From positions 1-60,509 of the forward strand of contig JBGTKD010000199.1 in NCBI GenBank assembly GCA_041744795.1: 60,509 nucleotides of DNA. The letters are read 5' to 3'. How positions within the stretch are numbered: position 1 is the stretch's first letter; every line of letters starts with the position of its first letter. The notes below the pieces were generated by a model that was not told the origin of the DNA, ran no database searches, and was given only the letters and a program-made list of their open reading frames with translations. The position numbers and the translations under genes are program-made. The stretch is from Acidimicrobiia bacterium (GTDB lineage: Bacteria > Actinomycetota > Acidimicrobiia > Spongiisociales > ZC4RG35). Below are positions 1-60,509 of this stretch, piece by piece.

Positions 1-2
1 TG

Positions 3-851
3 ATGGCTGAAAGCCGTATCGAAACGTGGCGGCTCCCCGACGGTTGGCGCCCTGAGCCGATCTTCGCGCTCGGCGCGATCAGTCAATACGTCGGGGCGGC
101 CATTGCCGTCATCTTGTTTGCGACGATCCCGGCGCCCACAGTCGCTTTTCTTCGGGTGTTGGGTGCCGGTGTGATCCTCGTTCTGGTTCGACGCTCGTGG
201 CAGCGCCAGTGGGATCGGGAGGCCCTGATCCGGGCCGGGCTCTTCGGTTCGTTCCTCGCGGCGATGAATCTGAGCATCTACCTGGCCATAGAGCGGCTTC
301 CGCTCGGCAATGCAGCCGCCATCGAGTTCCTCGGCCCGGTGGCGGTGGCTGCGCTCAGTGCCCGTAGCCCGCGAAGGCGGAGTGCCTTGGTGCTTGCCCT
401 GGCAGGGGTGATTCTCATCGCGGGGGTGTCGCCAGAAGGAACGCTCCCCGGCGTCGCCTTTGCCCTTCTGGCCGCTGGGTTTTGGGCGGGATACATCGTG
501 TTTGGTGCTCGTGTCGCTCATTCAGGATCAGGCGTGGACGGCCTGGGGGTGGGCATGCTGATTGGCGCCTTGGTCATCGCCCCGGTAGCCGCGGGCGGCC
601 TCGGTGCGGCTATCGCATTCCCCTTACTGGGTGCGGCCGCCATCGCCACCGGTCTCCTGTCCAACGCCATTCCCTATGCCATCGACCAGGTTGTCCTTGT
701 CCGAATCGACCGGGGACGATTCGCCGTGCTCCAGTCGCTGCTGCCGGTCGTTGCCACCCTTGTGGGGCTACTCGCGCTCGGTCAGTTCCCGAGTCTGGGG
801 GAGGCGATCGGTATCGCCGCCGTGACCGTGGCGATCGCCCTCTCCCGATGA
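3..851 (+). CDS. EamA/DMT-family membrane transporter (RhtA-like)
   Basis: 282-aa ORF from ATG at 3. About 10 hydrophobic helices in two EamA-like halves (e.g. AMNLSIYLAIERLPLGNAAAIEFLGP). Codon usage is typical of this GC-rich window. Confidence 0.8.
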   Translation: MAESRIETWRLPDGWRPEPIFALGAISQYVGAAIAVILFATIPAPTVAFLRVLGAGVILVLVRRSWQRQWDREALIRAGLFGSFLAAMNLSIYLAIERLPLGNAAAIEFLGPVAVAALSARSPRRRSALVLALAGVILIAGVSPEGTLPGVAFALLAAGFWAGYIVFGARVAHSGSGVDGLGVGMLIGALVIAPVAAGGLGAAIAFPLLGAAAIATGLLSNAIPYAIDQVVLVRIDRGRFAVLQSLLPVVATLVGLLALGQFPSLGEAIGIAAVTVAIALSR

Positions 852-872
852 GGCGGTGGTTCTGCGACCGCC
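852..872. terminator. Hairpin between convergent genes (possible bidirectional terminator)
   Basis: GGCGGT (852-857) and ACCGCC (867-872) form a 6-bp stem with a 9-nt loop. It lies directly after the EamA stop and before the stop of the convergent DUF126 gene. There is no U-tract. Confidence 0.3.
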
Positions 873-890
873 TCCTGCATCGAATCGAGA

Positions 891-1310
891 TCAGTCGAGA
901 CCCGTGGCGTGTAGGCCGGCAGCGTCGATGGTGGCGCGCTGCCCAGTTGCCAGTCGGGCGGCGTCGGCAGGGTCGATCCGCACGAATGGACACCGACGCT
1001 TGTACAGCAGGTTGCCCACGATCGCCCCGAGCACAAGGATGTGGTCGAATTCCGTCAGAACGACAGCGGCAGGTGCGATCGAGAGCCGGATCAGCTCGGC
1101 AAACACACTCGAACTGGACGACGAGCCGCGCCCGATGGCCATCACAACGACCTTCCCCGTGACCACCTGGCCTTGCTGGGGGTGGTGGACGTCGATAATC
1201 ACGCCGGACTCCCGGTCGACTCCCCCCCAGAACGACAGCGGCTCGTCGAGGACCAGCACTTCGCCGGCCGCATCGCCTTCGAAGAGAACCGAAGCTGGGA
1301 TATCGATCAC
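891..1310 (-). CDS. Aconitase X swivel-domain protein (DUF126, AcnX small subunit)
   Basis: Carries the DUF126 hallmark ...LDEPLSFWGGVDRESGVIIDVHHPQQGQVVTGKVVVMAIGRGSSSSS.... I set the start at GTG 1310, which overlaps the upstream stop as GTGA. The track ORF start at 1427 would lie inside the upstream gene. Confidence 0.8.
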   Translation of the reverse strand: MIDIPASVLFEGDAAGEVLVLDEPLSFWGGVDRESGVIIDVHHPQQGQVVTGKVVVMAIGRGSSSSSSVFAELIRLSIAPAAVVLTEFDHILVLGAIVGNLLYKRRCPFVRIDPADAARLATGQRATIDAAGLHATGLD

Positions 1311-2569
1311 GATATCCAGCCAGATTCGCCATGGACCGCCCTTCCGGCGACTGCCGACTCGATGCAATCCTCGAGCGAGCCGAAGACGACATCGACGCCG
1401 AGATTGCCAGGGGCGTAATACGCCCACTTGGCCGAGTTCGTCATGACGGCTCCGTTCAGTTTGCGGAGAATGGGTGTCACATAGGTGCAGGTGTCTACGA
1501 CGATGTCGACGCCTGCCTCCTCGAGTCTTTGGACCAGACCTTCCGAACGCGCTGTTGCGTACGTTTCCCGACCGGTGGAGACGTAGAAGTCGATGCGAGC
1601 GTCGATCGCGCGGTCGCCGAGGATCTGCACGGTGCGACGCATCTCGGAGATTGAGAAGTGAGGGGTGCCGATGCTCACCCCGACGAGGGGCGCTTCGCTG
1701 CGAGTCGTCAGGCCTCGGAGGGCCTCTATCGCCATCTGTCGAGTGAAGTGAAGCTCTGGGAGTTTCGTCGACCCTCCGAGGGCCGCAACGCGATCGGGAG
1801 CCTCAGGGGTGAGGCCCACCGCATGAAACATGGCCATCGTGCCGGTGGTCGCCCCGGCGGCTCCCAACGCCTTCAGGTGGTCTTCGGTTGTGTCGTCAGG
1901 CAGGCCCACGATGGCGGAAATGCCGTCCATCAGCTTGCCGATCAGCAGCCCCACGGCTGGGTAAAGCACCTCTGATCGATCCGCGGCGAAGAGTTCGGTG
2001 ACGTCTACGACATTGTCGGCGTACCGGTTCTCGGCCCGATGGAGTCCGGCGTCCGGTACCCGCCCGACGATGGCGGCCGCAATGTCGAAGAAATCGCCAT
2101 AGCGTTCAGTGCGGGCGCCCAGCACCGAGTTGGCGAAGACGATGGCGTTCGACTCAGCCCACGCCACATGCTCTCCGAGGCCGGGTCTCACCGGCAGGTG
2201 GTACGGCGCGCACGTCCAGGTCGGAGTGCAACCCATCTCGACGTAGGCATCCATCATCCGTCGTGCCTCAGCCCGGACGGTGTCATCTCCCCGATACAAC
2301 TCGGGATGAAGGAGATCCAACGACGACACATTGAGAGTGGAAGGGACCGACACGCGCCCTCCTCGGTCACGAAGGAACTCGGCGAACTCGACACCTGCGA
2401 GCCCGTGATGCAGGCAGGCGTCGATGTGGGCGGAGGTCACATCGATGAGCCGGGTGGCACCCACCATCTCGCCGTAGGCCACGACGATCTCCATGGCGTG
2501 CCTGGACGCCTCGCCCAATTCCCCCCGTTGTGCGGCCCGATCACGGGCGTCGAGACGGAGTTCGCTCAT
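1307..2569 (-). CDS. Aconitase X catalytic-domain protein (DUF521, AcnX large subunit)
   Basis: 420-aa ORF with a DUF521-like N-terminus (...EIVVAYGEMVGATRLIDVTSAHIDACL...). It is translationally coupled to the DUF126 gene by a 4-nt overlap. Confidence 0.85.
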   Translation of the reverse strand: MSELRLDARDRAAQRGELGEASRHAMEIVVAYGEMVGATRLIDVTSAHIDACLHHGLAGVEFAEFLRDRGGRVSVPSTLNVSSLDLLHPELYRGDDTVRAEARRMMDAYVEMGCTPTWTCAPYHLPVRPGLGEHVAWAESNAIVFANSVLGARTERYGDFFDIAAAIVGRVPDAGLHRAENRYADNVVDVTELFAADRSEVLYPAVGLLIGKLMDGISAIVGLPDDTTEDHLKALGAAGATTGTMAMFHAVGLTPEAPDRVAALGGSTKLPELHFTRQMAIEALRGLTTRSEAPLVGVSIGTPHFSISEMRRTVQILGDRAIDARIDFYVSTGRETYATARSEGLVQRLEEAGVDIVVDTCTYVTPILRKLNGAVMTNSAKWAYYAPGNLGVDVVFGSLEDCIESAVAGRAVHGESGWIS

Positions 2570-2826
2570 TCGTCGGCCGGCGTCGGTGTGTGACCCCAGA
2601 GACGTGTGGCCCCGACTTCTGCGGCGATCAGCGCCGCACCCTCTTCACATTTCATAATCCATTGTCCTATAGGTTGGGCGCCGTGCGCTGCAATCGGTTC
2701 GGCCCCTGGTGTCCGAGATCCGGATGTGCCGGGTGGGTCTGAGGAACGTCGGCCGCCGTCGTTCTGGCGGGAGAGTGAGCCCGTCTGTACCCTGACCTCG
2801 CCCCAGGTGATGCCTGGGGCTCTTTG

Positions 2827-2918
<92 letters not shown>

Positions 2919-2968
2919 CACCCGCCATCTCGCGGGGCTCGACTCTTCGTACCCACGGAATCCGAACT

Positions 2969-4294
2969 TCAGGCCTCGACGCGTTCGAGGTTGAGGCCGA
3001 GAGATTGGAAGGTTTCGAGAGGCTTGTTGTAGCCGCGCTCGAGGTGGTTGACTCCGCCGATGCGGGAGGCGCCCTCGGCGACCGCAGCGGCGATCACGCC
3101 TGAGAATCCTGCCCTGACGTCGGGGATTTCGACATTTGCGCCGCGCAGTTTCGATACGCCCCGCACCACCGCAGAGTGCACCGAGTTGGTGTCGTGGAAG
3201 CGACAGGCCGGTCCCCCGAGACAGGTGTCGAATAGCTCGACCTCTCCGCCCATCGCCCGAACGACGGAAGCCGGATACCGGACTCGATCTTCGAAGACGG
3301 TCTCGTGGAGCACCGACATTCCGTCGGCCTGGGTCATCAGGACCAGCAGAGGTGACTGCCAGTCCGTCATGAACCCTGGATGGGTGTCGGTGTGGACCGC
3401 AACCGGGTTAAGGCCGCTCGACGAGGCTGTGATCCAGTCGTCATTGACGTCCAGCACGGCTCCCATCCGGCTGAGAGTTGTGATTGCTGTCACCAGACGG
3501 TCCTGGCTGCATCCCGCCACCCGCACGTTGCCGCCGGTGATCAGACCCGCCACCAGATACGAGAAGGCCTCCAATCGGTCCCCTTGCAGGCGAGTGTGTG
3601 CACCTCGCAGGGTGGGGACCCCTTCGATTACGAATTGGCGGCCCGGCCGTTGCTCCAGCCGGGCGCCCATCCGTTGTAAGAACAGGGCCAACTCGACGAT
3701 CTCCGGTTCGGTGGCGGCATTGGACAGCACTGTCCGTCCCTCGGCTACGGCCGCCGCCAGTAACACCGTCTCGGTTGCCATGACCGACGGATAGGGCAGT
3801 TCGATCTGAGCGCCCTTCAAACCGTGAGATCGAGCATGGATCCCTTCGTCGCTCTCCTCGATTTCCGCCCCCATCGCGCGTAGGGCGCTGACGTGGAAGT
3901 CCACCGGTCGACGACCGATCCGGTCCCCGCCTGGCAGAGGAACGAAGACTTCGTGGCGGAGATGGAGCAGCGGTCCGAGCATGAGAATGGGAATACGGTT
4001 CAGTCCCGTGTACTCGACCGACACCTCTGAGCCGATCTCGTCTGCAGGATGAATCTCGATGCGGTCGTCGGTCCGTTCAACGCCTACTCCAAGTGACCGC
4101 AGGATTGCTTCAGTGATGTGGACGTCGCCGACGTCGGGGATGTTCTCGATCACCGACGGAGTCGACCCCATCACCGCAGCCACCATGTGCTTTGTGACGG
4201 CGTTCTTTGACCCCGCCACTTTCACCTCACCGCGCAACGGACCGGACGGCTCGACCAGCCAGGCGGGGGAGTGTTCGTCGTTGCTCACGATCAC
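2969..4294 (-). CDS. murA: UDP-N-acetylglucosamine 1-carboxyvinyltransferase
   Basis: 441-aa EPSP-synthase-fold protein with the N-terminal motif GEVKVAGSKNA. The active-site loop reads PLPGGDRIGRRPVDFH, which matches E. coli PGGC(115)xIGARPVDLH except that Asp replaces the Cys. Confidence 0.9.
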   Translation of the reverse strand: MIVSNDEHSPAWLVEPSGPLRGEVKVAGSKNAVTKHMVAAVMGSTPSVIENIPDVGDVHITEAILRSLGVGVERTDDRIEIHPADEIGSEVSVEYTGLNRIPILMLGPLLHLRHEVFVPLPGGDRIGRRPVDFHVSALRAMGAEIEESDEGIHARSHGLKGAQIELPYPSVMATETVLLAAAVAEGRTVLSNAATEPEIVELALFLQRMGARLEQRPGRQFVIEGVPTLRGAHTRLQGDRLEAFSYLVAGLITGGNVRVAGCSQDRLVTAITTLSRMGAVLDVNDDWITASSSGLNPVAVHTDTHPGFMTDWQSPLLVLMTQADGMSVLHETVFEDRVRYPASVVRAMGGEVELFDTCLGGPACRFHDTNSVHSAVVRGVSKLRGANVEIPDVRAGFSGVIAAAVAEGASRIGGVNHLERGYNKPLETFQSLGLNLERVEA

Positions 4295-4334
4295 ATTGTA
4301 TGGACGGCGGCGCCGGTTCCAGCCCTCAGATGGA

Positions 4335-6005
4335 TCAACGATCTGCGATCCAGTCTTCGACTAGTTCGCCCAGGACCGTGAGAGGGACCGACCCGTTGGT
4401 TAACACGACATCGTGGAAGCCTGGGTAGGAGAACCGGTCGGCCATCTCGCGGCGAGCCTTCTCGCGCAACCGGTAGATCTCGCGCTGGCCGATCTTATAG
4501 GCCAGGGCCTGGCCGGGCATTGCGATGTAGCGGTCGACTTCTCCGGCGATCGACTCACCGCTGACCGGGGCGTGGTCTGCGAAGAAGTCGATCGCTTGGG
4601 CCCGAGTCCACCCCAGATTGTGGATCCCGGTGTCGACCACCAAGCGGATCGCCCGCCAGGCATCTGAACTCACCATGCCGAGGCGGTCGATAGGTCCCGA
4701 GTAGAGGCCAATCTCGTCCGCCAGCCGCTCGGCATACAGGCCCCAGCCCTCGGCGTGGGCGATGTTGGCGCTGTAATTCCGGAAGCGGGGGATACCGGTT
4801 AGCTCCGCGGCCAGCGTGCGGTCGAAATGGTGGCCCGGGATGGCTTCGTGATGGGCGATCGCTTCGCCGTCGAAGCGGGTGCGGGTCTCCGGGCGATAGG
4901 TGTTCAGGTAGTAGGTCCCTGGCCGGGACCCGTCGGGCGAGCCGACGCCGTAATAGGCGCCCGGCATCGCTGGGGCCAGGGCATCCGGTACCGGTTCGAC
5001 CACGCATGGACCTTTCGGCATGACCCCAAACCACTCCGGGACAGCTGCCCATGCCCGTTCGATCGTGGATCTGGCGTGTTGGAGCATCTCCTCAGCGGTG
5101 TCATAACGGAGATCGGGGTCGTCTCGCAGTTGGGTGATCACCTCCGCCGGATCGGAAATCCCGAAGGCCTCCTCGCCGATGGTGGCGAACTCGTCTCGCA
5201 ACACCCCTGTTGCTTCTTCCATCCCGATCCTGTGGATCTCGGCGGCGTCCAGGTCGAGGGAAGTGAACACCTCAATCAAGGTCTCATAGCGCTTCTGTCC
5301 ATCGGGTAGATGGAGCAGACCTGGTTGGTCGTCTGAGCGGGCCACCGGTCCGGCGGTCTCGGCCAAGAATTCACGATGTCGGGCGAAGGCAGGGCGCACT
5401 CCCTCCAACACAGCATGGCGCAGGTTCTCACGCCACTCCGCTTCGCCTGCCCAGCCGTGTGGCGTTCCGATCGCCATCATCGGATCGGACTCGATCGGGG
5501 CTCTGACCAGCGCGTCCAGCTGTCCGAGTACGCGTTCGAGGTTCGTTCCGGTGGGGGTGAGCCCGGCGGCCAGGTCGATGCGCTGTCGCTGCTCGACTTT
5601 GGTCAGGTACGCGGGAATCGAACGCACGCGTTCGAGCAACATCTCGGCGTGTTCGGGCTCGGCGGCTGTGTTGCGACTGAGGCCGCTCGGCAACACCGTC
5701 TGAACTCCGAGGAACGGACTTATAGCGGCCTCGTAGAGACCCGAGTCGATCAACCCGACAAGGCCCTTGACAGTCACGATGAGAATGTCACGGGTCAACG
5801 CGTCGGCCCGGTCCAACGGACCGAGGGCCCTCACCCGGTCACCAATGTCCCGCAGTTTGGATGCGACTTCGGCCGACTCTTCGTGGGTTGTCGGCCCGAG
5901 TTGGTCATCGAAACGGTGGTCGCCATAGATGGTGGCGGATATCGGTGAAGACTCCATCCACACATCCCAGTAGAGCTCGGAAAGCGAGGCAATGGTGTCC
6001 GGCAT
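4335..6005 (-). CDS. DUF885-family protein (putative metallopeptidase-like)
   Basis: 556-aa ORF with the DUF885-type motif HHEAIPGHHFD and a consistent coding composition throughout. Confidence 0.8.
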   Translation of the reverse strand: MPDTIASLSELYWDVWMESSPISATIYGDHRFDDQLGPTTHEESAEVASKLRDIGDRVRALGPLDRADALTRDILIVTVKGLVGLIDSGLYEAAISPFLGVQTVLPSGLSRNTAAEPEHAEMLLERVRSIPAYLTKVEQRQRIDLAAGLTPTGTNLERVLGQLDALVRAPIESDPMMAIGTPHGWAGEAEWRENLRHAVLEGVRPAFARHREFLAETAGPVARSDDQPGLLHLPDGQKRYETLIEVFTSLDLDAAEIHRIGMEEATGVLRDEFATIGEEAFGISDPAEVITQLRDDPDLRYDTAEEMLQHARSTIERAWAAVPEWFGVMPKGPCVVEPVPDALAPAMPGAYYGVGSPDGSRPGTYYLNTYRPETRTRFDGEAIAHHEAIPGHHFDRTLAAELTGIPRFRNYSANIAHAEGWGLYAERLADEIGLYSGPIDRLGMVSSDAWRAIRLVVDTGIHNLGWTRAQAIDFFADHAPVSGESIAGEVDRYIAMPGQALAYKIGQREIYRLREKARREMADRFSYPGFHDVVLTNGSVPLTVLGELVEDWIADR

Positions 6006-6196
6006 GTCGACTCCTTGGGGCTAGAGCGATCGTCACCCTAAAGCTGATGCCTCAGCTATTCGAAGCGAGGGGTATCGGCCTGGCGCAGGCCCTACGAGGT
6101 GATGTGAGGCAGCCACCACCATCAAAGACAGTCTGCCTCATTCCAGATCGATCACGCCATCCGTACGTTGGCCGTTCATCGTCGGCAGGAGGACTC

Positions 6197-6682
6197 GTGG
6201 TAACAGGGTTTTGGAACAGGCACGCATGGAAATTTCTGCTGGGTCTGGTTGCCGTCATCGGCTTGTTCGGCATCGGTGATGTCATCTTGGGTCTCGACGC
6301 CGACCCGGGAATTCCTTTGGCAGTCACTGGCATGACCATCGATGAGATCAGAGCGTCGGGTGGCACTTTGACCCACCTGACAGACCTGCTGGTGAGAGCC
6401 GGTGGGGTTCACCTCATGGTTATGAGTGCGGTTTGGGCCGCCCTGATCCTGGTCCCGTTCCGTAGGGGTGAAAAGTGGGCCTGGTACGTGATGTGGACGT
6501 TCCCTCTCTGGGCGGCTTCGGTGGCGGTGACCTTCCTGTTCGTAGATCTACAGCCGGACACTCCGCCTGCACCCCCGGCGATTTCGAGCTGGATTTTCCT
6601 GGCGGCGACTGCTGGCCTGCTGTGGGCCTCGTCGGGTAGCTTCGTTCGCTCGCAGGCGGATGATCACTCCATATCCGGGTGA
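6197..6682 (+). CDS. Hypothetical integral membrane protein (4 predicted TM helices)
   Basis: This is the C-terminal part of track ORF 5861..6682. The 5' part of that ORF overlaps the DUF885 gene and is non-protein-like. GTG at 6197 is preceded by AGGAGG (6187-6192). Hydrophobic helices are WKFLLGLVAVIGLFGIGDVILG, VHLMVMSAVWAALILV, WAWYVMWTFPLWAASVAVTFLFV and ISSWIFLAATAGLLWA. Confidence 0.55.
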   Translation: MVTGFWNRHAWKFLLGLVAVIGLFGIGDVILGLDADPGIPLAVTGMTIDEIRASGGTLTHLTDLLVRAGGVHLMVMSAVWAALILVPFRRGEKWAWYVMWTFPLWAASVAVTFLFVDLQPDTPPAPPAISSWIFLAATAGLLWASSGSFVRSQADDHSISG

Positions 6683-6789
6683 TCACCGACATGTTCGAGA
6701 TCGGTAGGAGCCCCAGCCTGGTCTAAACTGGTGTGGTTCGCGTGATGTGAAGTCGCCGATATCGCCTCGCTAGCGTGGACTCCACACAT

Positions 6790-6863
6790 GCGCCCGTAGC
6801 TCAATTGGATAGAGCGTCTGATTACGGATCAGGAGGTTAGGGGTTCAAGTCCCTTCGGGCGTG
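6790..6863 (+). tRNA. tRNA-Arg (anticodon ACG)
   Basis: Starts GCGCCCG-TA-GCTC-AATTGGATA-GAGC. Anticodon stem TCTGA/TCAGG encloses the loop TTACGGA. T-arm is AGGGG-TTCAAGT-CCCTT. The 3' acceptor strand is CGGGCGT, giving a G1-U72 wobble, and the discriminator is G. Confidence 0.9.
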
Positions 6864-6870
6864 CTGAGCG

Positions 6871-6894
6871 AAACCCCCGTTCCGACGGGGGTTT
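6871..6894 (+). terminator. Perfect 10-bp hairpin after tRNA-Arg (terminator-like)
   Basis: AAACCCCCGT - TCCG - ACGGGGGTTT, starting 8 nt after the tRNA 3' end. The stem ends in TTT. Confidence 0.5.
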
Positions 6895-7155
6895 CGGCGC
6901 GTCTGGTTGTCCAATAACCCAGAGGGTTGGCCGGCCGGCGGGGGGTGACGTTGGGTTTGGGCCTCGGCAGCAGCGTCCGCTCAAGGAACCTTGGCGACGC
7001 GCTGAATGAGGTGTGTCTCCTCATAAGGCACCAGCTGAGGAAGAAGGTCCCAGGTTTCGCGCATTCGCCCGGTCAGGCGACGAAGCCCCTTGACACGTCA
7101 GGCTTCAGGGTGTGTGCACGATGCCGATGTAGACACATGATCTTTCACGAGTCGC

Positions 7156-9099
7156 TTGAACTTCATGCGAGCGAGGCGGCGATTTTGGATGGCAACTACG
7201 ACGTCTGTCTCGTCCACTACCGCTCGGGTAAGCACCGCAACGGTGACCGACGAGCGCGGGGCTGTCGTTGGGGTGGTGGGAGTCTCGATGGAGGTCACCG
7301 CCACCAGGCAGGCCGAAGCTGAGATGAAAAGCCGTCAGCAGCTGATCGCGGCCGCGTTCGAGTCTTCGCCGATCGGTACATCCATCGCGTCCCCTGATCT
7401 GACGATCGTGTCGGCCAATCCTGCTTACGCGGCCTTTCTCGGTTATCCAGTGGGCGACCTGATCGGCAGGAACGTCCGGGAGTTCACGCATCCTGAAGAC
7501 CTCGACGCCACCAAAGACGCCCTCAGTGGATTGGTCGGCGGTGGAGCGACCAGCAACGTAATCGACAAGCGATACATACGTTCTGACGGCCAGATCGTGT
7601 GGGGTCGTCTCCATGTCAGCTGGATCTATGACGAGGACGGCCGGGTCACCCATGCGCTAGGACAAGTCGTCGACATCACCGAGGTCAAGCATTCCGAAGA
7701 CCAGATCCGCTTCCAGGCTTCGGTGCTTGACCAGGTTCATCACGCGGTGTCGGCAACCGACATGACCGGAGCCATCACATACTGGAACAAGAGAGCCGAG
7801 ACTTTGTTCGGTTGGACTGAATCCGAAGTAATCGGCCGCAGCCTCAAGGGAATCGTGCTCACCGAGACAGCATCAGAGTTCCTGGCAACCCTCTACGCCG
7901 CGCTGGCCGAACATGGGATGTGGGAGGGCGAAGTGACGCTCGCGCGAAAGGATGGCTCAACCTTCCCCGCCTGGGCGAGCGACACCGTCATCCGTGACGC
8001 CCAAGGCAAGCCGGTCGGTTTCGTGGCTGTGAACATCGACATGACCGACATCAAAACGGCGGAACAGCTCGCCCGAAATCAAGCGGACCTCAACCGGACC
8101 CTGCTCGAGTCGGTCAGCGTGCCCATCGCCATCATCGATAAAGACGGGGATCTGATCGTCACGAATCCCTCGTGGGAGCGGATCACTCATGCCAAGCCGA
8201 GCCGCGCTGGATACCTTCCGGCATGCCTCGCCGAGCACGCCTCACCAGGGGAGTTGATGGATGGCATCGCAGGCGTGATCGACGGCACGACCGATCGGTT
8301 TGTCATCGAGTACCCCTGTTATGAAGCAGGTGACGAAAGCTGGTTTCGGACCGTTGTGGTTGGGGCTGAGAGCGGGGCGGTGATCTCGCACTGGGACATC
8401 ACCGACGAACGGATCGCCAGAGCGACGCTCGAAGACAGGATCCGGGCAAATGACGCCTTCATAGCATCGGTCTCCCACGAGCTGCGGACTCCGCTCACTG
8501 CAGTGCTGGGCCTCTCAGAGATGCTCCGGTCGGGAACCGTCCCGATTGAGGATGCTGGAGAAATGATCTCTCTGATCGCAGACCAGGCCCAAGAGGTCTC
8601 GTTGATCGTTGAGGACCTGCTGGTCTCAGGCCGCCTTGAAAGCAACACTCTGACTGTACATCCCAGCACTTTCGACGTGGCAGATGAGACGATCAAAGTG
8701 ATCCAGCCGGGGATCCACACAGGAAACACTGACATCGAGGTGGCGTTCACGACGGGGGCGGTGTTCGCGTTCGCCGATCCGCTCAGGGTCCGCCAGATTC
8801 TTCGCAACCTCATCACCAACGCGCATCGACATGGCCGCCCGCCGGTCACGATCACCGGGTCCATGAGCGGAGGCCGATGTGTCGTGAAGGTCACGGATCG
8901 CGGACATGGCATCCCGAGAGATGCCGAGGTGAGATTGTTCGACCCATACGCCCGATTTGGGCCGACTGGCGGCCAACCCCTATCGGTTGGTCTGGGACTC
9001 CATGTAGCGCGTCGCCTGGCACGTTTGATGGATGGCGAGCTCACCTACCAGAGACAAGACCTCGAAACCATCTTCGAGCTGACCCTCCCAGGACCGTAA
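7156..9099 (+). CDS. Multi-PAS sensor histidine kinase (cytoplasmic, N-terminally truncated first PAS)
   Basis: 647-aa ORF with three complete PAS modules, HisKA (FIASVSHELRTPLTAVLG) and HATPase_c (NLITNAHRHG ... DRGHGIP ... GLGLHVA). Possible starts are TTG 7156, ATG 7165 or ATG 7186. It is a paralogue of the kinase at 23973..26495. Confidence 0.85.
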   Translation: MNFMRARRRFWMATTTSVSSTTARVSTATVTDERGAVVGVVGVSMEVTATRQAEAEMKSRQQLIAAAFESSPIGTSIASPDLTIVSANPAYAAFLGYPVGDLIGRNVREFTHPEDLDATKDALSGLVGGGATSNVIDKRYIRSDGQIVWGRLHVSWIYDEDGRVTHALGQVVDITEVKHSEDQIRFQASVLDQVHHAVSATDMTGAITYWNKRAETLFGWTESEVIGRSLKGIVLTETASEFLATLYAALAEHGMWEGEVTLARKDGSTFPAWASDTVIRDAQGKPVGFVAVNIDMTDIKTAEQLARNQADLNRTLLESVSVPIAIIDKDGDLIVTNPSWERITHAKPSRAGYLPACLAEHASPGELMDGIAGVIDGTTDRFVIEYPCYEAGDESWFRTVVVGAESGAVISHWDITDERIARATLEDRIRANDAFIASVSHELRTPLTAVLGLSEMLRSGTVPIEDAGEMISLIADQAQEVSLIVEDLLVSGRLESNTLTVHPSTFDVADETIKVIQPGIHTGNTDIEVAFTTGAVFAFADPLRVRQILRNLITNAHRHGRPPVTITGSMSGGRCVVKVTDRGHGIPRDAEVRLFDPYARFGPTGGQPLSVGLGLHVARRLARLMDGELTYQRQDLETIFELTLPGP

Positions 9100-9158
9100 G
9101 CCGTCACCAATCTCCACGATTGACACATGCCGAACCTGACGCGGTCGATGACTATCGC

Positions 9159-9653
9159 TCAGAACATCAGATTGTGCCGCTCGACCAGGGGCATCGTGGC
9201 CTCAAAGTCGACGGCACACCCATAGCTGGCTGCCATCTCCGCCAGGGTCTCCGGTTCGGGGAAGTCAGTGAGTGAGTCAAGAGCCCGGAAGAGGTCGTCC
9301 AATCCTGCGGGCGAGATCAACTCGAGTATTCGGGCTGTGGTGTCGCCAGCATTCCAGAAGGTGTGCCACTCCCCGCGTGGCTTGAACAGAAGATCTCCGG
9401 GCCTGGCAACGGCCTCGTGACCGCCGAGAATCGCGCCTACCTCGCCTTCGATTATGAAAGAGAACTCGTCTTCTCGACTGTGGTGGTGCATTGGAGCGGC
9501 GAGGGCTCGGGGAGGAAGGACGTGCTCGACCACGGCGAACCGCCCCTCAGTGTCCCCGGCGGACACAAGGAACCGATCCTGAGGCCCGCCCGGGGACCCC
9601 ATCAGCTCTCCTTCCGAAGCCCTTATCAATCGGGGTTGGCGTGACGTGGTCAT
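9159..9653 (-). CDS. Cupin-domain protein
   Basis: Cupin motifs PMHHHSREDEFSFIIEGEV and PRGEWHTFWN. I set the start at ATG 9653, preceded by AAGGAGA. This ATG overlaps the upstream stop as ATGA. Confidence 0.75.
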   Translation of the reverse strand: MTTSRQPRLIRASEGELMGSPGGPQDRFLVSAGDTEGRFAVVEHVLPPRALAAPMHHHSREDEFSFIIEGEVGAILGGHEAVARPGDLLFKPRGEWHTFWNAGDTTARILELISPAGLDDLFRALDSLTDFPEPETLAEMAASYGCAVDFEATMPLVERHNLMF

Positions 9654-9985
9654 ATTTCTCCTTGGTGAGTGGGTGGCCATTTCAAGACGGAGATCGCGAT
9701 TCGCCATGATCCGTCCGGCCCGCGGCGAGAGAGGTTGACACCCTGTCCGACGCTGATCGCCAGGTCGTTGGTGGCCAGGATCCGTGTTGAAGCCGGACGA
9801 ACCGCCTCTTGATTCGGCGAGAATGTCCGGGCCGTGAAGGCAGCAGGCGATTCGGGATGCTCCTGATCGCTTACGAGGATCCCGTTGGGCTCGAAAAGCG
9901 AGATGACTCGCTCAGCATCTGAGAGGATGAAGGCATCCTCGAGGAGGGCCTCCAGCTCTTCCGGTGTGCGTGCTCCGTCACTCAA
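9650..9985 (-). CDS. Small NTF2/SnoaL-like fold protein (hypothetical)
   Basis: This is the C-terminal 111 aa of track ORF 9650..10216. TTG at 9985 is preceded by GGAGGA (9997-9992) with 6-nt spacing. The longer version would run across the divergent LuxR start. The fold assignment rests only on size and pattern (TPEELEALLEDAFILSD...WRIAISVL). Confidence 0.5.
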   Translation of the reverse strand: MSDGARTPEELEALLEDAFILSDAERVISLFEPNGILVSDQEHPESPAAFTARTFSPNQEAVRPASTRILATNDLAISVGQGVNLSRRGPDGSWRIAISVLKWPPTHQGEI

Positions 9986-10090
9986 CAAACTTCCTCCGCC
10001 CCGACGACTATCGGATCTCCAAAGTAGATCTCGGGGTGGGGGCGCGTCGATACCAGCTTTCTGGCAGTTTCCTGGGGCTGAGCGCTCCTT

Positions 10091-11236
10091 ATGATCTTCT
10101 TCGTGCAGAGTCGAGAGCGTGTCATCACTCGTGTCCGCGAGCTGAGCAACAGAGGCCTCGACCTCGTTGGGTTCTGGAGCGAATGCACCGAAGTGATCAC
10201 ACCCGTGATGCCCCACTATCTCGGACCTTGTTGGTTCACGGTCGACCCGGCGTCACTGATGATCACCAGTCACTATCAGGAGGGGTTACCCGAGATTCCA
10301 TCCGAATGGCTGGCCGAGGAGTACTACGGCGATGATTTCAACAAGATGGTGGATGTCGCCCGATCCGAAAGCGGGGTGGGCACTCTTCTCGAGGCGACGG
10401 GCGGTGACCCCACACTTAGTGCCCGCTATCACGAGCAGATGGTGCCGTTCGGCTGCGACCAAGAGATGCTCGTAGGGCTCCGCACCACAAGAGACGAGAT
10501 TTGGGGCTGTCTTGGCTTGTACAGGGAAATGGGTCAGCCCCAGTTCGGGCCCGATGACTTTTCCTTCGTCCGAGAGCTCTCACCTCATCTGGCAGAAGGC
10601 GCCCGGCGCGCTCTCCTGTTCGCCGAGGCCACCGACCCGGATGACCCAGAACCTCCCGGGCTGGTGGTCATCGATGACAATTGGGAGGTCGAGTCGGTGA
10701 CGCCTGCCGCCGCCAGGTGGCTTGCCGACTTCCCTGACGGGGATTGGGGCAGGGGAATCCTCCCGTCGGCCGTCAGTTCGGTAGCGGGGCAAGCTCGTCG
10801 GACCGCCGAGCGCGATGATCCCGGCCAGGTCGCCTACGCACGTGTGCTCTCTCGGAGTGGTCGCTGGATCGTCTTGCACGGAGCCTCTTTGGTGTCGGGC
10901 GATCGCCCGCGGGTCGCCGTGATCATTGAGCTGGCCCATCCGGCGCGGATAGCTCCGCTTCTGATGGCGGCGTACGGGCTCAGCGAGCGGGAACAGGATG
11001 TGACCAGACTTGTCTTGCAGGGTTGTTCGACCACCGAAATCGCCGATCGGCTCTATATCTCGGTCAACACGGTCCAACAGCACCTAAAAAGCATCTTCGA
11101 AAAGACTTCGGTCAGGAGTAGGCGCGATCTGGTGGGCAAGGTCTTCTTTGCCCATTACGAACCTCGGGTCCGTGACAACGAAGGACGGGCTGTAGCCGGG
11201 GATCCGCTGCGGGGTGGCCCTTCACCCATGGCTTAG
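10091..11236 (+). CDS. LuxR-family transcriptional regulator with N-terminal GAF-like sensor domain
   Basis: C-terminal LuxR HTH (LSEREQDVTRLVLQGCSTTEIADRLYISVNTVQQHLKSIFEKTSVRSRRDLV). No receiver domain is present. It is divergent from the NTF2-like/cupin pair. Confidence 0.85.
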   Translation: MIFFVQSRERVITRVRELSNRGLDLVGFWSECTEVITPVMPHYLGPCWFTVDPASLMITSHYQEGLPEIPSEWLAEEYYGDDFNKMVDVARSESGVGTLLEATGGDPTLSARYHEQMVPFGCDQEMLVGLRTTRDEIWGCLGLYREMGQPQFGPDDFSFVRELSPHLAEGARRALLFAEATDPDDPEPPGLVVIDDNWEVESVTPAAARWLADFPDGDWGRGILPSAVSSVAGQARRTAERDDPGQVAYARVLSRSGRWIVLHGASLVSGDRPRVAVIIELAHPARIAPLLMAAYGLSEREQDVTRLVLQGCSTTEIADRLYISVNTVQQHLKSIFEKTSVRSRRDLVGKVFFAHYEPRVRDNEGRAVAGDPLRGGPSPMA

Positions 11237-11838
11237 TAACTACCCCGGCGTCGACGACGGCTGAGTACTGAGCGCTGATCAAGGGGGATTGCGAGATTGC
11301 CCCCGGTAACCAAGAACAGCTGAGCGGTGACAAAGGCATCAGCCAGGGCGTGGTGGGCGGTCCCGGGCGGAACTCCGAACCGATCCGCGGCCATCGAGAG
11401 AGTCTCGGAGCTGTTCCATGCCCGTCCCATCCGCGAGTCGGTTTCTCGCACTAGATCGCGGACGTCGATCGTTCGTCGCTGCCAGGACCGCAGTCGCCCT
11501 CCGTAGGCCGCGGCCAGGAACGAGGTCTCCACCCACGCCGACCAGACCACCAGTGGGTGGTTGTCGAGAATTGCCTCCAGCTCGGCGAGCGTCTGTGAAC
11601 GGGGAGCGGCTTGAGCCAGATCGATAGGACGCAGATGGTGGATGCGTACCACCTCGGTTGGGATCGGCATGTTCGATTGCATCACCCTGTAGGTGCTCTG
11701 GTCCAGCCGCACCCTCCCATCGACAATGGGGATCGCCCCAAACGAGAGGATCACGTCGTGGCGTGGATCGAGACCGGTCGTCTCAAGATCCAGAGCGATG
11801 GGATAGCTCGACCGTTCCCTTCGTCGGGTTCGGCTCAT
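11233..11838 (-). CDS. DEDDh 3'-5' exonuclease (DnaQ/epsilon-like domain)
   Basis: Exo I motif IALDLETTGL and Exo III motif HHALADAFVTAQL. It overlaps the upstream gene by 4 nt. Confidence 0.8.
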   Translation of the reverse strand: MSRTRRRERSSYPIALDLETTGLDPRHDVILSFGAIPIVDGRVRLDQSTYRVMQSNMPIPTEVVRIHHLRPIDLAQAAPRSQTLAELEAILDNHPLVVWSAWVETSFLAAAYGGRLRSWQRRTIDVRDLVRETDSRMGRAWNSSETLSMAADRFGVPPGTAHHALADAFVTAQLFLVTGGNLAIPLDQRSVLSRRRRRGSY

Positions 11839-13652
11839 CGGCCGAGGATCCGCGGGGCGAGTTGGTTGCTCAGATCTGTCTGGATGTCACGCACGATGCG
11901 AAACGCCTGCTTCAAGGCTGCGCGGTCGATCGGGCCTAGGCCCTCGGGGTCGATCAAGTTGCTGGGCCGCTCACCGGCGGTCCATTGCCCCACCTGGTTT
12001 CGCAGCCGGAGGTCCTGTAGGAACCCGAAAGCCTCTTCCAGACCATCGGCGTGGTCGGGCGAGAGGGTGCCAGCACCGGCCGCCGCCTGCAGGCGAGCGG
12101 GTGTATCCAACTCGAAAGCACCCGCCCGCAGCGAGTAGATGCGAGCCAACTCGGTGATCGGCAAGAGCCCACCCAGCTTGAGGTCCAACACTCCCGCTTG
12201 CCCGTTTGCGTCGTGGGCGAGGAGGCCGCCGAGTATTCCCAACGGGGGCCGGACCTCTAGTGCCAGGCGCTCCAACCTGCGGAGAAAGTCGGGTTGGCGG
12301 CTGGCGGCGTCGGCTGCTTCTGTGAACAACGCTCCGACGGTGAGGTCTCCTGACACAGCCCGGACGTCGAACGCGATACCGGTCAGGAATGCCGCCACCC
12401 TGTCCGGTTCGGTCATCCAGTCCGCCATCCGTCGTCGCCACCACGTCTCCGTCCCCCGCCAGCCATCCTCACTGGCCATCACCTTCGACGAGCATCTCGG
12501 TATCCCCGCCGCTTCGAGTCCGGCTACCACCAACCTGGCCAGTTCCAAGAAATAGTCGTCGTGCTCCTCTTCGGCGTCGGAGAAGATCAGCGCATGGTCC
12601 TGGTCCGTTAACAGCGCCTGCTCCCGCCGGCCAGCTGAGCCGAGGGCAAGCCACGCGAAGTCCACAGGCGCAGTGCCTAGCGTTTCCTGTCCGAGTTCGA
12701 GCAATCGCGTAGTTAGCGCATCGATCAACACCGAGACGACCTTGGACACGTGGCCAGCGTCGACGCCGCCCTGTACGAGGGTGGCGATCGCGTTAGGTAC
12801 TTCCTTTGCAGCCTCCGCCAATCGTTCGACCGAGTTCGCCTGTTGGATCTCCGAGCGCAACCGGGAGGAGTTGCGCCGTTCCAGGTCGAGAAGGTCAAGG
12901 TCCCTGAGCATGGCGACCACCGCGCCGCTGCCGTCCACTACCGGCAGGTGGTGAACACCCGACTCGAGCATCTTGAGGAGAGCCTCTGAGACGAGCGACG
13001 AGCGGGAGATGGTGAGCGCGGCCCTAGTCGTAACTAGTTCGATCGTCGCCTGGGTACTGGCTCCGGCTGCAACCACTCGGGACCGAAAGTCGCGGTCCGT
13101 CACGATGCCTGGCCCGTCCGGCAGTTCGATCACAGCGGCTGACGCGGCCGCTGCATTCATCCGCTTGGCCACAGTTTCGATCGTCTCGTGGGGCTGAGCG
13201 AAGACGAGCGGCCCCCGAGCGATGTGCTCGACATAGGGCTGGGCTGAGTTCGGGTGCTGAGGCGCTCGGCGCGACCGCAGGGTCCGGACGAGAAACTGAA
13301 TGCCGGTCGGCGCTCCCAGGATGTCGATTGCCACTGTGCGATCGAACAGGTAGCACAGGGCGTCCTCGGCCACGCGCACCGTGTGTTGCGGCGAAGAGCC
13401 CGCAAGCAGGGAGGGGAAGCCGAACGCCTCCCCCTTCTCGAGGCGGTCAATAACGCTGTCACCATCGACCAACTCGACCTCTCCGCGTCTTAGGACAAAC
13501 AAGAAGTCGGATGGTTTGCCTCCCTGCTCGAGCACAACGGAGCCGGTCGGAAAGAAGTCGACGATCACCGACGCCGCCACCTCGGCCAGCACATCGTCGG
13601 GAAGGCCCCGGAACGGGGCGTGCGCACTTAGAAAGCGCTCGACCTCCAGCAT
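11835..13652 (-). CDS. cNMP-binding / tandem CBS / DUF294 nucleotidyltransferase protein
   Basis: 605 aa. N-terminal cyclic-nucleotide-binding fold (FLFVLRRGEVELV...GEAFGF), a CBS pair (…IVTDRDFRSRV…HHLPVVDGSG…), a GlnD-like NTase core (LALGSAGRREQALLTDQDHALIF) and a DUF294_C-like tail. Confidence 0.85.
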   Translation of the reverse strand: MLEVERFLSAHAPFRGLPDDVLAEVAASVIVDFFPTGSVVLEQGGKPSDFLFVLRRGEVELVDGDSVIDRLEKGEAFGFPSLLAGSSPQHTVRVAEDALCYLFDRTVAIDILGAPTGIQFLVRTLRSRRAPQHPNSAQPYVEHIARGPLVFAQPHETIETVAKRMNAAAASAAVIELPDGPGIVTDRDFRSRVVAAGASTQATIELVTTRAALTISRSSLVSEALLKMLESGVHHLPVVDGSGAVVAMLRDLDLLDLERRNSSRLRSEIQQANSVERLAEAAKEVPNAIATLVQGGVDAGHVSKVVSVLIDALTTRLLELGQETLGTAPVDFAWLALGSAGRREQALLTDQDHALIFSDAEEEHDDYFLELARLVVAGLEAAGIPRCSSKVMASEDGWRGTETWWRRRMADWMTEPDRVAAFLTGIAFDVRAVSGDLTVGALFTEAADAASRQPDFLRRLERLALEVRPPLGILGGLLAHDANGQAGVLDLKLGGLLPITELARIYSLRAGAFELDTPARLQAAAGAGTLSPDHADGLEEAFGFLQDLRLRNQVGQWTAGERPSNLIDPEGLGPIDRAALKQAFRIVRDIQTDLSNQLAPRILGR

Positions 13653-13682
13653 GATCGTCAGCCTATCGGTCCCAATCGACGG

Positions 13683-14399
13683 TCAAGGGGCGGTCGGCTG
13701 ACCAGTCAGGAACGACTGGATCCAGGCAGCGAGCAGAGCCCGATCGGGCGCATCGCCCAGGGTTGCCAGGCCCGCGTCGACTACTTCGGCCGCTATCACG
13801 TTCCCGCGGCGACGCTCCATCTGCGTTCGGGCGAAGGCGGGCACGAACTCAGGGTGGCCCTGGATGCCGATCACGTGGTCGCCGTAGGCCAACATCGAAA
13901 CCGGACAGTGCTCGGTGGTGGCCAGTACCCGGATTCCGGGAGGCGGCTCGACGATTTGGTCGGCGTGACTGTGCACCACTCGAAAGCGCGTCACCTTGGG
14001 GTCCATCCAAGGCTCGGAATCCAAGACAGCTACCTCACGGATGCCGATTCCCCACCCTTGGGCGGCTCGTGCCACTTTCCCGCCCAGCGCTTGGCCGATC
14101 ATCTGGTGGCCGAAGCAGATACCCACGAGCTTTCGCCTCTCGTCGATCAATTCTCGCACGAGGCTCTCCAGCCGACGGATCCATGGCTCGTCGTCGTACA
14201 CAGAACGGGTCGAACCGGTGATGATCCAGCCGTCGCACTCTTGGCCGGATACAGGGAACTGGTCCGCGGTCAGATCGTAGGGAACGAGCTCCACCTGGGG
14301 ATAGGCGGCCAGGAGGTCGTCGAACATGTCCAGATAATCGCCCGCAAGGGGGGCCAACTCTGGGGGGACGTGGTCGCAGATCAGCAGCCCAATACGCAT
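13683..14399 (-). CDS. Class-I glutamine amidotransferase-like hydrolase (PuuD-like gamma-glutamyl amide hydrolase candidate)
   Basis: MRIGLLICDH..., nucleophile elbow GICFGHQ and C-terminal HPEF. ATG 14399 lies 1 nt after the ALDH stop. The track ORF start at 14474 would overlap the ALDH gene. Confidence 0.8.
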   Translation of the reverse strand: MRIGLLICDHVPPELAPLAGDYLDMFDDLLAAYPQVELVPYDLTADQFPVSGQECDGWIITGSTRSVYDDEPWIRRLESLVRELIDERRKLVGICFGHQMIGQALGGKVARAAQGWGIGIREVAVLDSEPWMDPKVTRFRVVHSHADQIVEPPPGIRVLATTEHCPVSMLAYGDHVIGIQGHPEFVPAFARTQMERRRGNVIAAEVVDAGLATLGDAPDRALLAAWIQSFLTGQPTAP

Positions 14400-14400
14400 G

Positions 14401-15840
14401 TCAGCGCTCGGCGATGAACACGGATTTGTATTCCGAGTAGTGGTCGAGGGCGGCCATCCCCTGCTCCCGGCCAATACCGGACTGTTTCATCCCGCCGAAC
14501 GGAGCCTCTATGTGAACTGACGACGAGGTGTTGATCGACAGCATCCCGGTCTCGACCGCTCGTGCCACTCGTAGTGCCCGCCCGATGTCCCGGGTCCACA
14601 AGGAACCGGACAGGCCGTACATCGAGTCATTAGCCAGCCGGATCGCTTCGTCTTCGTCGCCGAACGCGCCGACAGCCACCACTGGCCCGAAGATCTCCTC
14701 CTGCATGATCCGCATTTCGGGGCGCACTCCTGCGAATACCGCCGGGGTTAGGAATGACCCGGGGCCAGCGGTTCTTTCTCCTCCCCACACAAGACGCGCC
14801 CCCTCCTCCTCGCCGACTCGTAGGTAGTGCTCGACCGAGTCGCGGTGGGCCGGTGTGATGAGCGGGCCCATTTCGGTCGACTCGTCGCGGGTGTCGCCCA
14901 CCATCAGTGTTTGTGCCCGCGCCGTGAATCTCTCTAGGAATTCGTCGTAGATCGATTGCTCCACAAGGATTCGGCTGCGGGCGCAGCAGTCCTGGCCGGC
15001 GTTGTCATACACGGCGAAGATGGACGACTCCACGCATACGTCCAGGTCAGCGTCCGCGAACACGATGGAAGCCGACTTGCCGCCGAGTTCGAGCGACACG
15101 CGTTTGATCCCGTCGGCGGCCAGTCGCATCACGCCTGCCCCAACTTCAGTGGAGCCGGTGAAGGAGATCTTGCGCACTAGCGGGTGTTTCACCAGTAGGT
15201 CGCCCACCTCGGACCCCTTGCCCGGTACGACAGCGAGCGCTCCAGCAGGCAGGCCAGCCTCGGTGGCAAGTTCGGCCAGCGCCAGGGCCGTCAGCGGTGT
15301 CACTTCGGCCGGCTTCAGCACGACAGAGTTGCCCATGGCGAGCGCTGGCGCCACCTTCCAGGCGGCGATCAGCATGGGGAAGTTCCAGGGCGTGATAGCG
15401 ACACACACCCCCAGCGGTTCGCGGAAGGTCAGAAGGGTGCCAGCCGCCTGGGATGGGATGGTTTGGCCGTGCACCTTGTCGACGGCGCCCGCGTAGTAGT
15501 CGAAGACGGACGCGACCGCCCCGATTTCGCCGCGGGCCGCCACGATCGGCTTACCGGCGTTTGACGACTCGAGGGACGCGAGCCGGTCCTGGTCGCGCCG
15601 AATGAGGTCGGCAATCCTCCGCAATACGTCCCGCCGCTCCCGCACCGGTGCCCGGCGCCACAGTCCGGACTCGAATGTGCGGTGGGCGGCCTGGATTGCG
15701 CGTTCGATAGTCTCCGGCCCTGATCGGGCCACTCGTGCCACTTCTTGGCCGGTGGCGGGATCGTTGATGACGGTCTCGCCTGCCTCCTCGCCAGCGTGGT
15801 GGCTTCCTTCTATGAATGCTCCGAGCACTCGAGATCTCAC
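14401..15840 (-). CDS. NAD(P)-dependent aldehyde dehydrogenase
   Basis: 479 aa with ELGGKSA, FTGSTEVG and the catalytic-Cys region GQDCCARSR. The GTG start overlaps the SDR stop as GTGA. Confidence 0.9.
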   Translation of the reverse strand: MRSRVLGAFIEGSHHAGEEAGETVINDPATGQEVARVARSGPETIERAIQAAHRTFESGLWRRAPVRERRDVLRRIADLIRRDQDRLASLESSNAGKPIVAARGEIGAVASVFDYYAGAVDKVHGQTIPSQAAGTLLTFREPLGVCVAITPWNFPMLIAAWKVAPALAMGNSVVLKPAEVTPLTALALAELATEAGLPAGALAVVPGKGSEVGDLLVKHPLVRKISFTGSTEVGAGVMRLAADGIKRVSLELGGKSASIVFADADLDVCVESSIFAVYDNAGQDCCARSRILVEQSIYDEFLERFTARAQTLMVGDTRDESTEMGPLITPAHRDSVEHYLRVGEEEGARLVWGGERTAGPGSFLTPAVFAGVRPEMRIMQEEIFGPVVAVGAFGDEDEAIRLANDSMYGLSGSLWTRDIGRALRVARAVETGMLSINTSSSVHIEAPFGGMKQSGIGREQGMAALDHYSEYKSVFIAER

Positions 15841-16616
15841 TCTGCGGTGACGTAGGCAGCGGTTATCCCTCCGTCGACCACGAAGTCTGCGCCCGTCACA
15901 TACGAAGAGTCGTCAGATGCGAGCCACAGGGCCGCCTTGGCCATTTCGGCGGCCTCACCGAAACGGCCCATCGGGATGTGCACCAGACGGCGCTGACGCT
16001 TTTCCTCACTGTCGAGGAACTTCATGAGCAGTTCAGTGTTCAGCGGGCCGGGGCAGAGTGAGTTCACCCGGATGTTCTCCCGAGCGTGGATGACCGCCAA
16101 CTCTCTCGTCATCGCTAGTACCGCGCCCTTCGAGGCTGTGTAGGCGATCTGCGGCGTGGCCGCCCCGAGGATTGCAACAAACGAGGCGGTGTTGATGATC
16201 GACCCTCCCCCTGCTCTGCGTAGAGCAGGGATCCCATACTTGCATCCAAGGAAGACCCCCTTGGCGTTGATGGCGAGCGTCAGATCCCAGATGTCCTCGG
16301 CGGTGCCGACCGCGTCGTCGTCGGCGGAATGCATGATCCCGGCGTTGTTGAACATCACGTCGAGCTTGCCGAAGGAGGCCTCTGCTGTTTCGACCATTAC
16401 TCGACAGTCGGCATCTCGGGAGACGTCGGCCTGGACCGCCACGGCTCGCCCTCCCGCCGTTTCGACGGCTTCTGCCGTGGCGGTTGCGGTCTCGTGGCGA
16501 ACGTCCACAGCAACCACGGAGGCCCCTTCGGCGGCGAACAGTAGAGAGGCCTCCCGCCCGATTCCCGAGCCTGCCCCCGTGATCAGCGCGACCTTGCCCG
16601 CAAGTCTCATATCCAT
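15837..16616 (-). CDS. Short-chain dehydrogenase/reductase
   Basis: TGAGSGIG cofactor motif and the YTASK catalytic motif. ATG 16616 shares 1 nt with the stop of the upstream GS-like gene (TGATG). The 160-aa N-terminal extension in track ORF 15837..17096 is Arg/Gly-rich shadow sequence. Confidence 0.85.
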   Translation of the reverse strand: MDMRLAGKVALITGAGSGIGREASLLFAAEGASVVAVDVRHETATATAEAVETAGGRAVAVQADVSRDADCRVMVETAEASFGKLDVMFNNAGIMHSADDDAVGTAEDIWDLTLAINAKGVFLGCKYGIPALRRAGGGSIINTASFVAILGAATPQIAYTASKGAVLAMTRELAVIHARENIRVNSLCPGPLNTELLMKFLDSEEKRQRRLVHIPMGRFGEAAEMAKAALWLASDDSSYVTGADFVVDGGITAAYVTAE

Positions 16617-17989
16617 CAAATCCGCTCGAAGTATCGCCAGCGTTCCCAATCGGTTACCGCGTTGTCGTAAGCAGCCGCCTCGTCTTCGAAGAAGTGAAGG
16701 TAGTGCTCCTTGACCGCCTCCCCGAATGCCTCCGCTACGAAGTCGCTGGCTGCGAACAGGTCGACGGCCTCTCTCAGGGTATGCGGCACGCGCGGGAGGT
16801 CGGCGGCCTGGTAAACGTCGCCGGAGAACATTGCGGGCGGCTCTATCTGATTGGCAATCCCGTCCAGGCCGGCAGCCATCGCCGCGGCGTAAGCCAAATA
16901 GGGGTTGGCGTCGGCGCCCGGAATCCGGCATTCGATCCGCAGCGAGGGCCCGTCGCCCACCACCCGAAAGCCAGCGGTGCGGTTGTCGTAGCTCCAGGCG
17001 ATGCGCACGGGAGCCCACGACGCGTTCTGAAACCGCTTGTAGGAGTTCACCGTGGGGGCGAAGAACACCATCAGCTCTGGCAGGTGAGCCATCCATCCGC
17101 CGAGGAACCAGCGGAACTCATTTGAGGCAGCCACATCGCCCAGCATCTCGTCGCCTGCGAAGGCGTTCTGTTCGTTCTCCCATAGGGAGAGATGGAGATG
17201 ACAGCTTGACCCCGCCTCGGAGGCGTGCGGCTTTGCCATGAACGTGACGCTCACGCCCTGGATCTCCGCGATCTCCTTCATGGCGAGCTTCATGATGGTG
17301 TGGCGGTCCGCCATGGGGAGTAGGTCGGTGTAGCGGATGTTCATCTCGTGCTGGCCACGACCCCACTCGCCTTTCGAGCTCTCGACTGGGATCCCGGAAC
17401 GGGCGAGGTGGCGCCGGACTGCGCCGTTGTACCCCTCCTCCCGTGTGCCCTGCAGCAAGTGGTAATCCTCGATGTACCACCCGGCCGGGGTGAGGTCGTG
17501 ATAGTTGCGCTCTGCGGCGGCCCGATAGCTGTCTTGGTAGAGGAAGTACTCGAGCTCCGATGCCCCTTTCGGCGAGTAGCCATGCTCGGCTGCCCGCGCC
17601 AGTTGGTGGCGGAGGATCGATCTTGGGGCTACGTCTACTGGGTGCGCCTCGTCGCCCAGGTCGCACAGCACCAGCGCTGTGCGATCGAGCCAGTCGGCTA
17701 TTCGCAGGGTTGCCAAATCGGGCACCATGTGGAAGTCGCCGTAGCCCAACTCCCAGTTCGCGTAGCGGTAGCCGGGCACCGGTTCCATCTCCATGTCGAC
17801 AGTCAGGAGGTAGTTGCAGCCATGGGTGCCGTGGTCAGACACCTCATCGAGGAAAAAGGAGGCGTCGAAGCGCTTGCCGTGCACTCGTCCGTAGTGATCG
17901 GTGAAGCCGACTACGACGGTATCGATGGTTTCAGCCGCGACCAGTTCGCTCAACTCGGCGAGACTCAACATCCCTTTCGGGTTTCCCAT
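16616..17989 (-). CDS. Glutamine synthetase-family gamma-glutamyl-amine synthetase (GlnA4/PuuA-like)
   Basis: 457-aa GS type-I fold (…SSCHLHLSLW…, …NSYKR…, …NRTAGFRV…). It lies between an amine permease and the dehydrogenase/amidotransferase genes. Confidence 0.9.
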   Translation of the reverse strand: MGNPKGMLSLAELSELVAAETIDTVVVGFTDHYGRVHGKRFDASFFLDEVSDHGTHGCNYLLTVDMEMEPVPGYRYANWELGYGDFHMVPDLATLRIADWLDRTALVLCDLGDEAHPVDVAPRSILRHQLARAAEHGYSPKGASELEYFLYQDSYRAAAERNYHDLTPAGWYIEDYHLLQGTREEGYNGAVRRHLARSGIPVESSKGEWGRGQHEMNIRYTDLLPMADRHTIMKLAMKEIAEIQGVSVTFMAKPHASEAGSSCHLHLSLWENEQNAFAGDEMLGDVAASNEFRWFLGGWMAHLPELMVFFAPTVNSYKRFQNASWAPVRIAWSYDNRTAGFRVVGDGPSLRIECRIPGADANPYLAYAAAMAAGLDGIANQIEPPAMFSGDVYQAADLPRVPHTLREAVDLFAASDFVAEAFGEAVKEHYLHFFEDEAAAYDNAVTDWERWRYFERI

Positions 17990-18045
17990 GCATCCTCCTG
18001 TGATGGGCCTCCCGGGCTAGCCCGGGAGGCCTGCGTCGATCCTTC

Positions 18046-19548
18046 TCAGCGGAGTTCTTGCTCTGCCCGTCTTACGAGCGCGTGCTCCTCCTCGGGGGAC
18101 TGCGCCACCAGGCGGTGACGGCTGAATCCCCAGTAGTAGGCGAACATGATTAGCACGAAAATGCCAGTCCCAATTACGCCCGGACGGTTCTCAGCGATGG
18201 CGAGGGTTGCCACCAGGGTGATCAGGGAAATCACGACTCCGACGACTGCTCCCGGGACGCCCAGAGGGCTCGTGTAGGGCCGATCCAGGTCGGGGCGGGT
18301 TCGCTTCAGCTGGATGTAGGTGATCATCACCAACGAGTACGAGATCACCGCGCCGAAGACGGCCATCGTTAGGAGCGATGCCCCGACGATGCCCCCTCCG
18401 AAGAACTGGATCACGACTGCGACGCCGAACCCCACAACCGCACCCAGCAGCAGCGCCCTGTGGGGGGTCTTGCGGCTGGAGGTCACGGAGATGCCTCGGG
18501 GGATGTACCCCGATCGGGACGCTGCGAACAGCACCCGGCCGTAGGCATAGATAATCGAATGGAACGAAGCGATCAGCCCGGTGAGCGCAATGAAGGTCAG
18601 CGCCTGACTGGCGAAGCCCTCACCGAATACGGCCCGGAATCCCGCTTCCAGTGGTGCGCCGGATAAGCCGATCTCTAGCGCTCCTCCCGCCACACCCGAG
18701 TTCAGGACCAGCGTCAGGACCGACAGAATGAGCAGGGTGACGATGCCCCAAATCAGTGCCTTCGGCATGTCCTTCACTACATCATGGGACTCCTCGGCCG
18801 CCAGGGGCAGCTGTTCGATCGCCAAATAGAACCAAATGGCGAATGGCAACGCTGCAAATATTCCGAACCAGCCCTTGGGCAGGAATTCGGATGCCCCGGC
18901 CCGTGCTGTGTCGGCGGGGATGTTGGTGAGCAGCGCGGGGTCGAAGGCACCCGACACGAGTGCCCCGATGTAGAACACCGCCAGGATTGCCATCGAGGCG
19001 AGGGTTACGACCAGCGCCACCTTGAAGGTGAGCTCGGTTCCCCACACGTTGATCCCTACGAAGATGCCGTAGAAGATCAGCCACCAGACGATGTTGGCTC
19101 CCGAGTCACCGAAGACACCCGACAGGTCGAGCAACGAGTTGGCGTATCCGGAGATGCCCACAACGATCACCGCAGGCGTAATCACGTACTCCACCATGTC
19201 CGTCACGCTGTTGAAGTAAGCGAGGCCCGGTCCGTAGGCGTTGCGGGTGAAGCCGTAGAAGCCTCCCGCATGAGGAAGCGCAGTCGACATCTCGGCAATC
19301 GACAGCACCATGCACACAAACATCACCGCGATGAACACGGTTGCTATGAGCAGGCCGCCGAAACCGCCTGCATCTAGACCGAAGTTCCATCCGAAGAAGT
19401 CGCCGGAGATGACCGCTCCCACTCCGAGCGCCCACAACAGCACCCATCCGGCGCTCTTCTCTAACTGGCGATTCTCCAGATACGACTTGTCGACGTTGTC
19501 GTATGTGGCGCCTTTGACTCTGATCTTCCCGTCACTGCCTTGAGTCAT
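18046..19548 (-). CDS. APC-family amino-acid/ethanolamine permease (Eat-like)
   Basis: 500 aa with 12 TM helices. The N-terminus YLENRQLEKSAGWVLLWALGVGAVISGDFFGWNFGL matches my recollection of ethanolamine permeases. AGGAGAGAGG lies upstream of the ATG. Confidence 0.85.
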   Translation of the reverse strand: MTQGSDGKIRVKGATYDNVDKSYLENRQLEKSAGWVLLWALGVGAVISGDFFGWNFGLDAGGFGGLLIATVFIAVMFVCMVLSIAEMSTALPHAGGFYGFTRNAYGPGLAYFNSVTDMVEYVITPAVIVVGISGYANSLLDLSGVFGDSGANIVWWLIFYGIFVGINVWGTELTFKVALVVTLASMAILAVFYIGALVSGAFDPALLTNIPADTARAGASEFLPKGWFGIFAALPFAIWFYLAIEQLPLAAEESHDVVKDMPKALIWGIVTLLILSVLTLVLNSGVAGGALEIGLSGAPLEAGFRAVFGEGFASQALTFIALTGLIASFHSIIYAYGRVLFAASRSGYIPRGISVTSSRKTPHRALLLGAVVGFGVAVVIQFFGGGIVGASLLTMAVFGAVISYSLVMITYIQLKRTRPDLDRPYTSPLGVPGAVVGVVISLITLVATLAIAENRPGVIGTGIFVLIMFAYYWGFSRHRLVAQSPEEEHALVRRAEQELR

Positions 19549-20071
19549 TTCGTCCTCTCTCCTGTCACACTTGGGTGGCGCGTTGCGCCATGACTAGAAC
19601 GGCGGGGTCACGGTGGGCTGCGCGACGGGCGACGGCCAGCGAAGCCCTCACGACTCCCTCTTGCGGCCACACCTGACATGCCTGTCCTCCGCCTTGCATG
19701 TGTGTCCGTACGTCGACCTGCGGGTCGCTCCGCGAGCAGATGGCTCTCTCGGTCGGGCACACGCCCAGTATTCCGGTTGGCCTATTCCCTGCGGCCCCGG
19801 CGCCCGGGAATGATTGGCTCATTCCGGGCCGGGAGAGGTTCCGTGAGGGTTTCCGGCCGGTCGGACTGTACAACTGGGATCGCAGCCGTGTCGGGCGGTT
19901 GGCCAGTGAATATTTCGGCGCTGATGGGTCACCGACCAGCGCGTCCTACTCCGAACGGCGAGAAGTCCGCGGTCATGGGGAGTGGCGGCGAACCCGGTGC
20001 ACGCTGCACGTTTGAACCTCGCTCCGTGTCGGCCGCAGCTACATTCCACCGCCCCTAGCCGAAAGAGTCAT

Positions 20072-20470
20072 ATGACTAGTGACGTAACCACGCTTGAGTC
20101 ACATGCTGCCTGGGTTCTGTTGGCTGCGTTTGCCATTTCCCTCGCTTACGAACTTTGGCGGTCCACGGCGAAAGCTGGCACTTCGCGGCACGACTCGATG
20201 AGGGTGTTCATTACTCAGGGCATCGTGATCTACGTTGTTGGGGCGGTAGTCGTCGGCCTCTTGCTGGCAGGAGTGGCCGGGGCGGCTTGGATAGGACTCG
20301 TCACCGCAGTCGGTGGAATCCTCGTGTCTGTCTTCTATTACAACCCGGTTGTGATGCCCGAGCGGCAACCGGAACTGATCGATTGGGTCGAGGATCTGGT
20401 GTTCACCGGCCTGTTGTTTGTTGCCGCCGCGCTGCTGGCCTACGAAGTTCTCGGCAAGTCCCTCGTCTGA
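20072..20470 (+). CDS. Small hypothetical membrane protein (4 TM helices)
   Basis: ATG at 20072, preceded by GAAAGAG. Helices are AAWVLLAAFAISLAY, GIVIYVVGAVVVGLLLAGV, WIGLVTAVGGILVSVFY and LVFTGLLFVAAALLAY. The upstream part of track ORF 19982..20470 is non-coding-like. Confidence 0.55.
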   Translation: MTSDVTTLESHAAWVLLAAFAISLAYELWRSTAKAGTSRHDSMRVFITQGIVIYVVGAVVVGLLLAGVAGAAWIGLVTAVGGILVSVFYYNPVVMPERQPELIDWVEDLVFTGLLFVAAALLAYEVLGKSLV

Positions 20471-20476
20471 GGTTCC

Positions 20477-20968
20477 TCACCGCACCCCTGCTCTGCCTGC
20501 CGCGACACGCCAAAAGTGGTCATCGCCGTCGGCTGTCTCGGCTGCCTCGTACGCCGCCTTGGACTCTTCCGGGGTCAGCACACTCACCAGACAGAACTCG
20601 TTTCCGAAAGGATCCTGCATCACCGCCCAGTCGATCCGCGGCGTCTCGTTTTCATATGAGCGGGGCCGTGGATAGATGCTGGGGTTCTTCTTCAGGTGCC
20701 CACCGATGGCAACGATCTGAGCGACTGCGGAATCGACATCGGCGACCCATATGTCTACGTGTGACCTGTTGGCCTCGGGCCCTTTCGGGGTCGAGACCAA
20801 GTGAAGGATGACTTCGTGGCGCCAAGGATCGCTCTGACCGAGATAAGAGAAGCGGCCGCGGAAGGCCGAGGATATGACCGGGAGGCCGGTTACCTCGGAC
20901 CAGAAAGCTTCTGCGACGGCGAGGTCATTCACGTCGATCACTTGGCAGCGAAGTTTTCCGATTCCCAC
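20477..20968 (-). CDS. VOC/glyoxalase-family protein
   Basis: Glyoxalase-like pattern (…QVIDVNDLAVAEAFWSEVTG…HVDIWVADVD…MQDPFGNEFCL). GTG 20968 is preceded by GGAGGGAG with 5-nt spacing. Confidence 0.75.
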   Translation of the reverse strand: MGIGKLRCQVIDVNDLAVAEAFWSEVTGLPVISSAFRGRFSYLGQSDPWRHEVILHLVSTPKGPEANRSHVDIWVADVDSAVAQIVAIGGHLKKNPSIYPRPRSYENETPRIDWAVMQDPFGNEFCLVSVLTPEESKAAYEAAETADGDDHFWRVAAGRAGVR

Positions 20969-20997
20969 TGTGGCTCCCTCCGGCTGGCACGCCAAGC

Positions 20998-21016
20998 ATA
21001 CTCACATTGCGAGTAT
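20998..21016. promoter_or_regulatory. Inverted repeat in the VOC / PadR divergent region (candidate PadR operator)
   Basis: ATACTC-N7-GAGTAT, located 12 nt upstream of the padR-like ATG. Confidence 0.3.
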
Positions 21017-21027
21017 CATGGTTACAA

Positions 21028-21738
21028 ATGATTTCTGCTTCTCCCACCACCTACGGACTCCTCGGAATGCTGTCGGTACGGCCTTGGACAGGCTACGAAC
21101 TGACTAGACAGGTGCGCCGAAGCCTTCGTTTCGCTTGGCCGCTGTCAGAGGGACACCTCTATCGGGAACAGACCCGACTCGTAGCGCTTGGCTGGGCGAC
21201 GGTGAAGAAGGAGCGATCTGGAGGCCGACAGCGCAACCGGTACGCGATCACCGCGGCTGGGCGCTCGGCGCTCGTCGAGTGGCTCGCCACGGAACCGGAG
21301 GAGCCGCACTTTCAGATCGAAGGAATCCTTCGAACCTTTTTTGCGGATCAGAGCAGTCCGCAGCATCTCGCCAACTCAATGCGATCGACCGCCACCATGG
21401 CGCGTTCGATGGGCGAAGAGTTGGCCGGATTTGTTCTGGAGTACCTGGAGGAAGGCGGTCCGTTGTCGATGCTCGAGCAAGGGGTGGGAGGACCCGATGA
21501 CGAGCGTCTCGAGTTCCACGGTCGACCGGTGTTCCCCGAACGGCTGCACGTGGTTGCTCTCACCGTCGATGTGTTGACCCAACTCTTAGAAACCCTCGAA
21601 CACTTTTTCGTCGAAGCTGCGGAAACCGTCGACGCCTGGCCTGACACCACCGACGTTTCGCTTACCTCTGCCACGCGCAGCCGTCTCGAGCGAATAGTGA
21701 CCCGTGCCGGCCGCAGTCCCGAGTCCGATTCGCCATAA
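21028..21738 (+). CDS. PadR-family transcriptional regulator (long form with C-terminal domain)
   Basis: N-terminal winged helix TTYGLLGMLSVRPWTGYELTRQV...LYREQTRLVALGW. ATG at 21028; the track ORF begins at an upstream TTG at 21007. Confidence 0.8.
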   Translation: MISASPTTYGLLGMLSVRPWTGYELTRQVRRSLRFAWPLSEGHLYREQTRLVALGWATVKKERSGGRQRNRYAITAAGRSALVEWLATEPEEPHFQIEGILRTFFADQSSPQHLANSMRSTATMARSMGEELAGFVLEYLEEGGPLSMLEQGVGGPDDERLEFHGRPVFPERLHVVALTVDVLTQLLETLEHFFVEAAETVDAWPDTTDVSLTSATRSRLERIVTRAGRSPESDSP

Positions 21739-21917
21739 TCGGGAGGTCGAGGACGGGAACTACGAGCAAGTCGACAGAAACTCCTGACGCTTTCACCCTC
21801 TTCGCCTTCGCTGGAGCGGTTCTGCTCGGAGGCGGGAACTTTCTAGCTGTTCGGTTCAGCAACACCGAACTGCCCCCGTTCTGGGGCGCCGGCCTGAGAT
21901 TTTCGATCGCCGGTCTC

Positions 21918-22691
21918 TTGTTCATCGGCATTGTGGCGGTCTTCCGACTCCCACTGCCACGGGGCACTCAACTGCGTCTGACTCTGGTTTACGGGCTTTT
22001 CACATTCACGTTTTCCTATGCCCTCATGTACTGGGCACTGGTGACTGTTACCGCGGGAATGGCAGCCGTGATCCTTGCTTCGGTCCCCCTCGTGACGCCG
22101 CTCTTGGCAGCTGTCGAGCGGCTGGAACCGCTGAACCGCAGGGCGCTCGCGGGCGCGTTCATTGCGCTGGGCGGAATCGTTTGGATGACAGTCGGTCCGG
22201 AAGGCCTGGTTCTGCCGCTGGCGGGCCTCCTGGCGATCACCGTGGCCGCCTTCACCATCTCCCAGAGCGTGATCCTCAGCAAACGGGTTGCCGCCAATCA
22301 CCCTGCGGTAACCAACGCGGTGGGAATGACGGCAGGCGCCGCAACACTCATGGTCATCTCGGCTGTGGCTGGTGAAACCTGGGCGATCCCACAAGAAACT
22401 CAGGCAAGGTGGGCCCTGATATACCTCGTCACGTTCGGCTCCGTGGGCCTGTTCGTCCTGATGCTCATGGTGATGCGTCGCTGGACCGCTTCAGCCACGG
22501 CCTACAGCTTCGTGCTTTTCCCTGTCGTGACGATGCTGCTGGAAGCCTGGCTGACCGATGAACCACTCACCGCGCGCGGCTTGACCGGTGCCGTTGTTGT
22601 GATGGCCGGGGTGTGGTTCGGGGCGCTTGCACCCTCGGCCCGTTCCCCTGTGCCGCCGGCTGGAGAAATCGAGTCTGCGCCCGTTCGCTAA
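21918..22691 (+). CDS. EamA/DMT-family transporter (start probably further upstream, non-canonical)
   Basis: Multi-TM EamA-like sequence. The same frame is open back to 21645 and encodes a plausible first TM helix (AFTLFAFAGAVLLGGGNFLAV), but it has no in-frame ATG, GTG or TTG before 21918. Confidence 0.75.
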   Translation: MFIGIVAVFRLPLPRGTQLRLTLVYGLFTFTFSYALMYWALVTVTAGMAAVILASVPLVTPLLAAVERLEPLNRRALAGAFIALGGIVWMTVGPEGLVLPLAGLLAITVAAFTISQSVILSKRVAANHPAVTNAVGMTAGAATLMVISAVAGETWAIPQETQARWALIYLVTFGSVGLFVLMLMVMRRWTASATAYSFVLFPVVTMLLEAWLTDEPLTARGLTGAVVVMAGVWFGALAPSARSPVPPAGEIESAPVR

Positions 22692-23117
22692 TCAGCCGAG
22701 TTGGGCGGTCGTGCTTTCCAGCCTGCGAGCGAGTTCCTGAATGACTGCCATTGCCACTGCCGGGTTGCGTTCCACGAACGGCACGAGATCCCACTTGGCG
22801 ACGCGAAAGGCTCGGGTCTCGGTCTTTGCGTAGACGCCAGCTGACCGAGGGGTGCCCGAGTCGGCGAAAAGGGCCATCTCGCCGATGTGGGCACCGCTTC
22901 CCATGGTCGTCACGACGTTGTCACCCCGTCTGACCTCGACCTCTCCGTCGAGGACGATCCACATCGTCATCGCCTCTGTGGTGCCCTCCTGGACGATCGT
23001 CTCTCCAGGAGCGAAATCCCTGACGGAGGCGAAGGATGCCAACCGCTGGGCGTCGTCTTTCGACAACGCGCCCAGGAACGGCGACGACTCGATTAGTGCG
23101 AGGATCTCATCCGACAT
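22692..23117 (-). CDS. Stand-alone cyclic-nucleotide-binding domain protein
   Basis: 141 aa with the canonical phosphate-binding cassette GEMALFADSGTPRSAGVYA. There is no DNA-binding or other effector domain. Confidence 0.8.
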   Translation of the reverse strand: MSDEILALIESSPFLGALSKDDAQRLASFASVRDFAPGETIVQEGTTEAMTMWIVLDGEVEVRRGDNVVTTMGSGAHIGEMALFADSGTPRSAGVYAKTETRAFRVAKWDLVPFVERNPAVAMAVIQELARRLESTTAQLG

Positions 23118-23162
23118 TTAATGCCCTTTCCGGTGTGACAGGCACGATACCGAGCGCGTCGG

Positions 23163-23900
23163 TCAGGTGCAGAGACCGTCCTCTGTCACGCCACGTCCGC
23201 ACAAGGTGGTGACTTCGACGGACTTGATGCCGAACGTTTCGTCGTCTGGCTGTCCGAACACGTGGACGCGGAACCCGCGAACCGAGTCATCGCCGATCCC
23301 GATGACGTCGAAGGTCACTTCACCTAGGTCTCCCACCGTCGGCGCAACAGTCAGGACGATGTTGGAGGCGGGTTCGTCGGAGGCGAATGTCTCGGCCACG
23401 ATCAGACCGATGTCGAGCATCGTTTCGGCTACGGGTGAGTCGCCAAGAGTCGCCAACACCGAGGCAGTCTGGTCATCGGTCGCACCGATGTATCCGATGA
23501 AGCTGAAGTGGACCCATCCTTGGGTTCCCTCGTAGTCGACTTCGATCCAGAAGGAGTCACCGAGGTCGCGGGTGTTTCCCAGCGCGACGAGTGACTCGAA
23601 CAGGTTCGGAATCTCGGCCACGATCGTCTGATCTGCCCCCGGTGCCTGTCGCAGGTTCAGCACGTCGTCGTGGGCCACACCGATCACCGCAACAACATCG
23701 CCCTCAGCCGGACCGAAGTCGACCGATTCGCCCGGAAGGTCGGTCGGTTGGGTGGTAGTCGTGGTCGTCTCGGTCGTGGTCGTCGTCGGTGCCGTGGTGG
23801 TCGTGCCAGCCGTGGTTGTGGTTGTCGTGGCTTCGGTATCTGCGCCGCCACAGGCAGCCAGAACAAGCAACAACGCGGTCAAAGGTACGAGTTTGCTCAT
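23163..23900 (-). CDS. Lipoprotein with Thr-rich linker and SH3-like domain
   Basis: Signal peptide with lipobox LAAC, a poly-Thr linker of about 40 aa, then VIGVAHDDVLNLRQAPGADQTIVAEIP...WIEVDYEGTQGWVH, which resembles a bacterial SH3 domain. Confidence 0.7.
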   Translation of the reverse strand: MSKLVPLTALLLVLAACGGADTEATTTTTTAGTTTTAPTTTTTETTTTTTQPTDLPGESVDFGPAEGDVVAVIGVAHDDVLNLRQAPGADQTIVAEIPNLFESLVALGNTRDLGDSFWIEVDYEGTQGWVHFSFIGYIGATDDQTASVLATLGDSPVAETMLDIGLIVAETFASDEPASNIVLTVAPTVGDLGEVTFDVIGIGDDSVRGFRVHVFGQPDDETFGIKSVEVTTLCGRGVTEDGLCT

Positions 23901-23972
23901 GAGATTCTCCCTGTCTTCTAGGAGTGAGACGAAATGCAGTCCACTCAGGTTCCCGTCAGCTGTCGCCCTTCA

Positions 23973-26495
23973 TTAGGCAACGGGAAACTCGACGGTGAAG
24001 ACAGTCCACCCGTCTTCCACATTCAAGGCAACGGTGCCGTCCATGGCCTCGGTCAGGGTCCGGACGACCGACAGACCCAGCCCGAGGGCGTCAGGCTGCC
24101 CCGCCCGGTCATGGGCACTGAAGAAGGGCTCAAAGATCGTCTCCACAAGATGCTCGGGGACTCCATCACCATCGTCCGATACGCGGATGGCCACCGATTC
24201 GGCGGTCACGACGCTCTCGACGCGGATGTTGGATCCGCCGTACCGGACAGCATTGCTAACGAGGTTCCGAAGCACCTGTCGCAAGCGGAGCGGGTCGGCT
24301 CTGACCGCTGGAGTACTAGTGATCACATGCTCGATGCTCACATCGGGGTTTGGGCGATGGTGACCAAGGACCTCGCGAATCTCAGAAGCGACATCTACCG
24401 CTTGCATTTGCACAGCAAGCGCCCCCATCTCGGCTCGGGCGGCTACGAGGAGATCGTCGACGATGGCGGCCATATCGGTGGCCTGGCGACGAATCTCGGA
24501 GGCGAACTGGGCGAGTTCGCTTGGCTCGAGGGCCTTGGTGTCCTCAAGCAGGCTGGCGAAACCGAGCACCGACGTGAGCGGGGTTCGGAGCTCGTGGCTG
24601 ACCGAAGCGATCAAGCGGTCCTTGGATCGGGCGAACTCGGCGGCCTGCCTGGCTGCCTCGCGCAGTTCGGTGATGTCGATATGCATGACAACAGCGGCGT
24701 CGAGGGGCATGACCGAGCGTGATACTTCGACACGAAACCACATGTGGGAGCACTGGTACACATGGCTGAACTTCTCCACGTCGCCACCCAGGACCCGTCG
24801 AATTCCCTCACCGACGATGGAAGCGTCATCGACGGGAGAACGGTCACATACCTCCAAGTAGTTGACTCCCACACCCACCTTGGTCAGGTCGGCGTCCTGT
24901 TCGATCGCGTTTTGGCGCCACACCTCGTTGACGGCCGTTATCGAGCCGTCCAAATCGAGCACCGCCGCAGGGAATTGGACGGACTCCAATATCGAGGTGG
25001 CCATCGCAGTCTGGACCGCAGCCTGGTCTTCGGCTCTCCGGAGATCGGTCAAGTCCACCACCACACCGAGAAATCCCACAGGGACACCGTCGGATCCCTT
25101 GAACAAAGTGTTCGTGACGAAGGTCGGGAAGGTAGAGCCATCCTTTCTCTGACACAGGTACTCGCCCTCCCAAGATCCGGTCTCCTGCATCGAGGCCATA
25201 ATCTCGGCGCCTCGTTCCAACTCGGACTCGGCGGGGGTGAGTTCGAGGATCGGCCGTCCGATGGCTTCGGTCTCTGACCAGCCGAACAGGGCCTCGGCCA
25301 CCCGGTTCCAGTAGACAACGGTTCCGCTGGTGTCCGTGGTGATCACGGCATTGCTGACCTGGTCGAGCATCGACGCCTGCCATCGAACTCGCCGCTCGTT
25401 TTCCAGTTGGGCTGTGACGTCTGTCAAGGCGCCATAGAGGACCGTCACGCCGCGATTGTCGGTGACTCCTCGCATTCTCATCCGGACTGTGATCGGGGTT
25501 CCGTCCAAGCGCCTCATCGCGACGTCCTCGTCTTCGATTGCTTCCCCCGCCCGGATTCTGTTCACCAGGTCGAGTCGTACGGCAGGATTCTCGTAAAGAC
25601 CTCTAACGCCGGTAGCTCTGAGATCTTCGACTGAATCGGCTCCGAATATCGACACCAGCGCGTTGTTGGCTTCCAGGAGTCCGCCTTCTGGGGTGGTCCG
25701 GAACAGGCCGACAGGAGCCTCGGTGACTATCTCGGAGTACCACTGCCTAGTACGCGACACCTCGCGCTCTGCACGCCAGTTGGACACCGCGTAGCGAAGC
25801 GTGCGGCCGATCCACGACGCCACGATCTCACTCTTGATCAGGTGATCGTGCGCTCCGCTCTCGAGTGCTATCAGATCGAGGGCGGAGTCACTCACCGTGG
25901 TGATGAAGATCATCGGTCCTGAGGCCACGGAATGAAGTTCATGTATGAGGTCCAACCCGGAGCCGCCCGGTAGTTGGTGACCGATGAGAATCACATCGTG
26001 GACCCTTGCGAGAATGGCCGCACGACCCTGTTGGACGTTGCGTACTTCGTCGACTGTCACCTCGATCCCCGGCGCAGCTAACAGCTCTTTGCTCAGACGC
26101 TCCAGGTCTTCGCTGTCGTCGACTATCAGCACCCGCAGTCGGTCCGGCGTCTTGCCGGATGGAGCCGATCCGATCCAGGAGGTGAGCTGTGCTCCGGCCG
26201 CATTGAGCCATCGCTCGCGGCGGTCCAGCGCCAGATACAGAAGCCCGCCGGTGATGATGACAAACCCGATTCCCTTCACGATCGAGAACCTCATGTCGAG
26301 AGCGCCCGCCCCGATCACCGCCACAAAAAAGTCTGACGTGACTATCCACAGAAGGCTGATGACGATGTACCCGAGGGCGATATTCAGAGGGGACAAACGC
26401 AACCAGAAGCTCCCACCAGAAGCTTCCCCCGCTCCGAGGCGCACCTCGCCGGGCAGCGATGCAGGTTCCTGGGTTGGTTCCTCGGGAAGCGTCAT
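23973..26495 (-). CDS. Membrane-anchored hybrid-like sensor histidine kinase (2 TM, pseudo-receiver, 3 PAS, HisKA, HATPase_c)
   Basis: 840 aa. Two N-terminal TM helices, then a receiver-like domain (RVLIVDDSED...DVILIGHQLPGGSG...). Three PAS modules follow, then HisKA (LIASVSHELRTPLTSVLG) and HATPase_c (NLVSNAVRYG...DDGDGVP...GLGLSVV). Confidence 0.85.
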   Translation of the reverse strand: MTLPEEPTQEPASLPGEVRLGAGEASGGSFWLRLSPLNIALGYIVISLLWIVTSDFFVAVIGAGALDMRFSIVKGIGFVIITGGLLYLALDRRERWLNAAGAQLTSWIGSAPSGKTPDRLRVLIVDDSEDLERLSKELLAAPGIEVTVDEVRNVQQGRAAILARVHDVILIGHQLPGGSGLDLIHELHSVASGPMIFITTVSDSALDLIALESGAHDHLIKSEIVASWIGRTLRYAVSNWRAEREVSRTRQWYSEIVTEAPVGLFRTTPEGGLLEANNALVSIFGADSVEDLRATGVRGLYENPAVRLDLVNRIRAGEAIEDEDVAMRRLDGTPITVRMRMRGVTDNRGVTVLYGALTDVTAQLENERRVRWQASMLDQVSNAVITTDTSGTVVYWNRVAEALFGWSETEAIGRPILELTPAESELERGAEIMASMQETGSWEGEYLCQRKDGSTFPTFVTNTLFKGSDGVPVGFLGVVVDLTDLRRAEDQAAVQTAMATSILESVQFPAAVLDLDGSITAVNEVWRQNAIEQDADLTKVGVGVNYLEVCDRSPVDDASIVGEGIRRVLGGDVEKFSHVYQCSHMWFRVEVSRSVMPLDAAVVMHIDITELREAARQAAEFARSKDRLIASVSHELRTPLTSVLGFASLLEDTKALEPSELAQFASEIRRQATDMAAIVDDLLVAARAEMGALAVQMQAVDVASEIREVLGHHRPNPDVSIEHVITSTPAVRADPLRLRQVLRNLVSNAVRYGGSNIRVESVVTAESVAIRVSDDGDGVPEHLVETIFEPFFSAHDRAGQPDALGLGLSVVRTLTEAMDGTVALNVEDGWTVFTVEFPVA

Positions 26496-26675
26496 GGGGC
26501 AAGCCTAAGAGACATGGTCAACTCTGGCGGATCGTGCGGAGCATTCCAGAGAGAATGTCGCCATCTCCTGTCTCGGTTAGAGGAATGCTGAACTCCACCT
26601 TGGAACAGATCCCATCGTCTGCATGAAGGCCAGGAAAGTCCCGGTCGCGGCGATGGACTCTTCTCGGCTGGCGAC

Positions 26676-27110
26676 TCAGCGGTAGTCGGTCACGTACTCC
26701 CGGAGGGCCTTCGTCTCGTCGACGAGTTCTCCCATTCGATGTTTGACCAAATCACCGATACTCACCACGCCGACTAGCCGACCATCGACGGTCACAGGCA
26801 TGTGCCGGAACCGTCCGTGCGTCATCTGGTCCATTACGTCTTCGATGTCGTCTTCGGGGGTGCAGGTTTCGACTTTGCGTGTCATGAGTTCGGCGACAGA
26901 CATCTCCAGCAAGTTGGGTCCATGGTCGACCATCGCCCGTACGAGGTCCCGCTCGGAAATGATCCCGACGACCGTGTCACCGTCATCGCTGACTACGAGC
27001 GCTCCGATGTTGTGCGTTTTCAGATGGACCAGAGTGGTGTGGATGTTGTCGTCGGACGTGACCTTGGCGACGTCCTCGCCCTTCGATGACAGGATGTTCT
27101 TTACGCGCAT
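26676..27110 (-). CDS. Tandem-CBS-domain protein
   Basis: 144 aa with two CBS repeats (…GALVVSDDGDTVVGIISERDLV… and …RHMPVTVDGRLVGVVSIGDLV…). Confidence 0.85.
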   Translation of the reverse strand: MRVKNILSSKGEDVAKVTSDDNIHTTLVHLKTHNIGALVVSDDGDTVVGIISERDLVRAMVDHGPNLLEMSVAELMTRKVETCTPEDDIEDVMDQMTHGRFRHMPVTVDGRLVGVVSIGDLVKHRMGELVDETKALREYVTDYR

Positions 27111-27212
27111 GTCGGCTCCTTGCGCGTCCGGGATGGCCGTTGCCGGACGCGTCGGTGAGTAGCCGCCGGTCCACCGGGACGATTCGCCGTCGGCCCCTCA
27201 CGTTGAATCTAC

Positions 27213-27857
27213 GTGACAGATTGTGCGAGTGACGTCTTAGCGGTGTGTCACTCGATCCTCGTAGGGTCAGCCGACAGGATGTCTGCACAGTCCTCTCATC
27301 CGACCATCATCGAAGATGTGACCGACGAATTGACTCCAGAAGAGTGGCTCATTCCTGAGGATGAGGAACCCTTTGAGCACCCGCCCTGGAGGCGCAGGAC
27401 GATCACAGCGGTGGGTGTTCTGGTGGCCGCTGCGATGCTCGCGGTGCCCGTGTGGAACGTCATAGATGGGGCGACGCCTCGTTTTTCCGACAGTGGTCTC
27501 GAGCTGTGCGGCTTCGATTACTGCGTCGTCCAGGAGGGGGTGAGGGAGGCGGGTCAAGGCCTAACGATGAGCCGGCTGGCCAACACGTTTCTCGCAGAGG
27601 ACGATGCAGGCCAACTTGTCGACGTCCTGGTGGGATATCTCGGCGTGGAACCGGTCACAGTCGAGGTGGTCGAGAGGCTCGATGGCCGGATAGCCGGTCA
27701 GTACCAGTCGGCGACCCGCCATATTCTCCTCGAGCGGCCCGTACGTGCCTGGATCGTCCTGCACGAGGTGGCCCATACGGTCTCCTCCGGACACGGCGAC
27801 GATTTCATCGAAACGCTGGTCGATCTTGCCCGTTGGATGGAGGCAACCGAACAGTGA
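27213..27857 (+). CDS. Membrane-anchored protein with SprT-like HExxH zinc-metallopeptidase motif
   Basis: One TM helix (ITAVGVLVAAAMLAVPVW) and a C-terminal IVLHEVAHTVSSGHGDDF (HExxH...GH). The start is GTG 27213 or the in-frame ATG 27279. Confidence 0.55.
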   Translation: MTDCASDVLAVCHSILVGSADRMSAQSSHPTIIEDVTDELTPEEWLIPEDEEPFEHPPWRRRTITAVGVLVAAAMLAVPVWNVIDGATPRFSDSGLELCGFDYCVVQEGVREAGQGLTMSRLANTFLAEDDAGQLVDVLVGYLGVEPVTVEVVERLDGRIAGQYQSATRHILLERPVRAWIVLHEVAHTVSSGHGDDFIETLVDLARWMEATEQ

Positions 27858-27887
27858 TGGGACGCTTGGAGTAGCCTCGCCCCGCAC

Positions 27888-28799
27888 ATGGCTACAGGTA
27901 CTCACGACGCGATTCCTGACAACCGCAACGACGCGATAGTCGTATCGGTCAATGGTGAACTGGTTCCACGCGACCAAGCGAAGATCTCGGTGTTCGACTC
28001 CGGATATCTGGTGGGTGACGGGATTTGGGAGGCGGTTCGCCTTCATCGGGGGGTTCTGGTCTTTCTCGACGAGCACCTAGACCGGATGTGGGCTGCCGCG
28101 GCCACTGTCGCAATCGACATCAGAATGTCACGGGAGGAACTGACTGCCGAACTGCGACGGGTGTTGGATGCCAACGGCATGAACGACGGAGTGCACGTGA
28201 GATTCATGATCACCCGCGGGATCAAGAAGACGCCCTCCCAAGACCCGCGCCTCACTGTCTCCGGTCCCAACCTGGTGATCATCCCGGAGTACAAGGTCGC
28301 CCAGCCCGCAGAGGCTGGAATCAAGCTCTTCACGTCCACGATCCGTCGGGGTGGCCCGGAGATGCTTGACCCGCGGCTCAACTGCCACTCCAAACTTCAT
28401 GAAGTGATGGCGCTGATTCAGGCGCTCGAGGCCGGTGCAGACGAGGCGCTGATGCTCGACCCTCATGGCAACGTCGCCACCTGCAATTCGACCAACTTCT
28501 TCATCGTGAAAGACAGCGAGTTGTGGACCTCAACCGGTTCCTACTGCCTGCACGGCATTACGCGGGGAAAGGTTCTCGAGGTGGCCGCCCGGGCAGGCAT
28601 CCCGAGTTTTCAGCGTGACTTCTCACTGTTCGATGTCTACTCGGCCGATGAAGCGTTCGTGACAGGGACCTTTGGTGGGCTCACACCGGTAACCAATGTT
28701 GACGGCAGACACATCGGAACCGGAGACCGGACCATGACTGATCGTCTCAGGGGTCTTTACCGCGAGGCGGTTGAGTCGGCTGTGGCCGCCTCCTCGTGA
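27888..28799 (+). CDS. Class-IV (fold-type IV) PLP aminotransferase / lyase family protein
   Basis: 303 aa with class-IV patterns: VFDSGYLVGDGIWEAVRL..., ...VRFMITRG..., ...CLHGITRGKVLE..., ...EAFVTGTFGGLTPV.... Confidence 0.85.
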   Translation: MATGTHDAIPDNRNDAIVVSVNGELVPRDQAKISVFDSGYLVGDGIWEAVRLHRGVLVFLDEHLDRMWAAAATVAIDIRMSREELTAELRRVLDANGMNDGVHVRFMITRGIKKTPSQDPRLTVSGPNLVIIPEYKVAQPAEAGIKLFTSTIRRGGPEMLDPRLNCHSKLHEVMALIQALEAGADEALMLDPHGNVATCNSTNFFIVKDSELWTSTGSYCLHGITRGKVLEVAARAGIPSFQRDFSLFDVYSADEAFVTGTFGGLTPVTNVDGRHIGTGDRTMTDRLRGLYREAVESAVAASS

Positions 28800-29530
28800 C
28801 AGTCCGGATCTGTCTCTGGAGTGGGCCCCGGAACATCTCCACCGCCCTCATGTACTCCTTCGCACAGAGAAGCGACACGACTGTTGTCGACGAGCCTCTG
28901 TACGGGCATTACCTGCGGGTCACTCCCGCCGACGCCTACCACCCTGGGGCCGGAGAGGTCCTTACGTCGATGGAGACCGACGGGGAGAGCGTCGTTCGTG
29001 AGGTGATACTCGGCGATTACCGCACACCTGTTGTGTTCTTTAAGCAGATGACCCATCATCTGGTCGATCTGGACCGCGGGTTTCTCGACCAGACCGTGAA
29101 TGTCTTTTTGACTCGCGACCCGCACGACATGCTCCGCTCATATGGTGCGGTTGTCGAGAAACCGACCTTGTCAGACACCGGCTACCCGCACAGCGCGGCA
29201 CTGTTCGCCGAACTCAGCGACCGAGGCCAGGATCCGGCGGTCATCGACTCCACCCGCACCCTCGCTCATCCTGAGTCAGTTTTGCGAGCACTGTGCGACA
29301 GGATCGGTATCCCTTTCGAACCCTCGATGCTCTCCTGGGAAGCGGGACCCCGCCCCGAGGACGGGGTGTGGGCTCCCCACTGGTACTCGTCGGTCCACCG
29401 TTCTACTGGGTTCGGTTCGCCACGCGCCAAATCCGATCCCTTCCCAGAGCAACTGCGTCCGCTGTTGGAGGAATGCCTTCCCTTTTACGAATTGCTCGCG
29501 GAACACGCGCTAACTCCCGATATCCCTTAG
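28796..29530 (+). CDS. P-loop sulfotransferase-like protein of unknown function
   Basis: 244 aa starting LWSGPRNISTALMYSFAQRSDTTVVDEPLY..., later ...WEAGPRPEDGVWAPHWYSSVHRSTGF.... The GTG start overlaps the aminotransferase stop as GTGA. Confidence 0.75.
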   Translation: MTVRICLWSGPRNISTALMYSFAQRSDTTVVDEPLYGHYLRVTPADAYHPGAGEVLTSMETDGESVVREVILGDYRTPVVFFKQMTHHLVDLDRGFLDQTVNVFLTRDPHDMLRSYGAVVEKPTLSDTGYPHSAALFAELSDRGQDPAVIDSTRTLAHPESVLRALCDRIGIPFEPSMLSWEAGPRPEDGVWAPHWYSSVHRSTGFGSPRAKSDPFPEQLRPLLEECLPFYELLAEHALTPDIP

Positions 29531-29568
29531 CCCAGCTCGGCGTCTCGCTCATGGTCTAGCCTTCGCAC

Positions 29569-30615
29569 ATGGATCGGGCAGCTGTCTGGGAGTTCATGGA
29601 GCGGTTCGTGGACATGGCGGCGGGTGCGGCCACACTCTTTACGTTGGCAGTTGCCGACAGGTCAGGGTTGATGAAGGTTCTCGGGACCTCCGAACCGCTC
29701 ACCGTCGAGGGGGCGGCCGATACGGCGGGACTCGATAAACGCTACGTCCAGGAGATTCTCTCCCAACTCGCCGCGTCTGGTGTCTTGGACTACGACCCCG
29801 TGACGAAAACGTTTGTCCTTCCTCCAGAGCGGGCGACTGTTATCGCAGACGATTCGAGCCCGTATGCGATGACAGGTTGGCTGGACATGTTGCCAACCGC
29901 CGGGAACTTCATCGATGAGGTGGCTGACGCGACACGTCACGGTGGCGGCGTATCGGCCTCGCATTATCCAGATCGCATGGTTCATGCCGTAGACCGAGCG
30001 AACGCTCCCAGCACCAGGATTCTGCTCACCAGAAAGTGGCTTCCCACGATGCCCGACGTCGTAGAGAAACTGGAACGAGGTGCGCGAGTCGCCGACGTCG
30101 GGTGTGGTTCGGGGACGGCATTGTTGACGATGGCCTCCGCCTTCCCCGCCTCGGAATTCGTCGGATACGACGTCGACCCGCGCGCGGTAGAAGCAGCCCG
30201 AGCCGCGACGGCTGAGACCGCACTCTCGAATGTCAGTTTCGAAGAGCTTGGGGCGGGGGAGATACCGCTGGGTTTCGATCTGATAACGACTTTTGATGTA
30301 GTGCATGACCTGGCCGAACCGCTGGCAGCGGTGACCCGGTTCCGGGAGGCATTGAACGAGGACGGCACATTCCTGATGATGGAACCCTCCGTGGCGGCCC
30401 GCCTCGAGGACAACGTAGAACCCCGAGCTGCCCTCCTCTACGGGGTGAGCCTCTTGTTCTGCATGACCCAATCATTGGCTGTCGGGGGCGCCGGTTTGGG
30501 CACCGCCTGGGGCCCGGAAAGAGCGGAGGCACTGTGTCGGGAGGCGGGGTTTACGCATTTCCGCCGTCTGCCCGTGGAGAATCCGTTTAGCGCTTTCTTC
30601 GAAGTCCGTGCTTGA
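29569..30615 (+). CDS. Class-I SAM-dependent methyltransferase with N-terminal winged-helix domain (Rv2258c-like)
   Basis: Motif I VADVGCGSG, post-I GYDVD and a C-terminal ENPFSAFFEVR. Confidence 0.85.
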   Translation: MDRAAVWEFMERFVDMAAGAATLFTLAVADRSGLMKVLGTSEPLTVEGAADTAGLDKRYVQEILSQLAASGVLDYDPVTKTFVLPPERATVIADDSSPYAMTGWLDMLPTAGNFIDEVADATRHGGGVSASHYPDRMVHAVDRANAPSTRILLTRKWLPTMPDVVEKLERGARVADVGCGSGTALLTMASAFPASEFVGYDVDPRAVEAARAATAETALSNVSFEELGAGEIPLGFDLITTFDVVHDLAEPLAAVTRFREALNEDGTFLMMEPSVAARLEDNVEPRAALLYGVSLLFCMTQSLAVGGAGLGTAWGPERAEALCREAGFTHFRRLPVENPFSAFFEVRA

Positions 30616-30641
30616 GTCTTAGTTTCGATAGGGGGATTCTT

Positions 30642-31622
30642 ATGACTCGGAAAGTCCTGCTGCTCGTCGTTACCGCTCTGGTCGTTTCCGCGTGTGGGGC
30701 GGGCGACACCGCAGAAAACGGAGATACAACAACGACCTCGGCTCCCGCGACGGCCACTACCGAGGCCTCTGCGACCACTACCCAGCCGCCGACCACGACC
30801 ACAGTGGCTCCAGGGTCGGGCGGCGACCTTGCCTCAATTCGCGCGGCGCTGTCCCAGAGTGCAGAGATCACGTCGGGTCGCATCGAAGGCCTGATCGAGA
30901 TCACAGGCGCGGTCGACGGCGGACTGACGATGGACATGTCCCTTCCTTTCAGTGGCACCTTCGACAAGGTGACCGGCAACTCGACGTTCTTGATCGATCT
31001 CTCTGGCTTTGCCGAGGCGGGATCAGAGGAGATCCCCGCAGAGTTCGCCGACCTGTTCGGGGAGATGGAGGTGCGGACTATCGACGGCCTCTCGTACGTC
31101 CGGTTCCCGTTGTTCACGATGCTGCTCGGCTCCGGAACAGCGTGGGTGAGTTCGCCCGCTGATGAGGGCGAGGACTTGACTGGTGATTTCACGTTCACCC
31201 ACCCCGGCAATCCCGCCGAAATCCTGGATTCGCTCGAAGAAGTCGACGCGGAAGTGACTGAATTGGGTAGTGAGACGGTCAACGGGGTGCAGACGACCCG
31301 CTACCGGGTGATCTTCGACTCCTCCGAGCTTTACGCCCAGGCAACCCCCGAAGAGTTGGCTGAACTCGAGGATCAAGGTCTCATTCCGAATGGGACATTC
31401 CCCGTTGACATGTGGATCAGCGGTGAGGGTCTGATCGTCCGGTACGTGATGGACATCGATGGGACCGCAATCAGTAGTTCCCCAGGCGATGAGTTCGAAC
31501 GGATGGTGGTGACCTACGACTTGTTCGATATCAATCAGCCGGTTCAGATTGTCCCCCCAGATCCCTCGGAGGTCACCGACATCGAAGAGCTGGGAGCGGG
31601 CTTCTTCGGCTTCGACGGCTGA
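30642..31622 (+). CDS. Lipoprotein with Thr-rich linker (LppX/LprG/LolA-like fold candidate)
   Basis: ATG 30642. MTRKVLLLVVTALVVSAC lipobox and a T/A-rich linker. The fold assignment is tentative. Confidence 0.7.
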   Translation: MTRKVLLLVVTALVVSACGAGDTAENGDTTTTSAPATATTEASATTTQPPTTTTVAPGSGGDLASIRAALSQSAEITSGRIEGLIEITGAVDGGLTMDMSLPFSGTFDKVTGNSTFLIDLSGFAEAGSEEIPAEFADLFGEMEVRTIDGLSYVRFPLFTMLLGSGTAWVSSPADEGEDLTGDFTFTHPGNPAEILDSLEEVDAEVTELGSETVNGVQTTRYRVIFDSSELYAQATPEELAELEDQGLIPNGTFPVDMWISGEGLIVRYVMDIDGTAISSSPGDEFERMVVTYDLFDINQPVQIVPPDPSEVTDIEELGAGFFGFDG

Positions 31623-31646
31623 CGAGCGAGGAGTCTGTTCTAACCC

Positions 31647-32720
31647 GTGTGGACCTGGCATGAAACTGATCTGGCGTCCGGTCGGGGGGCTCCAGCAGAG
31701 GCACGTGCCTGGCTGGGCTTCACATTCGGACTGCGCGGCCCGGTGGCAATTGACATCGAGGTTGTCACCTCGGAACTGATCCTGGCGATCCTTGAGACGG
31801 GATCGCTGGGAGACAACGAAGTTATCGGCCTCTCCGCTGATCGCCCCCCGGGAGCCGTGCACATCGAGGTAAGCGCGCCCTCTGGTTTCGAACTTCCCGC
31901 CGACTGCACTGGTCTTCTCGACGATCGGACTTCCGCCTGGGGGGATGTGACCGAAGACGGTTTGCGAACCGTCTGGTTCGAAGCATCGATCCCATCCGCT
32001 TCCTTTGAATTGGAAGTTGTCGATGACGGCGACCTGATTGAGCGGATGAGAGTCGATGAGCGAGCCGGGGCGGAATTTGTCGCCCGACACGAGCCTCTCG
32101 TCCGTCGTCTTGTCGCCCGATACCGGAGGTCGGGAGCCGAGGCAGAGGATCTGTTCCAGGTGGGGAGCGAGGCGCTAGTTGGTGCCGCCCATCGCTTCGA
32201 CCCTGGTCGGGGGTTGTTCGAGAGATTTGCGGCGAGGACGATCTCGGGGACTCTCAAAAAGCATTTTCGTGACCTGGGTTGGGCCGTCAAACCTCCTCGG
32301 CGGCTCCAGGAGGCCGTGCTTGAGATGCAGTCCTCAGAGCAGGAACTTGGTCAACGTTTGGGTCGAGCACCGACCTCCGCAGAACTGGCTAGCGAGATCG
32401 GCTGGTCGACGGACGAGGTCGCTAGGGCGCGACAGGCCGCTCAGGTGTATGACGCACAGCCGATTGACGACCTGGAGCGCCATCCCGGGTTCATCGACGC
32501 GGCTGTGGCGCGAGCGGCTGGCTGGGCGATCGTGGACCTTGCCATGGGTGCACTCCCAGAGCGTGAGCGCGAGATTGTCAGGCTCCGTTACTTCGAGGAT
32601 CTGAGCCAACGTCAGATCGCTGAGCGCATGGGCGTATCCCAGATGCATGTGAGCCGGCTGTTGCGGGCTTCGATCGAGGAGATGCGTCAGACAGCGGGAG
32701 TGTCGTCCAGCGACCAATGA
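31647..32720 (+). CDS. SigF/SigB-type (group 3) sigma-70 factor with N-terminal RsbW/SpoIIAB-like (HATPase_c_2) domain
   Basis: The C-terminal 230 aa or so carry region 2 (DLFQVGSEALVGAAHRFDPGRGLFERFAARTISGTLKKHFRD, WAVKPPRRLQE), region 3 and region 4 (REREIVRLRYFEDLSQRQIAERMGVSQMHVSRLL). The N-terminal 125 aa or so read AEARAWL...DIEVVTSELILAILETG...VHIEVSAPSG...WGDVTEDGLRTVWFE. Confidence 0.85.
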   Translation: MWTWHETDLASGRGAPAEARAWLGFTFGLRGPVAIDIEVVTSELILAILETGSLGDNEVIGLSADRPPGAVHIEVSAPSGFELPADCTGLLDDRTSAWGDVTEDGLRTVWFEASIPSASFELEVVDDGDLIERMRVDERAGAEFVARHEPLVRRLVARYRRSGAEAEDLFQVGSEALVGAAHRFDPGRGLFERFAARTISGTLKKHFRDLGWAVKPPRRLQEAVLEMQSSEQELGQRLGRAPTSAELASEIGWSTDEVARARQAAQVYDAQPIDDLERHPGFIDAAVARAAGWAIVDLAMGALPEREREIVRLRYFEDLSQRQIAERMGVSQMHVSRLLRASIEEMRQTAGVSSSDQ

Positions 32721-32820
32721 CCTGGCACTTCGCTACTGCTGACCGGAAACCCTCGCGAGCGCGATTCCCGTCTGTTACCGCGATCGGCCACCATGGAGGT
32801 TCGGACTTACCAGGAGCACC

Positions 32821-33264
32821 ATGGCCCACTATCAATGCCGAATCTCTACCCCGATGTCGGTCGCAGATGCCTTTGACTTCATGGCGGAGGTCCGCAATTT
32901 CGAGCGATGGGATCCTGGAGTCGTGTCCGCTGTCCAGGTAGACGGAGAAGGCCCCGGCCCTGAGGCGAAGTACGACTTGTTGACCTCGAATAACGGGCGG
33001 GAGACACTCTTTCGGTACGAGGTGACCGAGTACCGTCCCCCTGATCGTTTCACGATCGTCGGAAAGAAGATGCCGTTCACTTCCGTCGACGTCATCGAGG
33101 TGGATACAGACGATGGGCAGACGATCCTCACTTACGACGCGGTCCTGACCGTGCCCTTCCCGCTTTCGCTGGGCGACCGGTGGTTGCAAGGCGTCTTCGA
33201 TCGCATCGGCGATGCAGCCGCCAGCGGTCTTGCCAGGGAACTGGGCGGAGAGTGGCTTCGATGA
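32821..33264 (+). CDS. SRPBCC (START/polyketide-cyclase-like) family protein
   Basis: 147 aa with an SRPBCC-like pattern (…VADAFDFMAEVRNFERWDPGV…). Its stop overlaps the next start as ATGA. Confidence 0.75.
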   Translation: MAHYQCRISTPMSVADAFDFMAEVRNFERWDPGVVSAVQVDGEGPGPEAKYDLLTSNNGRETLFRYEVTEYRPPDRFTIVGKKMPFTSVDVIEVDTDDGQTILTYDAVLTVPFPLSLGDRWLQGVFDRIGDAAASGLARELGGEWLR

Positions 33265-34226
33265 GCTCGGCCGACTTGATCGACCGGGCCATCGAGGTTC
33301 CGGTCGTCACTTCGTTCACCAGTATCGGATACTCGTTGCGCAAGCGGATCGACAGTTGGACTCCGCTGGGCCACTACGACTTGCGGGACCGCGTGGTGGC
33401 TATAACGGGTCCGACGTCGGGTCTCGGGGAGGCTGCGGCAGAGTGGTTCGCACGGCTAGGAGCCACGCTGGTTTTGGTGGCCCGGAACGAGGCGAAGGTG
33501 AACAGCCTGGCCGAGCGACTCAAGAACGACTCGGGCAACGACACCATTTCGACAGTCATCGCCGACATGGGGGACCGGTCGGCCGTTCGGGCAGCCGCCG
33601 AGGTCATATCGACCCGTCACTCCCGGCTCGACGCCCTTGTGCATAACGCCGGTGCTCTCTTGAACGAGCGCCGCACCCAGCCCGACGGACTAGAGACGAC
33701 TGTGGCAGTGCATGTCGTCGGCCCCTTCCTCATGACGGGCCTTTTGCTCGACCGGCTCGGACCTGGTTCGCGGGTTGTCACGGTCTCATCGGGCGGCATG
33801 TACACAGCCCCTCTGACCGTCGCCGGGCTCGAAATGTCTGAGGACGAGTACAACGGGTCAACTCAATACGCATTGGCCAAGCGGGCTCAGGTGACTCTCA
33901 ATGAGATTTGGGCCGGGCACGTTCCCGATGTTCGATTCCACGCCATGCATCCCGGATGGGCCGACACGCCGGGGGTGGCGGACTCGCTCCCCGTGTTTCG
34001 TCGACTGGTGGGACCCCTCCTGCGTAGTCCCCGCCAAGGAGCGGACACCATGGTGTGGCTCACAGCAGATGACTCCACGCCTTTGGAGTCCAGCGGCAAG
34101 TTCTGGCTGGACCGCCGGGTCAGGGACATTCACAAGCTTTCTTCAACACGGAAGTCCGATACCCCGGAGCGTCGCCAGCGGCTATGGGAGACGGTCGCTG
34201 ACCGGGCAGGCTGGGCTTTTCCGTGA
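33261..34226 (+). CDS. Short-chain dehydrogenase/reductase
   Basis: ATG 33261. TGPTSGLG cofactor motif, NAG, and the YALAK catalytic Tyr/Lys. Confidence 0.85.
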   Translation: MSSADLIDRAIEVPVVTSFTSIGYSLRKRIDSWTPLGHYDLRDRVVAITGPTSGLGEAAAEWFARLGATLVLVARNEAKVNSLAERLKNDSGNDTISTVIADMGDRSAVRAAAEVISTRHSRLDALVHNAGALLNERRTQPDGLETTVAVHVVGPFLMTGLLLDRLGPGSRVVTVSSGGMYTAPLTVAGLEMSEDEYNGSTQYALAKRAQVTLNEIWAGHVPDVRFHAMHPGWADTPGVADSLPVFRRLVGPLLRSPRQGADTMVWLTADDSTPLESSGKFWLDRRVRDIHKLSSTRKSDTPERRQRLWETVADRAGWAFP

Positions 34227-34936
34227 CGCAGCTACTCGAGCTCGACGATGCCGGAATCATCGAGCAGTACCTGGCCGACGAGCGACCACCGCACGCAACC
34301 CGGCCGTGGGTGACGATGGGGATGATCTCTTCCCTCGACGGAAGCGTGACAGTCGACGGCCGGTCGACCGGTCTTGGAGGCCCGCCCGACCGAGCCGTGT
34401 TCCGAGCGTTGCGGGCGGTTTCTGACGTGGTTCTGGTCGGTGCTGAGACGCTGCGAACCGAACGCTACCGAGCAGTTTCATTGCCAGAGCACCTCGTCGG
34501 TTGGCGGCGCTCCTTTGGGATGGCCGACAACCCGCAAATAGCCGTCGTATCCCGCAGCCTCGACCTGGAACTCACCGAAAGTCTCGCGGATTCCCGTCCC
34601 TTAATTCTCACCTGTGACTCGGCTCCGATCGAAAAGAGGCAGGCATTGGCAGAGGTCGCCGAAGTCGTCTTGTCGGGGACTGACGACGTTGTGCCCGAGC
34701 TGGCGCTGGCTCGCTTGCAGGAACGGGGGATGGGACGGGTGATCCTCGAAGGTGGACCGTCTCTCAACGGTCAGATGATTGACCTCATCGACGAGGCCTG
34801 TGTCACCATCGCGCCCCTCGTGGCCGGGGGTGCCGCGACCCGGATCGTCGCTGGCGCGCCAGACTCACGGCGGCTGGACCTCATGCGGGTAATCCACAGC
34901 GATGGCTTCCTGCTGCTCAGGTATCTGGTCCGCTGA
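34223..34936 (+). CDS. RibD C-terminal-domain / DHFR-like reductase
   Basis: GTG 34223 overlaps the SDR stop as GTGA. RibD_C pattern: PWVTMGMISSLDGSVTVDGRS..., ...VLVGAETLR..., ...ILEGGPSLNGQMI.... Confidence 0.8.
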   Translation: MTQLLELDDAGIIEQYLADERPPHATRPWVTMGMISSLDGSVTVDGRSTGLGGPPDRAVFRALRAVSDVVLVGAETLRTERYRAVSLPEHLVGWRRSFGMADNPQIAVVSRSLDLELTESLADSRPLILTCDSAPIEKRQALAEVAEVVLSGTDDVVPELALARLQERGMGRVILEGGPSLNGQMIDLIDEACVTIAPLVAGGAATRIVAGAPDSRRLDLMRVIHSDGFLLLRYLVR

Positions 34937-34986
34937 ATGCTTGCTCGTTTCACATGATTGCTTGCATTTGCTAGCATAGCCCCACT

Positions 34987-35787
34987 ATGACCGCAGCAGC
35001 ATTCTTTGACCTGGATCGCACACTCATCTCCGGTGCGTCCGCATTCCCGTTCGCCGTCGAGGCCTGGCGAGCAGGTCTCGCCACCAATCGGGAGATCGCC
35101 AGATGGGGCTTTGCAGCCGTCACCTTCCTCCTGGCGGGGGACAAGGGTGGGGACCTTTCGGACAACACTCGCGCCGAATTCCTCGGAAAGGTGGCCGGTG
35201 TGAGCATCGACCAACTTGATTCGATTGCCCGTGAAATGCTCACCAACCTCGTGAACGACATCCGACCTGAGTCCAAGAAGCTGCTTGCGATGCACCACGA
35301 TGCGGGCCGAGAGACCTGGATCGTGTCTGCGTCGCCGCAGGCGATCGTCGAACCGCTTGCCAGCGCTCTCGGCATGGACGGGGCGATCGGAACGCGAGGA
35401 AAGATCATCGATGGCCACTACACCGCGGAACTGGACGGGCCGTTCGTCTACGGGGAAGGCAAGGCCACTGCTATTCGGTCCCTAGCCGGGGAGCGCGGAT
35501 ACGATCTCGAGAAGTCCTACGCCTACAGCGACTCGATCTCAGATCTTCCAATGCTCGAGACGGTGGGCCATCCCGTTGCGGTGAACCCCGACGGAGAACT
35601 CGAGCGTGTTGCCTACGAGCGGGGCTGGCCAATCGTCATCTTCGCTCGCAGGACCAAGCGGGCGATCGCCTTGGGTTCGGCAGCCACCGTCGCCACCGGC
35701 GGAATGGCTGCCACCTACTTTCTAGGTCGTCACCACGCCCGAAGTCGGCGTCGATTCCCCTGGCTCACATCACTGCGCCCAGACTAA
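34987..35787 (+). CDS. HAD-IB (SerB-like) family hydrolase with C-terminal membrane anchor
   Basis: Motif I FFDLDRTL, and later SASP..., GEGK..., YSDSISDLPML. The C-terminal segment AIALGSAATVATGGMAATYFLG is hydrophobic. Confidence 0.8.
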   Translation: MTAAAFFDLDRTLISGASAFPFAVEAWRAGLATNREIARWGFAAVTFLLAGDKGGDLSDNTRAEFLGKVAGVSIDQLDSIAREMLTNLVNDIRPESKKLLAMHHDAGRETWIVSASPQAIVEPLASALGMDGAIGTRGKIIDGHYTAELDGPFVYGEGKATAIRSLAGERGYDLEKSYAYSDSISDLPMLETVGHPVAVNPDGELERVAYERGWPIVIFARRTKRAIALGSAATVATGGMAATYFLGRHHARSRRRFPWLTSLRPD

Positions 35788-35824
35788 GAACATCACCCGG
35801 TCCGCCATCAGCCAGGTGACAGGC

Positions 35825-37615
35825 TCACTGCTTGGCGTATATCTCGTCTATGACGCCGCCGTACAAGTCTGAGACCACCTGGCGCTTCACCTTCAATGTG
35901 GGGGTCAACTCACCGCCCTCGATCGAGAAGTCGGCGGGAAGAATGCGGAATGTTCTGATGGACTCAGCCTTGGAAACCGCGCTGTTGGCATCGTCCACGG
36001 CGACCTGCACTGCCGCCCGCAAGTCGTCGTCGTCAAGATTGTCCTGCAATGAGCCGGTCTTGTCATTGGCTTCCGCCCAGCGGGGGTATTCGTCGGGGTC
36101 GATCGTCACCAAACTGGCGATGAAAGGCTGGTTGTCTCCGACGACCATTGCTTGGCTGATGAGGGGATGGGCGCGAAGTCGGTCTTCGAGGACGGCCGGC
36201 GCGACGTTCTTGCCGCCCGCCGTGACGATGATTTCCTTTTTGCGTCCGGTGATCCGCAGGAAGCCCTGGTCGTCCAGTTCGCCGATGTCACCCGAGTGGA
36301 ACCATCCGTCGCGTATCGATTCGTTCGTCGCGTCCGGGTTGTTCCAGTAGCCACCAAGCACGTGGCGTCCCCTGATCAGGACCTCCCCGTCCTCGGCGAT
36401 TCTGAGGGACACACCCGGAATGGGTAGTCCGACCGAACCGATCGAAATGGCATCTGGCCGGTTGACCGTGGAGCCGGCCGACGTCTCGGTGAGACCGTAC
36501 CCCTCCAGCACGGTGATCCCAATGCCGCTGTAGAAGTGTCCAAGCCGCGAACCAAGAGCTGCCCCACCGGAGATGGCGTACTGGCAGCGACCGCCGAAGA
36601 CGTCGCGCAACTTGGTGTAGACGAGTTTGTCGAACAAGCCATGGAGGACCTTGGTCTTGAGAGAGACCTTGCCCGCCTGGGACTGTTCCGAGAAGTCGAT
36701 CGCCGTGTTGACAGCCGCGTCGAAAATCTTTCCCTTGCCATCGCCGTGCGCCTTCTGATAAGCCCCGTTGTATATCTTCTCGAACACACGAGGCACGGCG
36801 AACATCCACGTGGGACGGACCATCTGGAGTTCCTCGAGGAGCACAGGCACGCCGTTGGAATAGTTGATCTTGGCGCCCTCATTGACCGAGGCAACCTGAA
36901 TCAACCTGGCGAAAATGTGAGCGAGTGGTAGGAACATGAGCGTCGATGCGCCGGGATTCATGACGTTGTCTGTGATCGACTGCACCTGCCGGGTGATCCA
37001 TACGAAGTTGTCGACGCTGAGGATGACTCCCTTGGGACGGCCCGTCGTACCTGAGGTGTAGACCAGGGTGGCGAGTTCAGCTTGACCTACCGATCGAGCT
37101 CGTTCCATCACGTCCGCATCGGAGATGCCTGCTCCCGCCTCGACGAGGGCATCCATTCCGCCGGAGTCGAGGCTGTAGACGAACTCGCAGGTGCCGAGAT
37201 CACCTGCCCGCTCCAAGTACACCTTCTTCAGGTCGTCGTTGGCACAGATGATCGCCCTCGCCTCAGAGTCGCTCACGATCCATTCGACCTGTTCGGCCGA
37301 CGACGTCTCGTAGATCGTCACTGTTGCCAGACCTGCCGTCCAGATGGCGTAGTCGAGCACCGTGAACTCGTAGCGGGTCGGAGAAAACAGGCATACTCGG
37401 TCGCCTTTCTCGAGACCCAGAGCCATGAGACCGGCTGCCACACGCCGCACCTGGGAGGCGAACTCGGAATATGTCACTTCCTCGAACGGCCCATCTCCGA
37501 CCCGGTAGGCGGCAATAGCGTGGTCCGGCAGCGCCTTCTCGTTGGCCCACAACTGGGTGGTTAGGTTCTCGGCCGGGTCGACGCTGACCTCGCCGGGAGC
37601 GGTGAATTCTTTCAA
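35825..37615 (-). CDS. Long-chain fatty-acid--CoA ligase (AMP-dependent synthetase)
   Basis: 596 aa with the AMP-binding signature YTSGTTGRPKG and downstream GYGLTE and GWFHSGD motifs. Confidence 0.9.
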   Translation of the reverse strand: MKEFTAPGEVSVDPAENLTTQLWANEKALPDHAIAAYRVGDGPFEEVTYSEFASQVRRVAAGLMALGLEKGDRVCLFSPTRYEFTVLDYAIWTAGLATVTIYETSSAEQVEWIVSDSEARAIICANDDLKKVYLERAGDLGTCEFVYSLDSGGMDALVEAGAGISDADVMERARSVGQAELATLVYTSGTTGRPKGVILSVDNFVWITRQVQSITDNVMNPGASTLMFLPLAHIFARLIQVASVNEGAKINYSNGVPVLLEELQMVRPTWMFAVPRVFEKIYNGAYQKAHGDGKGKIFDAAVNTAIDFSEQSQAGKVSLKTKVLHGLFDKLVYTKLRDVFGGRCQYAISGGAALGSRLGHFYSGIGITVLEGYGLTETSAGSTVNRPDAISIGSVGLPIPGVSLRIAEDGEVLIRGRHVLGGYWNNPDATNESIRDGWFHSGDIGELDDQGFLRITGRKKEIIVTAGGKNVAPAVLEDRLRAHPLISQAMVVGDNQPFIASLVTIDPDEYPRWAEANDKTGSLQDNLDDDDLRAAVQVAVDDANSAVSKAESIRTFRILPADFSIEGGELTPTLKVKRQVVSDLYGGVIDEIYAKQ

Positions 37616-37675
37616 GGTGTCCTCCTAGGAGCAGTGCCACAAGGGTACAGGGCTGACGCATGGCGTTGGCCGGGA

Positions 37676-38464
37676 TCAGAGCTCGATCGTCATGCCGTCG
37701 AAGGCGACTTCGAATCCGGCCTCGTGAACGAAGCGATTCTCCGCAGACGACGGATCGCACAACGGGTTGGTGTGATTGAGGTGCGTCAGCACGACCCGTG
37801 TTCCCACCCCGGCGAACTTGCTAATCGTTTCGCGCACGAGGGGGTGCGGGAAGTCCTTGATAGACCGCCCAGGTATCTCATCGGGGGACCAGAACGTGGC
37901 GTCTAGGAAGGCAACGGCGTGGCCAGCCACCACCTCGACTGCAGACGGCCATGTCTCCCAGCTGTCGATGTCCGGCAACCACAGGGCGCGTCGTCCGATC
38001 GATATGGCAACCGTGTCGCTGAATTCGCCGCGATGCGGTACGGGGATCAGCTCGATCTCGTTTCCGGCCCAAATCGATTCCGAGGTGGCCACCAGTCGGC
38101 CGTCGTCGATCAACGCGCTCCATGGAGCGTTCGAAGCCAAGAACGAATACATCGATTCAGTCGTGAAAAGTCGAGTGGCATCGGAGGCTGCCACTTCCTT
38201 CCCAAAGTGGACTAGCCCGGCGTAGTGCCCAACGTGGGCATGGGTGAGGGCGACGGCGTCGGGCAAAGAACGCCGATTCCACCATTGGACCCGGAAATCC
38301 GGGGAGACATCGCACAGCAGAGCCTGGTTGTCCTCCTCTACGAGCAGCGAAGGACCGGTCCTTTCCGGTATCGATCCCTCCCGGGCGGCTTCGTCTAGAG
38401 GATCGCTGCTGGCGGCCTGCGGAAGCGCCCCGTCTTGGCCGGAGCCGAGGATCGTCAGCCGCAT
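37676..38464 (-). CDS. PqqB-family metallo-beta-lactamase-fold protein (orphan)
   Basis: 262 aa with HxHxxH-type THAHVGHY. The C-terminus VLTHLNHTNPLCDPSSAENRFVHEAGFEVAFDGMTIEL closely resembles PqqB C-termini (…HINNTNP…GIEVAYDGM.IEL). Confidence 0.75.
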   Translation of the reverse strand: MRLTILGSGQDGALPQAASSDPLDEAAREGSIPERTGPSLLVEEDNQALLCDVSPDFRVQWWNRRSLPDAVALTHAHVGHYAGLVHFGKEVAASDATRLFTTESMYSFLASNAPWSALIDDGRLVATSESIWAGNEIELIPVPHRGEFSDTVAISIGRRALWLPDIDSWETWPSAVEVVAGHAVAFLDATFWSPDEIPGRSIKDFPHPLVRETISKFAGVGTRVVLTHLNHTNPLCDPSSAENRFVHEAGFEVAFDGMTIEL

Positions 38465-38477
38465 CCGGGACGCCCGG

Positions 38478-39287
38478 TCATGTACCGGTGAAGTCGGGCG
38501 GCCGCTTCTCCAGGAAAGAGGTCACCGCCTCGGTCAGATCTTTAGAAGCTAGAAACGCCGCATTCCACAGCGCCATATGCTTGAGGGCGCTCTCCGTTGA
38601 CATTCCCTGCTGGAGACGCAGTACTTCCTTGGCGCCTTGGACGACAAGAGGCGAGTTTGCGGCGATCTCGTTTGCCACCTCACCGGCGTGGGCGTGGACA
38701 TCGTCGACGGTGCGGTTTACCAGGCCCACCCTTTCGGCCTCGTCGGCGTCGAAGTCTCGGCCTGTGAATAGAAGCTCGGCGACATGGCCCGGTCCGATGA
38801 TGCGGGGTAGACGTTGAACCGTCCCGACATCGGCCACCAGACCCATGGGCGTCTCCCTGATTCCGAAGGTGGCATCCCTTGACGAGAAACGAATGTCACA
38901 AGCTGTGATCAGGTCGATTCCCGCCCCCAGGCAGTAGCCGTGAACCGCGGCGATCACCGGAATGGGTGCTCGCTCGAAGGCTGTCATGGTGTCTTGCAGG
39001 CGCAGGATGTCGCGTCGCACGTTGCCACTGCGCGCGGCGTGGGAGGCTCCCTTCCCGGTGAAAGATCCGAGCATGGCGAGATCGATGCCCACAGTGAAAG
39101 CAGGCCCCCTCCCGGCGACAACTAGGCACCGGACTCGTTCGTCGCTGGTGAGCTCTCTCACAGCGTCGGGAATGTCGGCCCACATGTCCTCGGACATGGC
39201 GTTGAGCTTTGCTGGTCGGTTCAGCCACAGCCAGCCAACTGCTCCTTGGACCTCGGTTTCAACATGTGTGTGACCCATAGGTGGCAA
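38478..39287 (-). CDS. Enoyl-CoA hydratase/isomerase (crotonase) family protein
   Basis: 269 aa with a crotonase fold (…LNRPAKLNAM…, …VIAAVHGYCLGAGIDL…). Confidence 0.9.
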   Translation of the reverse strand: MPPMGHTHVETEVQGAVGWLWLNRPAKLNAMSEDMWADIPDAVRELTSDERVRCLVVAGRGPAFTVGIDLAMLGSFTGKGASHAARSGNVRRDILRLQDTMTAFERAPIPVIAAVHGYCLGAGIDLITACDIRFSSRDATFGIRETPMGLVADVGTVQRLPRIIGPGHVAELLFTGRDFDADEAERVGLVNRTVDDVHAHAGEVANEIAANSPLVVQGAKEVLRLQQGMSTESALKHMALWNAAFLASKDLTEAVTSFLEKRPPDFTGT

Positions 39288-39330
39288 GGATACGCCCGAG
39301 ATCGCCGACCGGTTCTCGCCCGTTGAATGG

Positions 39331-40005
39331 GTGGCGTACCCTCGGCGGATGGAACTTCTTGAAGCGCTCTACACGACACGGGCCATGCGACGAACAACGA
39401 CCGATCCGATACCGGACGAGGTGTTGGCGGGCATGCTCGATGCGGCTGTCCGCGCACCGTCGGGAGGCAACTCTCAGAACTGGCGGTTCGTGGCTGTTAC
39501 CGACCAGACCACCAAGGATCTTCTTGGTCCGGTGTACCGCGACGCCTGGAACGAGCTCAACTCCGCCGTCTACGCAGGAGTCCGCGAGCAGGCCGCTGAC
39601 AAAGGCGATAACCAGTCGCTCCGCATGCTCAAATCGAGTGACTGGCTGGCAGACAACTTCGAGGCTGTGCCGATGTGGTTGATGGTCTTTTCGCGCAACG
39701 ATCCGAGCGGGGCGTCGATCTATCCGGCCGTGTGGAACGCAATGCTGGCAGCGCGTGGTCACGGTGTCGGGACATGCCTGACGACGATTCTCGGCGTGTT
39801 TCAGCAGCCCGCCACGTTCAAGATCCTGGGAGTCCCGGACGACAAGGGCTGGATCATGAATGCAGCTGTTTCCGTTGGATACCCCACCGGCCGATGGGGA
39901 CTGGCCAAACGAAAGCCTGCCCATGAAGTGGCGTACGCCGAGCGTTGGGGTGAGCCGCTCGGCTTCACCATCGATCAGTCCCTCTGGCAGGAACCGTCCG
40001 ACTGA
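39331..40005 (+). CDS. Nitroreductase-family protein
   Basis: N-terminal EALYTTRAMRR... and ...APSGGNSQNWRF.... The start is GTG 39331 or the in-frame ATG 39349. Confidence 0.85.
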   Translation: MAYPRRMELLEALYTTRAMRRTTTDPIPDEVLAGMLDAAVRAPSGGNSQNWRFVAVTDQTTKDLLGPVYRDAWNELNSAVYAGVREQAADKGDNQSLRMLKSSDWLADNFEAVPMWLMVFSRNDPSGASIYPAVWNAMLAARGHGVGTCLTTILGVFQQPATFKILGVPDDKGWIMNAAVSVGYPTGRWGLAKRKPAHEVAYAERWGEPLGFTIDQSLWQEPSD

Positions 40006-40035
40006 CACGAGCGCGGCCAGGCGACGACTGGTGAG

Positions 40036-40566
40036 TCAACCGAGAACGGCTAGGACCTCGTCCAGGTCTGCGTGATCTCCCGCGAAGTCCTCGAAATCAG
40101 CGTATAGAAGCTCGTCGCCTGGACCAATCACCAGCGTGGCACCAAGTTGGAAGGGTCTCCTGCCCGAATTGTGCTGGCGGTGGCCTCCCAGGGTCGACCG
40201 GATGCCGGAGACGAGCTGTTTGGGGGACACCAGACTCAGCCCCCGCATCTTCTTAGTGCCGGCAACCTCGGCAGCTGATCCGTCCTGATCCAGAAGCACG
40301 GGAAACGGCACCTGCTCATCCTCGATGAAGGCTTTGGCGTAGCGCTTCCCCCCGGTTCCGATCGCAGTTACTCCCACGCCCTTCGCCACGAACTCGGCGT
40401 ACCTCTCGCGGACCTGACCGGCCCGCTCTCGACAAGTCAGTCAGCCGAAATGGCGTAGAAACAAGATGACGTGGGGACTCTCTGCCCAAAGGTCACCGAG
40501 CGTGACCTCATTCTCATCCGGATCGATGACAACCGTCTTGCCCAGTTTCGCCACATCGAAGGTCAT
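40036..40566 (-). CDS. Peroxiredoxin-like (AhpC-TSA_2) thiol oxidoreductase with in-frame TGA at the CxxC position (candidate selenoprotein, otherwise nonsense pseudogene)
   Basis: From ATG 40566 the frame reads ...PHVILFLRHFG-TGA(40443..40441)-LTCRERAGQ.... It continues in the same frame into track ORF 40036..40389. The family hallmark is FLRxFGCxxCR. Confidence 0.6.
40408..40426 (-). promoter_or_regulatory. SECIS-like stem-loop downstream of the in-frame UGA
   Basis: mRNA G-CGGGCC [GGUCA] GGUCCG-C: 7 bp including one G-U pair. The stem starts 15 nt after the UGA, which places the apical loop about 21 nt downstream. Confidence 0.4.
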
Positions 40567-40582
40567 GCGCGGAGCGTAGTAG

Positions 40583-41584
40583 CTAGAACAACGTTGGCCG
40601 GAAGAGGCGGTCGTGGGTGCTCAGGGCGAAACGGTCAGTCATTCCTGACACGTAGTCGATTGCCCGTGTGAGGTCGTCGGTGTCGTCGACCCTGTATGAC
40701 TCGGGAATCTCATCCGGGTGCTCGACGTAGTAGTCCGTGAGGTTGCGGATGACGACGATGGCCCGTTGCTTCTGTGCTTCAGCCTCGGGGCTTAGATAGA
40801 CGTTGGAGAACATGAAGTCTCGTAGCTCGTTCATCACGTCGAGGGTCGGCTGGTCCATCGTGACCACTCCCGCTTCTGAGGAAGTCAGAACCACCGCGTC
40901 GATCATTGATCCGATCCACTGGCGAGAGCTGTCGCCGAACCGGCGAACGGCACGATCAGGCAGGTCGACAAACGAGATGACGCCGGCACGAAGGGCATCG
41001 GCTACGTCGTGGGTCAGGTACGCGATGCGGTCAGCGAAACGGCACAGGTCCCCCTCTGGGGTGCTCGGAGGCGGATCGATCTTCCAAGAGTGCGCCCGCA
41101 CCCCGTCGAGAACTTCCCAGGTCAGGTTTAGCGGCTCGAGGACCGACAGCACTCTGACCCCTTGAGCCGAGTGCAGCCACTCGCCTTCGACATAGGGGGT
41201 CAGCGCGTCCTCTCCGGTGTGACCGAAAGGGGAATGTCCGACGTCATGGGCCAGGCAGATCGCCTCCGTTAGCGCCTCGTTGAGACCCAACGCCACCGCC
41301 ATCGCTCTTCCGACCTGGGTGACATGGACGGTGTGTGTGAGCCGGGTCACGTAGTGGTCGCCCTCAGGGTTCAAAAAGACCTGGGTCTTGTGCTTCAACC
41401 TTCGAAAAGCCTTCGAGTGGATGATCCGGTCGCGGTCGCGCTCAAACACGGTTCGGTACTCGTCGTGTGGCTCATCCACGCCACGTCCCCGCGACTGGTT
41501 GGACTTGGTCGCCAACGGAGAGAGGTCCCGATGCTCGCGCTCTTCTCGTTCTGCTCGAAGAACCCGGTGCAGGTTCGCGCTCAT
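40583..41584 (-). CDS. dGTP triphosphohydrolase-like HD-domain protein
   Basis: 333 aa with the HD motif HDVGHSPFGHTGE and a dgt-family N-terminus (…YRTVFERDRDRIIHSKAFRRLKHKTQVF…). ATG 41584 overlaps the phnE stop as ATGA. Confidence 0.85.
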   Translation of the reverse strand: MSANLHRVLRAEREEREHRDLSPLATKSNQSRGRGVDEPHDEYRTVFERDRDRIIHSKAFRRLKHKTQVFLNPEGDHYVTRLTHTVHVTQVGRAMAVALGLNEALTEAICLAHDVGHSPFGHTGEDALTPYVEGEWLHSAQGVRVLSVLEPLNLTWEVLDGVRAHSWKIDPPPSTPEGDLCRFADRIAYLTHDVADALRAGVISFVDLPDRAVRRFGDSSRQWIGSMIDAVVLTSSEAGVVTMDQPTLDVMNELRDFMFSNVYLSPEAEAQKQRAIVVIRNLTDYYVEHPDEIPESYRVDDTDDLTRAIDYVSGMTDRFALSTHDRLFRPTLF

Positions 41585-42543
41585 CCGAGGGGGTTAAGCG
41601 CCACTTCGAGCTGGTACAGCACGAAGACGAAGAGTGCCACGGCGGCCAGCAGGCCGATGATGATCAGGCCCCGTTCCCAAGTCTTCATCCGGAGGAAGGC
41701 CGCGATTGGACCTGTCTCGGGTCGTCCGCTGATGATCCGCCTACGCAAGCGTCCCGAGGTCATGTCGACTAGCAACACCACTGCCACGGTGATGAAGAGG
41801 ACGGTTCCTGCTCGGGAGAAGTCACGGAAACGCAACTGTGAGACGAGTTCGGCACCGATGCCTCCTGCGCCGACGATACCCAGCACCGCAGATGCGCGGA
41901 TGTTGACCTCGAACCGGTAGAGCCAATAGGCGACGATGTTCGGCATGACCTGGGGAACGATGGCGAATCGCATCCGCTGGATCCAGGTTCCGCCTGCGGA
42001 CGCGACGGCCTGAACAGGTCCGGGGTCGATGCCTTCGATGACTTCCGAGGACAGCTTTCCGAGGGTGCCGATGGAGTGGATGCCAATAGCGAGTGTGCCG
42101 GTCCATGGTCCGAGGCCGGTCACGGGGATTAGAACCATGGCCACGAGGAGTTCCGGGACGGCGCGTATGGCGTTCAGCACCTGGCGCACACTGTTCGACA
42201 TCCATGCTGGAGTGACGTTCTTGGCGGCGAGGAACGCCAGCGGAAAAGAGAAGAAGGCGCCTATCAGCGTGCCGATCCACGCGATGTACAAGGACTCCAT
42301 CATCTTCGGCACGGCGCGCTGGAGCGCTTCGGCGCTCATGTCCGGAGGGATCAACTGGCTGATGATCGTCCAGATGTCGTTTGGAGCGTTGAGCACTCGT
42401 TCGACCGACAGGTTCAATCCCATTGCTGACCAAATCGCAGGGACCACGATGGCGACTGCGACCGCCCACCGGAACAGTTGAGGTCCAAGTGGCCGGGCGG
42501 GCCGAGGGGTTTTCTCTACGTTTCGATTCGCCACGGTCGTCAT
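41581..42543 (-). CDS. phnE: Phosphonate ABC transporter permease
   Basis: 320 aa with a PhnE-type permease core (…AVASAGGTWIQRMRFAIVPQVMPNIVAYWLYRFEVNIRASAVLGIVGAGGIG…). It overlaps both neighbouring genes by 4 nt. Confidence 0.85.
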   Translation of the reverse strand: MTTVANRNVEKTPRPARPLGPQLFRWAVAVAIVVPAIWSAMGLNLSVERVLNAPNDIWTIISQLIPPDMSAEALQRAVPKMMESLYIAWIGTLIGAFFSFPLAFLAAKNVTPAWMSNSVRQVLNAIRAVPELLVAMVLIPVTGLGPWTGTLAIGIHSIGTLGKLSSEVIEGIDPGPVQAVASAGGTWIQRMRFAIVPQVMPNIVAYWLYRFEVNIRASAVLGIVGAGGIGAELVSQLRFRDFSRAGTVLFITVAVVLLVDMTSGRLRRRIISGRPETGPIAAFLRMKTWERGLIIIGLLAAVALFVFVLYQLEVALNPLG

Positions 42544-43907
42544 ACGAGCCTCCGTCGCAGCGCGACGCTGACCTGTTCGATCGCGAACACGATCACGAAG
42601 ATGAGGATCACGATTGCCAGCACCCGGTCGAACTGGAAGAACGACCTTTGTGCTTCCAGCACGCGGCCTATTCCACCGGCTCCGGCGAGACCGATGACGA
42701 CAGAGGCTCGGATGTTGATCTCAAAGATGTACAGGGCGTATGCCACGTAATTGGGCAGCACCTGGGGGAGGACCGCCGATCGCACTGCAGGGAAATGCGC
42801 TGCTCCCGTCGATCGGGCAGCTTCGAGCGGTCCGACATCGACGGCGTCGATCGTCTCTGAGAACAGCTTGCCCATGATGCCGAGTGAGAAGAACACAAGA
42901 GCCAGGGCACCGGCGAGAGGTCCGACGCCTAGTGCGGCCACGAAGAGCAGTGCCCAGAAGAGGTCCGGAACCGTGCGGATCAGGCTCATGATCCCCTTGT
43001 CGATCAGGTACACGACGTTGCTCGGCGCGGTGATCTTGGAGGCCATAAAGGCCACGGGTAGGGCGAACCCGCACCCGATCACGCTGGCCACGATCGAGAT
43101 TCGGAAGGTTTCGATGAGGGGATTGGCACGGGTCGAAGAACCGAACTCCCACGTCGGTGGCCACCACCAGGTTCCTTCACCGACCGCCCAGGCGAAGTCC
43201 GGCGGCCAGAAGTTGGGGACGTTGACGATGTTGCGGAAATCTCTGATCAGGTTGGTGAGGCTGAATCCCACCTCCGCACCTGCGAAAAAGCTTCCAAAGA
43301 TCACTGCGGCGACGACCCCGAGAACGGGGATCTTTCCGACCGCGCCGAGGGTGGAGGCCAGACCTATGAGGCCGACGGCCAGACTCACAACCACGAAAAC
43401 ACCCACGCCAAATTCGGGTTCGGCCCCTCTGGACAGGCTGCTGAGCGGCGTGAAGACGTCGAAGCTGTTGGCTGCTGGCAGGGCGATGACACCCGCGCCG
43501 ATCCACGCCAGTGCCCCGTTGATGGCTGCAAAAGGCCGTGCGCCCCGCGCTCGCAGAATCCAGCCAACAGCTAGCCCGGTGACAGCCCATGCCCCGCCTA
43601 CCGAAAGGGCCAGCAGTACGCCAAGTGTCTCAGGAACGTCCGAGACGATGGCGGCTGTGAGAAGACAGGAGGCCAGCACCGCCGTGCCTAGAACGGCCTC
43701 TTCGAGCGACGAGAGTTCCAGCTTGGCGATGCGGAAGCTCAAAAGGACTCCGCCAGCCGCCAGGACACCCCAGATGATTCCGGATGCGGTTAGTGCGGTC
43801 ATCCCTCCCGCAACGAGCAAAACCAAACCGGCGAGGAGACCGGGAAGGAGGGTGTAAGCCCTGAGAGGTGGGACAGGGCGCGTTGGCGCCTCCGCCACCT
43901 GAGTCAC
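42540..43907 (-). CDS. phnE: Phosphonate ABC transporter permease with extra N-terminal TM domain
   Basis: 455 aa. The C-terminal half is PhnE-like (…AARSTGAAHFPAVRSAVLPQVLPNYVAYALYIFEINIRASVVIGLAGAGGIG…). The N-terminal 190 aa or so add further TM helices. Confidence 0.8.
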   Translation of the reverse strand: MTQVAEAPTRPVPPLRAYTLLPGLLAGLVLLVAGGMTALTASGIIWGVLAAGGVLLSFRIAKLELSSLEEAVLGTAVLASCLLTAAIVSDVPETLGVLLALSVGGAWAVTGLAVGWILRARGARPFAAINGALAWIGAGVIALPAANSFDVFTPLSSLSRGAEPEFGVGVFVVVSLAVGLIGLASTLGAVGKIPVLGVVAAVIFGSFFAGAEVGFSLTNLIRDFRNIVNVPNFWPPDFAWAVGEGTWWWPPTWEFGSSTRANPLIETFRISIVASVIGCGFALPVAFMASKITAPSNVVYLIDKGIMSLIRTVPDLFWALLFVAALGVGPLAGALALVFFSLGIMGKLFSETIDAVDVGPLEAARSTGAAHFPAVRSAVLPQVLPNYVAYALYIFEINIRASVVIGLAGAGGIGRVLEAQRSFFQFDRVLAIVILIFVIVFAIEQVSVALRRRLV

Positions 43908-44677
43908 AGCTCGGCGCCTTCGAGTAGATCGTCGGGCGTGACGGCTCGGCCGTAGATATCTCGGAAGGTGTCTTCTCCGACATCGGCGATCTGGCCGTCG
44001 TAGACGAGTTCGCCGTCGCGCAGACCGATCAGGCGCTGTCCGTAGCTGCGGGCCAGGTCCAGGAAGTGGAGATTGATGATTGTCGTGATCTTCAGCTCGC
44101 GGTTGATCCGCCGGAGGTCGCGCATGACTGTGTGTGAGGTGACAGGGTCGAGCGAGGCGACCGGCTCGTCTGCCAGGACGACAGTTGGTTCCTGGGCCAG
44201 TGCCCTGGCGATTCCGACCCGCTGCTGCTGGCCGCCCGAAAGGTCCGAGGCTCGCACGTAGGCCTTTTCAACGATCTCGACCCGCTCCAGCGCCTGCAAT
44301 GCGATCTCTCGCTCACTGGCTGGCCAGAGGGCGAGAAGGGAGCGCCAGCGCGGCACTTTGGATATTCGTCCCATGAGCACGTTGTTAATGACCGATGTTC
44401 GATTGACCAGGTTGAAGGTCTGAAAGATCATCCCGATGTGGGAGCGGAGCTCCCTCAGGGTCTTGGCGTCTGCCCCGCGAACCTCGACGCCGTCGACCTT
44501 GACCGATCCGGCAGTGATTGGAACGAAGCCGTTGATAGCTCGAAGAAGAGTCGACTTTCCCGCTCCAGAGAGTCCGACAATGACGACCAGCTCGCCGGTC
44601 TCAATCGTCAAGGAGACGTTCTTCAGGGCCTTCAGACCGCCCGGATAGGTGACGTCGACATTCTCGAACTCGATCAT
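43904..44677 (-). CDS. phnC: Phosphonate ABC transporter ATP-binding protein
   Basis: Walker A GLSGAGKST, signature LSGGQQQR and Walker B VVLADEP. PhnC-like N-terminus MIEFENVDVTYPGG. Confidence 0.9.
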   Translation of the reverse strand: MIEFENVDVTYPGGLKALKNVSLTIETGELVVIVGLSGAGKSTLLRAINGFVPITAGSVKVDGVEVRGADAKTLRELRSHIGMIFQTFNLVNRTSVINNVLMGRISKVPRWRSLLALWPASEREIALQALERVEIVEKAYVRASDLSGGQQQRVGIARALAQEPTVVLADEPVASLDPVTSHTVMRDLRRINRELKITTIINLHFLDLARSYGQRLIGLRDGELVYDGQIADVGEDTFRDIYGRAVTPDDLLEGAEL

Positions 44678-44750
44678 TTCTCTCCTCTGACGAGATTCAG
44701 GGGCCGCCGTGTCCGGCGGCCCCTGAAAGACCGGGTGTTACCCCGAAGCG

Positions 44751-45860
44751 TCACCCGCTGTAGCCGAGTTCCGCGATTGCTTCTTCGATGGCCCGCAGCG
44801 ACTGGTGCGTGGTCTCATCTGCACGGATCAGATCCGTCCACGAGTACAGGGCGTCCATCACTTCGGCACCTTCTTCGGTGGCGATGAAATCGGCCATCGC
44901 CTGGAAGAGGGCCTCCTTCAGGCTCTCGGGTAGGTCCCCCCTTATGGCGATCACATCGTTGGCGATACGCGAGGTCACGTTGAACACGATGACCTTTTCA
45001 CCGACGTCGGGCTTTTCCTCGCGGATTGCGCGGCGTGCGTCGTCGAACGACACGCCGATGTCGGCGCTTCCGTCGTAGACCGCCGTGACTGCGCCGTCGT
45101 GGCCGCCGGCGAAGATCGAGGTGTACTGGTCATCCGTGATGCCTGCGCGGATCAGTTCGAGCGTGGGGAAGATGAAACCGGAGGTCGACGTCTCCGTCGT
45201 CCAGGCGATCGACTTGTCAATCACGACCTCGAGATCCACAGGCTCAGGACAAATCAGACCTGCAGAGGTCGCATCGTCGCGGGTCCCGTCGGGGTTCCAA
45301 CCCACCTGCAGAGCCGGCGTGTCGCTCGGTCCTACTGCGATGACGGTGCCGTCGGCCTCGTACCAATAGGCGCCTTCGATTGGGTCAGCACCACAGATGC
45401 TCGGGTCGTTCGTGAACCACTGGCCGTGATAGGTCGAGTCGCCGAAACGTACCGACTGGGCGAGCAACTCGAGGTTGCCGTATTGCTGGTTGGCAAGCAC
45501 GTACCCGGCCGGTCCGAACGCACCGAGGTCGGCCTGTCCGGTTCCGAGCGCCACACCGAGACCGGTGTAGTCGGTGGTGACGATGCCCTCAACATTGATG
45601 CCGAGAGCCTCGGAGAGCACCCTGGCAAACGTGTCGACATCGTCCTGGAGCTCTGCGACTTCCTGGCTCGGGACGAAGCCAAAGATGAGGGTGTCCGGCC
45701 AGTCGGCCCGGGGGTCAGCTTCTGTAGTCGTCGTTTCTTCGGCTGCCGTGGTAGTGGTCTCCGCGGCGGTAGTGGTCGTCGTGTCATCAGCGGTGTCTCC
45801 ACCGCAGGCTGCCACGACCATCGCAAGTACTGCGAGCAGGGCTAGCAAGCGCTTGGTCAT
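44751..45860 (-). CDS. phnD: Phosphonate/phosphite ABC transporter substrate-binding lipoprotein
   Basis: ATG 45860, preceded by AAGGAAG. Lipobox VAAC and a Thr-rich linker. PhnD-like core (…LIFGFVPSQE…GQADLGAFGPAGYV…). Confidence 0.85.
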   Translation of the reverse strand: MTKRLLALLAVLAMVVAACGGDTADDTTTTTAAETTTTAAEETTTTEADPRADWPDTLIFGFVPSQEVAELQDDVDTFARVLSEALGINVEGIVTTDYTGLGVALGTGQADLGAFGPAGYVLANQQYGNLELLAQSVRFGDSTYHGQWFTNDPSICGADPIEGAYWYEADGTVIAVGPSDTPALQVGWNPDGTRDDATSAGLICPEPVDLEVVIDKSIAWTTETSTSGFIFPTLELIRAGITDDQYTSIFAGGHDGAVTAVYDGSADIGVSFDDARRAIREEKPDVGEKVIVFNVTSRIANDVIAIRGDLPESLKEALFQAMADFIATEEGAEVMDALYSWTDLIRADETTHQSLRAIEEAIAELGYSG

Positions 45861-45957
45861 TGGTTTCTTCCTTTGCTTTGGGAAAGCGGGGTGACGCGCA
45901 CTCATCAAGGGCATCTACCCCACGCCACGTCAGGGTAAGGGAAACGGGTGTCGGTAC

Positions 45958-46530
45958 TCAAAACGATCGGTGAACGGTTTTCGCGCCCCCTGTGGCTTCT
46001 ACGACCCGCCGGAAGTCATTCCAGTTTTCAACATCTACCGCCCCTGGCAGCGGATCGTTCCATGGACGGACGTAGCGGCACACGACGGATTCGGGTCGCC
46101 CGGCTACCAGACCAGGAAGAACGTGAGGTCCGTCGTCGAGGAAAATGTCGCAGTCGACTTCCCATTTGTCCTCGGTTATGTGGACTTCGCTGGTGGGCAA
46201 CTTCTTCTCGGCTACCCACGCCAGAGTGTCATCGATTGCGAAGTGGGGCTTGGTGGTGACGATGACGATCTCGTGGTCGACCGCCAGCTCATCGAGAGCG
46301 TCCACCGCACCAGGGAAGGTGTCGAGATGACGAAAGAGACTCGCCCCGTCCAAGGCCGCTGCCCATCGCCAGAACTCGCCCATGTGCCGGAAGTGCGTCA
46401 GGTCCGGAATGTGGTTCCAACGAGTAACCGACTCGGCAGTCAGCGCTGTTCCGTACTGCTCGTTGTAGAAGCGGGTCCATCCGCCGTTGAAGTCGGCCAC
46501 CACTCCGTCAAGGTCGATTCCTAGTCGCAT
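45958..46530 (-). CDS. 5'(3')-deoxyribonucleotidase-like HAD hydrolase
   Basis: ATG 46530 gives MRLGIDLDGVVADF (HAD motif I in the NT5C style) and later IVTTKP and FLDDGPH. The 200-aa extension in track ORF 45958..47139 is Arg-rich shadow sequence overlapping the next gene. Confidence 0.75.
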   Translation of the reverse strand: MRLGIDLDGVVADFNGGWTRFYNEQYGTALTAESVTRWNHIPDLTHFRHMGEFWRWAAALDGASLFRHLDTFPGAVDALDELAVDHEIVIVTTKPHFAIDDTLAWVAEKKLPTSEVHITEDKWEVDCDIFLDDGPHVLPGLVAGRPESVVCRYVRPWNDPLPGAVDVENWNDFRRVVEATGGAKTVHRSF

Positions 46531-46547
46531 CCGGTTGAGGGTACGGA

Positions 46548-48146
46548 TCAGACCGTTTGGACCCAACTGACGACTTCGGGCATACGCCTTCGCAGGATGG
46601 ACGAGGCAACGACCAACGAGGCGGCGTAGAAGATGACACCCCATACGATCGCGAATCCGTTCGCGAACCATGGCGAAAGCCCAGCATCGAATGCGACGGT
46701 CAGAACCGCCACCGACGAGGGGATGACGAGAAGCAGGCCGATCACGAAGAATGACACCGCCTGGGCTCCGATTGCCAAGCATCCCTGTTCTGAAGCCTGA
46801 GCGAAAACATCCGTCCCTTCCCGTGGCAGGCGCAGTGGGGAGACGACGGAGACGATGTTGCCTACAGCGAGTTGACAGCCGATAGCCGCGACCATCAGAC
46901 CGGGCACGTATATGAGATTCGCCCAGCCACCGCTGATCCACGCGAGAAGAAGCGCGAGGGCGACCGTCTCGATCATCAGGGCCCAGGTGGCTGCGAGGTT
47001 CTTGCCCCAGAGGAGGGTTCGGGGTTTGACCGGCAGCACGAACAGGAAGCTCGCTGCGTTGCGCTCCCAGCCGAAGACGTTGAGGGCGATCGGCAGTCCG
47101 ACGAACAACACCAGTGCCGGTGCGAGGAGCGGCAGCCACTCACGGGAAGCAAGCAGTCCGAAGCCGCCCGATCCCACCAGCACAGAACTGGCGGCCAGGG
47201 CGATGAAGATGACTGCCCCGGTCCACACCAACCTCTGGCGTGGGTCCCGCACGTAGAACCGCAGTTCCTTTCGGGCCAGAACTCGGCCCGCTGTCCAGCG
47301 TCCCCGTGCGGCGAGTCCGCGATCAGACCTGGCCCGCGAACGAGATGGTGTGGAATCCGGAGTGGTGAGCATCCAGTTGAGCAGCCGCTGCCATGCCCAG
47401 CCGAGCGCGGCTATCCAGGCCATGGCTACCAGCGCCCAACCGATGACTCCGAGAGGCGAGCCCATCTCCGCCGATGTCACTACTCGCTGAGCTGCAACTG
47501 GTGGAAGGAACGCCCAGACGCCGTCTAACGGGTTGGCCAGGACCGCTCCTTCCAGCCCGAGACGACCGGTGGTTCCACGGATACTGGACTGAGCCAAGAA
47601 ACCCGAAAGACCGATCCCCAAGACCATGAGGAGTGCGATATCCCTCCCCTGCCGCATCTTGAAGATGGCCGAGATCAGCGTCGTGAAGACCTGTCCGGAA
47701 AAGATGATCACTCCGAGTAGGAGAAGAGCCGAGAGAACCGCAGCCGGGAACACATGGGAGAACTCGACGATGCTCGCGCCGAGCACGATCACCGGGATGA
47801 CGACACTCGGGGCTATGAGGGCCGAAGCGGCCAGACCGGCGACCAACTGACCAGGTCCGACCGGCGCAAAGGCGAACTGAGCGGGGTCGAGGTTCTCGTC
47901 CAGCGGGAAGATCACCACAGGCAGCGCTACCCAGACGAGCCAGAAGACGAGCGCCCCCCACAGCGTGAACTGGAGACGGGCATCGGTTCCGAGAGACTCC
48001 ATGGCCCCCCTGAACTGGGCGACGAGGATCCAGGAGACGTACCCGAGAAGCAGGATCAGCGAAGGGAACCCGATTCTTCGCTGCCAGTCCTTGCGCAACC
48101 CGTTCCACAGCAGACGCAACTTCAACCAGGCGAGTCGTGCAACCAC
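46548..48146 (-). CDS. ABC-2/ABC-exporter-type multi-pass permease
   Basis: 532 aa with at least 10 TM helices, directly downstream of and overlapping an ABC ATPase gene. An alternative TTG start at 48125 would overlap the ATPase stop as TTGA. Confidence 0.7.
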   Translation of the reverse strand: MVARLAWLKLRLLWNGLRKDWQRRIGFPSLILLLGYVSWILVAQFRGAMESLGTDARLQFTLWGALVFWLVWVALPVVIFPLDENLDPAQFAFAPVGPGQLVAGLAASALIAPSVVIPVIVLGASIVEFSHVFPAAVLSALLLLGVIIFSGQVFTTLISAIFKMRQGRDIALLMVLGIGLSGFLAQSSIRGTTGRLGLEGAVLANPLDGVWAFLPPVAAQRVVTSAEMGSPLGVIGWALVAMAWIAALGWAWQRLLNWMLTTPDSTPSRSRARSDRGLAARGRWTAGRVLARKELRFYVRDPRQRLVWTGAVIFIALAASSVLVGSGGFGLLASREWLPLLAPALVLFVGLPIALNVFGWERNAASFLFVLPVKPRTLLWGKNLAATWALMIETVALALLLAWISGGWANLIYVPGLMVAAIGCQLAVGNIVSVVSPLRLPREGTDVFAQASEQGCLAIGAQAVSFFVIGLLLVIPSSVAVLTVAFDAGLSPWFANGFAIVWGVIFYAASLVVASSILRRRMPEVVSWVQTV

Positions 48147-48940
48147 GAGATCGCTCCCCGGTCGTCATCGCCGCCAACTGCCGCGATGAATGCGTCCTCG
48201 ATCGTGTCTGCCCCATAGCGAGCGCAGAGTTCGGCTTGCGTTCCCTCGCTCTCGAGCCTGCCAGCGATCATGATTCCGACCCTCGTGCACAGCCGTTCCA
48301 CCAGGTTCATTTCGTGACCTGAGAAGACGACGGTTGCTCCTCCCTCGGTGTAGCGGACCAGCAGTCGTTGGATGAGTCTTGCGCTTAGGGCGTCAACACC
48401 CTCGAACGGTTCGTCTAAAAAGAGGACATCGGGCCGGTGGATGATCGCCGCGGCCAGGGCGACCTTCTTGCGCATACCCCGGGAGTAATCCCCGACGAGC
48501 TTGCCTGCTTCGTTCTCCAGGTCGAGGAGGTCGAGCAACTCGTTGCGACGAGAAATCGCCTCATCCCGCTTGAGCCCGTGCATCGCAGCGGTGAAGTCGA
48601 GTAGCTCTGCGCCTGTGAGGCGCTCGTAGAGGTTGAACTCTTCGGGGAGGACTCCGATGCGCCGCTTTACCTCCACAGGATCTTTCCACGTATCGAACTC
48701 GCCGATGCCCGCCCGTCCCGCCGTCGGTCGCAGCAACCCGACGATCATCTTGATCGTGGTGGTCTTGCCTGCCCCGTTCTGTCCGAGCAGGCCGTAGAAC
48801 TCCCCTGGTTGGATCGTCAGATCTATCCCAGCAACAGCCGTGGACTTTCCGAACTTGCGGACGAGGCCCCTGGCCCACACGGCGGGGGCGGTCGTCGTGT
48901 TTGTCTCGTCGTGTTCGGCCGTCGTCATCGTCACCGCCAT
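48122..48940 (-). CDS. ABC transporter ATP-binding protein (ABC-2 subfamily)
   Basis: Walker A GQNGAGKTT, signature-like YSRGMRKK and Walker B LFLDEPFEGVD. I set the start at ATG 48940; the track start at 49021 leaves almost no promoter space before dnaX. Confidence 0.85.
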   Translation of the reverse strand: MAVTMTTAEHDETNTTTAPAVWARGLVRKFGKSTAVAGIDLTIQPGEFYGLLGQNGAGKTTTIKMIVGLLRPTAGRAGIGEFDTWKDPVEVKRRIGVLPEEFNLYERLTGAELLDFTAAMHGLKRDEAISRRNELLDLLDLENEAGKLVGDYSRGMRKKVALAAAIIHRPDVLFLDEPFEGVDALSARLIQRLLVRYTEGGATVVFSGHEMNLVERLCTRVGIMIAGRLESEGTQAELCARYGADTIEDAFIAAVGGDDDRGAISWLHDSPG

Positions 48941-49051
48941 CCATCGGCACCGGACTTCTGTCTCTGAACTGGCAAGGTAGGGGTTTGGCGGACCTACTGT
49001 TGTACCGCCAGCCCGGATCATCCGTCACACTCGCCCGGTACTCTCGCTGTC

Positions 49052-50818
49052 GTGGACTACCAGGCTCTCTACCGGCGATACCGCCCCCAGACCTTTGACG
49101 ACGTCATCGGTCAGACGCACGTAACCACCACCCTGGCGCGCGAGGTGGTCGATGGTCACGTGGCGCACGCCTATCTCTTCGCCGGACCCCGCGGGACCGG
49201 TAAGACGTCAACTGCTCGCATTCTTGCCAAGGCGCTCAACTGCGAGAAGCGCAATCCCGATGGCAGCCCAGACAACGAATGCGGCTCCTGCATAGCGATT
49301 ACGGAGGGGTCCTCCTTCGACGTCATGGAACTGGACGCCGCTAGCCACAACAGCGTCGAGGACATTCGAGAGATGCGCGTGAGTGTCTCGACGGTGGCAT
49401 CTGCGGCCAGCGGGCGCCGGGTGTTCATCCTCGATGAGGCTCACATGCTGTCAAAGGCGGCGGGCAACGCCCTCCTCAAAACCCTTGAGGAACCACCCGC
49501 CCACGTTCACTTCGTCCTGGCCACGACCGAGCCTTACAAGCTGTTGGACACGATCAGGAGTCGCTCCCAACGGTTCGATTTCCATTCTGTGTCGATCGAG
49601 AGCCTCGCCGCTCACCTTTCCAAGGTGGCGGACCTCGAAGGTTTCAAGACGGAGCCTTCCGCGCTGGTGGCTGTAGCTCGCCACGCCAGCGGTTCGGTCA
49701 GGGACTCACTGTCGCTCCTCGAGCAAGTCGCCGCCCTCGGAGACGGCACAGTCGACCTAACCGGGGTAGGCAGGGCCCTGGGTCTGGCCGATGCGGAAGC
49801 CTTCGAGGCCTTGACCACGGCCGTGGCAGAACAGGACGCCAAGGCGGGTCTTGAACTTGTCGCTCGCATGGCCTCCCAGGGCGTGGATCTGCGACGGTTC
49901 GCTTCTGAGGCTGTCGGCTTTTTCCGAGGGGTATTCCTCGCTCACTATGCCCCGAACCTGGCAGAGGTGGCCGACGAGCCTGCCGATGTCCTTGAGTCTT
50001 GGCGAAGGGCTGCTTCGCGCCTGCCGGCAGGTGAAGTCGTTCGGGCGGTTGACCTTCTCGGCGACGCGCTCGTCAAGTTGCGAGAGGGAAGAGAGGAGCG
50101 GCTCATGCTCGAACTCGCGATGATCAAGCTCACTCGTCCCGAGACTTCGCTGGACCCCGCTGCCATGCTCACGCGCCTCGACCGCCTCGAACGCCTGTCC
50201 AAACAGCAGGCCATGGGGGCGGCTGGCACGACTGGCGTTGTCCCGGCGATGACGCCCGCTCCCGCTCCTGTTGAAGCACCTCCTTCCTCGAACCCGGAAC
50301 CGGAGACGGTGTCGGATCAGGTAGTCGACGAGGAAGAAGAGTCTGCTGTCCAGGCCGCTCGCCCCTTGGTAGGCGAGCCTGTCGCGCCGCCACCGCCTGC
50401 CAAGGTGTCGATGGAGTCTTTCCGGTCTATCTGGCCGGGGTTGTTTGGGGGCCTGCGCGAGCTGTTGGGTGCTCGTCGGTGGGCGTTATTCCGGGAGACC
50501 GAACCTGGCGGGGTAGAAGGCTCGACATTGATCATCCATGTGCGCCACGACTTCCACCTCGAGTCGCTGCGGGGCGATCCCGCAGTAGCTGCAGTCGTCG
50601 CGACCAAAGCGGGGGACCTTCTCGGTGGCGCGGTCTCGGTCGAGTTCCGTCCGGCGGACGGCGTTGTCATCGCTGACGACGAGTCGGATGGCGACGACAA
50701 CGAGGTAGTGCCGGACAAGGACTCCATGGCCGAGGCGTCGTCTGACTCCACGGACCCGTTCAAGCTCGTCGCTGACGAACTCGGTGGCATAGTCATCGAG
50801 GAATTCGACGAATCCTGA
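49052..50818 (+). CDS. dnaX: DNA polymerase III subunit gamma/tau
   Basis: YRPQTFDDVIGQ, Walker A GPRGTGKTS, a zinc module CEKRNPDGSPDNECGSC, ILDEAHML and SRSQRF. The C-terminus is acidic. Confidence 0.9.
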   Translation: MDYQALYRRYRPQTFDDVIGQTHVTTTLAREVVDGHVAHAYLFAGPRGTGKTSTARILAKALNCEKRNPDGSPDNECGSCIAITEGSSFDVMELDAASHNSVEDIREMRVSVSTVASAASGRRVFILDEAHMLSKAAGNALLKTLEEPPAHVHFVLATTEPYKLLDTIRSRSQRFDFHSVSIESLAAHLSKVADLEGFKTEPSALVAVARHASGSVRDSLSLLEQVAALGDGTVDLTGVGRALGLADAEAFEALTTAVAEQDAKAGLELVARMASQGVDLRRFASEAVGFFRGVFLAHYAPNLAEVADEPADVLESWRRAASRLPAGEVVRAVDLLGDALVKLREGREERLMLELAMIKLTRPETSLDPAAMLTRLDRLERLSKQQAMGAAGTTGVVPAMTPAPAPVEAPPSSNPEPETVSDQVVDEEEESAVQAARPLVGEPVAPPPPAKVSMESFRSIWPGLFGGLRELLGARRWALFRETEPGGVEGSTLIIHVRHDFHLESLRGDPAVAAVVATKAGDLLGGAVSVEFRPADGVVIADDESDGDDNEVVPDKDSMAEASSDSTDPFKLVADELGGIVIEEFDES

Positions 50819-50896
50819 TTAGTCGGGCGACCGGGTCGTCACGGATACCTCATGTCACCCCGGTACGATCGGGTCTCGCAGCCCACGAGGATCCAC

Positions 50897-51223
50897 ATGA
50901 ACCGTCCACCCAACATGCAGCAGCTCATGAAGCAGGCCCAGCAGATGCAAGAGCAGATGATGGCCGCCCAGGCAGAGCTCAACGAGATGACCTTCGAGGG
51001 CACAGCCGGCGGTGGGGTCGTGAAAGCGACGGTGCGGGGATCGAATGAACTCGTCGCCATTGAAATCGCGACGGAGGTCATAGATCCCACCGATCCTGAG
51101 ATGCTCGAGGATCTCGTCGTGGCTGCGGTCAACAGCGCTATGCGTTCTGCCGCAGAGGCCGTCGAATCCCAGATGGGTGATCTGACGGGGGGACTTGGCG
51201 GGCTGGGCGGCCTGCTCGGCTGA
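50897..51223 (+). CDS. ybaB: YbaB/EbfC-family nucleoid-associated protein
   Basis: ATG 50897, preceded by GAGGA. NMQQLMKQAQQMQEQMMAAQAEL...GGGVVKATV.G... is the YbaB signature. This is the canonical dnaX-ybaB-recR order. Confidence 0.85.
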   Translation: MNRPPNMQQLMKQAQQMQEQMMAAQAELNEMTFEGTAGGGVVKATVRGSNELVAIEIATEVIDPTDPEMLEDLVVAAVNSAMRSAAEAVESQMGDLTGGLGGLGGLLG

Positions 51224-51816
51224 TGTACGAAGGCCCACTTCAACGACTGGTGGACGAGCTGTCCCGACTCCCAGGCATTGGCGGGAAGTCGGCCCAGCGC
51301 ATCGCGTTCCACCTGCTCAGCATCCATGAGGTCGACGCTCGCCGTCTGGGACAGGCCGTCCTCGACATGCGAGACCAAGTCGGCCACTGCCTCCGGTGCT
51401 TCAACGTCACAGTTTCTGAAGAGTGCACGATCTGTCGCGATCCACGGCGCGACACCTCGACCGTTTGTGTCGTGGAGCGCCCCCAAGACATCATCGTGGT
51501 TGAAAAGACCCAGGAGTACCGGGGGATTTATCACGTGCTCGGAGGCTCGCTCTCTCCGATCAACGGCATCGGACCTGACCAGTTGCGTATCCCTGAACTA
51601 CGACAGCGAATATCGACAGAGACCGTCAACGAACTCATCATCGCCACGAACCCGACCATGGAAGGTGACGCAACCGCAATGTACCTCGCCAAGGAGTTCA
51701 AGCCGCGCGGCATCAAGGTCAGCCGACTCGCCAGTGGCCTCCCAGTCGGCGGCGACCTCGATTACGCAGACGAGTTGACTCTCGGTCGTGCTCTTGTCGG
51801 CCGCATGGAGATGTAG
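51223..51816 (+). CDS. recR: Recombination protein RecR
   Basis: HhH (LPGIGGKSAQRIAFHL), a Cys4 zinc finger (CLRCFNVTVSEECTIC) and a Toprim domain. The ATG overlaps the ybaB stop (TGATG). Confidence 0.95.
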   Translation: MYEGPLQRLVDELSRLPGIGGKSAQRIAFHLLSIHEVDARRLGQAVLDMRDQVGHCLRCFNVTVSEECTICRDPRRDTSTVCVVERPQDIIVVEKTQEYRGIYHVLGGSLSPINGIGPDQLRIPELRQRISTETVNELIIATNPTMEGDATAMYLAKEFKPRGIKVSRLASGLPVGGDLDYADELTLGRALVGRMEM

Positions 51817-51824
51817 CTCACTCA

Positions 51825-52898
51825 ATGCGGGTATTGCTGATCGAGCCGTATATGGGGGGCTCTCACCGCGCCTGGGCCGATGGTTACGCACAGGCTTCGG
51901 CCCACGAAGTCACCCTCGTGACTCTGGAGGCGCGTTGGTGGACTTGGCGGATGAGGGGCTCAGCGGTGATTCTCGCCGAGAAGGTGGCCGAGTTGGCTGG
52001 CAACGGATACCGGCCCGACGTGGTCCTTGTCTCCGACATGGTCGACGTCGCTGCCCTGCGCACGTTTCTCCACTCGTCGATCGGCCGTCCGCCACTCGCC
52101 CTCTACTTCCACGAGTCCCAGTTCACCTATCCGGACAGTCCACAGATGTCGGCCGACCTGTCTTATCCGTTCTTGAACTGGACCTCGGCCGTTGCCGCCG
52201 ATGCCGTGTTCTTCAACAGTTCCTATCACCGGGACGTCTTTTTCGAGGAACTGCCACGCCTGTTGAAGGGCTTCCCCGACTACACCCACACCCACCTCAT
52301 CGACTCGGTCGCCGACCGGACCGCCGTCCTCCCGGTGGGTGTGGACCTGTCCTGGATAACTAGAGACGGCTTCCGAACTAGTCCGCCCATCGTGTTGTGG
52401 AATCACAGGTGGGAATATGACAAGGACCCTGAGACCTTTGCCGACGCCGTTAGGGCGGTGGCTGCCACACACGACTTTCGTCTGGCTCTCGCCGGCGAGC
52501 GTTTCCGGACGGTGCCGGGAGTGCTCGACGAGTTGGCTGACGAACTCGCCGGGCGCATCGAAGCAAACGATCACCTTTCAACCGAGGCCTACCGATCACT
52601 GCTGCTCCGGTCCGATGTCGTCGTCAGTACCGCTCTCCAGGAGTTCTTCGGAGTAAGCGTGGTCGAAGCGATCGCGGCGGGTGCCCGCCCCGTACTTCCC
52701 GATCGGCTCTCTTATCCATGTTTGATACCGGAAGAGCATCATGCAGCGGTGTTGTACGGACCGGGCGGATTCACCGCCGCCCTGCGCACCGCAGTTGAAG
52801 ATCCGGCGCCGGTTGACGGCCTGGCAGAGGCGATGGCCATGTTCGACTGGTCGGTTGTTGCCCCGCGCTACGACGCCGCGCTGGAGTCAATGCTGTGA
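51825..52898 (+). CDS. DUF3524-type GT4 glycosyltransferase (GTDC1/QTMAN homologue)
   Basis: LLIEPYMGGSHRAW, YFHESQFTYP, VFFNSSYHRDVF, IVLWNHRWEYDKDPETF and VVSTALQEFFGVSVVEAIAAGARPVLPDRLSYP. Motif by motif these match my recollection of vertebrate GTDC1. Confidence 0.85.
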   Translation: MRVLLIEPYMGGSHRAWADGYAQASAHEVTLVTLEARWWTWRMRGSAVILAEKVAELAGNGYRPDVVLVSDMVDVAALRTFLHSSIGRPPLALYFHESQFTYPDSPQMSADLSYPFLNWTSAVAADAVFFNSSYHRDVFFEELPRLLKGFPDYTHTHLIDSVADRTAVLPVGVDLSWITRDGFRTSPPIVLWNHRWEYDKDPETFADAVRAVAATHDFRLALAGERFRTVPGVLDELADELAGRIEANDHLSTEAYRSLLLRSDVVVSTALQEFFGVSVVEAIAAGARPVLPDRLSYPCLIPEEHHAAVLYGPGGFTAALRTAVEDPAPVDGLAEAMAMFDWSVVAPRYDAALESML

Positions 52899-53545
52899 TC
52901 CGCCACGTCGTCTGGGATTGGAACGGCACGCTCTTTGACGACCTTCATTTGGTCGTGGAGGCGGTCAATGCCGGCATCGCGCCGCTCGGAATCGGTTCGA
53001 TCACACTTGAGGACTATCGGACCCACTACACCCGCCCGGTCAAGGTCTTTTACGAGCGGCTTGCCGGTGGTGAGATCAGCCACCGGGAATGGCTCGATCT
53101 TGACCGCCGCTTTCACGATGCCTATCGAGATCTGCTTCCCACCGCGGGACTATCCGCCGACGCCGTGGAGGCGCTTACGGCGGTCGCCGAGGTCCCAGCG
53201 GGACAGTCCTTACTCTCGATGTACCCCCATCATGATCTTGTCCCGCTGGTGGAACGCTTGGGAGTTAGTTCCTACTTCCAGCGCATCGACGGGTTGAGAG
53301 GTGAGCGGGGCGCCCGCAAGGCTGGCTTTCTGGAAGCCCATTTGCGCGAGTTGATGGCTGACGAAGATCCCTCGACGGTGCTGCTCATCGGCGACGCCAC
53401 AGATGACGCTGTTGCCGCTGCCCACGTAGGAGCACCTGCGGTGTTGGTTGACAATGGATCCCATCACCGAGACGAGCTGGAGTCGATGGGCTTCCCCGTG
53501 GCTTCCAATCTGCTTGAGGCCCTCCGTATCAAAGGCTTGGTCTGA
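52895..53545 (+). CDS. HAD-IA-type hydrolase (phosphatase-like)
   Basis: GTG 52895 overlaps the glycosyltransferase stop as GTGA. Motif I reads VWDWNGTLFDD, so Asn sits at the D+2 position. LLIGDATDD is a motif-IV-like element. Confidence 0.8.
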   Translation: MIRHVVWDWNGTLFDDLHLVVEAVNAGIAPLGIGSITLEDYRTHYTRPVKVFYERLAGGEISHREWLDLDRRFHDAYRDLLPTAGLSADAVEALTAVAEVPAGQSLLSMYPHHDLVPLVERLGVSSYFQRIDGLRGERGARKAGFLEAHLRELMADEDPSTVLLIGDATDDAVAAAHVGAPAVLVDNGSHHRDELESMGFPVASNLLEALRIKGLV

Positions 53546-53591
53546 GCGAGCGCCGTTTGACCATCCGGTGTGGTGTGGCACTATCGCCATC

Positions 53592-54059
53592 GTGAACTAC
53601 TGGCTGATCAAGTCCGAGCCGGATGCCTATTCGATCGATGATCTGGAGAACGACGGCGTTGAACACTGGGACGGAATTCGCAACTACCAGGCACGAAACA
53701 TCATGCGCGATGACATGTCGGTCGGCGACCGGGTGCTCTTCCACCATTCCAATGCCAAACCGCCAGGCATAGTTGGCATGGCCGAGGTGGCGAGCGAGCC
53801 ATATCCAGACCACACACAGTTCGACCCCGACTCGAAGTATTTCGACGAAACCTCCGATCCCGAAGACCCGCGCTGGATCATGGTGGATATGCGGTTCGTC
53901 GAGAAGTTCCCGCGAATGGTCGGGATGCCAGAACTCAAAGAACACAAGGCCCTGGCCGACATGGTTCTCTTGAATCGAAGCCGTCTGTCGGTGCAGCCGG
54001 TCACGAAGAAGCAGTTCGACTACATCGTCGAGCTGGCGAAGCAACCGCCGCCCGAGTGA
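53592..54059 (+). CDS. EVE (PUA-like, THYN1-type) domain protein
   Basis: GTG 53592 gives NYWLIKSEPDAYSIDDLENDGVEHWDGIRNYQARNIMRDDMSVGDRVLFHHSN.... This is the typical EVE-domain N-terminus. Confidence 0.8.
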   Translation: MNYWLIKSEPDAYSIDDLENDGVEHWDGIRNYQARNIMRDDMSVGDRVLFHHSNAKPPGIVGMAEVASEPYPDHTQFDPDSKYFDETSDPEDPRWIMVDMRFVEKFPRMVGMPELKEHKALADMVLLNRSRLSVQPVTKKQFDYIVELAKQPPPE

Positions 54060-54065
54060 CGGGCC

Positions 54066-55052
54066 TCACCCATACTCGACGCTGGAGAGGCTTCCCAGAG
54101 TCGTGAGGTTGTGGAAGGCGTCCATGTAACGGACCGATCCCGTCTTCGATCGCATCATCACCGAGTGGGTGACCGCACCGTTCCCGTGGAACTGAACACC
54201 GTGGAGAAACTCACCCCCGGTGATTCCGGTCGCGGCGAACGAGACGTTGGTGCCGCCCACTAGGTCGGTAGTCCCCATCACCCTGGCGAGGTCGAATCCG
54301 TTCTCTGACGCGTACGCCCGGTCGGCGTCGTCCCGAGCCCACAGGCGGCACTGGATCTCACCCCCCATGCAGCGGAGGGCAGCTGCCGCGAGCACCGCTT
54401 CCGGTGATCCGCCGATGCCCAACAGCATGTCGATTCCGGTTCCTTCCTTTCCGGTAGCGATGGCTCCTGACACGTCGCCGTCGCGTATCAGCCTGATACG
54501 AGCGCCAGCCGCTCGCACCTGCTCGATGTATGGGTGGTTTCTCGGTCGGTCCAGGATGATGACCGTCAGGTCGTTGACGTCGCTGTCCTTGGCTCTTGCC
54601 ACGCTGTGGAGGTTGTGGGCCACCGGTGCGTCGAGGTCGATTGCGCCGTGGGCTTCGGGACCAACGGCGATCTTTTCCATGTACACCATGGATGCGGGTG
54701 AGAACATGCTGCCGCGTTCGGCGACTGCGAGTACGGCCAGCGCTCCTGGCACGCCTGATGCGACGAGGGTCGTCCCCTCGACTGGGTCGACGGCGATGTC
54801 GACCTCCTGACCTGCTCCGTTCCCGACTCTCTCACCGTTGTGCAGCATGGGCGCCTCGTCTTTCTCGCCCTCACCTATGACAACGACACCATCGAGGTCG
54901 AGTGTCCCCAGGTGGGCGCGCATGCCATCCACCGCTGCCTTGTCGGCCGCCTCCTTGTCGCCCCTTCCTTGCCACCGAGCGGCCGCCATCGCCGCTGTCT
55001 CGGTGACCCGGGCGAGGTCGAGACCCAGATTGCGATCAGGAATTTCTGCCAT
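54066..55052 (-). CDS. glpX: Class II fructose-1,6-bisphosphatase
   Basis: 328-aa GlpX-like protein (…DIAVDPVEGTTL…, …GIGGSPEAVLAAAALRC…). The ATG shares 1 nt with the thiolase stop. Confidence 0.9.
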   Translation of the reverse strand: MAEIPDRNLGLDLARVTETAAMAAARWQGRGDKEAADKAAVDGMRAHLGTLDLDGVVVIGEGEKDEAPMLHNGERVGNGAGQEVDIAVDPVEGTTLVASGVPGALAVLAVAERGSMFSPASMVYMEKIAVGPEAHGAIDLDAPVAHNLHSVARAKDSDVNDLTVIILDRPRNHPYIEQVRAAGARIRLIRDGDVSGAIATGKEGTGIDMLLGIGGSPEAVLAAAALRCMGGEIQCRLWARDDADRAYASENGFDLARVMGTTDLVGGTNVSFAATGITGGEFLHGVQFHGNGAVTHSVMMRSKTGSVRYMDAFHNLTTLGSLSSVEYG

Positions 55053-56230
55053 CAGACCACCTTCACTATCAACGCATCACCTTGACCGCCGCCACCGCAG
55101 AGCGTGACCGCTCCAACCCCTCCACCCCTGGCACGGAGTGCGGAGATGAGAGTGACGACCAGTCGGGTGCCGGTGCACCCGATCGGATGTCCGAGAGCTA
55201 CCGCCCCGCCGTTGACGTTGACCTTGTCTTCGGGAATGTCGAGCATGTGGGCAGACCACAGGGCGACGGCGGCAAAAGCTTCGTTGATTTCAACCAGGTC
55301 AAGGTCGCCAGCTTCCATTCCCGCCTTCTTCAGCGCCACCCGCAGGGCCTCGGCGGGTCTTTCGTGAAGCGTGGCGTCACCTCCGCCAATCTGGCCGTAG
55401 GCGACAATCTCGGCGAGGATCGGACTGGCGTTGGCCTCTGCCGCCGCCCTGTCGGCCACTATGACCGCCGCCCCACCATCCGAGATCTGGGAGGCGTTGC
55501 CTGCCGTGATCGTCCCATCTGCGGTGAAGGCTGGCCGCAACCTGCCGAGCGACTCGGCTGTAGTTCCCGGGCGGATTCCCTCGTCATGTTCGACTATTAC
55601 CGGGTCGCCTTTTCGCTGCGGCACCGCAACTGGCACGATCTCACTCGCGAAAGCCCCGGACTCCGATGCGGTGAGCGCCCGTTCGTGAGATCGGGCAGAC
55701 CACTCGTCCTGTTCTGACCTGCCGATGCCGAGTGCCGCATTTTTGTGGTCCGAGGACTCACCCATGGTGCAGTGGTCGAAAGCACAGAACAGGCCGTCAT
55801 GGTTCATGACGTCGATCATCGAGACGTCACCGATCCGCGCGCCCCACCGGACCTCGCGCACGACATGCGGGGCATTCGACATCGACTCCATACCGCCGGC
55901 AACGACGAAGGTGGCGTCGCCGGTTGCAACGGCCCGATTGGCGAGACCGATTGCTGCGAGACCAGACAGGCAAACCTTGTTGATCGTGAGAGACGGCACA
56001 GACATCGCAAGCCCGCCCCGGACTGCCGCCTGGCGAGCGGTTATCTGTCCTTCACCAGCCTGCAGCACTTGACCGAAGATCACCTCGTCTACCGCCGCTG
56101 GGTCCGTGCCGGATCTTTCGATCGCGGCTGCGATTGCGTGGCCACCCAACTCGACTGCTCGCAACGGGGAGAGGGCCCCTCCGTACTTTCCGATCGGTGT
56201 CCTGGCGGCTCCGGTGATTACAGCGCTCAT
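55052..56230 (-). CDS. Acetyl-CoA C-acetyltransferase (thiolase II)
   Basis: Active-site [23 protein letters not shown] and CGGGGQG. Confidence 0.9.
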
Positions 56231-56325
56231 GGCTGAGAGACTATCCCGATGAGCGTGTCCACGAATCGGGGTGTCGTCGTCGGCCGGCTCGTCGTCTGGG
56301 CTGGCGAACCGCTTGAATCGAGCAG

Positions 56326-56742
56326 ATGAAGCTGCTCAACGTCGACCACACGGCGATCGCCGTGCGCGACCTCGACGCGGCGATCGCGGGATATGAGGAC
56401 CGCTATCGCGTAACCCCTCTGTATCGGGAGACCGTCGAGTCCCAGGGGGTTGAGGAGGCAATGATCCCGGTCGGAGGCTCCTTCGTACAGCTCCTGGCAC
56501 CCTTGTCACCCGAGACGCCGGTTGGTCGGTTCATCGAACGTAACGGCGAAGGACTGCACCATGTTGCGTTCGCTGTTGTTGACATCGAGTCGGCCCTCAG
56601 CCACCTGGTCGAGCGCGACGCGACTTTGATTGATCGCCATCCCCGGCTGGGGGGTCGGGGAGCGCGCATAGCTTTCGTTCACCCGAAGGATCTCGGGGGT
56701 ACGCTCATCGAACTGGTGGAGTTGGATGAACATTCAGGTTGA
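56326..56742 (+). CDS. mce: Methylmalonyl-CoA epimerase (VOC family)
   Basis: 138 aa: ...VDHTAIAVRDLDAAI..YE.......E.V.SQGVEEAMI....VQLL.P......V.RFIERNGEGLHHVAF.V.DI... Confidence 0.85.
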   Translation: MKLLNVDHTAIAVRDLDAAIAGYEDRYRVTPLYRETVESQGVEEAMIPVGGSFVQLLAPLSPETPVGRFIERNGEGLHHVAFAVVDIESALSHLVERDATLIDRHPRLGGRGARIAFVHPKDLGGTLIELVELDEHSG

Positions 56743-56947
56743 AATCAGAGGCGGGATCGGCCCGTACGAGGCGGCAGCTGTTGTTGCGGTCATTCGTGAG
56801 TCGATGGCAGCCGAGGAGCGCGCCCGGTCGCGCCGGCCCCCCGACCGGCGGCCCGCGGCTTGGACGCGGCTTGGAATGGGTACTCCGCTCGGGCGATTTG
56901 ATCCACCCATTCCCCCCGACCAAGGACGCAACTGGCCGGACGGATGA
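56726..56947 (+). CDS. Acyl-CoA carboxylase epsilon-subunit-like small protein (tentative)
   Basis: 73-aa ORF overlapping the mce 3' end by 17 nt. IRGGIGPYEAAAVVAVI...RRPPDRRPAAW resembles the AccE pattern (RG.P..EE.AA..AV......P..W). The Pro/Arg-rich tail means it could also be a chance ORF. Confidence 0.45.
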   Translation: MNIQVEIRGGIGPYEAAAVVAVIRESMAAEERARSRRPPDRRPAAWTRLGMGTPLGRFDPPIPPDQGRNWPDG

Positions 56948-56992
56948 TCGGATGTCGTAGATTGCGGACTCCAGATCCGATTGGAGGCCGCT

Positions 56993-58015
56993 GTGTCGTC
57001 GACTTTCCCTGAAGCTCCTACCGGGCCGTTCGGCACGGTATTTGCGGATTCGATGGCCGTGACGACGTGGAAAGAAGGACAGTGGGCCGAGCCGCGTGTC
57101 GGGCCGACTGAAAACTTCTCATTTCATCCTGCGACTCACGTCCTCCACTACGGCAGCGCCTGCTTCGAAGGGCTCAAAGCGCACCGAGGGTCCGACGGCG
57201 TCGTCAGGATCTTTCGCGCTAACCGTCACGCCGAGCGCATGGCGACCAGTGCTCGCATCCTCCGCTTGCCGATTCCACCTCCGGAGATGCTGGAGTCGAT
57301 GATCTTCGAAACCGTGTCGGCTAACGGCGACCTTGTCCCGGTCTCTCCCGGGTCGCTCTATATCCGTCCCACCTTGATCGGCACGGAAGCAAACATCGGT
57401 GCTGCGGCAGTGCCCAGTAAAGAGGCGTTGCTTTTCGTTCTTGCGAGTCCCGTCGGTGACTACTTCAAGGGCGGTGCACGTCCCCTCAAGATCGCGATCG
57501 AACAGAACCAGCCTCGCTCAACCCCCCACTTCGGCATGGTCAAGAGTGGGGCGAACTACGTGATGGCTCTAGGAGTCACGATGGATCGGCGAGAGGAGTT
57601 CGGAATCGACCAGGTGCTGTTTGCCCCGGGAGGCGATGTCCAGGAGACCGGTGCTTCCAACTTCATGCTGATCGACTCCGAGCGGATTGTTACCCCGAAG
57701 CTCACTGAGAGTTTTCTTCACGGTGTGACACGTGACTCGGTACTCCAGATTGCCCGCGATCTCGGATACGAGGTCGAAGAGCGCGCCCTCACTGTCTCCG
57801 ATGTTGTCGAGTGGTCGTCGCGACCCGACGCCGAGGCGGCGCTCTCTGGAACTGCGGCGGTCCTCTCGTCGGTCGGGACTCTGGTGATCGACGGGGAGGA
57901 GATTCCTGTCGGGACCGGCGACCTTGGGTCTCAAACAACCCGTTTGCGGTCGGTCCTCGCCAGCGTCCAGCGCGGCGAAGCTGACGACCTGCACGGTTGG
58001 CTCACCGAGGTCTGA
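56993..58015 (+). CDS. ilvE: Branched-chain-amino-acid aminotransferase
   Basis: Class-IV aminotransferase (…HVLHYGSACFEGLKA…, …YIRPTLIG…). GTG 56993 is preceded by GGAGG (56983-56987). The track ORF starts at TTG 56981. Confidence 0.85.
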   Translation: MSSTFPEAPTGPFGTVFADSMAVTTWKEGQWAEPRVGPTENFSFHPATHVLHYGSACFEGLKAHRGSDGVVRIFRANRHAERMATSARILRLPIPPPEMLESMIFETVSANGDLVPVSPGSLYIRPTLIGTEANIGAAAVPSKEALLFVLASPVGDYFKGGARPLKIAIEQNQPRSTPHFGMVKSGANYVMALGVTMDRREEFGIDQVLFAPGGDVQETGASNFMLIDSERIVTPKLTESFLHGVTRDSVLQIARDLGYEVEERALTVSDVVEWSSRPDAEAALSGTAAVLSSVGTLVIDGEEIPVGTGDLGSQTTRLRSVLASVQRGEADDLHGWLTEV

Positions 58016-59510
58016 GCAACCGCCGGGTGATTGCCGGGATCTCCTCGATCTTGAGCAAGTATCCAACCCCTCCAAACACAGCCAAAGCGGTGGCAGTCGC
58101 GGAGATGTCGCCGATTCCCATCCGGACCGCAGTCGCGGCTAGGGCCGCTGTTCCGGCTGCCCCGGCGACTCTCACGCCGAATCCGGCCATCGCTCGTCGT
58201 TCGGGAACTGGAGCCTGTTGGTACCAAACCAAAGCGATCGTGATGGCATATACCGCCACGGCACCGGCCGATATGCCGGCGATGCCCATTCCGCCGCCCC
58301 GTGCAGCGAAGAGAGCCGGAACTGTGACGGCAGTGATTCCGGTGCCGACGATGACCGGTGTCCACATGCGCTTGCGGGCGTAAAACGCCCGCGTTATCAC
58401 CTGATGTACGACCCAGAACGGGGTGGCCAGGGCATAGATCCCTAGGAGCGAGGCCACGATGCGCGTGTCTCCTGAAGTAAAGGCGCCGTATTGCAGCGCG
58501 ATCCTCACCCAGACCTCAGAGAGCAACACGACCACGAACGTGACGGGCACGGCGATTACTACTGCCGCTCTGACGGATCTGTCGACAGTCTGGCGAAGTC
58601 CCGTCTCGTCAGAACGGGCAGCGAGACGCGCAAGGAACGGGTAGGCGGCTACTCCGGCTGCTTGGGCGATCACGCCGACTGGCAACATCATCAGTCTGCG
58701 CCCGTACTGCAGACCAGCGGTTGTCCCTTCCGGCCCGAACTGTCCGAAAATCCTCGGCCACTGCTCATCTAGCGCGATCACCGTCTGTCCGACCATCAGA
58801 GGGACAGCCAGGGTCAGGTAATCGCGTACCGCCGGGTTGGCTCTCTCTACAGCAACGAGACGCAGCCCCAGCCTTCTCGCTCCCCACCACTGAAGCCCGA
58901 ATGACCCGACGAAGGCCCCAGCGAGGCCGCCTAGGAGAAACGCTTCTGGGGACGGGTTGCCTGCGGCGTGTCCGATCATGCCGCCCGTGATGATTCCGGC
59001 GTTGTAGATGATCGGGCCGAGGGTCGGGACGAGAAAACGCCGGTGAGTGAACTGAACGGCAGAGAACAGTGCCCCGAGGGCGAAAAGAACCTGCAGAACG
59101 AGAGCGAGGCGGGTCATTGTGACCAGACGTCGGGCCGCCTCCCCTGTCACCTCCGGAAAGATCAGGTCGACCAGAGGGCCCGTGGCAAGCATGGCGGTCA
59201 GGGTTATGACTCCGAGGATCGCTGCCACCGTTCGGAACACCGCGCTGAACGACTGGTTTACAGCGGCGGAGTCCTCGTTTTCGACGTGGTGGGCGAGGAT
59301 CGGGATGAGCGTGATCGACAGGAACCCCCCTGCCACCAAGTAGAAGGCGAAGTCGGGAATAGCGAAAGCATGTTGGTAGAGATCGGCCTCTGCCGAACGG
59401 CCCAGTATCACGGCCATCGCCACGTCGCGTCCGAAGCCCAAGACCCGGGAGAGAAGAACCCCGCCGGCAACGATCGCAGCAGCCGTCCCTATCTGGGAGC
59501 GGCCGGTCAT
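58002..59510 (-). CDS. murJ: Lipid II flippase MurJ/MviN
   Basis: 502 aa with about 14 TM helices and a MurJ-like N-terminus (…SRVLGFGRDVAMAVILG…). It is convergent with ilvE, with a 14-nt overlap. Confidence 0.85.
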   Translation of the reverse strand: MTGRSQIGTAAAIVAGGVLLSRVLGFGRDVAMAVILGRSAEADLYQHAFAIPDFAFYLVAGGFLSITLIPILAHHVENEDSAAVNQSFSAVFRTVAAILGVITLTAMLATGPLVDLIFPEVTGEAARRLVTMTRLALVLQVLFALGALFSAVQFTHRRFLVPTLGPIIYNAGIITGGMIGHAAGNPSPEAFLLGGLAGAFVGSFGLQWWGARRLGLRLVAVERANPAVRDYLTLAVPLMVGQTVIALDEQWPRIFGQFGPEGTTAGLQYGRRLMMLPVGVIAQAAGVAAYPFLARLAARSDETGLRQTVDRSVRAAVVIAVPVTFVVVLLSEVWVRIALQYGAFTSGDTRIVASLLGIYALATPFWVVHQVITRAFYARKRMWTPVIVGTGITAVTVPALFAARGGGMGIAGISAGAVAVYAITIALVWYQQAPVPERRAMAGFGVRVAGAAGTAALAATAVRMGIGDISATATALAVFGGVGYLLKIEEIPAITRRLLRPR

Positions 59511-60349
59511 TCTCGGCTGGCTCGCAGAGGCTCAAGGATGTCCGTGGGCACGCTGATGCCGACTGACCCGGTTCCTAGAGCTACGTCTGTCTTGTAGGTG
59601 CCGTGAAAGTCCGAGCCACCCGATGCGAGTAGACCGAACCTCTTGGCCATCCTCACGTATCCAGCCCGCTCGTCGGCGGCGTAACTGCCGTAGTGGCATT
59701 CGATTCCGACCAGACCAGCGCTTGCCAGCCGACGGAGGACGCTCTCGACCTCTGCCTGGTTGTCCATACCCAGCGTGTGCGCGTGAGCCAAAATCGGAAC
59801 CCCCCCGGATCGCCTGGCCAGATCAATGGCCTCCTCGGGTGCCAAGCGGGCGCGTGACATGTAGGCCGGTTTTCCGTTCCCGAGGTAGAGGTCAAAGGCG
59901 GACTTGATATCAGTCACATACCCCCTTCGCACCATCACGGCGGCTATGTGGGGCCGCCCGACGGTGCCCTCTCCTGACTCGGCCTCCACTTCGGCCAGGG
60001 TCAGTTTCATTCCGAGCTCGTTGAGGCGGTCGACGATTCGGGCGTTTCGGTTGTTCCGTGCGTCCTGCAACGCCTGCAGCCGGTCTTGGAGTGGCCCAGG
60101 CCCAGGATCGAGCCACAACACCAGCATGTGCATCCCGCCTCGATCCCAGTCGAGGGACAACTCGATTCCGGGTATCAGCTCGATGCCGGCTCGCGCGGCC
60201 GCCGCAGTCGCTTCGGGTATCCCTTCCAGTGTGTCGTGGTCTGTGAGCGCGATCGCCTCGATCCGCATCGCAGCAGCCAGTTCCACCAACTGAGTCGGGC
60301 TAAAGGATCCGTCCGATGCTGTTGAGTGTGTATGGAGGTCGATCGGCAC
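59507..60349 (-). CDS. PHP-domain metal-dependent phosphoesterase (TrpH/YciV-like)
   Basis: MPIDLHTHSTASDGS..., ...ALTDHDT..., ...AHAH..., ...GGSDFHG.... It overlaps the murJ start by 4 nt. Confidence 0.85.
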   Translation of the reverse strand: MPIDLHTHSTASDGSFSPTQLVELAAAMRIEAIALTDHDTLEGIPEATAAAARAGIELIPGIELSLDWDRGGMHMLVLWLDPGPGPLQDRLQALQDARNNRNARIVDRLNELGMKLTLAEVEAESGEGTVGRPHIAAVMVRRGYVTDIKSAFDLYLGNGKPAYMSRARLAPEEAIDLARRSGGVPILAHAHTLGMDNQAEVESVLRRLASAGLVGIECHYGSYAADERAGYVRMAKRFGLLASGGSDFHGTYKTDVALGTGSVGISVPTDILEPLRASRE

Positions 60350-60431
60350 CGACGAAACGCTAGTGCTGCGTCAAGCGACCGCGGAAGAACTTGTCCCGCG
60401 TAGGTCTTCCGACCTAAGGTCTCGCCGGTTT

Positions 60432-60509
60432 GTGAGACGTCTCCTGCCCCTGACCCTGGCGGCCGCGCTGCTACTGCCTGCGCTGCCTGCGCTCGCTGGC
60501 CCCATTGAC
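60432..60509 (+). CDS. 5' fragment of a secreted-protein gene (runs off the window)
   Basis: GTG 60432 gives VRRLLPLTLAAALLLPALPALAGPID, a signal-peptide-like N-terminus open to the window end. At 26 codons the evidence is weak. Confidence 0.3.
   Translation, partial: MRRLLPLTLAAALLLPALPALAGPID

What the first reader, a model, noticed from the sequence alone, without database searches (positions are those of the whole stretch)
27888..29530. Translationally coupled class-IV aminotransferase and P-loop sulfotransferase-like gene: apparent split form of fused plant 'BCAT-like' proteins of unknown function
The 303-aa fold-type-IV PLP enzyme ends at TGA 28797-28799, and the 244-aa gene starts at GTG 28796, a GTGA overlap.

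The second protein reads LWSGPRNISTALMYSFAQRSDTTVVDEPLYGHYL...PAVIDSTRTLAHPESVLRALCDRIGIPFEPSMLSWEAGPRPEDGVWAPHWYSSVHRSTGF. This matches, almost motif for motif, what I recall of the N-terminal domain of Arabidopsis 'branched-chain-amino-acid aminotransferase-like protein 1/2' (At3g05190 / At5g27410). In those proteins that domain is fused to a class-IV aminotransferase domain resembling the first gene here (...VSVFDS...WEG/AVR...LDEHLDR...).

Fusion in plants plus tight coupling here, in the opposite domain order, argues for one two-component enzyme. To my knowledge neither the substrate nor the role of the sulfotransferase-like fold is known. A SAM-methyltransferase gene (29569..30615) follows 38 nt downstream on the same strand and may belong to the same pathway.
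Basis: partly seen in the sequence, partly recalled or inferred. Interest (0 to 1): 0.65.

Follow-up and report, generated by a model that had tools for sequence, protein, structure and literature searches.

The report
Sulfotransferase paired with lysine-less aminotransferase-like protein
Two overlapping genes encode a sulfotransferase and an aminotransferase look-alike that lacks its catalytic lysine; the pair is adjacent in bacteria of many phyla and fused into one protein in land plants, and I found no published function for it.

Summary
ORF 27888..28799 (303 aa, Pfam Aminotran_4) and ORF 28796..29530 (244 aa, Pfam Sulfotransfer_5) overlap by GTGA.

The split/fusion idea is also correct:
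- The 244-aa protein is 48% identical to residues 24-252 of Physcomitrium 'branched-chain-amino-acid aminotransferase-like protein 1'.
- The 303-aa protein is 41% identical to residues 274-559 of the same protein.
- A class-IV partner lies directly beside the sulfotransferase gene, on the same strand, in 62 of 80 genomes from more than 15 phyla.
- No third gene is conserved.

The 'aminotransferase' label is wrong. Asn165 sits where fold-type-IV enzymes carry the Schiff-base lysine, as in PDB 7Z79 (54% identical).

Partners fall into two clades:
- Clade A (this window): Asn at the lysine site, gene upstream of the sulfotransferase.
- Clade B (plants, most fusions): His at that site, gene downstream.
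- Both keep the cofactor phosphate cup and share cationic pocket residues absent from true BCATs.

The sulfotransferase keeps PAPS-type motifs and most resembles the 'activating' sulfotransferases CurM and OLS.

Best reading: an obligate sulfotransferase plus lysine-less PLP-fold partner acting on a small anionic metabolite. Substrate and chemistry remain unknown. The methyltransferase is a neighbour only in Acidimicrobiia.

The parts
27888..28799 (+). AT4*: 303-aa fold-type-IV PLP-fold protein of clade A, lacking the catalytic lysine
   Evidence: Pfam PF01063 at E 1.5e-42. Below all NCBIfam equivalog cut-offs. 54% identical to PDB 7Z79 at E 2e-102. 70-93% identical homologues in many phyla.
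28380..28382 (+). Codon AAC = Asn165, at the position of the Schiff-base lysine of fold-type-IV transaminases
   Evidence: HMMER alignments place 'DPRLN165CHSK' against 'PPNIKSLNY' of the archaeal BCATs 5CM0, 5E25 and 5MQZ. 7Z79 has Asn at this position, and 9J32 is the same chain with Lys there. Asn in 26 of 26 clade-A sequences; His in 37 of 38 clade-B sequences.
28796..29530 (+). ST5: 244-aa sulfotransferase of Pfam family Sulfotransfer_5
   Evidence: PF19798 at E 1.3e-47. AF2 model pLDDT 94.9. Foldseek best hits are CurM ST, TPST1/2, OLS ST, Stf0 and SULT2A1. Profile hits to CurM ST at E 1e-6 and OLS ST at E 7e-6.
28796..28799 (+). GTGA stop/start overlap between the two genes
   Evidence: Read directly from the sequence. 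Comparable overlaps of -4 or -8 nt, or gaps under 25 nt, occur in most related loci.
28817..28843 (+). ST5 residues 8-16 (WSGPRNIST): P-loop like the 5'-phosphosulfate-binding loop
   Evidence: W8, S9, P11, R12, N13, S15 and T16 are conserved in at least 90% of 47 homologues. Assignment to the PAPS 5'-PSB loop is by motif analogy (inference).
29114..29140 (+). ST5 residues 107-115 (RDPHDMLRS): motif like the 3'-phosphate-binding motif
   Evidence: R107 and P109 are invariant and S115 is at least 90% conserved. The profile alignment puts this segment on 'RHPYSVIES' of CurM ST.
29569..30615 (+). SAM methyltransferase with Rv2258c-like wHTH: a lineage-specific operon neighbour, not part of the conserved module
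   Evidence: Pfam hits. Present downstream only in Acidimicrobiia loci L001 and L002 among 80 loci.
27213..27857 (+). HEXXH-motif protein 30 nt upstream: a lineage-specific neighbour
   Evidence: Weak YgjP-like and TIGR04338 hits. Conserved upstream only in L001 and L002.

Best explanation
The two overlapping genes encode an obligately paired module.

ST5 is a catalytically competent-looking, PAPS-type sulfotransferase, related most closely to the 'activating' sulfotransferases CurM ST and OLS ST.

AT4* has the fold of a branched-chain/D-amino-acid aminotransferase and keeps the cofactor phosphate cup (R66, T225, R226, T261). In this clade it also keeps the pyridine-N1 glutamate (E186). It has Asn165 where the Schiff-base lysine should be, so it cannot work as an ordinary transaminase. 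It carries extra invariant cationic residues (R13, R28, K113, K136) and His103. By homology to BCAT, these map to the substrate pocket.

Most likely mechanism (inferred, not shown): the two proteins act together on one small anionic amino-acid-like or 2-oxo-acid-like metabolite. AT4* holds the metabolite, probably through a non-covalently bound B6 cofactor (PLP or PMP) or directly in the remodelled pocket. ST5 transfers the sulfuryl group from PAPS to it. The result is either a sulfated product or a sulfate leaving group for a PLP-type elimination.

Shown here: gene coupling, conservation of the pair, fusion in eukaryotes and some bacteria, loss of the lysine, and retention of the nucleotide and cofactor motifs.

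Inferred: physical complex, PAPS use, B6 binding, and the nature of the substrate.
For: - GTGA overlap.
- Same-strand adjacency in 62 of 80 loci across more than 15 phyla, with no other conserved neighbour.
- In-frame fusion in a planctomycete (L037).
- Fusion in land plants from liverworts to angiosperms, 50-55% identical to L037 over 99% of its length.
- Further fusions in a choanoflagellate and others.
- A clade-A-type fusion also exists (P0199).
- On the ST5 tree, partner type needs 4 changes against 22 in shuffles (0 of 500 as low), although phyla are mixed. ST5 and its partner are therefore inherited together.
- The lysine is replaced by Asn or His in every partner examined.
- R66, T225, R226 and T261, plus W47, R51, H103, R105, K113 and K136, are invariant in both clades.
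- ST5 invariants R12, S15, T16, E33, K83, H87, H88, R107 and S115.
- Sulfotransferase fold and profile matches.
- A CysQ-like PAP phosphatase gene lies next to the pair in L023.
Against: - No biochemical data and no paper were found.
- AF2 of the fused protein gives good domains but pTM 0.57, so no confident inter-domain geometry.
- In seven gammaproteobacterial clade-B partners the pyridine-N1 acid is Ala or Ser.
- The O3'-binding Tyr position is Lys, Arg or Leu. Classical PLP electron-sink chemistry may therefore not be retained.
- 14 of about 76 assessable loci have ST5 without an adjacent partner.
- PAPS-pathway genes are not recurrent neighbours.
Confidence: 0.55

Rival explanations
1. 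AT4* is a pseudoenzyme: a non-catalytic partner that has lost transaminase chemistry. It serves only as a scaffold, an allosteric regulator or a substrate-recognition subunit of the sulfotransferase. All chemistry is the single sulfuryl transfer by ST5.
For: - The Schiff-base lysine is lost in all partners.
- The O3' Tyr position is changed.
- The N1 acid is Ala or Ser in seven clade-B members.
- There is a precedent for lysine-less aminotransferase-like subunits in hetero-oligomers: Ser4/Ser5 (PMC11726168, listed).
Against: - Sequence conservation is extreme: 70% or more between phyla.
- The phosphate cup and putative carboxylate-binding residues are invariant.
- New invariant pocket residues are shared by both clades. 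This pattern is typical of a ligand-binding or catalytic site, not of a decaying one.
Confidence: 0.25
2. One reading: a genuine class-IV aminotransferase (BCAT/D-AAT-like) coupled to a sulfotransferase-like protein. Transamination of an amino or keto acid is one of two steps.
For: Pfam Aminotran_4 hit. The best NCBIfam hits are BCAT and D-AAT models. A clade-B partner even exceeds the ilvE_I cut-off, 251.1 against 245.55 bits.
Against: - Asn165 aligns with the catalytic Lys of solved BCATs.
- No strictly conserved lysine lies nearby. Position -2 is Arg or Lys, and position +4 is Lys in clade A (Arg in 7Z79) and Leu in clade B.
- The window protein is below all curated cut-offs.
- ColD-type precedent shows that lysine-less enzymes can still transaminate, so this reading is not fully excluded.
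Confidence: 0.1
3. The two are independent enzymes of one pathway, or of unrelated pathways, that merely share an operon. ST5 might be a nucleotide-dependent kinase-like P-loop protein rather than a sulfotransferase.
For: - 14 of about 76 assessable loci lack an adjacent partner.
- Foldseek also lists shikimate and adenylate kinases at E around 1e-3.
- There is no confident domain-domain geometry in the fusion model.
Against: - Fusions occur in eukaryotes and in bacteria, with both partner clades.
- ST5 and partner type are co-inherited.
- The conserved 3'-phosphate motif aligns with CurM ST.
- All top structural hits are sulfotransferases with probability 1.0.
Confidence: 0.1

Closest known systems
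Plant and other eukaryotic 'branched-chain-amino-acid aminotransferase-like protein 1/2'
   Same: The same two domains. Window ST5 is 48% identical and window AT4* 41% identical to the two halves of the Physcomitrium protein. Both lack the catalytic lysine. No functional study was found.
   Different: The plant protein is one polypeptide with the order ST5 then AT4. Its AT domain belongs to clade B: His-His at the lysine site, invariant in 77 fusions. Here there are two genes, the AT comes first, and it belongs to clade A (Asn).
PDB 7Z79 'Aminotransferase, class 4', and 9J32, the same chain with Lys at the Asn position
   Same: 54% identical over 292 residues at E 2e-102. The same 'LN.HS' segment with Asn at the lysine site.
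   Different: It is a solved structure of a homologue from another organism. I could not read its paper or its ligands. My recollection that it comes from Variovorax paradoxus is unverified. Whether a sulfotransferase gene lies next to it is unknown.
CurM and OLS 'activating' sulfotransferase domains (PDB 4GBM, 4GOX)
   Same: They are the best sequence-profile and fold matches to ST5. The R..P.....S 3'-phosphate motif and the C-terminal 'LC..L.(I/V)PF(E/D)..(M/L)L' segment are shared.
   Different: Identity is only about 16% and TM-score 0.5-0.55. CurM ST is a polyketide-synthase domain acting on an ACP-bound beta-hydroxyacyl group. ST5 is free-standing or fused to a PLP-fold domain, and it has its own invariant 'GPRPEDGVWA.HWY' segment.
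Canonical fold-type-IV enzymes (IlvE-type BCAT, D-amino-acid transaminase, aminodeoxychorismate lyase)
   Same: The same fold. 37% identity to the archaeal BCAT 5CM0. The EH..R phosphate Arg, GITR, TGT and the (clade A) DEA Glu are retained.
   Different: No Schiff-base lysine. BCAT Tyr95 becomes His103. BCAT Phe36 becomes Trp47. New invariant K113, K136 and an N-terminal D..RN motif. Below the NCBIfam cut-offs.
PMP-dependent, lysine-less sugar 3-dehydratases ColD and E1 (fold type I; from established knowledge, not tested here)
   Same: An aminotransferase-fold enzyme in which the Schiff-base lysine is replaced (by His, as in clade B here) and which still carries out B6 chemistry on a keto substrate with loss of a leaving group.
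   Different: A different fold type and nucleotide-sugar substrates, with no sulfotransferase partner. This is an analogy for how the protein could work, not a family assignment.

Membership tests
Fold-type-IV aminotransferases (BCAT / D-AAT / ADCL) | Aminotran_4 fold and domain | tested here: met
   PF01063 at E 1.5e-42 over residues 45-271. PDB BCAT hits at E 1e-52.
Fold-type-IV aminotransferases (BCAT / D-AAT / ADCL) | Schiff-base (catalytic) lysine | tested here: not met
   Asn165 aligns with the Lys of 5CM0, 5E25 and 5MQZ. Asn in 26 of 26 clade-A sequences.
Fold-type-IV aminotransferases (BCAT / D-AAT / ADCL) | Cofactor phosphate cup (Arg of EH..R, Thr of GITR, Thr of TGT) and pyridine-N1 Glu | tested here: met
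   R66, T225/R226, T261 and E186 are conserved in clade A. Position 186 is variable in part of clade B.
Fold-type-IV aminotransferases (BCAT / D-AAT / ADCL) | Score above a curated equivalog cut-off (ilvE_I, D_amino_aminoT, pabC models) | tested here: not met
   ilvE_I 182.6 bits against 245.55. PRK08320 225.7 against 363. D_amino_aminoT 152 against 277.
PAPS-dependent sulfotransferase superfamily (Pfam Sulfotransfer_5) | Family HMM match | tested here: met
   PF19798 at E 1.3e-47, 162.6 bits against a cut-off of 23.2.
PAPS-dependent sulfotransferase superfamily (Pfam Sulfotransfer_5) | Sulfotransferase fold | tested here: met
   AF2 pLDDT 94.9. Foldseek top 23 hits are all sulfotransferases, probability 0.98-1.00, TM 0.36-0.63.
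PAPS-dependent sulfotransferase superfamily (Pfam Sulfotransfer_5) | 3'-phosphate-binding motif (R....S) and 5'-phosphosulfate-binding loop | tested here: met
   R107-D-P-x-D-x-x-x-S115 aligns with CurM ST 'RHPYSVIES'. The P11-R12-N13-x-S15-T16 loop is conserved. Loop assignment is by motif analogy.
PAPS-dependent sulfotransferase superfamily (Pfam Sulfotransfer_5) | Binds PAPS and transfers sulfate | not testable with these tools
   Needs biochemistry.
ST5 + lysine-less AT4 module (eukaryotic BCAT-like 1/2 and bacterial gene pairs) | Both domains present, adjacent or fused, on the same strand | tested here: met
   GTGA overlap here. 62 of 80 loci adjacent. Fusions.
ST5 + lysine-less AT4 module (eukaryotic BCAT-like 1/2 and bacterial gene pairs) | Partner lacks the lysine and carries the shared signature W47, H103, K113, K136, N200, T202 | tested here: met
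   All are present in the window protein and invariant in both clades.
ST5 + lysine-less AT4 module (eukaryotic BCAT-like 1/2 and bacterial gene pairs) | Same partner clade as the plant proteins (His-His at the lysine site, gene/domain order ST5 then AT4) | tested here: not met
   The window partner is clade A (Asn, upstream gene). Plants are clade B.

The most novel reading that the evidence does not exclude
The pair, and its plant fusion, is an enzyme of undescribed chemistry in which sulfuryl transfer from PAPS is coupled to B6-type chemistry on a lysine-less fold-IV scaffold.

Two concrete versions:
(i) Sulfate-activated elimination or deoxygenation of a hydroxy amino acid or oxo acid, by analogy with CurM ST and with ColD.
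(ii) C-sulfonation of an enamine or aminoacrylate-type intermediate held by AT4*, giving cysteate or sulfopyruvate. [quoted passage not shown]

Nothing in the neighbourhood data supports a specific product.
Probability: 0.15. Interest if true: 0.9.

Novelty: new variant of a known kind. Interest (0 to 1): 0.6.

Why it matters
This protein pair is conserved from hot-spring Acidimicrobiia through Flavobacteria, Planctomycetes and Chloroflexi to all land plants. In plants, and also in choanoflagellates, the two are fused. That spread marks a widespread metabolic step that has no name.

The plant proteins are routinely counted as BCAT family members. Bacterial clade-B partners can pass the ilvE equivalog threshold. 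Yet none of these proteins has the catalytic lysine, so current annotation is misleading.

Several cultured carriers exist (Olleya, Winogradskyella, Cyclobacterium, Fodinibius), along with plant mutant collections and one crystal structure. The question is therefore directly testable. The answer could reveal a new sulfated or sulfonated metabolite, or a new use of the PLP fold.

Tried and rejected
- Third conserved gene. All-vs-all clustering of ORFs in 80 loci, plus Pfam census of 131 nearest and 103 second-nearest neighbours. Nothing recurs in more than 5 loci: AIRS 5, CorA 4, D-AAT-like 3, Inositol_P 3.
- Methyltransferase as a pathway member. Rejected as a general feature, because it is present only in L001 and L002.
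- Riboswitch or other RNA leader. None in the window or in 34 loci.
- Promoters and terminators. No informative sites and no terminator between the genes.
- Domain-domain geometry. AF2 of the fused L037 protein with 77 fusions gave pTM 0.57. This is inconclusive, and no coordinates are available.
- Relocated Schiff-base lysine near the old site. Rejected, because positions -2 and +4 are not strictly Lys. The invariant K113 and K136 cannot be excluded.
- Literature. No paper found on the plant loci, on PF19798 function or on 7Z79/9J32. PF19798 appears only in family surveys.
- Transcript evidence. Only DNA metagenome runs (hot spring) hold the region.
- Genome-wide co-occurrence with cysC, cysQ or pdxH. 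Not possible, because the genome search and the fetch from genomes were shut.
pdxH was not among the recurrent neighbour families.
Full report
**Observation**

The + strand carries ORF 27888..28799 (303 aa) and ORF 28796..29530 (244 aa). The sequence reads ...ctcctcGTGAcag..., so the GTG start (28796-28798) and the TGA stop (28797-28799) overlap by four bases.

Pfam assigns the first protein to Aminotran_4 (E 1.5e-42) and the second to Sulfotransfer_5, PF19798 (E 1.3e-47). The GTG start is the right one. Homologues begin two to four residues before the invariant '(R)I.LWSGPRN' segment. A shorter public gene call (P0002) would delete that segment.

A methyltransferase gene follows after 38 nt (Methyltransf_31 plus an Rv2258c-like winged helix). 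A HEXXH protein gene ends 30 nt upstream. No terminator-like site separates the genes.

**Is the pair more than chance?**

A scan of one genome per species returned 80 loci encoding relatives of the 244-aa protein at 51-74% identity. They come from Acidimicrobiia, Gemmatimonadota, Pseudomonadota, Balneolota, Bacteroidota, Chloroflexota, Acidobacteriota, Planctomycetota, Verrucomicrobiota, Latescibacterota, Poribacteria, Deinococcota, Rubrobacteraceae, Ignavibacteriota and Rhodothermota.

- In 62 of these loci a class-IV aminotransferase-like gene lies immediately beside it on the same strand. Most show overlaps of -4 or -8 nt or gaps below 25 nt.
- Four of the 18 exceptions are cut by contig ends on the relevant side.
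- Starting from the aminotransferase side, both homologues looked up also had PF19798 next door.
- No other gene travels with the pair. ORF clustering and Pfam censuses of 131 nearest and 103 second-nearest neighbours found no family in more than five loci.
- No Rfam element occurs in the window or in 34 loci.
- The methyltransferase, the HEXXH protein, a CBS protein and a lipoprotein are syntenic only in two other Acidimicrobiia.

**The fusion claim**

An exhaustive HMMER search found proteins of 555-763 aa with the sulfotransferase domain N-terminal and Aminotran_4 C-terminal. One of them is from the choanoflagellate Diaphanoeca.

One of the 80 loci, L037 from a planctomycete, encodes an in-frame 539-aa fusion. 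Searching with it returned over a hundred land-plant proteins, from Marchantia, Physcomitrium and Selaginella to many angiosperms. Their sources name them 'branched-chain-amino-acid aminotransferase-like protein 1/2'. All carry PF19798 + PF01063 and are 50-55% identical over 99% of the query.

The window's two proteins match the two halves of the Physcomitrium protein. One half matches at 48% identity (E 1e-68), the other at 41% (E 3e-69). A plant paper independently reports a 'BCAT' with D-AAT-like plus Sulfotransfer_5 domains (PMC13725701).

**The aminotransferase is not an aminotransferase**

The closest solved structure is 7Z79 ('Aminotransferase, class 4', E 2e-102, 54% identity). Entry 9J32 is the same chain, differing in the aligned stretch only at one position, where Asn in 7Z79 is Lys in 9J32. 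The window protein has Asn165 there.

In the HMMER alignments to three archaeal BCAT structures, this Asn lies opposite the Lys of 'PPNIKSLNYLNNILAK'. That motif holds the Schiff-base lysine of fold-type-IV enzymes (established knowledge).

The protein scores below every curated NCBIfam cut-off for BCAT, D-amino-acid transaminase and aminodeoxychorismate lyase.

**Two partner clades**

The partners in the 62 loci split into two clades.

- Clade A includes the window, at 58-83% identity. Its gene lies upstream of the sulfotransferase gene. It has 'LN-C-H-S-K', with Asn in 26 of 26 sequences.
- Clade B is only 39-47% identical to the window protein. Its gene lies downstream. It has 'K-I-H-H-N-N-L', with His in 37 of 38 sequences.
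- The plant fusions belong to clade B, and the His-His pair is invariant in 77 fusions.
- A 763-aa fusion with a clade-A-type domain also exists (P0199).

Both clades keep the following:
- the cofactor phosphate cup (R66 of 'EH.DR', T225-R226 of 'GITR', T261 of 'TGT');
- R51 and R105, the equivalents of BCAT Arg40 and Arg97.

Both clades also share invariant residues that true BCATs lack. These are the N-terminal D11, R13 and N14, then R28, W47, H103 (Tyr95 in E. coli BCAT), K113, T115, E134, K136, N200, T202 and C220.

By homology to the E. coli BCAT pocket (my knowledge), K113 and K136 fall on the loops that line the substrate side-chain pocket. This suggests an anionic substrate; that is an inference.

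Some observations argue against a classical electron-sink role:
- The Tyr that contacts PLP O3' is Lys, Arg or Leu.
- The pyridine-N1 acid is Glu in clade A and Asp in most of clade B, but Ala or Ser in seven gammaproteobacterial members.
- No strictly conserved Lys sits near the old site.

**The sulfotransferase**

With 47 homologues, AF2 gives pLDDT 94.9. The best Foldseek PDB matches are CurM ST, tyrosylprotein sulfotransferases 1/2, the OLS ST, Stf0 and SULT2A1 (probability 1.0, TM 0.37-0.63).

A family profile finds CurM ST (E 1e-6) and OLS ST (E 7e-6). It aligns 'R107-D-P-.-D-.-.-.-S115' with CurM's 'RHPYSVIES'. This is the 3'-phosphate motif of PAPS enzymes.

Family invariants are P11-R12-N13-.-S15-T16, D32-E33-P34, K83, H87-H88, R107, P109 and S115, plus a family-specific 'W181...D189-G-.-W-A-..-W-Y' block. 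All the hallmarks of an active sulfotransferase are present. PAPS use itself was not testable.

One locus has a CysQ-like PAP phosphatase gene just downstream. This is a weak hint.

**Co-inheritance**

On a maximum-likelihood tree of 90 ST5 sequences, partner type (A or B) needs only 4 changes, against a mean of 22 in shuffles (0 of 500 as low). Yet Bacteroidota, Acidobacteriota, Pseudomonadota, Chloroflexota and Verrucomicrobiota each contain both types. The eukaryotic fusions form one clade with SH-aLRT 99. ST5 therefore evolves together with its partner, not simply with the organism.

**What could not be settled**

- AF2 of the L037 fusion gave well-folded domains (pLDDT 87.6) but pTM 0.57, so no reliable inter-domain arrangement.
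- The region is found only in DNA metagenomes from hot springs, so there is no transcript evidence.
- No paper on the function of the family, the plant genes or 7Z79 was found.

**Interpretation**

The best-supported reading is an obligate two-protein system, fused in eukaryotes and in some bacteria. It consists of a PAPS-type sulfotransferase and a lysine-less fold-IV protein with a remodelled, cationic pocket. The system acts on a small anionic metabolite like an amino acid or oxo acid.

I rate the coupled-module part at about 0.85. I rate the specific idea that AT4* holds the acceptor, probably with non-covalent PLP or PMP, while ST5 sulfonates it at about 0.35. The combined confidence is 0.55.

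Rivals:
- AT4* is a non-catalytic partner (0.25).
- AT4* is a genuine transaminase despite the missing lysine (0.1).
- The two are independent enzymes, or ST5 is not a sulfotransferase (0.1).

Notes from earlier windows of this scan describe the same module in at least 19 genomes, and most reach the same reading. I treat them as leads, not as evidence.

**Verdict**

This is a real, widespread module with no functional study found, made of members of known superfamilies in an undescribed combination. The substrate is unknown.

Noticed in passing
L081:7687-8544, also L004, L006, L082 and L083; L084:5054-5908: In Woeseiaceae-like Proteobacteria and in a Chloroflexi genome, a third class-IV gene lies beside the pair. 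It is D-amino-acid-transaminase-like. The L081 copy keeps the catalytic lysine ('CDIKSTALLGN'); the L084 copy has a possible 'LAKTADF' lysine motif. This could hint at a D-amino-acid or keto-acid link.
   Followed up: partly
L041:4886-5746 (clade-B partner): A lysine-less clade-B partner scores 251.1 bits on NCBIfam TIGR01122 ilvE_I, above the 245.55 cut-off. Automatic pipelines can therefore name such proteins branched-chain-amino-acid transaminase.
   Followed up: partly
P0126 (400 aa) and P0204 (846 aa): Other fusions of the Sulfotransfer_5 domain exist. One carries a C-terminal NUDIX domain. Another carries N-terminal guanylate-kinase repeats and a YHS domain.
   Followed up: no
L047, L080, L067, L036, L079, L021, L062 (clade-B partners, Gammaproteobacteria): In this sub-lineage the acidic residue that normally contacts the PLP pyridine nitrogen is Ala or Ser ('VDAALMLD', 'VDSAIMLD').
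   Followed up: no
L023:5780-6604: A CysQ-like 3'(2'),5'-bisphosphate nucleotidase gene lies about 110 nt downstream of the pair on the same strand. Inositol-monophosphatase-family genes lie divergently upstream in L055 and L056.
   Followed up: partly
window 31647..32720 (+): A sigma-70-family protein of 357 aa. Its sigma regions 2-4 start only at residue 145, and the N-terminal 140 residues have no Pfam match.
   Followed up: no
window 23973..26495 (-): An 840-aa hybrid sensor kinase with an N-terminal hydrophobic segment, a receiver domain, PAS, HisKA and HATPase_c. It lies upstream of a divergent CBS-pair protein gene (26676..27110).
   Followed up: no
window 28850..29530 (public gene call P0002): A public gene call for the sulfotransferase starts at an internal Met (226 aa) and omits the conserved P-loop. 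The GTG at 28796 is the better start.
   Followed up: yes
window 2827..2916 and 6790..6863 (+): Two tRNA genes are the only Rfam matches in the window.
   Followed up: no

Follow-up and report, generated by a model that had tools for sequence, protein, structure and literature searches.

The question raised by the 60.5-kb stretch of Acidimicrobiia DNA analysed here (the window) is how a TGA triplet within a small peroxiredoxin-like gene on its minus strand should be read: as the end of a gene, as the mark of a dead one, or as a codon for selenocysteine (Sec). I will argue that the last of these is very probably correct, and that the frame, the conserved TGA, a constrained hairpin, the protein fold and the Sec machinery of orthologous genomes together point to SelB/SECIS-dependent insertion of Sec at codon 42 and hence to a redox protein of the U-x-x-C type. 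Read from its ATG, the minus strand gives the peptide MTFDV...HVILFLRHFG, then TGA at 40443..40441 and then LTCRERAGQVRERY... without a frame shift (LTCRERAGQVR...), running to the stop at 40038..40036, and this one frame of 176 codons holds that single in-frame TGA. A mechanical ORF list breaks it in two, 40441..40566 (41 aa) and 40036..40389 (117 aa), which an earlier note on this DNA had joined through the TGA; its coordinates and sequence proved to be exactly as claimed. The features discussed are collected in Table 1.

Table 1. Coordinates of the peroxiredoxin-like gene, its parts and other features of the window.
Feature	Position	Strand	Remarks
Complete gene, ATG 40566 to terminal TGA 40038..40036	40036..40566	-	176 codons including predicted Sec42
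N-terminal 41 codons, MTFDV...FLRHFG	40444..40566	-	Called apart as a 41-aa ORF
In-frame UGA, predicted Sec residue 42	40441..40443	-	Aligns with the N-terminal catalytic Cys of CxxC
TGT codon, Cys45, probable resolving Cys of UxxC	40432..40434	-	Read from the sequence
SECIS-like hairpin within the coding sequence	40408..40426	-	Frozen third positions, compensatory pairs, RNAalifold, fdhF geometry
HD + HD_assoc phosphohydrolase, upstream neighbour	40583..41584	-	16 nt from the Prx-like start codon; context only
Six-gene same-strand cluster: Phosphonate-bd, ABC_tran, two BPD_transp_1, HD+HD_assoc, Prx-like	40036..45914	-	
tRNA-Ser (GCT), 92 nt	2827..2918	+	Long variable arm; not tRNA-Sec
tRNA-Arg (ACG)	6790..6864	+	

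The kind of protein encoded across the TGA can be recognized from its family and its fold. When rebuilt with Cys at the TGA position for Pfam scoring, the protein passes the cut-offs of AhpC-TSA (PF00578, 50.2 bits), AhpC-TSA_2 (PF13911, 46.3 bits against a gathering cut-off of 27, the level that defines PRX-like2) and Redoxin (45.4 bits). The closest solved structure by sequence (phmmer) is human prostamide/prostaglandin F synthase PRXL2B (9us9), which aligns end to end (query 2-176 to chain 3-181, E = 8.5e-8) at an identity of only about 22%; in this alignment LRRFGCVVCR of PRXL2B lies over LRHFG-U-LTCR and the TGA falls on Cys44, so that the proposal of a stop positioned precisely at the N-terminal redox Cys, giving U-L-T-C, is borne out. 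The AlphaFold model of a full-length Cys orthologue (pTM 0.76; pLDDT >85 outside the 105-137 loop) has a thioredoxin fold in which residue 42 follows strand 32-37 and stands at the N-terminal end of helix 43-54, and Foldseek, too, ranks 9us9 first (TM 0.87, rmsd 2.0 A), with BCP/PrxQ and ResA next. A PRX-like2 protein is expected to have a thioredoxin fold, a CxxC-type motif where helix 1 begins and a full-length match to a family member, and all three are present. The canonical peroxiredoxin motif PxxxT/SxxC is absent, with V-I-L-F-L-R-H-F-G ahead of U42, His at -3 and Leu at -7, and the protein is therefore better described as a CxxC-type thiol oxidoreductase than as a typical Prx, its kinship to AhpC/Prx/BCP holding at the domain level only, since it scores on PF00578 but lacks the motif.

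Two further comparisons place the protein more closely. The best NCBIfam model, NF040769 ('SelL-related redox protein'), aligns with the whole protein (residues 12-174) and gives 85.9 bits against a curated cut-off of 120, leaving it outside that family as NCBI defines it, and because of this score PGAP names the pieces 'peroxiredoxin-like family protein' and does not rescue the gene. The likeness to SELENOU/PRXL2 (PRXL2A, PRXL2B and PRXL2C), seen in the full-length alignment and the best structural match, is also a likeness in habit: these proteins constitute the SELENOU family, with Sec forms in fish and birds, and the family switches between Sec and Cys at the motif position (PMC13134290). 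Eukaryotic SELENOU relies on a SECIS in the 3' UTR together with SBP2 and eEFSec, whereas the element in the window gene lies within the coding sequence, as in bacteria; nor is the prostaglandin chemistry of PRXL2B expected in a bacterium.

If the TGA encodes an amino acid, it should persist among relatives and the sequence on both sides of it should evolve as protein. A scan with one genome per species yielded 68 loci, mostly from Acidimicrobiia metagenome-assembled genomes (MAGs), whose DNA was read at the TGA column, and here the alignment of orthologues that the earlier note had called for came out strongly on the side of recoding: TGA stands in 51/51 distinct Acidimicrobiia orthologues (the window counted; column FLRHFG-TGA-LTCRE), which are 60-78% identical to the window protein in amino acids, and also in 10 distant homologues, namely two from Actinomycetota (49% identity) and others from Desulfobacterota and elsewhere (29-36%); counted over homologous loci, TGA is present in 62/63. 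Cys occupies the column only in L056 (TGT), L002/P0001 (TGT) and P0087/L076 (TGC), one of the TGT carriers being a Methylomirabilota homologue. The N-terminal segment ahead of the TGA measures 41 codons in most orthologues, and Cys45 is invariant as Cys in all 51, by way of both TGT and TGC. At codon positions 1/2/3, pairs of sequences differ by 0.27/0.19/0.58 in the upstream 30 codons (50 orthologues) and by 0.20/0.14/0.59 downstream of the TGA, and no orthologue has a further stop in those 30 upstream codons; both flanks thus evolve as coding sequence, and the additional lesions that would accompany a plain nonsense mutation were looked for in vain. An in-frame UGA over the Cys of homologues at the redox site, with conservation at the protein level on either side, is what one looks for in a selenoprotein. 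Furthermore, the genetic code is not reassigned, a possibility ruled out because TGA serves as the ordinary stop of 31/39 likely genes in the window, the Prx-like gene among them.

The same column explains how these genes appear in public data. It had been anticipated that automatic annotation would cut the gene short, and so it does: among the best 120 protein homologues in a large collection, 118 are called at 108-144 aa and cover only the stretch past the TGA, and just two are full length, with the motifs CVTC and CLLC. In a clustering of the whole family at 50%, full-length Cys forms at 27-45% identity make up most of the relatives, the smaller share being cut short near position 43-67, from which it follows that Sec marks particular branches, the Acidimicrobiia clade being almost entirely Sec.

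A bacterial Sec codon also needs a signal in the mRNA, and the hairpin predicted past the UGA, with a GGUC-containing loop about 21 nt away, is indeed there. On the minus strand its 5' arm is GCGGGCC (40426..40420), its loop GGUCA (40419..40415) and its 3' arm GGUCCGC (40414..40408), making a 7-bp stem that begins 14 nt past the UGA and a loop that begins 21 nt past it, and the isolated 19-nt element folds at -13.0 kcal/mol. In this GC-rich stretch the fold of a single 62-nt sequence is no better than chance against dinucleotide shuffles (z = -0.14), and the case for the hairpin therefore stands on comparative data. Rfam gave no SECIS match, either in a scan of the whole window at the gathering threshold or in a permissive scan of 40300..40520, where the sole match was Ms_IGR-2, attributable to chance (E = 5); bacterial SECIS elements are poorly covered by Rfam.

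The comparative data show that the element is constrained as RNA. Codons +7 to +9 (GCC GGT CAG) are identical in 51/51 orthologues, including two fourfold-degenerate third positions, so that synonymous-site entropy across the loop codons is zero, compared with 3-4 synonymous codons and 1.2-2.4 bits of entropy at other invariant Gly, Ala and Arg codons of the same alignment; similarly, codons +6 to +11 diverge by 0.14 at the third position and the flanks by 0.54-0.59. RNAalifold, applied to the ungapped alignment A2, arrives independently at the 7-bp stem with its 5-nt loop, 96.6% of the stem cells in A2 are paired, a share that drops to 12-43% if the 3' partner is shifted by 1-3 columns, and the observed covariation score was reached by 0/500 column shuffles. 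Of the seven stem pairs, five are invariant and so reflect the freezing of the sequence while remaining silent on structure, which means that direct covariation rests on the other two: pair 24-36, which is GC in 46 orthologues, AU in 3 (CGA...GTT, changed on both sides) and A-C in 2, and the basal pair 21-39, which is GC in 33, AU in 5, GU in 3 and broken in 10/51. An extended lower stem, pairing the Cys-Arg codons with Arg-Tyr codons, was also considered and is not kept across the orthologues of A2. RNAalifold draws, in addition, a 3-bp mini-helix (GGY with RCC) around the UGA of all orthologues (window 40431..40446, minus strand; A2 columns 1-16), whose pairs vary only between G-C and G-U and provide no evidence either way on structure.

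Beyond the close orthologues, the hairpin keeps company with the TGA rather than with a particular sequence. In distant TGA forms the same place, starting 10-18 nt past the UGA, is taken by hairpins that differ in sequence (for example GGCAGCA-GGC-UGCUGCC, GCGAGC-AGGUC-GCUCGC and GUCGCGC-AGUU-GCGCGAU), and in the sub-branch at 49% identity a clean 7-bp hairpin is seen in the TGA forms L055 and L064 and is missing from the Cys form L076. Together with the conserved stem-loop, the frozen synonymous sites and the compensatory G-C to A-U change, this speaks for the co-occurrence of hairpin and TGA on which the selenoprotein proposal had been made to depend, and a stem-loop just past the UGA with G in its apical loop is what is expected of a SECIS. 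One locus departs from the pattern: L002 (2..544, JGI 3300045962) has TGT, a Cys codon, at the Sec column, yet retains an identical CGGGCCGGTCAGGTCCG hairpin core, and it is nested among TGA forms, the nearest being L034 at 78% identity. The simplest reading is a recent change from Sec to Cys that left a fossil SECIS behind, or else the TGT is a sequence variant or an error; retention of the hairpin would also be expected if its purpose were unrelated to Sec.

The geometry recalls the best-known example from Escherichia coli. In fdhF the UGA is codon 140, the 17-nt SelB-binding hairpin begins at +11 and the GGUC loop at +18, so the GGUC apical loop named in the earlier note holds on the E. coli sequence. 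Both hairpins lie within the ORF, just 3' of the UGA, with GGUC in the apical loop, and the window gene, where stem and loop begin at +14 and +21, differs by exactly one codon further downstream. It differs as well in having a 5-nt GGUCA loop on a perfect, GC-rich 7-bp stem with one G-U pair and, in the predicted fold, in having no bulged U.

Now considering the machinery that such an element would need, the window itself covers 60.5 kb of its own genome and contains no tRNA-Sec (ARAGORN), its only tRNA genes being the tRNA-Ser and tRNA-Arg of Table 1, and no SelA, SelB or SelD (tblastn with the E. coli proteins); 60 kb is too little for these absences to be informative. The evidence on sel genes consists of selA and selB in orthologous genomes. 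In L050, a 554-kb MAG contig, selA (6785-8131; TIGR00474, 416.5 bits against a cut-off of 267.9) and selB (8119-9882; TIGR00475, 342.9 bits against 242.25) pass the NCBI equivalog cut-offs and lie on the same strand, ending 59 nt before the ATG of a TGA-bearing orthologue. A second contig, ERZ21269717 contig_17801 (658,674 bp), located through a homology search with the SelA of L050, carries selA and selB at 2.7-20 kb, the latter with SelB-specific Pfam domains, and, at 654-658 kb, an orthologue that has both the TGA and the same hairpin. Many SelA matches are labelled Acidimicrobiia, and a 2026 preprint on the order Actinomarinales reports that each of its 84 complete genomes has selA, selB, selC and selD. 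No tRNA-Sec gene (selC) was detected in the 51 loci by ARAGORN or in L050, L074 and L075 by Rfam, and no selD in any retrieved locus by tblastn with E. coli SelD. As an observation on L050 in its own right, selA, selB and the Prx-like gene occupy 6785..10459 on one strand with a GGAGG ribosome-binding site inside the 59-nt gap, and they may form an operon that joins the Sec machinery to a client gene.

Each of the other ways of reading the locus has something to recommend it and meets the same body of evidence. A single base change does turn a Cys codon into TGA, and gene callers do truncate the result, which is the attraction of regarding the gene as inactivated by a nonsense mutation from TGC or TGT; I give this almost no credence, since the identical TGA recurs in separate species-level genomes and in the distant homologues, purifying selection acts on both flanks without further lesions (the absence of any extra upstream stop being reason enough not to call it a pseudogene), and synonymous sites preserve an RNA hairpin. 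Just as little credit is due to the view that matches the gene-caller annotation, namely two genes, one for a 41-aa peptide and the other for a protein of 117-134 aa, translationally coupled at TGA-CTG: the codon right after the TGA differs among homologues (CTG, CTC, CTT, ATC, ATG, GTG), which leaves no conserved restart codon, in PRXL2B and the full-length Cys homologues one chain spans both parts, and a gene boundary at the TGA would cut strand beta-1 and the catalytic residue off from the remainder of the thioredoxin fold.

A UGA that is passed without selenium deserves a longer look, even if it too is highly improbable. Here a near-cognate or suppressor tRNA would insert Trp, Cys or Arg with the hairpin as a generic stimulator, or regulated termination would give both the 41-aa peptide and the full-length protein, and in favor of such schemes one can cite the Cys form L002, which retains the hairpin, and the fact that the Sec machinery is known from orthologous genomes and not from the window's own. 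Against them, recoding falls precisely on the catalytic Cys of CxxC, the classic Sec/Cys pair, where Trp or Arg would inactivate the enzyme; the loop and its spacing match the SelB-dependent element of fdhF; and selA and selB lie adjacent to orthologues or on the same contig. Insertion of Sec through SelB and a SECIS therefore remains the reading I prefer. According to it, 40036..40566 would be one intact gene for a 175-residue PRX-like2/AhpC-TSA_2 thiol oxidoreductase with the motif Sec42-Leu-Thr-Cys45, in which the UGA at 40443..40441 would be recoded as Sec during translation, and the 19-nt stem-loop at 40426..40408, 14 nt past the UGA, would serve as the bacterial SECIS, presumably by binding SelB-GTP-Sec-tRNA(Sec) and so delivering it to the ribosome as the UGA enters the A site. 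In the finished protein, redox cycling would then go through a selenenylsulfide (Sec42-Cys45) at the N-terminal end of helix 1.

How new would such a protein be? Prx-like bacterial selenoproteins of the UxxC type have been predicted since 2004-2008, and the claim that UxxC forms of thioredoxin-fold and Prx-like proteins are an established bacterial class holds in the sense of a long-established predicted class, to which the window gene belongs. The catalogues list a 'Prx-like thiol:disulfide oxidoreductase' with UxxC/UxxU (pfam00578) and a 'Peroxiredoxin-like family protein, cd02970, UxxS' (PMC2398784, PMC9312934, PMC13188914), with WP_010940744.1 and MDX2448127.1 as representatives. The likeness is considerable, comprising a thioredoxin fold, Sec as the first residue of an xxC redox motif, the existence of Cys homologues and a SECIS just past the UGA, and those families likewise rest on comparative-genomics prediction and are routinely mis-annotated. 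Compared with them, by description only, the Acidimicrobiia clade scores on PF13911/PRX-like2 and has ULTC, not UxxS, and Acidimicrobiia go unmentioned in the prokaryotic selenoproteome catalogues and reviews consulted. It is tempting, at a little less than an even bet, to regard the clade as a distinct and uncatalogued bacterial branch of SELENOU/PRXL2, with Sec nearly fixed throughout the class and a SECIS of unusually invariant sequence with an E. coli-type GGUC loop, sometimes placed right after selA-selB on the same strand and possibly in an operon with them; if this is true, PGAP/NCBIfam models systematically truncate the clade, and its presence could flag uncultured Acidimicrobiia that use Sec. 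A separate observation concerns L057, L058, L060, L062 and L063, from Desulfobacterota and related MAGs, which are TGA forms with U-M-F-A or U-I-F-A in which the resolving Cys is missing and whose SECIS-like hairpin is the GGCAGCA-GGC-UGCUGCC given above; these may be members of the cd02970 family that the catalogues list as UxxS.

The understanding of Sec decoding and of Prx-like selenoproteins is unchanged by the window gene, and its main value lies in the repair of annotation: at least 118 public protein clusters are truncated at the N-terminus and lack the catalytic residue, among them NCBI entries of 134-135 aa named 'peroxiredoxin-like family protein', and a curated selenoprotein model for the Acidimicrobiia clade would repair these entries. 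In addition, the gene provides independent support, beside the 2026 Actinomarinales preprint, for widespread Sec decoding in uncultured Acidimicrobiia of soil and sediment, and it offers an example of an in-ORF SECIS in which the constraint on the RNA can be read directly from synonymous sites.

The surroundings of the gene are of some interest in themselves. The Prx-like gene is the last of the six-gene cluster, in which stops and starts overlap or nearly abut and four genes specify a phosphonate-type ABC transporter; it is probably co-transcribed with the HD phosphohydrolase gene ahead of it, and a nitroreductase gene converges on it from downstream. The gene order of the window recurs in L001 and is lacking in L050, where selA-selB lie upstream, and in L074, where a luciferase-like monooxygenase does, and because these orders differ the neighborhood yields no firm clue to function. 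The whole window was also searched for other in-frame TGA codons flanked by open, high-GC3 sequence and followed by a hairpin; the 35 candidates that came up were noisy, and the Prx-like target was not among them. Near selAB in L075 (ERZ21269717 contig_17801), an aldehyde dehydrogenase is called as adjacent fragments of 166 and 186 aa and a ParA/Mrp-like gene as adjacent fragments of 246 and 106 aa (fragment pairs at 826..1867 on the minus strand and 3020..4077 on the plus strand), and these split calls could be frameshifts, assembly errors or recoding; a HesB/IscA gene at 2353..2874, which looks like a further split, encodes an ordinary Cys protein, the ORF upstream of it being spurious. Lastly, the same TGA is found in L073, a separate assembly from another read set (Logan SRR28170463) that is 99.75% identical to the window over 39684..42079, with 6 mismatches in 2,396 nt, and the run SRR28170463, holding as it does so close a strain, offers a route to the remainder of the source genome.

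Follow-up and report, generated by a model that had tools for sequence, protein, structure and literature searches.

The window, by which we mean the whole 60.5-kb stretch of DNA from an Acidimicrobiia bacterium that was analysed, carries three open reading frames between recR and a convergent glpX, and these are present at the coordinates originally predicted. The genes of this interval and its borders are:

51223..51816, + strand: recR, which closes the housekeeping operon dnaX-ybaB-recR (Pfam RecR_HhH, RecR_ZnF, Toprim_4, RecR_C)
51825..52898, + strand: QTMAN/GTDC1-family glycosyltransferase (GT), 357 aa (PF12038 QTMAN_N and PF00534)
52895..53545, + strand: HAD-IA (phosphoglycolate-phosphatase-like) hydrolase, 216 aa (PF13242, PF00702, PF13419)
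53592..54059, + strand: single-domain EVE (PUA-like) protein, 155 aa (PF01878)
54066..55052, - strand: glpX (class II fructose-1,6-bisphosphatase), convergent (PF03320, E = 6.6e-136)

The close spacing described for these genes was reproduced to the nucleotide. Eight nucleotides separate the recR stop (TAG, 51814-51816) from the GT start (ATG, 51825), the GT stop (TGA, 52896-52898) overlaps the HAD start (GTG, 52895) as GTGA, and 46 nt lie between the HAD stop (53543-53545) and the EVE start (GTG, 53592). The EVE stop is 6 nt from the stop of glpX. The mechanical EVE open reading frame extends upstream to a TTG at 53448, but the gene most plausibly begins at GTG 53592 (MNYWLIKSEP), because four orthologues align from an M-x-YWL start. 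Nothing convincing emerged from a search for promoters and terminators across 48.8-55.2 kb, which therefore gave no information on operon limits. Rfam and tRNA scans detected no RNA genes other than tRNA-Ser(GCT) and tRNA-Arg(ACG), both of them far upstream.

The GT had been proposed to be a bacterial homologue of vertebrate QTMAN (GTDC1), the alpha-mannosyltransferase that modifies queuosine in tRNA, and the homology proved to run from end to end. Pfam found all three domains expected at the locus (DUF3524, Glycos_transf_1 and EVE). PF12038 QTMAN_N (formerly DUF3524) scored 187 bits on the GT against a cut-off of 25 (E = 2.7e-55), with residues 2-173 covering model positions 1-168 of 168. The C-terminal GT4-type donor domain was matched by PF00534 (34.4 bits, cut-off 26.4) and PF13692 (33.4 bits, cut-off 27), and GT4-conflict scored under its cut-off. 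This domain carries an E-x7-E donor motif, read from alignments as E273-FFGVSVV-E281, together with R195/K200. Identity to macaque QTMAN (P0286) was colinear in both domains by BLASTP, at 30% for residues 1-169 (1e-21) and 32% for residues 190-355 (2e-23). The four bacterial motif strings on which the original prediction was built are all present in the GT translation, and the four vertebrate counterparts given with them are exact in the macaque database sequence. To retrieve vertebrate QTMANs, we used a synthetic probe in which these four vertebrate motifs were linked by stretches of X, and only genuine database sequences among its hits entered the analysis.

Comparison with the animal enzyme revealed the same two-domain architecture (PF12038 plus GT4), 30-32% colinear identity across both domains, and the shared motifs GGSH, WxWR, YxHExQxxYP, FNS, WxHRWExDKxP and [E/D]FFGxxxxEA. 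The animal protein is longer, the bacterial GT being about 100 residues shorter and lacking an insert of about 120 residues that vertebrate QTMAN has between the two domains (roughly residues 164-285). N193 of the GT is Pro in vertebrate QTMAN, and S25, G172 and D350 differ too. Among 180 bacterial members, 42 columns were conserved at 90% or more. The same residue is at least 90% conserved in vertebrates too at 31 of the 42, and at about 7 further columns the vertebrate majority residue is identical (about 38 of 42 in total). Every N-domain signature residue named below for the acceptor pocket falls among the columns common to vertebrates. The window GT keeps 41 of these 42 residues and departs from the bacterial consensus only at G249, where it has Asp and where its own clade is variable.

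The GT is 70-87% identical to proteins from Acidimicrobiia metagenome-assembled genomes named 'DUF3524 domain-containing protein' at NCBI, and identity is 36-50% for members from Chloroflexota, Bacteroidota, Acidobacteriota and Thermodesulfobacteriota. The bacterial family comprises about 890 clusters at 50% identity (E ≤ 1e-30), with at least 588 matching stretches in a one-genome-per-species collection. The bacterial QTMAN_N family is thus already named in databases and the window GT is one more, typical member of it, differing only by its lineage-specific neighbours and by the relaxed Gly249 in its clade. In a phylogeny against GTDC1 (FastTree alone, unrooted, with 10 vertebrate QTMANs as its eukaryotic members), the vertebrates formed one long-stemmed clade; that clade was placed inside unrooted bacterial diversity, and the tree does not give a direction of transfer. 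The window GT is not especially near the animal clade, ranking 96th of 180 by tree distance. A literature search returned no paper containing 'DUF3524' and no experiment on any bacterial member, and a word search of one QTMAN paper returned nothing on bacterial homologues.

An AlphaFold2 model of the GT (pLDDT 94.4, pTM 0.91) has a GT-B two-Rossmann fold. Foldseek gave 325 PDB matches at E ≤ 0.001, and the best 50 of the 325 are all GT-B glycosyltransferases. Retaining GT4 enzymes are the closest solved folds: GlgM (maltose-1-phosphate synthase), PimA, MshA, BshA and UDP-glucose:tetrahydrobiopterin glucosyltransferase, with TM-scores of 0.65-0.76, and also SenB. The GT has an EX7E-type donor motif and a similar size in common with retaining GT4 enzymes that use soluble acceptors, but identity to these is only 13-21%, only the C-terminal domain is similar in sequence, and the N-terminal acceptor domain, QTMAN_N, belongs to another family than theirs. 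Searching PDB sequences with the GT protein and a 58-sequence profile found no QTMAN structure, only generic GT4 C-domains. No transmembrane stretch is predicted (maximum Kyte-Doolittle 19-residue average, 1.55). The protein is acidic (pI 4.9, net charge -20), which is no evidence against RNA binding because the locus is acidic throughout (DnaX, -37) and a charge of -17 is found even in E. coli QueA.

The HAD protein had been singled out for an atypical motif I, and the motif (VVWDWNGTL, with Asn at D+2) turned out to be invariant in 30 homologues at 45-100% identity. The nucleophile Asp8 is kept and the general acid/base position D+2 is Asn10; Ser105/Ser108, Lys142 and Asp167/Asp170/Asp171 are invariant in the same 30 homologues. 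The fold family is clear from Pfam and the nearest PDB relatives. Like AlnB (4ex6) and PGP (2yy6, 2nyv), the protein has the C1-cap HAD fold and keeps the nucleophile Asp, motif II Ser, motif III Lys and motif IV Asp-Asp, but in place of the D-x-D seen in the alignments of two of these relatives it has Asn at the general acid/base position of an invariant WDWNGT. Asn in place of this Asp is atypical in sugar-phosphate phosphatases, and phosphatase chemistry is uncertain for this protein. NCBIfam matches to PGP were weak and far under cut-off, with no curated family reaching its cut-off. At least 2032 homologues were found, every named one from Acidimicrobiia or Actinomycetota; the DWNGT HAD family extends throughout Acidimicrobiia, and it could have an unusual chemistry of its own, unrelated to queuosine glycosylation. 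A generic GT4 that lies beside some HAD loci was considered as a pterin glycosyltransferase and rejected: its PDB matches are headed by sucrose-phosphate synthase and MshA, with tetrahydrobiopterin glucosyltransferase only in mid-list. The EVE protein matched PF01878 over model positions 1-145 of 145 (E = 7.5e-58), aligned with its orthologues at 72-86% identity and had no NCBIfam match.

The original prediction had joined these three genes, in a link rightly presented as no more than inference, into a nucleic-acid glycosylation module in which the GT writes a glycosylated base in tRNA or DNA, the HAD protein processes it and the EVE protein reads it. Apart from the tight packing in the window (the 8-nt gap, the GTGA overlap and the 46-nt gap), this proposal can draw on the description of EVE domains as modified-base readers (PMC7641849) and on gene order, which relatives share as long as GT identity is about 54% or more. 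The adjacency, expected to be conserved in related genomes, is nevertheless confined to an Acidimicrobiia sub-clade: the tight trio occurs only at GT identities of at least 71%, and at about 54-58% it persists with one gene inserted between HAD and EVE. The GT...HAD...EVE order also survives insertions in two long contigs (L173 and L174), where the genes are split by TRAP transporter genes and an opposite-strand cyclophilin gene, but these insertions, like that of an opposite-strand DUF559 gene in L007, break a common transcript. The flanking glpX, thiolase, glyoxalase, MurJ and PHP genes are all syntenic too, so shared ancestry explains the order. Moreover, the three genes occur independently of each other. 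Other Acidimicrobiia have recR-GT-glpX without HAD or EVE, recR-HAD-glpX without GT, recR-HAD alone, or GT alone beside prfC, and the GT lies directly upstream of HAD in 11 of 59 informative HAD loci, about 80% being without it. Detectable HAD or EVE homologues were near none of about 65 GT loci from phyla outside Actinomycetota. PADLOC gave no match for the GT, HAD or EVE proteins, and neither 'glycosyltransferase' nor 'queuosine' occurs in the EVE census paper. We therefore regard a common module as very improbable; the arrangement of writer, phosphatase and reader is an effect of local gene order and should not guide experiments. In this respect the result for this locus is mostly corrective.

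Within Acidimicrobiia, the most conserved adjacency of the GT is recR-GT, with recR directly upstream in about a dozen loci (including L001, L007, L010, L011, L012, L016, L043, L053 and L088). The gene glpX, syntenic in L001, L007, L010, L013, L053, L088, L173 and L174, forms the far edge of a variable recR-glpX interval, of which HAD and EVE are separate residents rather than obligate GT partners. The GT gene itself is appended to dnaX-ybaB-recR and probably co-transcribed with these genes. In other phyla its neighbours differ and no partner recurs (in Saprospiraceae, for example, an alpha/beta-hydrolase lies just downstream), and unbiased clustering placed no neighbour family in more than 13 of 82 GT loci. 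The genes that surround the GT in every lineage sampled are housekeeping genes of information processing, for example dnaX-ybaB-recR and prfC in Acidimicrobiia, or ftsY-spoU-prfA-relA and gyrA in Chloroflexota. A cluster of envelope or polysaccharide genes never contains it.

Queuosine is a plausible substrate for Acidimicrobiia, because both genomes of this class in a published table, Acidimicrobium ferrooxidans and Ilumatobacter coccineus, carry queF, tgt, queA and queG/H (PMC10570037 Data S4). Other Actinobacteria in that table are mostly 'No-Q' or have tgt only, and Coriobacteriia and Rubrobacter carry the set. We searched the window and 170 loci by tblastn with E. coli Tgt, QueA, QueC, QueD, QueE and QueF. 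No tgt, queA or queG was found within the 60.5-kb window, and of about 80 loci only 3 had queuosine-pathway genes close to the GT (L082 with tgt, L069 with tgt at a distance of 9.5 kb, and L070 with folE-PTPS/QueD), which by a rough estimate is close to chance expectation.

Sugar-modified queuosines have been described as features of vertebrate tRNA, with glutamyl-queuosine the queuosine derivative discussed for bacteria (PMC10690763), and the original prediction likewise took glycosylated queuosine for a vertebrate feature. That restriction no longer holds: mannosyl-queuosine (manQ) has been mapped on Aedes aegypti tRNA-Tyr, and QTMAN orthologues are present in nearly all Diptera (PMC11705514). 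The target of mammalian QTMAN is tRNA-Asp (Zhao et al. 2023, cited by PMC11755703 and by bioRxiv 10.64898/2026.06.28.735034). Our literature search found no bacterial report of glycosyl-queuosine.

On the basis of homology and the conserved acceptor-domain residues, we propose that the GT works in the cytoplasm as a retaining glycosyltransferase whose substrate is queuosine, probably Q34 of tRNA, and we give this reading a probability of roughly 45%. The gene at 51825-52898 encodes an intact GT-B (GT4-type) member of the QTMAN/GTDC1 family, predicted to be soluble, whose C-terminal Rossmann domain would bind a nucleotide sugar via E273-x7-E281 and R195/K200; in animal QTMAN, the donor is GDP-mannose. 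The N-terminal QTMAN_N domain would form the acceptor pocket with G12-S13-H14, W39/W41/R42, Y94/H96/E97/Q99/Y102/P103 and F130/N131/S132. Because these signature residues are common to the animal enzyme, the cyclopentenediol of queuosine is the most likely acceptor, probably as Q34 in a tRNA, or several tRNAs, with a GUN anticodon. Its glycosylation would yield an alpha-hexosyl-queuosine; an alpha linkage fits because the GT-B fold has retaining GT4 neighbours. In contrast to animals, which import queuine, the bacterium would make or salvage its own queuosine precursors. What the analysis shows directly is family membership, fold, conserved residues and a neighbourhood that is not conserved; acceptor, donor and product we infer. 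Besides the scarcity of queuosine-pathway genes in the window and near the GT, two findings count against the tRNA-queuosine reading: the absence of the vertebrate insert, which would leave room for another acceptor in bacteria if the insert serves tRNA binding, and the nearest solved folds, which act on small soluble acceptors.

The same two findings favour a free metabolite over tRNA as acceptor, the top Foldseek matches being soluble small-acceptor GT4 enzymes (GlgM, tetrahydrobiopterin glucosyltransferase, SenB, MshA and BshA). Candidates would be free queuine, queuosine, a preQ precursor or a pterin with a diol side chain (biopterin/neopterin type). L070 has the GT in divergent orientation to folE and to a PTPS/QueD-family gene that scores under the QueD cut-off, so this context fits pterin as well as queuosine chemistry, but pterin or osmolyte genes were not found in the window neighbourhood. 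A phosphorylated precursor, dephosphorylated by the HAD protein as in sucrose-phosphate or glucosylglycerate-type two-step pathways, would suit the overlap of the GT stop with the HAD start. The Saprospiraceae alpha/beta-hydrolase just downstream of the GT also speaks for a small-molecule acceptor. However, HAD is not beside the GT in most Acidimicrobiia or in any other phylum sampled, the GT is missing beside HAD in the large majority of HAD loci noted above, and the HAD protein has Asn for the general acid/base Asp. Together with an acceptor-domain signature common to the animal tRNA enzyme, this makes a small-molecule acceptor somewhat unlikely.

Much less probable is a modified DNA base, either a 7-deazaguanine derivative or a hydroxymethylated base, as the acceptor. 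Its basis is the company the gene keeps: recR as the immediate upstream gene in roughly a dozen Acidimicrobiia loci, dnaX-ybaB-recR convergent and at most 1.3 kb away in two Chloroflexota loci (L069 and L078), a convergent gyrA in about 11 Chloroflexota GT loci, and the EVE reader nearby in the window. The same loci are equally rich in translation genes (prfA, prfC, relA and spoU), however, no DpdA/Tgt-like gene was found in the window, viral contigs, when scanned, yielded no relative of the GT family, PADLOC gave no defence-system match, and the only characterised QTMAN-family members act on tRNA (PMC11755703). We give similarly little credence to an ordinary envelope glycosyltransferase working on a lipid or polysaccharide acceptor. 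The JGI label 'glycosyltransferase involved in cell wall biosynthesis', the presence of PimA among the fold neighbours and a weak sub-threshold NCBIfam similarity to exopolysaccharide GT4 all suggest such a role, but that similarity, at 30 bits against a cut-off of 400, is confined to the shared generic C-terminal donor domain, and the N-terminal domain is QTMAN-specific. None of about 80 loci has an envelope or polysaccharide gene cluster around the GT, and no membrane segment is predicted in the protein.

With queuosine as the preferred acceptor, this Acidimicrobiia bacterium may put a sugar on its own queuosine. More tentatively, we suggest that many bacterial phyla, this lineage among them, could attach a hexose to tRNA queuosine-34 via QTMAN-family enzymes, with animal QTMAN derived from or co-ancestral with them. 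The large bacterial family and its animal-like acceptor-domain signature make bacterial queuosine glycosylation directly testable; if it is true, glycosyl-queuosine would be an old bacterial modification, not an animal invention.

Directly 3′ of recR, downstream of genes for DnaX, YbaB and RecR (Pfam), lie three same-strand ORFs encoding a glycosyltransferase (GT), a HAD hydrolase (HAD) and a PUA-like EVE protein (EVE).

Genes in the recR-EVE stretch (window coordinates)
recR: stop at 51816, (+), Pfam RecR
GT, 357 aa: ATG at 51825, 8 nt after recR, (+), QTMAN_N and Glycos_transf_1
HAD, 216 aa: GTG at 52895, stop at 53545, (+), generic HAD families (Pfam)
EVE: probable start GTG at 53592, stop at 54059, (+), Pfam EVE

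The layout given in the original prediction was read back exactly from the window sequence: three ORFs, the 8-nt gap after recR, an overlap of the GT TGA stop with the HAD GTG start (52895) that reads GTGA, and 46 nt between HAD and EVE when GTG 53592 is taken as the EVE start. This is most plausibly the start, because four orthologues align from M-x-YWLIKSEP. The EVE stop (54059) and the stop of the convergent glpX are 6 nt apart (window 54059-54066), and a simple terminator scan found no terminator in this gap.

GT matched the whole PF12038 model (QTMAN_N, formerly DUF3524) with an E value of 2.7e-55, and Glycos_transf_1 was also matched (Pfam). We fetched vertebrate sequences with a probe in which the motifs quoted in the original prediction were spaced by runs of X. 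The probe returned proteins named tRNA-queuosine alpha-mannosyltransferase or GTDC1 (NCBI, UniRef), and the quoted vertebrate motifs were exact in macaque QTMAN. GT is colinear with the macaque protein (residues 1-169 at 30% identity, 190-355 at 32%), but the latter has an extra segment of ~120 residues between its two domains that is absent from GT. In an alignment of 180 bacterial members and 12 vertebrate proteins, bacteria conserved 42 columns at ≥90%, and 31 of these were identical and ≥90% conserved in vertebrates; about seven more had the same majority residue in vertebrates at 83%, because two short isoforms were gapped there.

An AlphaFold2 model of GT (58-sequence alignment) was a confident GT-B fold (pLDDT 94.4, pTM 0.91). 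GT-B enzymes generally bind the acceptor with their N-terminal domain. Bacteria and vertebrates have in common an N-terminal signature (G12-S13-H14, W39/W41/R42, Y94/H96/E97/Q99/Y102/P103 and F130/N131/S132) and the donor-side residues R195, W196, D199, K200 and E281. Foldseek on the model returned the retaining GT4 enzymes GlgM, tetrahydrobiopterin glucosyltransferase, SenB, PimA, MshA and BshA at 13–21% identity, and a sequence search of the PDB found no QTMAN structure. Residue 249 (window 52569-52571), in the motif R-I-x-H-x-G-Y, is Asp in GT and Gly in 92% of bacterial members and in all vertebrate QTMANs. Because this position varies throughout the Acidimicrobiia clade of GT (D, A, G, E), Asp249 looks like lineage-specific relaxation, not decay. 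The full-model match, colinear identity, shared residues and GT-B model bear out the predicted GTDC1/QTMAN homology: by sequence and by fold GT is firmly a member of the QTMAN family, and the locus carries a bona fide bacterial member, which is apparently functional.

It had also been suggested, as an inference, that GT, HAD and EVE make up a nucleic-acid glycosylation module, and we compared the window with numbered loci from other genomes and metagenomes (prefix L). The tight order recR-GT-HAD-EVE-glpX recurs in L001, L010 and L093, and the adjacency that was to be checked in relatives is tight only at this level of GT identity (71–78%). At ~54–58% identity an opposite-strand gene separates HAD from EVE; the one in L007 encodes a DUF559/REase-like product of 320 aa (9730-10692, −), and L100 has a similar gap. 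Two long contigs, L173 and L174 (2594-7542), have the order recR-GT-[DctP, DctM(−), DctQ(−)]-HAD-[cyclophilin(−)]-EVE-glpX, with a TRAP transporter (DctP, DctM, DctQ) between GT and HAD, an arrangement in which each of GT, HAD and EVE is its own transcription unit. In other Acidimicrobiia (L011, L012, L013, L016, L043, L053 and L088) glpX or a different gene comes after recR-GT, and neither HAD nor EVE lies within 10 kb. Conversely, L116, L121, L131, L133, L167 and L175 have recR-HAD without GT, and in L004 GT stands alone, adjoining prfC. At 59 HAD loci the upstream sequence was long enough to judge: the gene directly upstream was GT in 11, recR in 9 and something else in 39.

Since glpX, thiolase, glyoxalase, MurJ and PHP genes are also syntenic among relatives, the shared order is accounted for by inheritance from a common ancestor of a variable recR-glpX interval, within which GT, HAD and EVE have been gained and lost independently. 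With the varied inserts of L007, L173 and L174, the interval resembles a hotspot of gene gain and loss. A detectable homologue of the window HAD or EVE was found at 0 of ~65 GT loci outside Actinomycetota, and the commonest neighbour family occurred at no more than 13 of 82 GT loci. Because adjacency is local only and no partner recurs in other lineages, the three-gene module is not supported; with the trio splitting within Acidimicrobiia and missing in other phyla, we regard it as a minor and very unlikely reading.

The HAD family has at least 2032 homologues, all named ones being from Acidimicrobiia or Actinomycetota, and 427 metagenome matches; judging by the named matches, the subfamily looks Acidimicrobiia-wide. 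We found no curated family or solved structure that closely covers it. The unusual motif I noted previously is present in the translation (VVWDWNGTL). W-D-W-N-G-T is invariant, with Asn where the general acid/base Asp is expected, whereas the closest solved relatives, AlnB and phosphoglycolate-phosphatase-like enzymes, have D-x-D at this site in two alignments; Ser105/Ser108, Lys142 and Asp167/Asp170/Asp171 are intact. Judged from sequence, the Asn may point to a non-standard reaction or to a good leaving group, and HAD may differ in its chemistry from ordinary HAD phosphatases. At about 11 metagenomic loci (L144 4001-8176; also L129, L143, L151, L155 and L168) a DWNGT HAD is convergent with an opposite-strand cluster in which a generic GT4 gene (367 aa) is accompanied by a 288-aa ORF and by genes for a Zn-dependent dehydrogenase-like and a PTPS/QueD-family protein. 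This cluster may specify a glycoside pathway related to pterins or deazapurines, and its link to HAD may be mere adjacency. EVE is a single-domain protein that matches its Pfam model over the whole length (7.5e-58), with no match among curated families or defence systems; neither glycosyltransferases nor queuosine come up in a census paper on EVE contexts.

The immediate neighbours of GT vary by lineage. In Aggregatilineales/Phototrophicaceae (Chloroflexota), GT lies between relA/spoT upstream and a convergent gyrA, and the L017 run reads ftsY, SpoU-type RNA methylase, peptide chain release factor, relA/spoT, GT, gyrA(−); relA/spoT-GT-gyrA is conserved in L015, L017, L021-L023, L027, L035 and L037 (around 4000-13800). 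In two Chloroflexota MAGs (L069 66-5137, L078 6554-11731) dnaX-ybaB-recR is convergent to GT with a single DUF3048 gene between, which is a second, independent instance, outside Acidimicrobiia, of the family lying near recR. Further neighbours include a cold-shock-domain protein, a phosphoribosyltransferase-domain protein and assorted unrelated genes. On the same strand, 33–128 nt 3′ of GT, an alpha/beta-hydrolase gene (Ndr/Abhydrolase_1-like by a Pfam match from L080 alone, ~257 aa) occurs in Saprospiraceae and in a marine MAG without classification (L060, L080 and L086), which may be a loose recurrent association.

In every lineage sampled GT is surrounded by cytoplasmic information-processing genes, with no envelope or polysaccharide cluster around it, and no membrane segment is predicted in the protein. 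This argues against the JGI label 'cell wall biosynthesis' and is in keeping with a cytoplasmic substrate, whether nucleic acid or metabolite; an envelope role is a minor reading that we consider very unlikely, and we give as small a chance to a DNA target. The main rival, doubtful in our view, is that GT acts on a free small-molecule acceptor; in its favour are fold neighbours that use small acceptors, the lack of the vertebrate insert, and hydrolase or pterin-type neighbours that occur occasionally. The most likely reading, at a probability of about 0.45, is that GT is a retaining glycosyltransferase that transfers a hexose onto queuosine, probably within tRNA.

Linkage of GT to queuosine genes is weak. 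No tgt or que gene lies within the 60.5-kb window, and proximity was seen in about three events among ~80 loci, which is near chance on a rough, informal estimate that takes about nine pathway genes per genome. In L082 (Chitinophagaceae MAG; 10001-12300) tgt (PF01702, 5e-132) is convergent ~120–230 nt after GT; in L069 it is 9.5 kb away; and in L070 (Bacteroidia MAG; 8671-11104) folE and a PTPS/QueD-family gene are divergent, ~220 nt upstream of GT. COG-based tables class the majority of Actinobacteria as 'No-Q' or as carrying tgt alone; tgt, queA and queG/H are present in the Coriobacteriia and Rubrobacter listed (PMC10570037 Data S4). The two Acidimicrobiia genomes tabulated there, Acidimicrobium ferrooxidans DSM 10331 and Ilumatobacter coccineus YM16-304, both carry queF, tgt, queA and queG/H, so Acidimicrobiia are predicted to make tRNA queuosine. 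This prediction, which holds for the class and not for this MAG, is compatible with queuosine as the GT substrate.

An exhaustive HMMER search against sequences clustered at 50% identity gave 2839 clusters with E ≤0.001 and 892 with E ≤1e-30. One cultured carrier of the family is Geothermobacter hydrogeniphilus HR-1 (L059). At least 588 stretches in a one-genome-per-species collection encode a GT relative, the best 80 coming from Acidimicrobiia, Chloroflexota, Bacteroidota, Acidobacteriota, Thermodesulfobacteriota, KSB1 and Brocadiaceae. A literature search found no paper containing the term 'DUF3524', and a word search of the QTMAN paper, within the text it covered, gave no mention of bacterial homologues. 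Reviews and primary papers assign sugar-modified queuosine to vertebrates (PMC10690763) and now to mosquitoes too (PMC11705514). The closest named proteins to GT are annotated 'DUF3524 domain-containing protein [Acidimicrobiia bacterium]', which places the window in an Acidimicrobiia MAG; GT adds to a family that databases already name, its function being a prediction.
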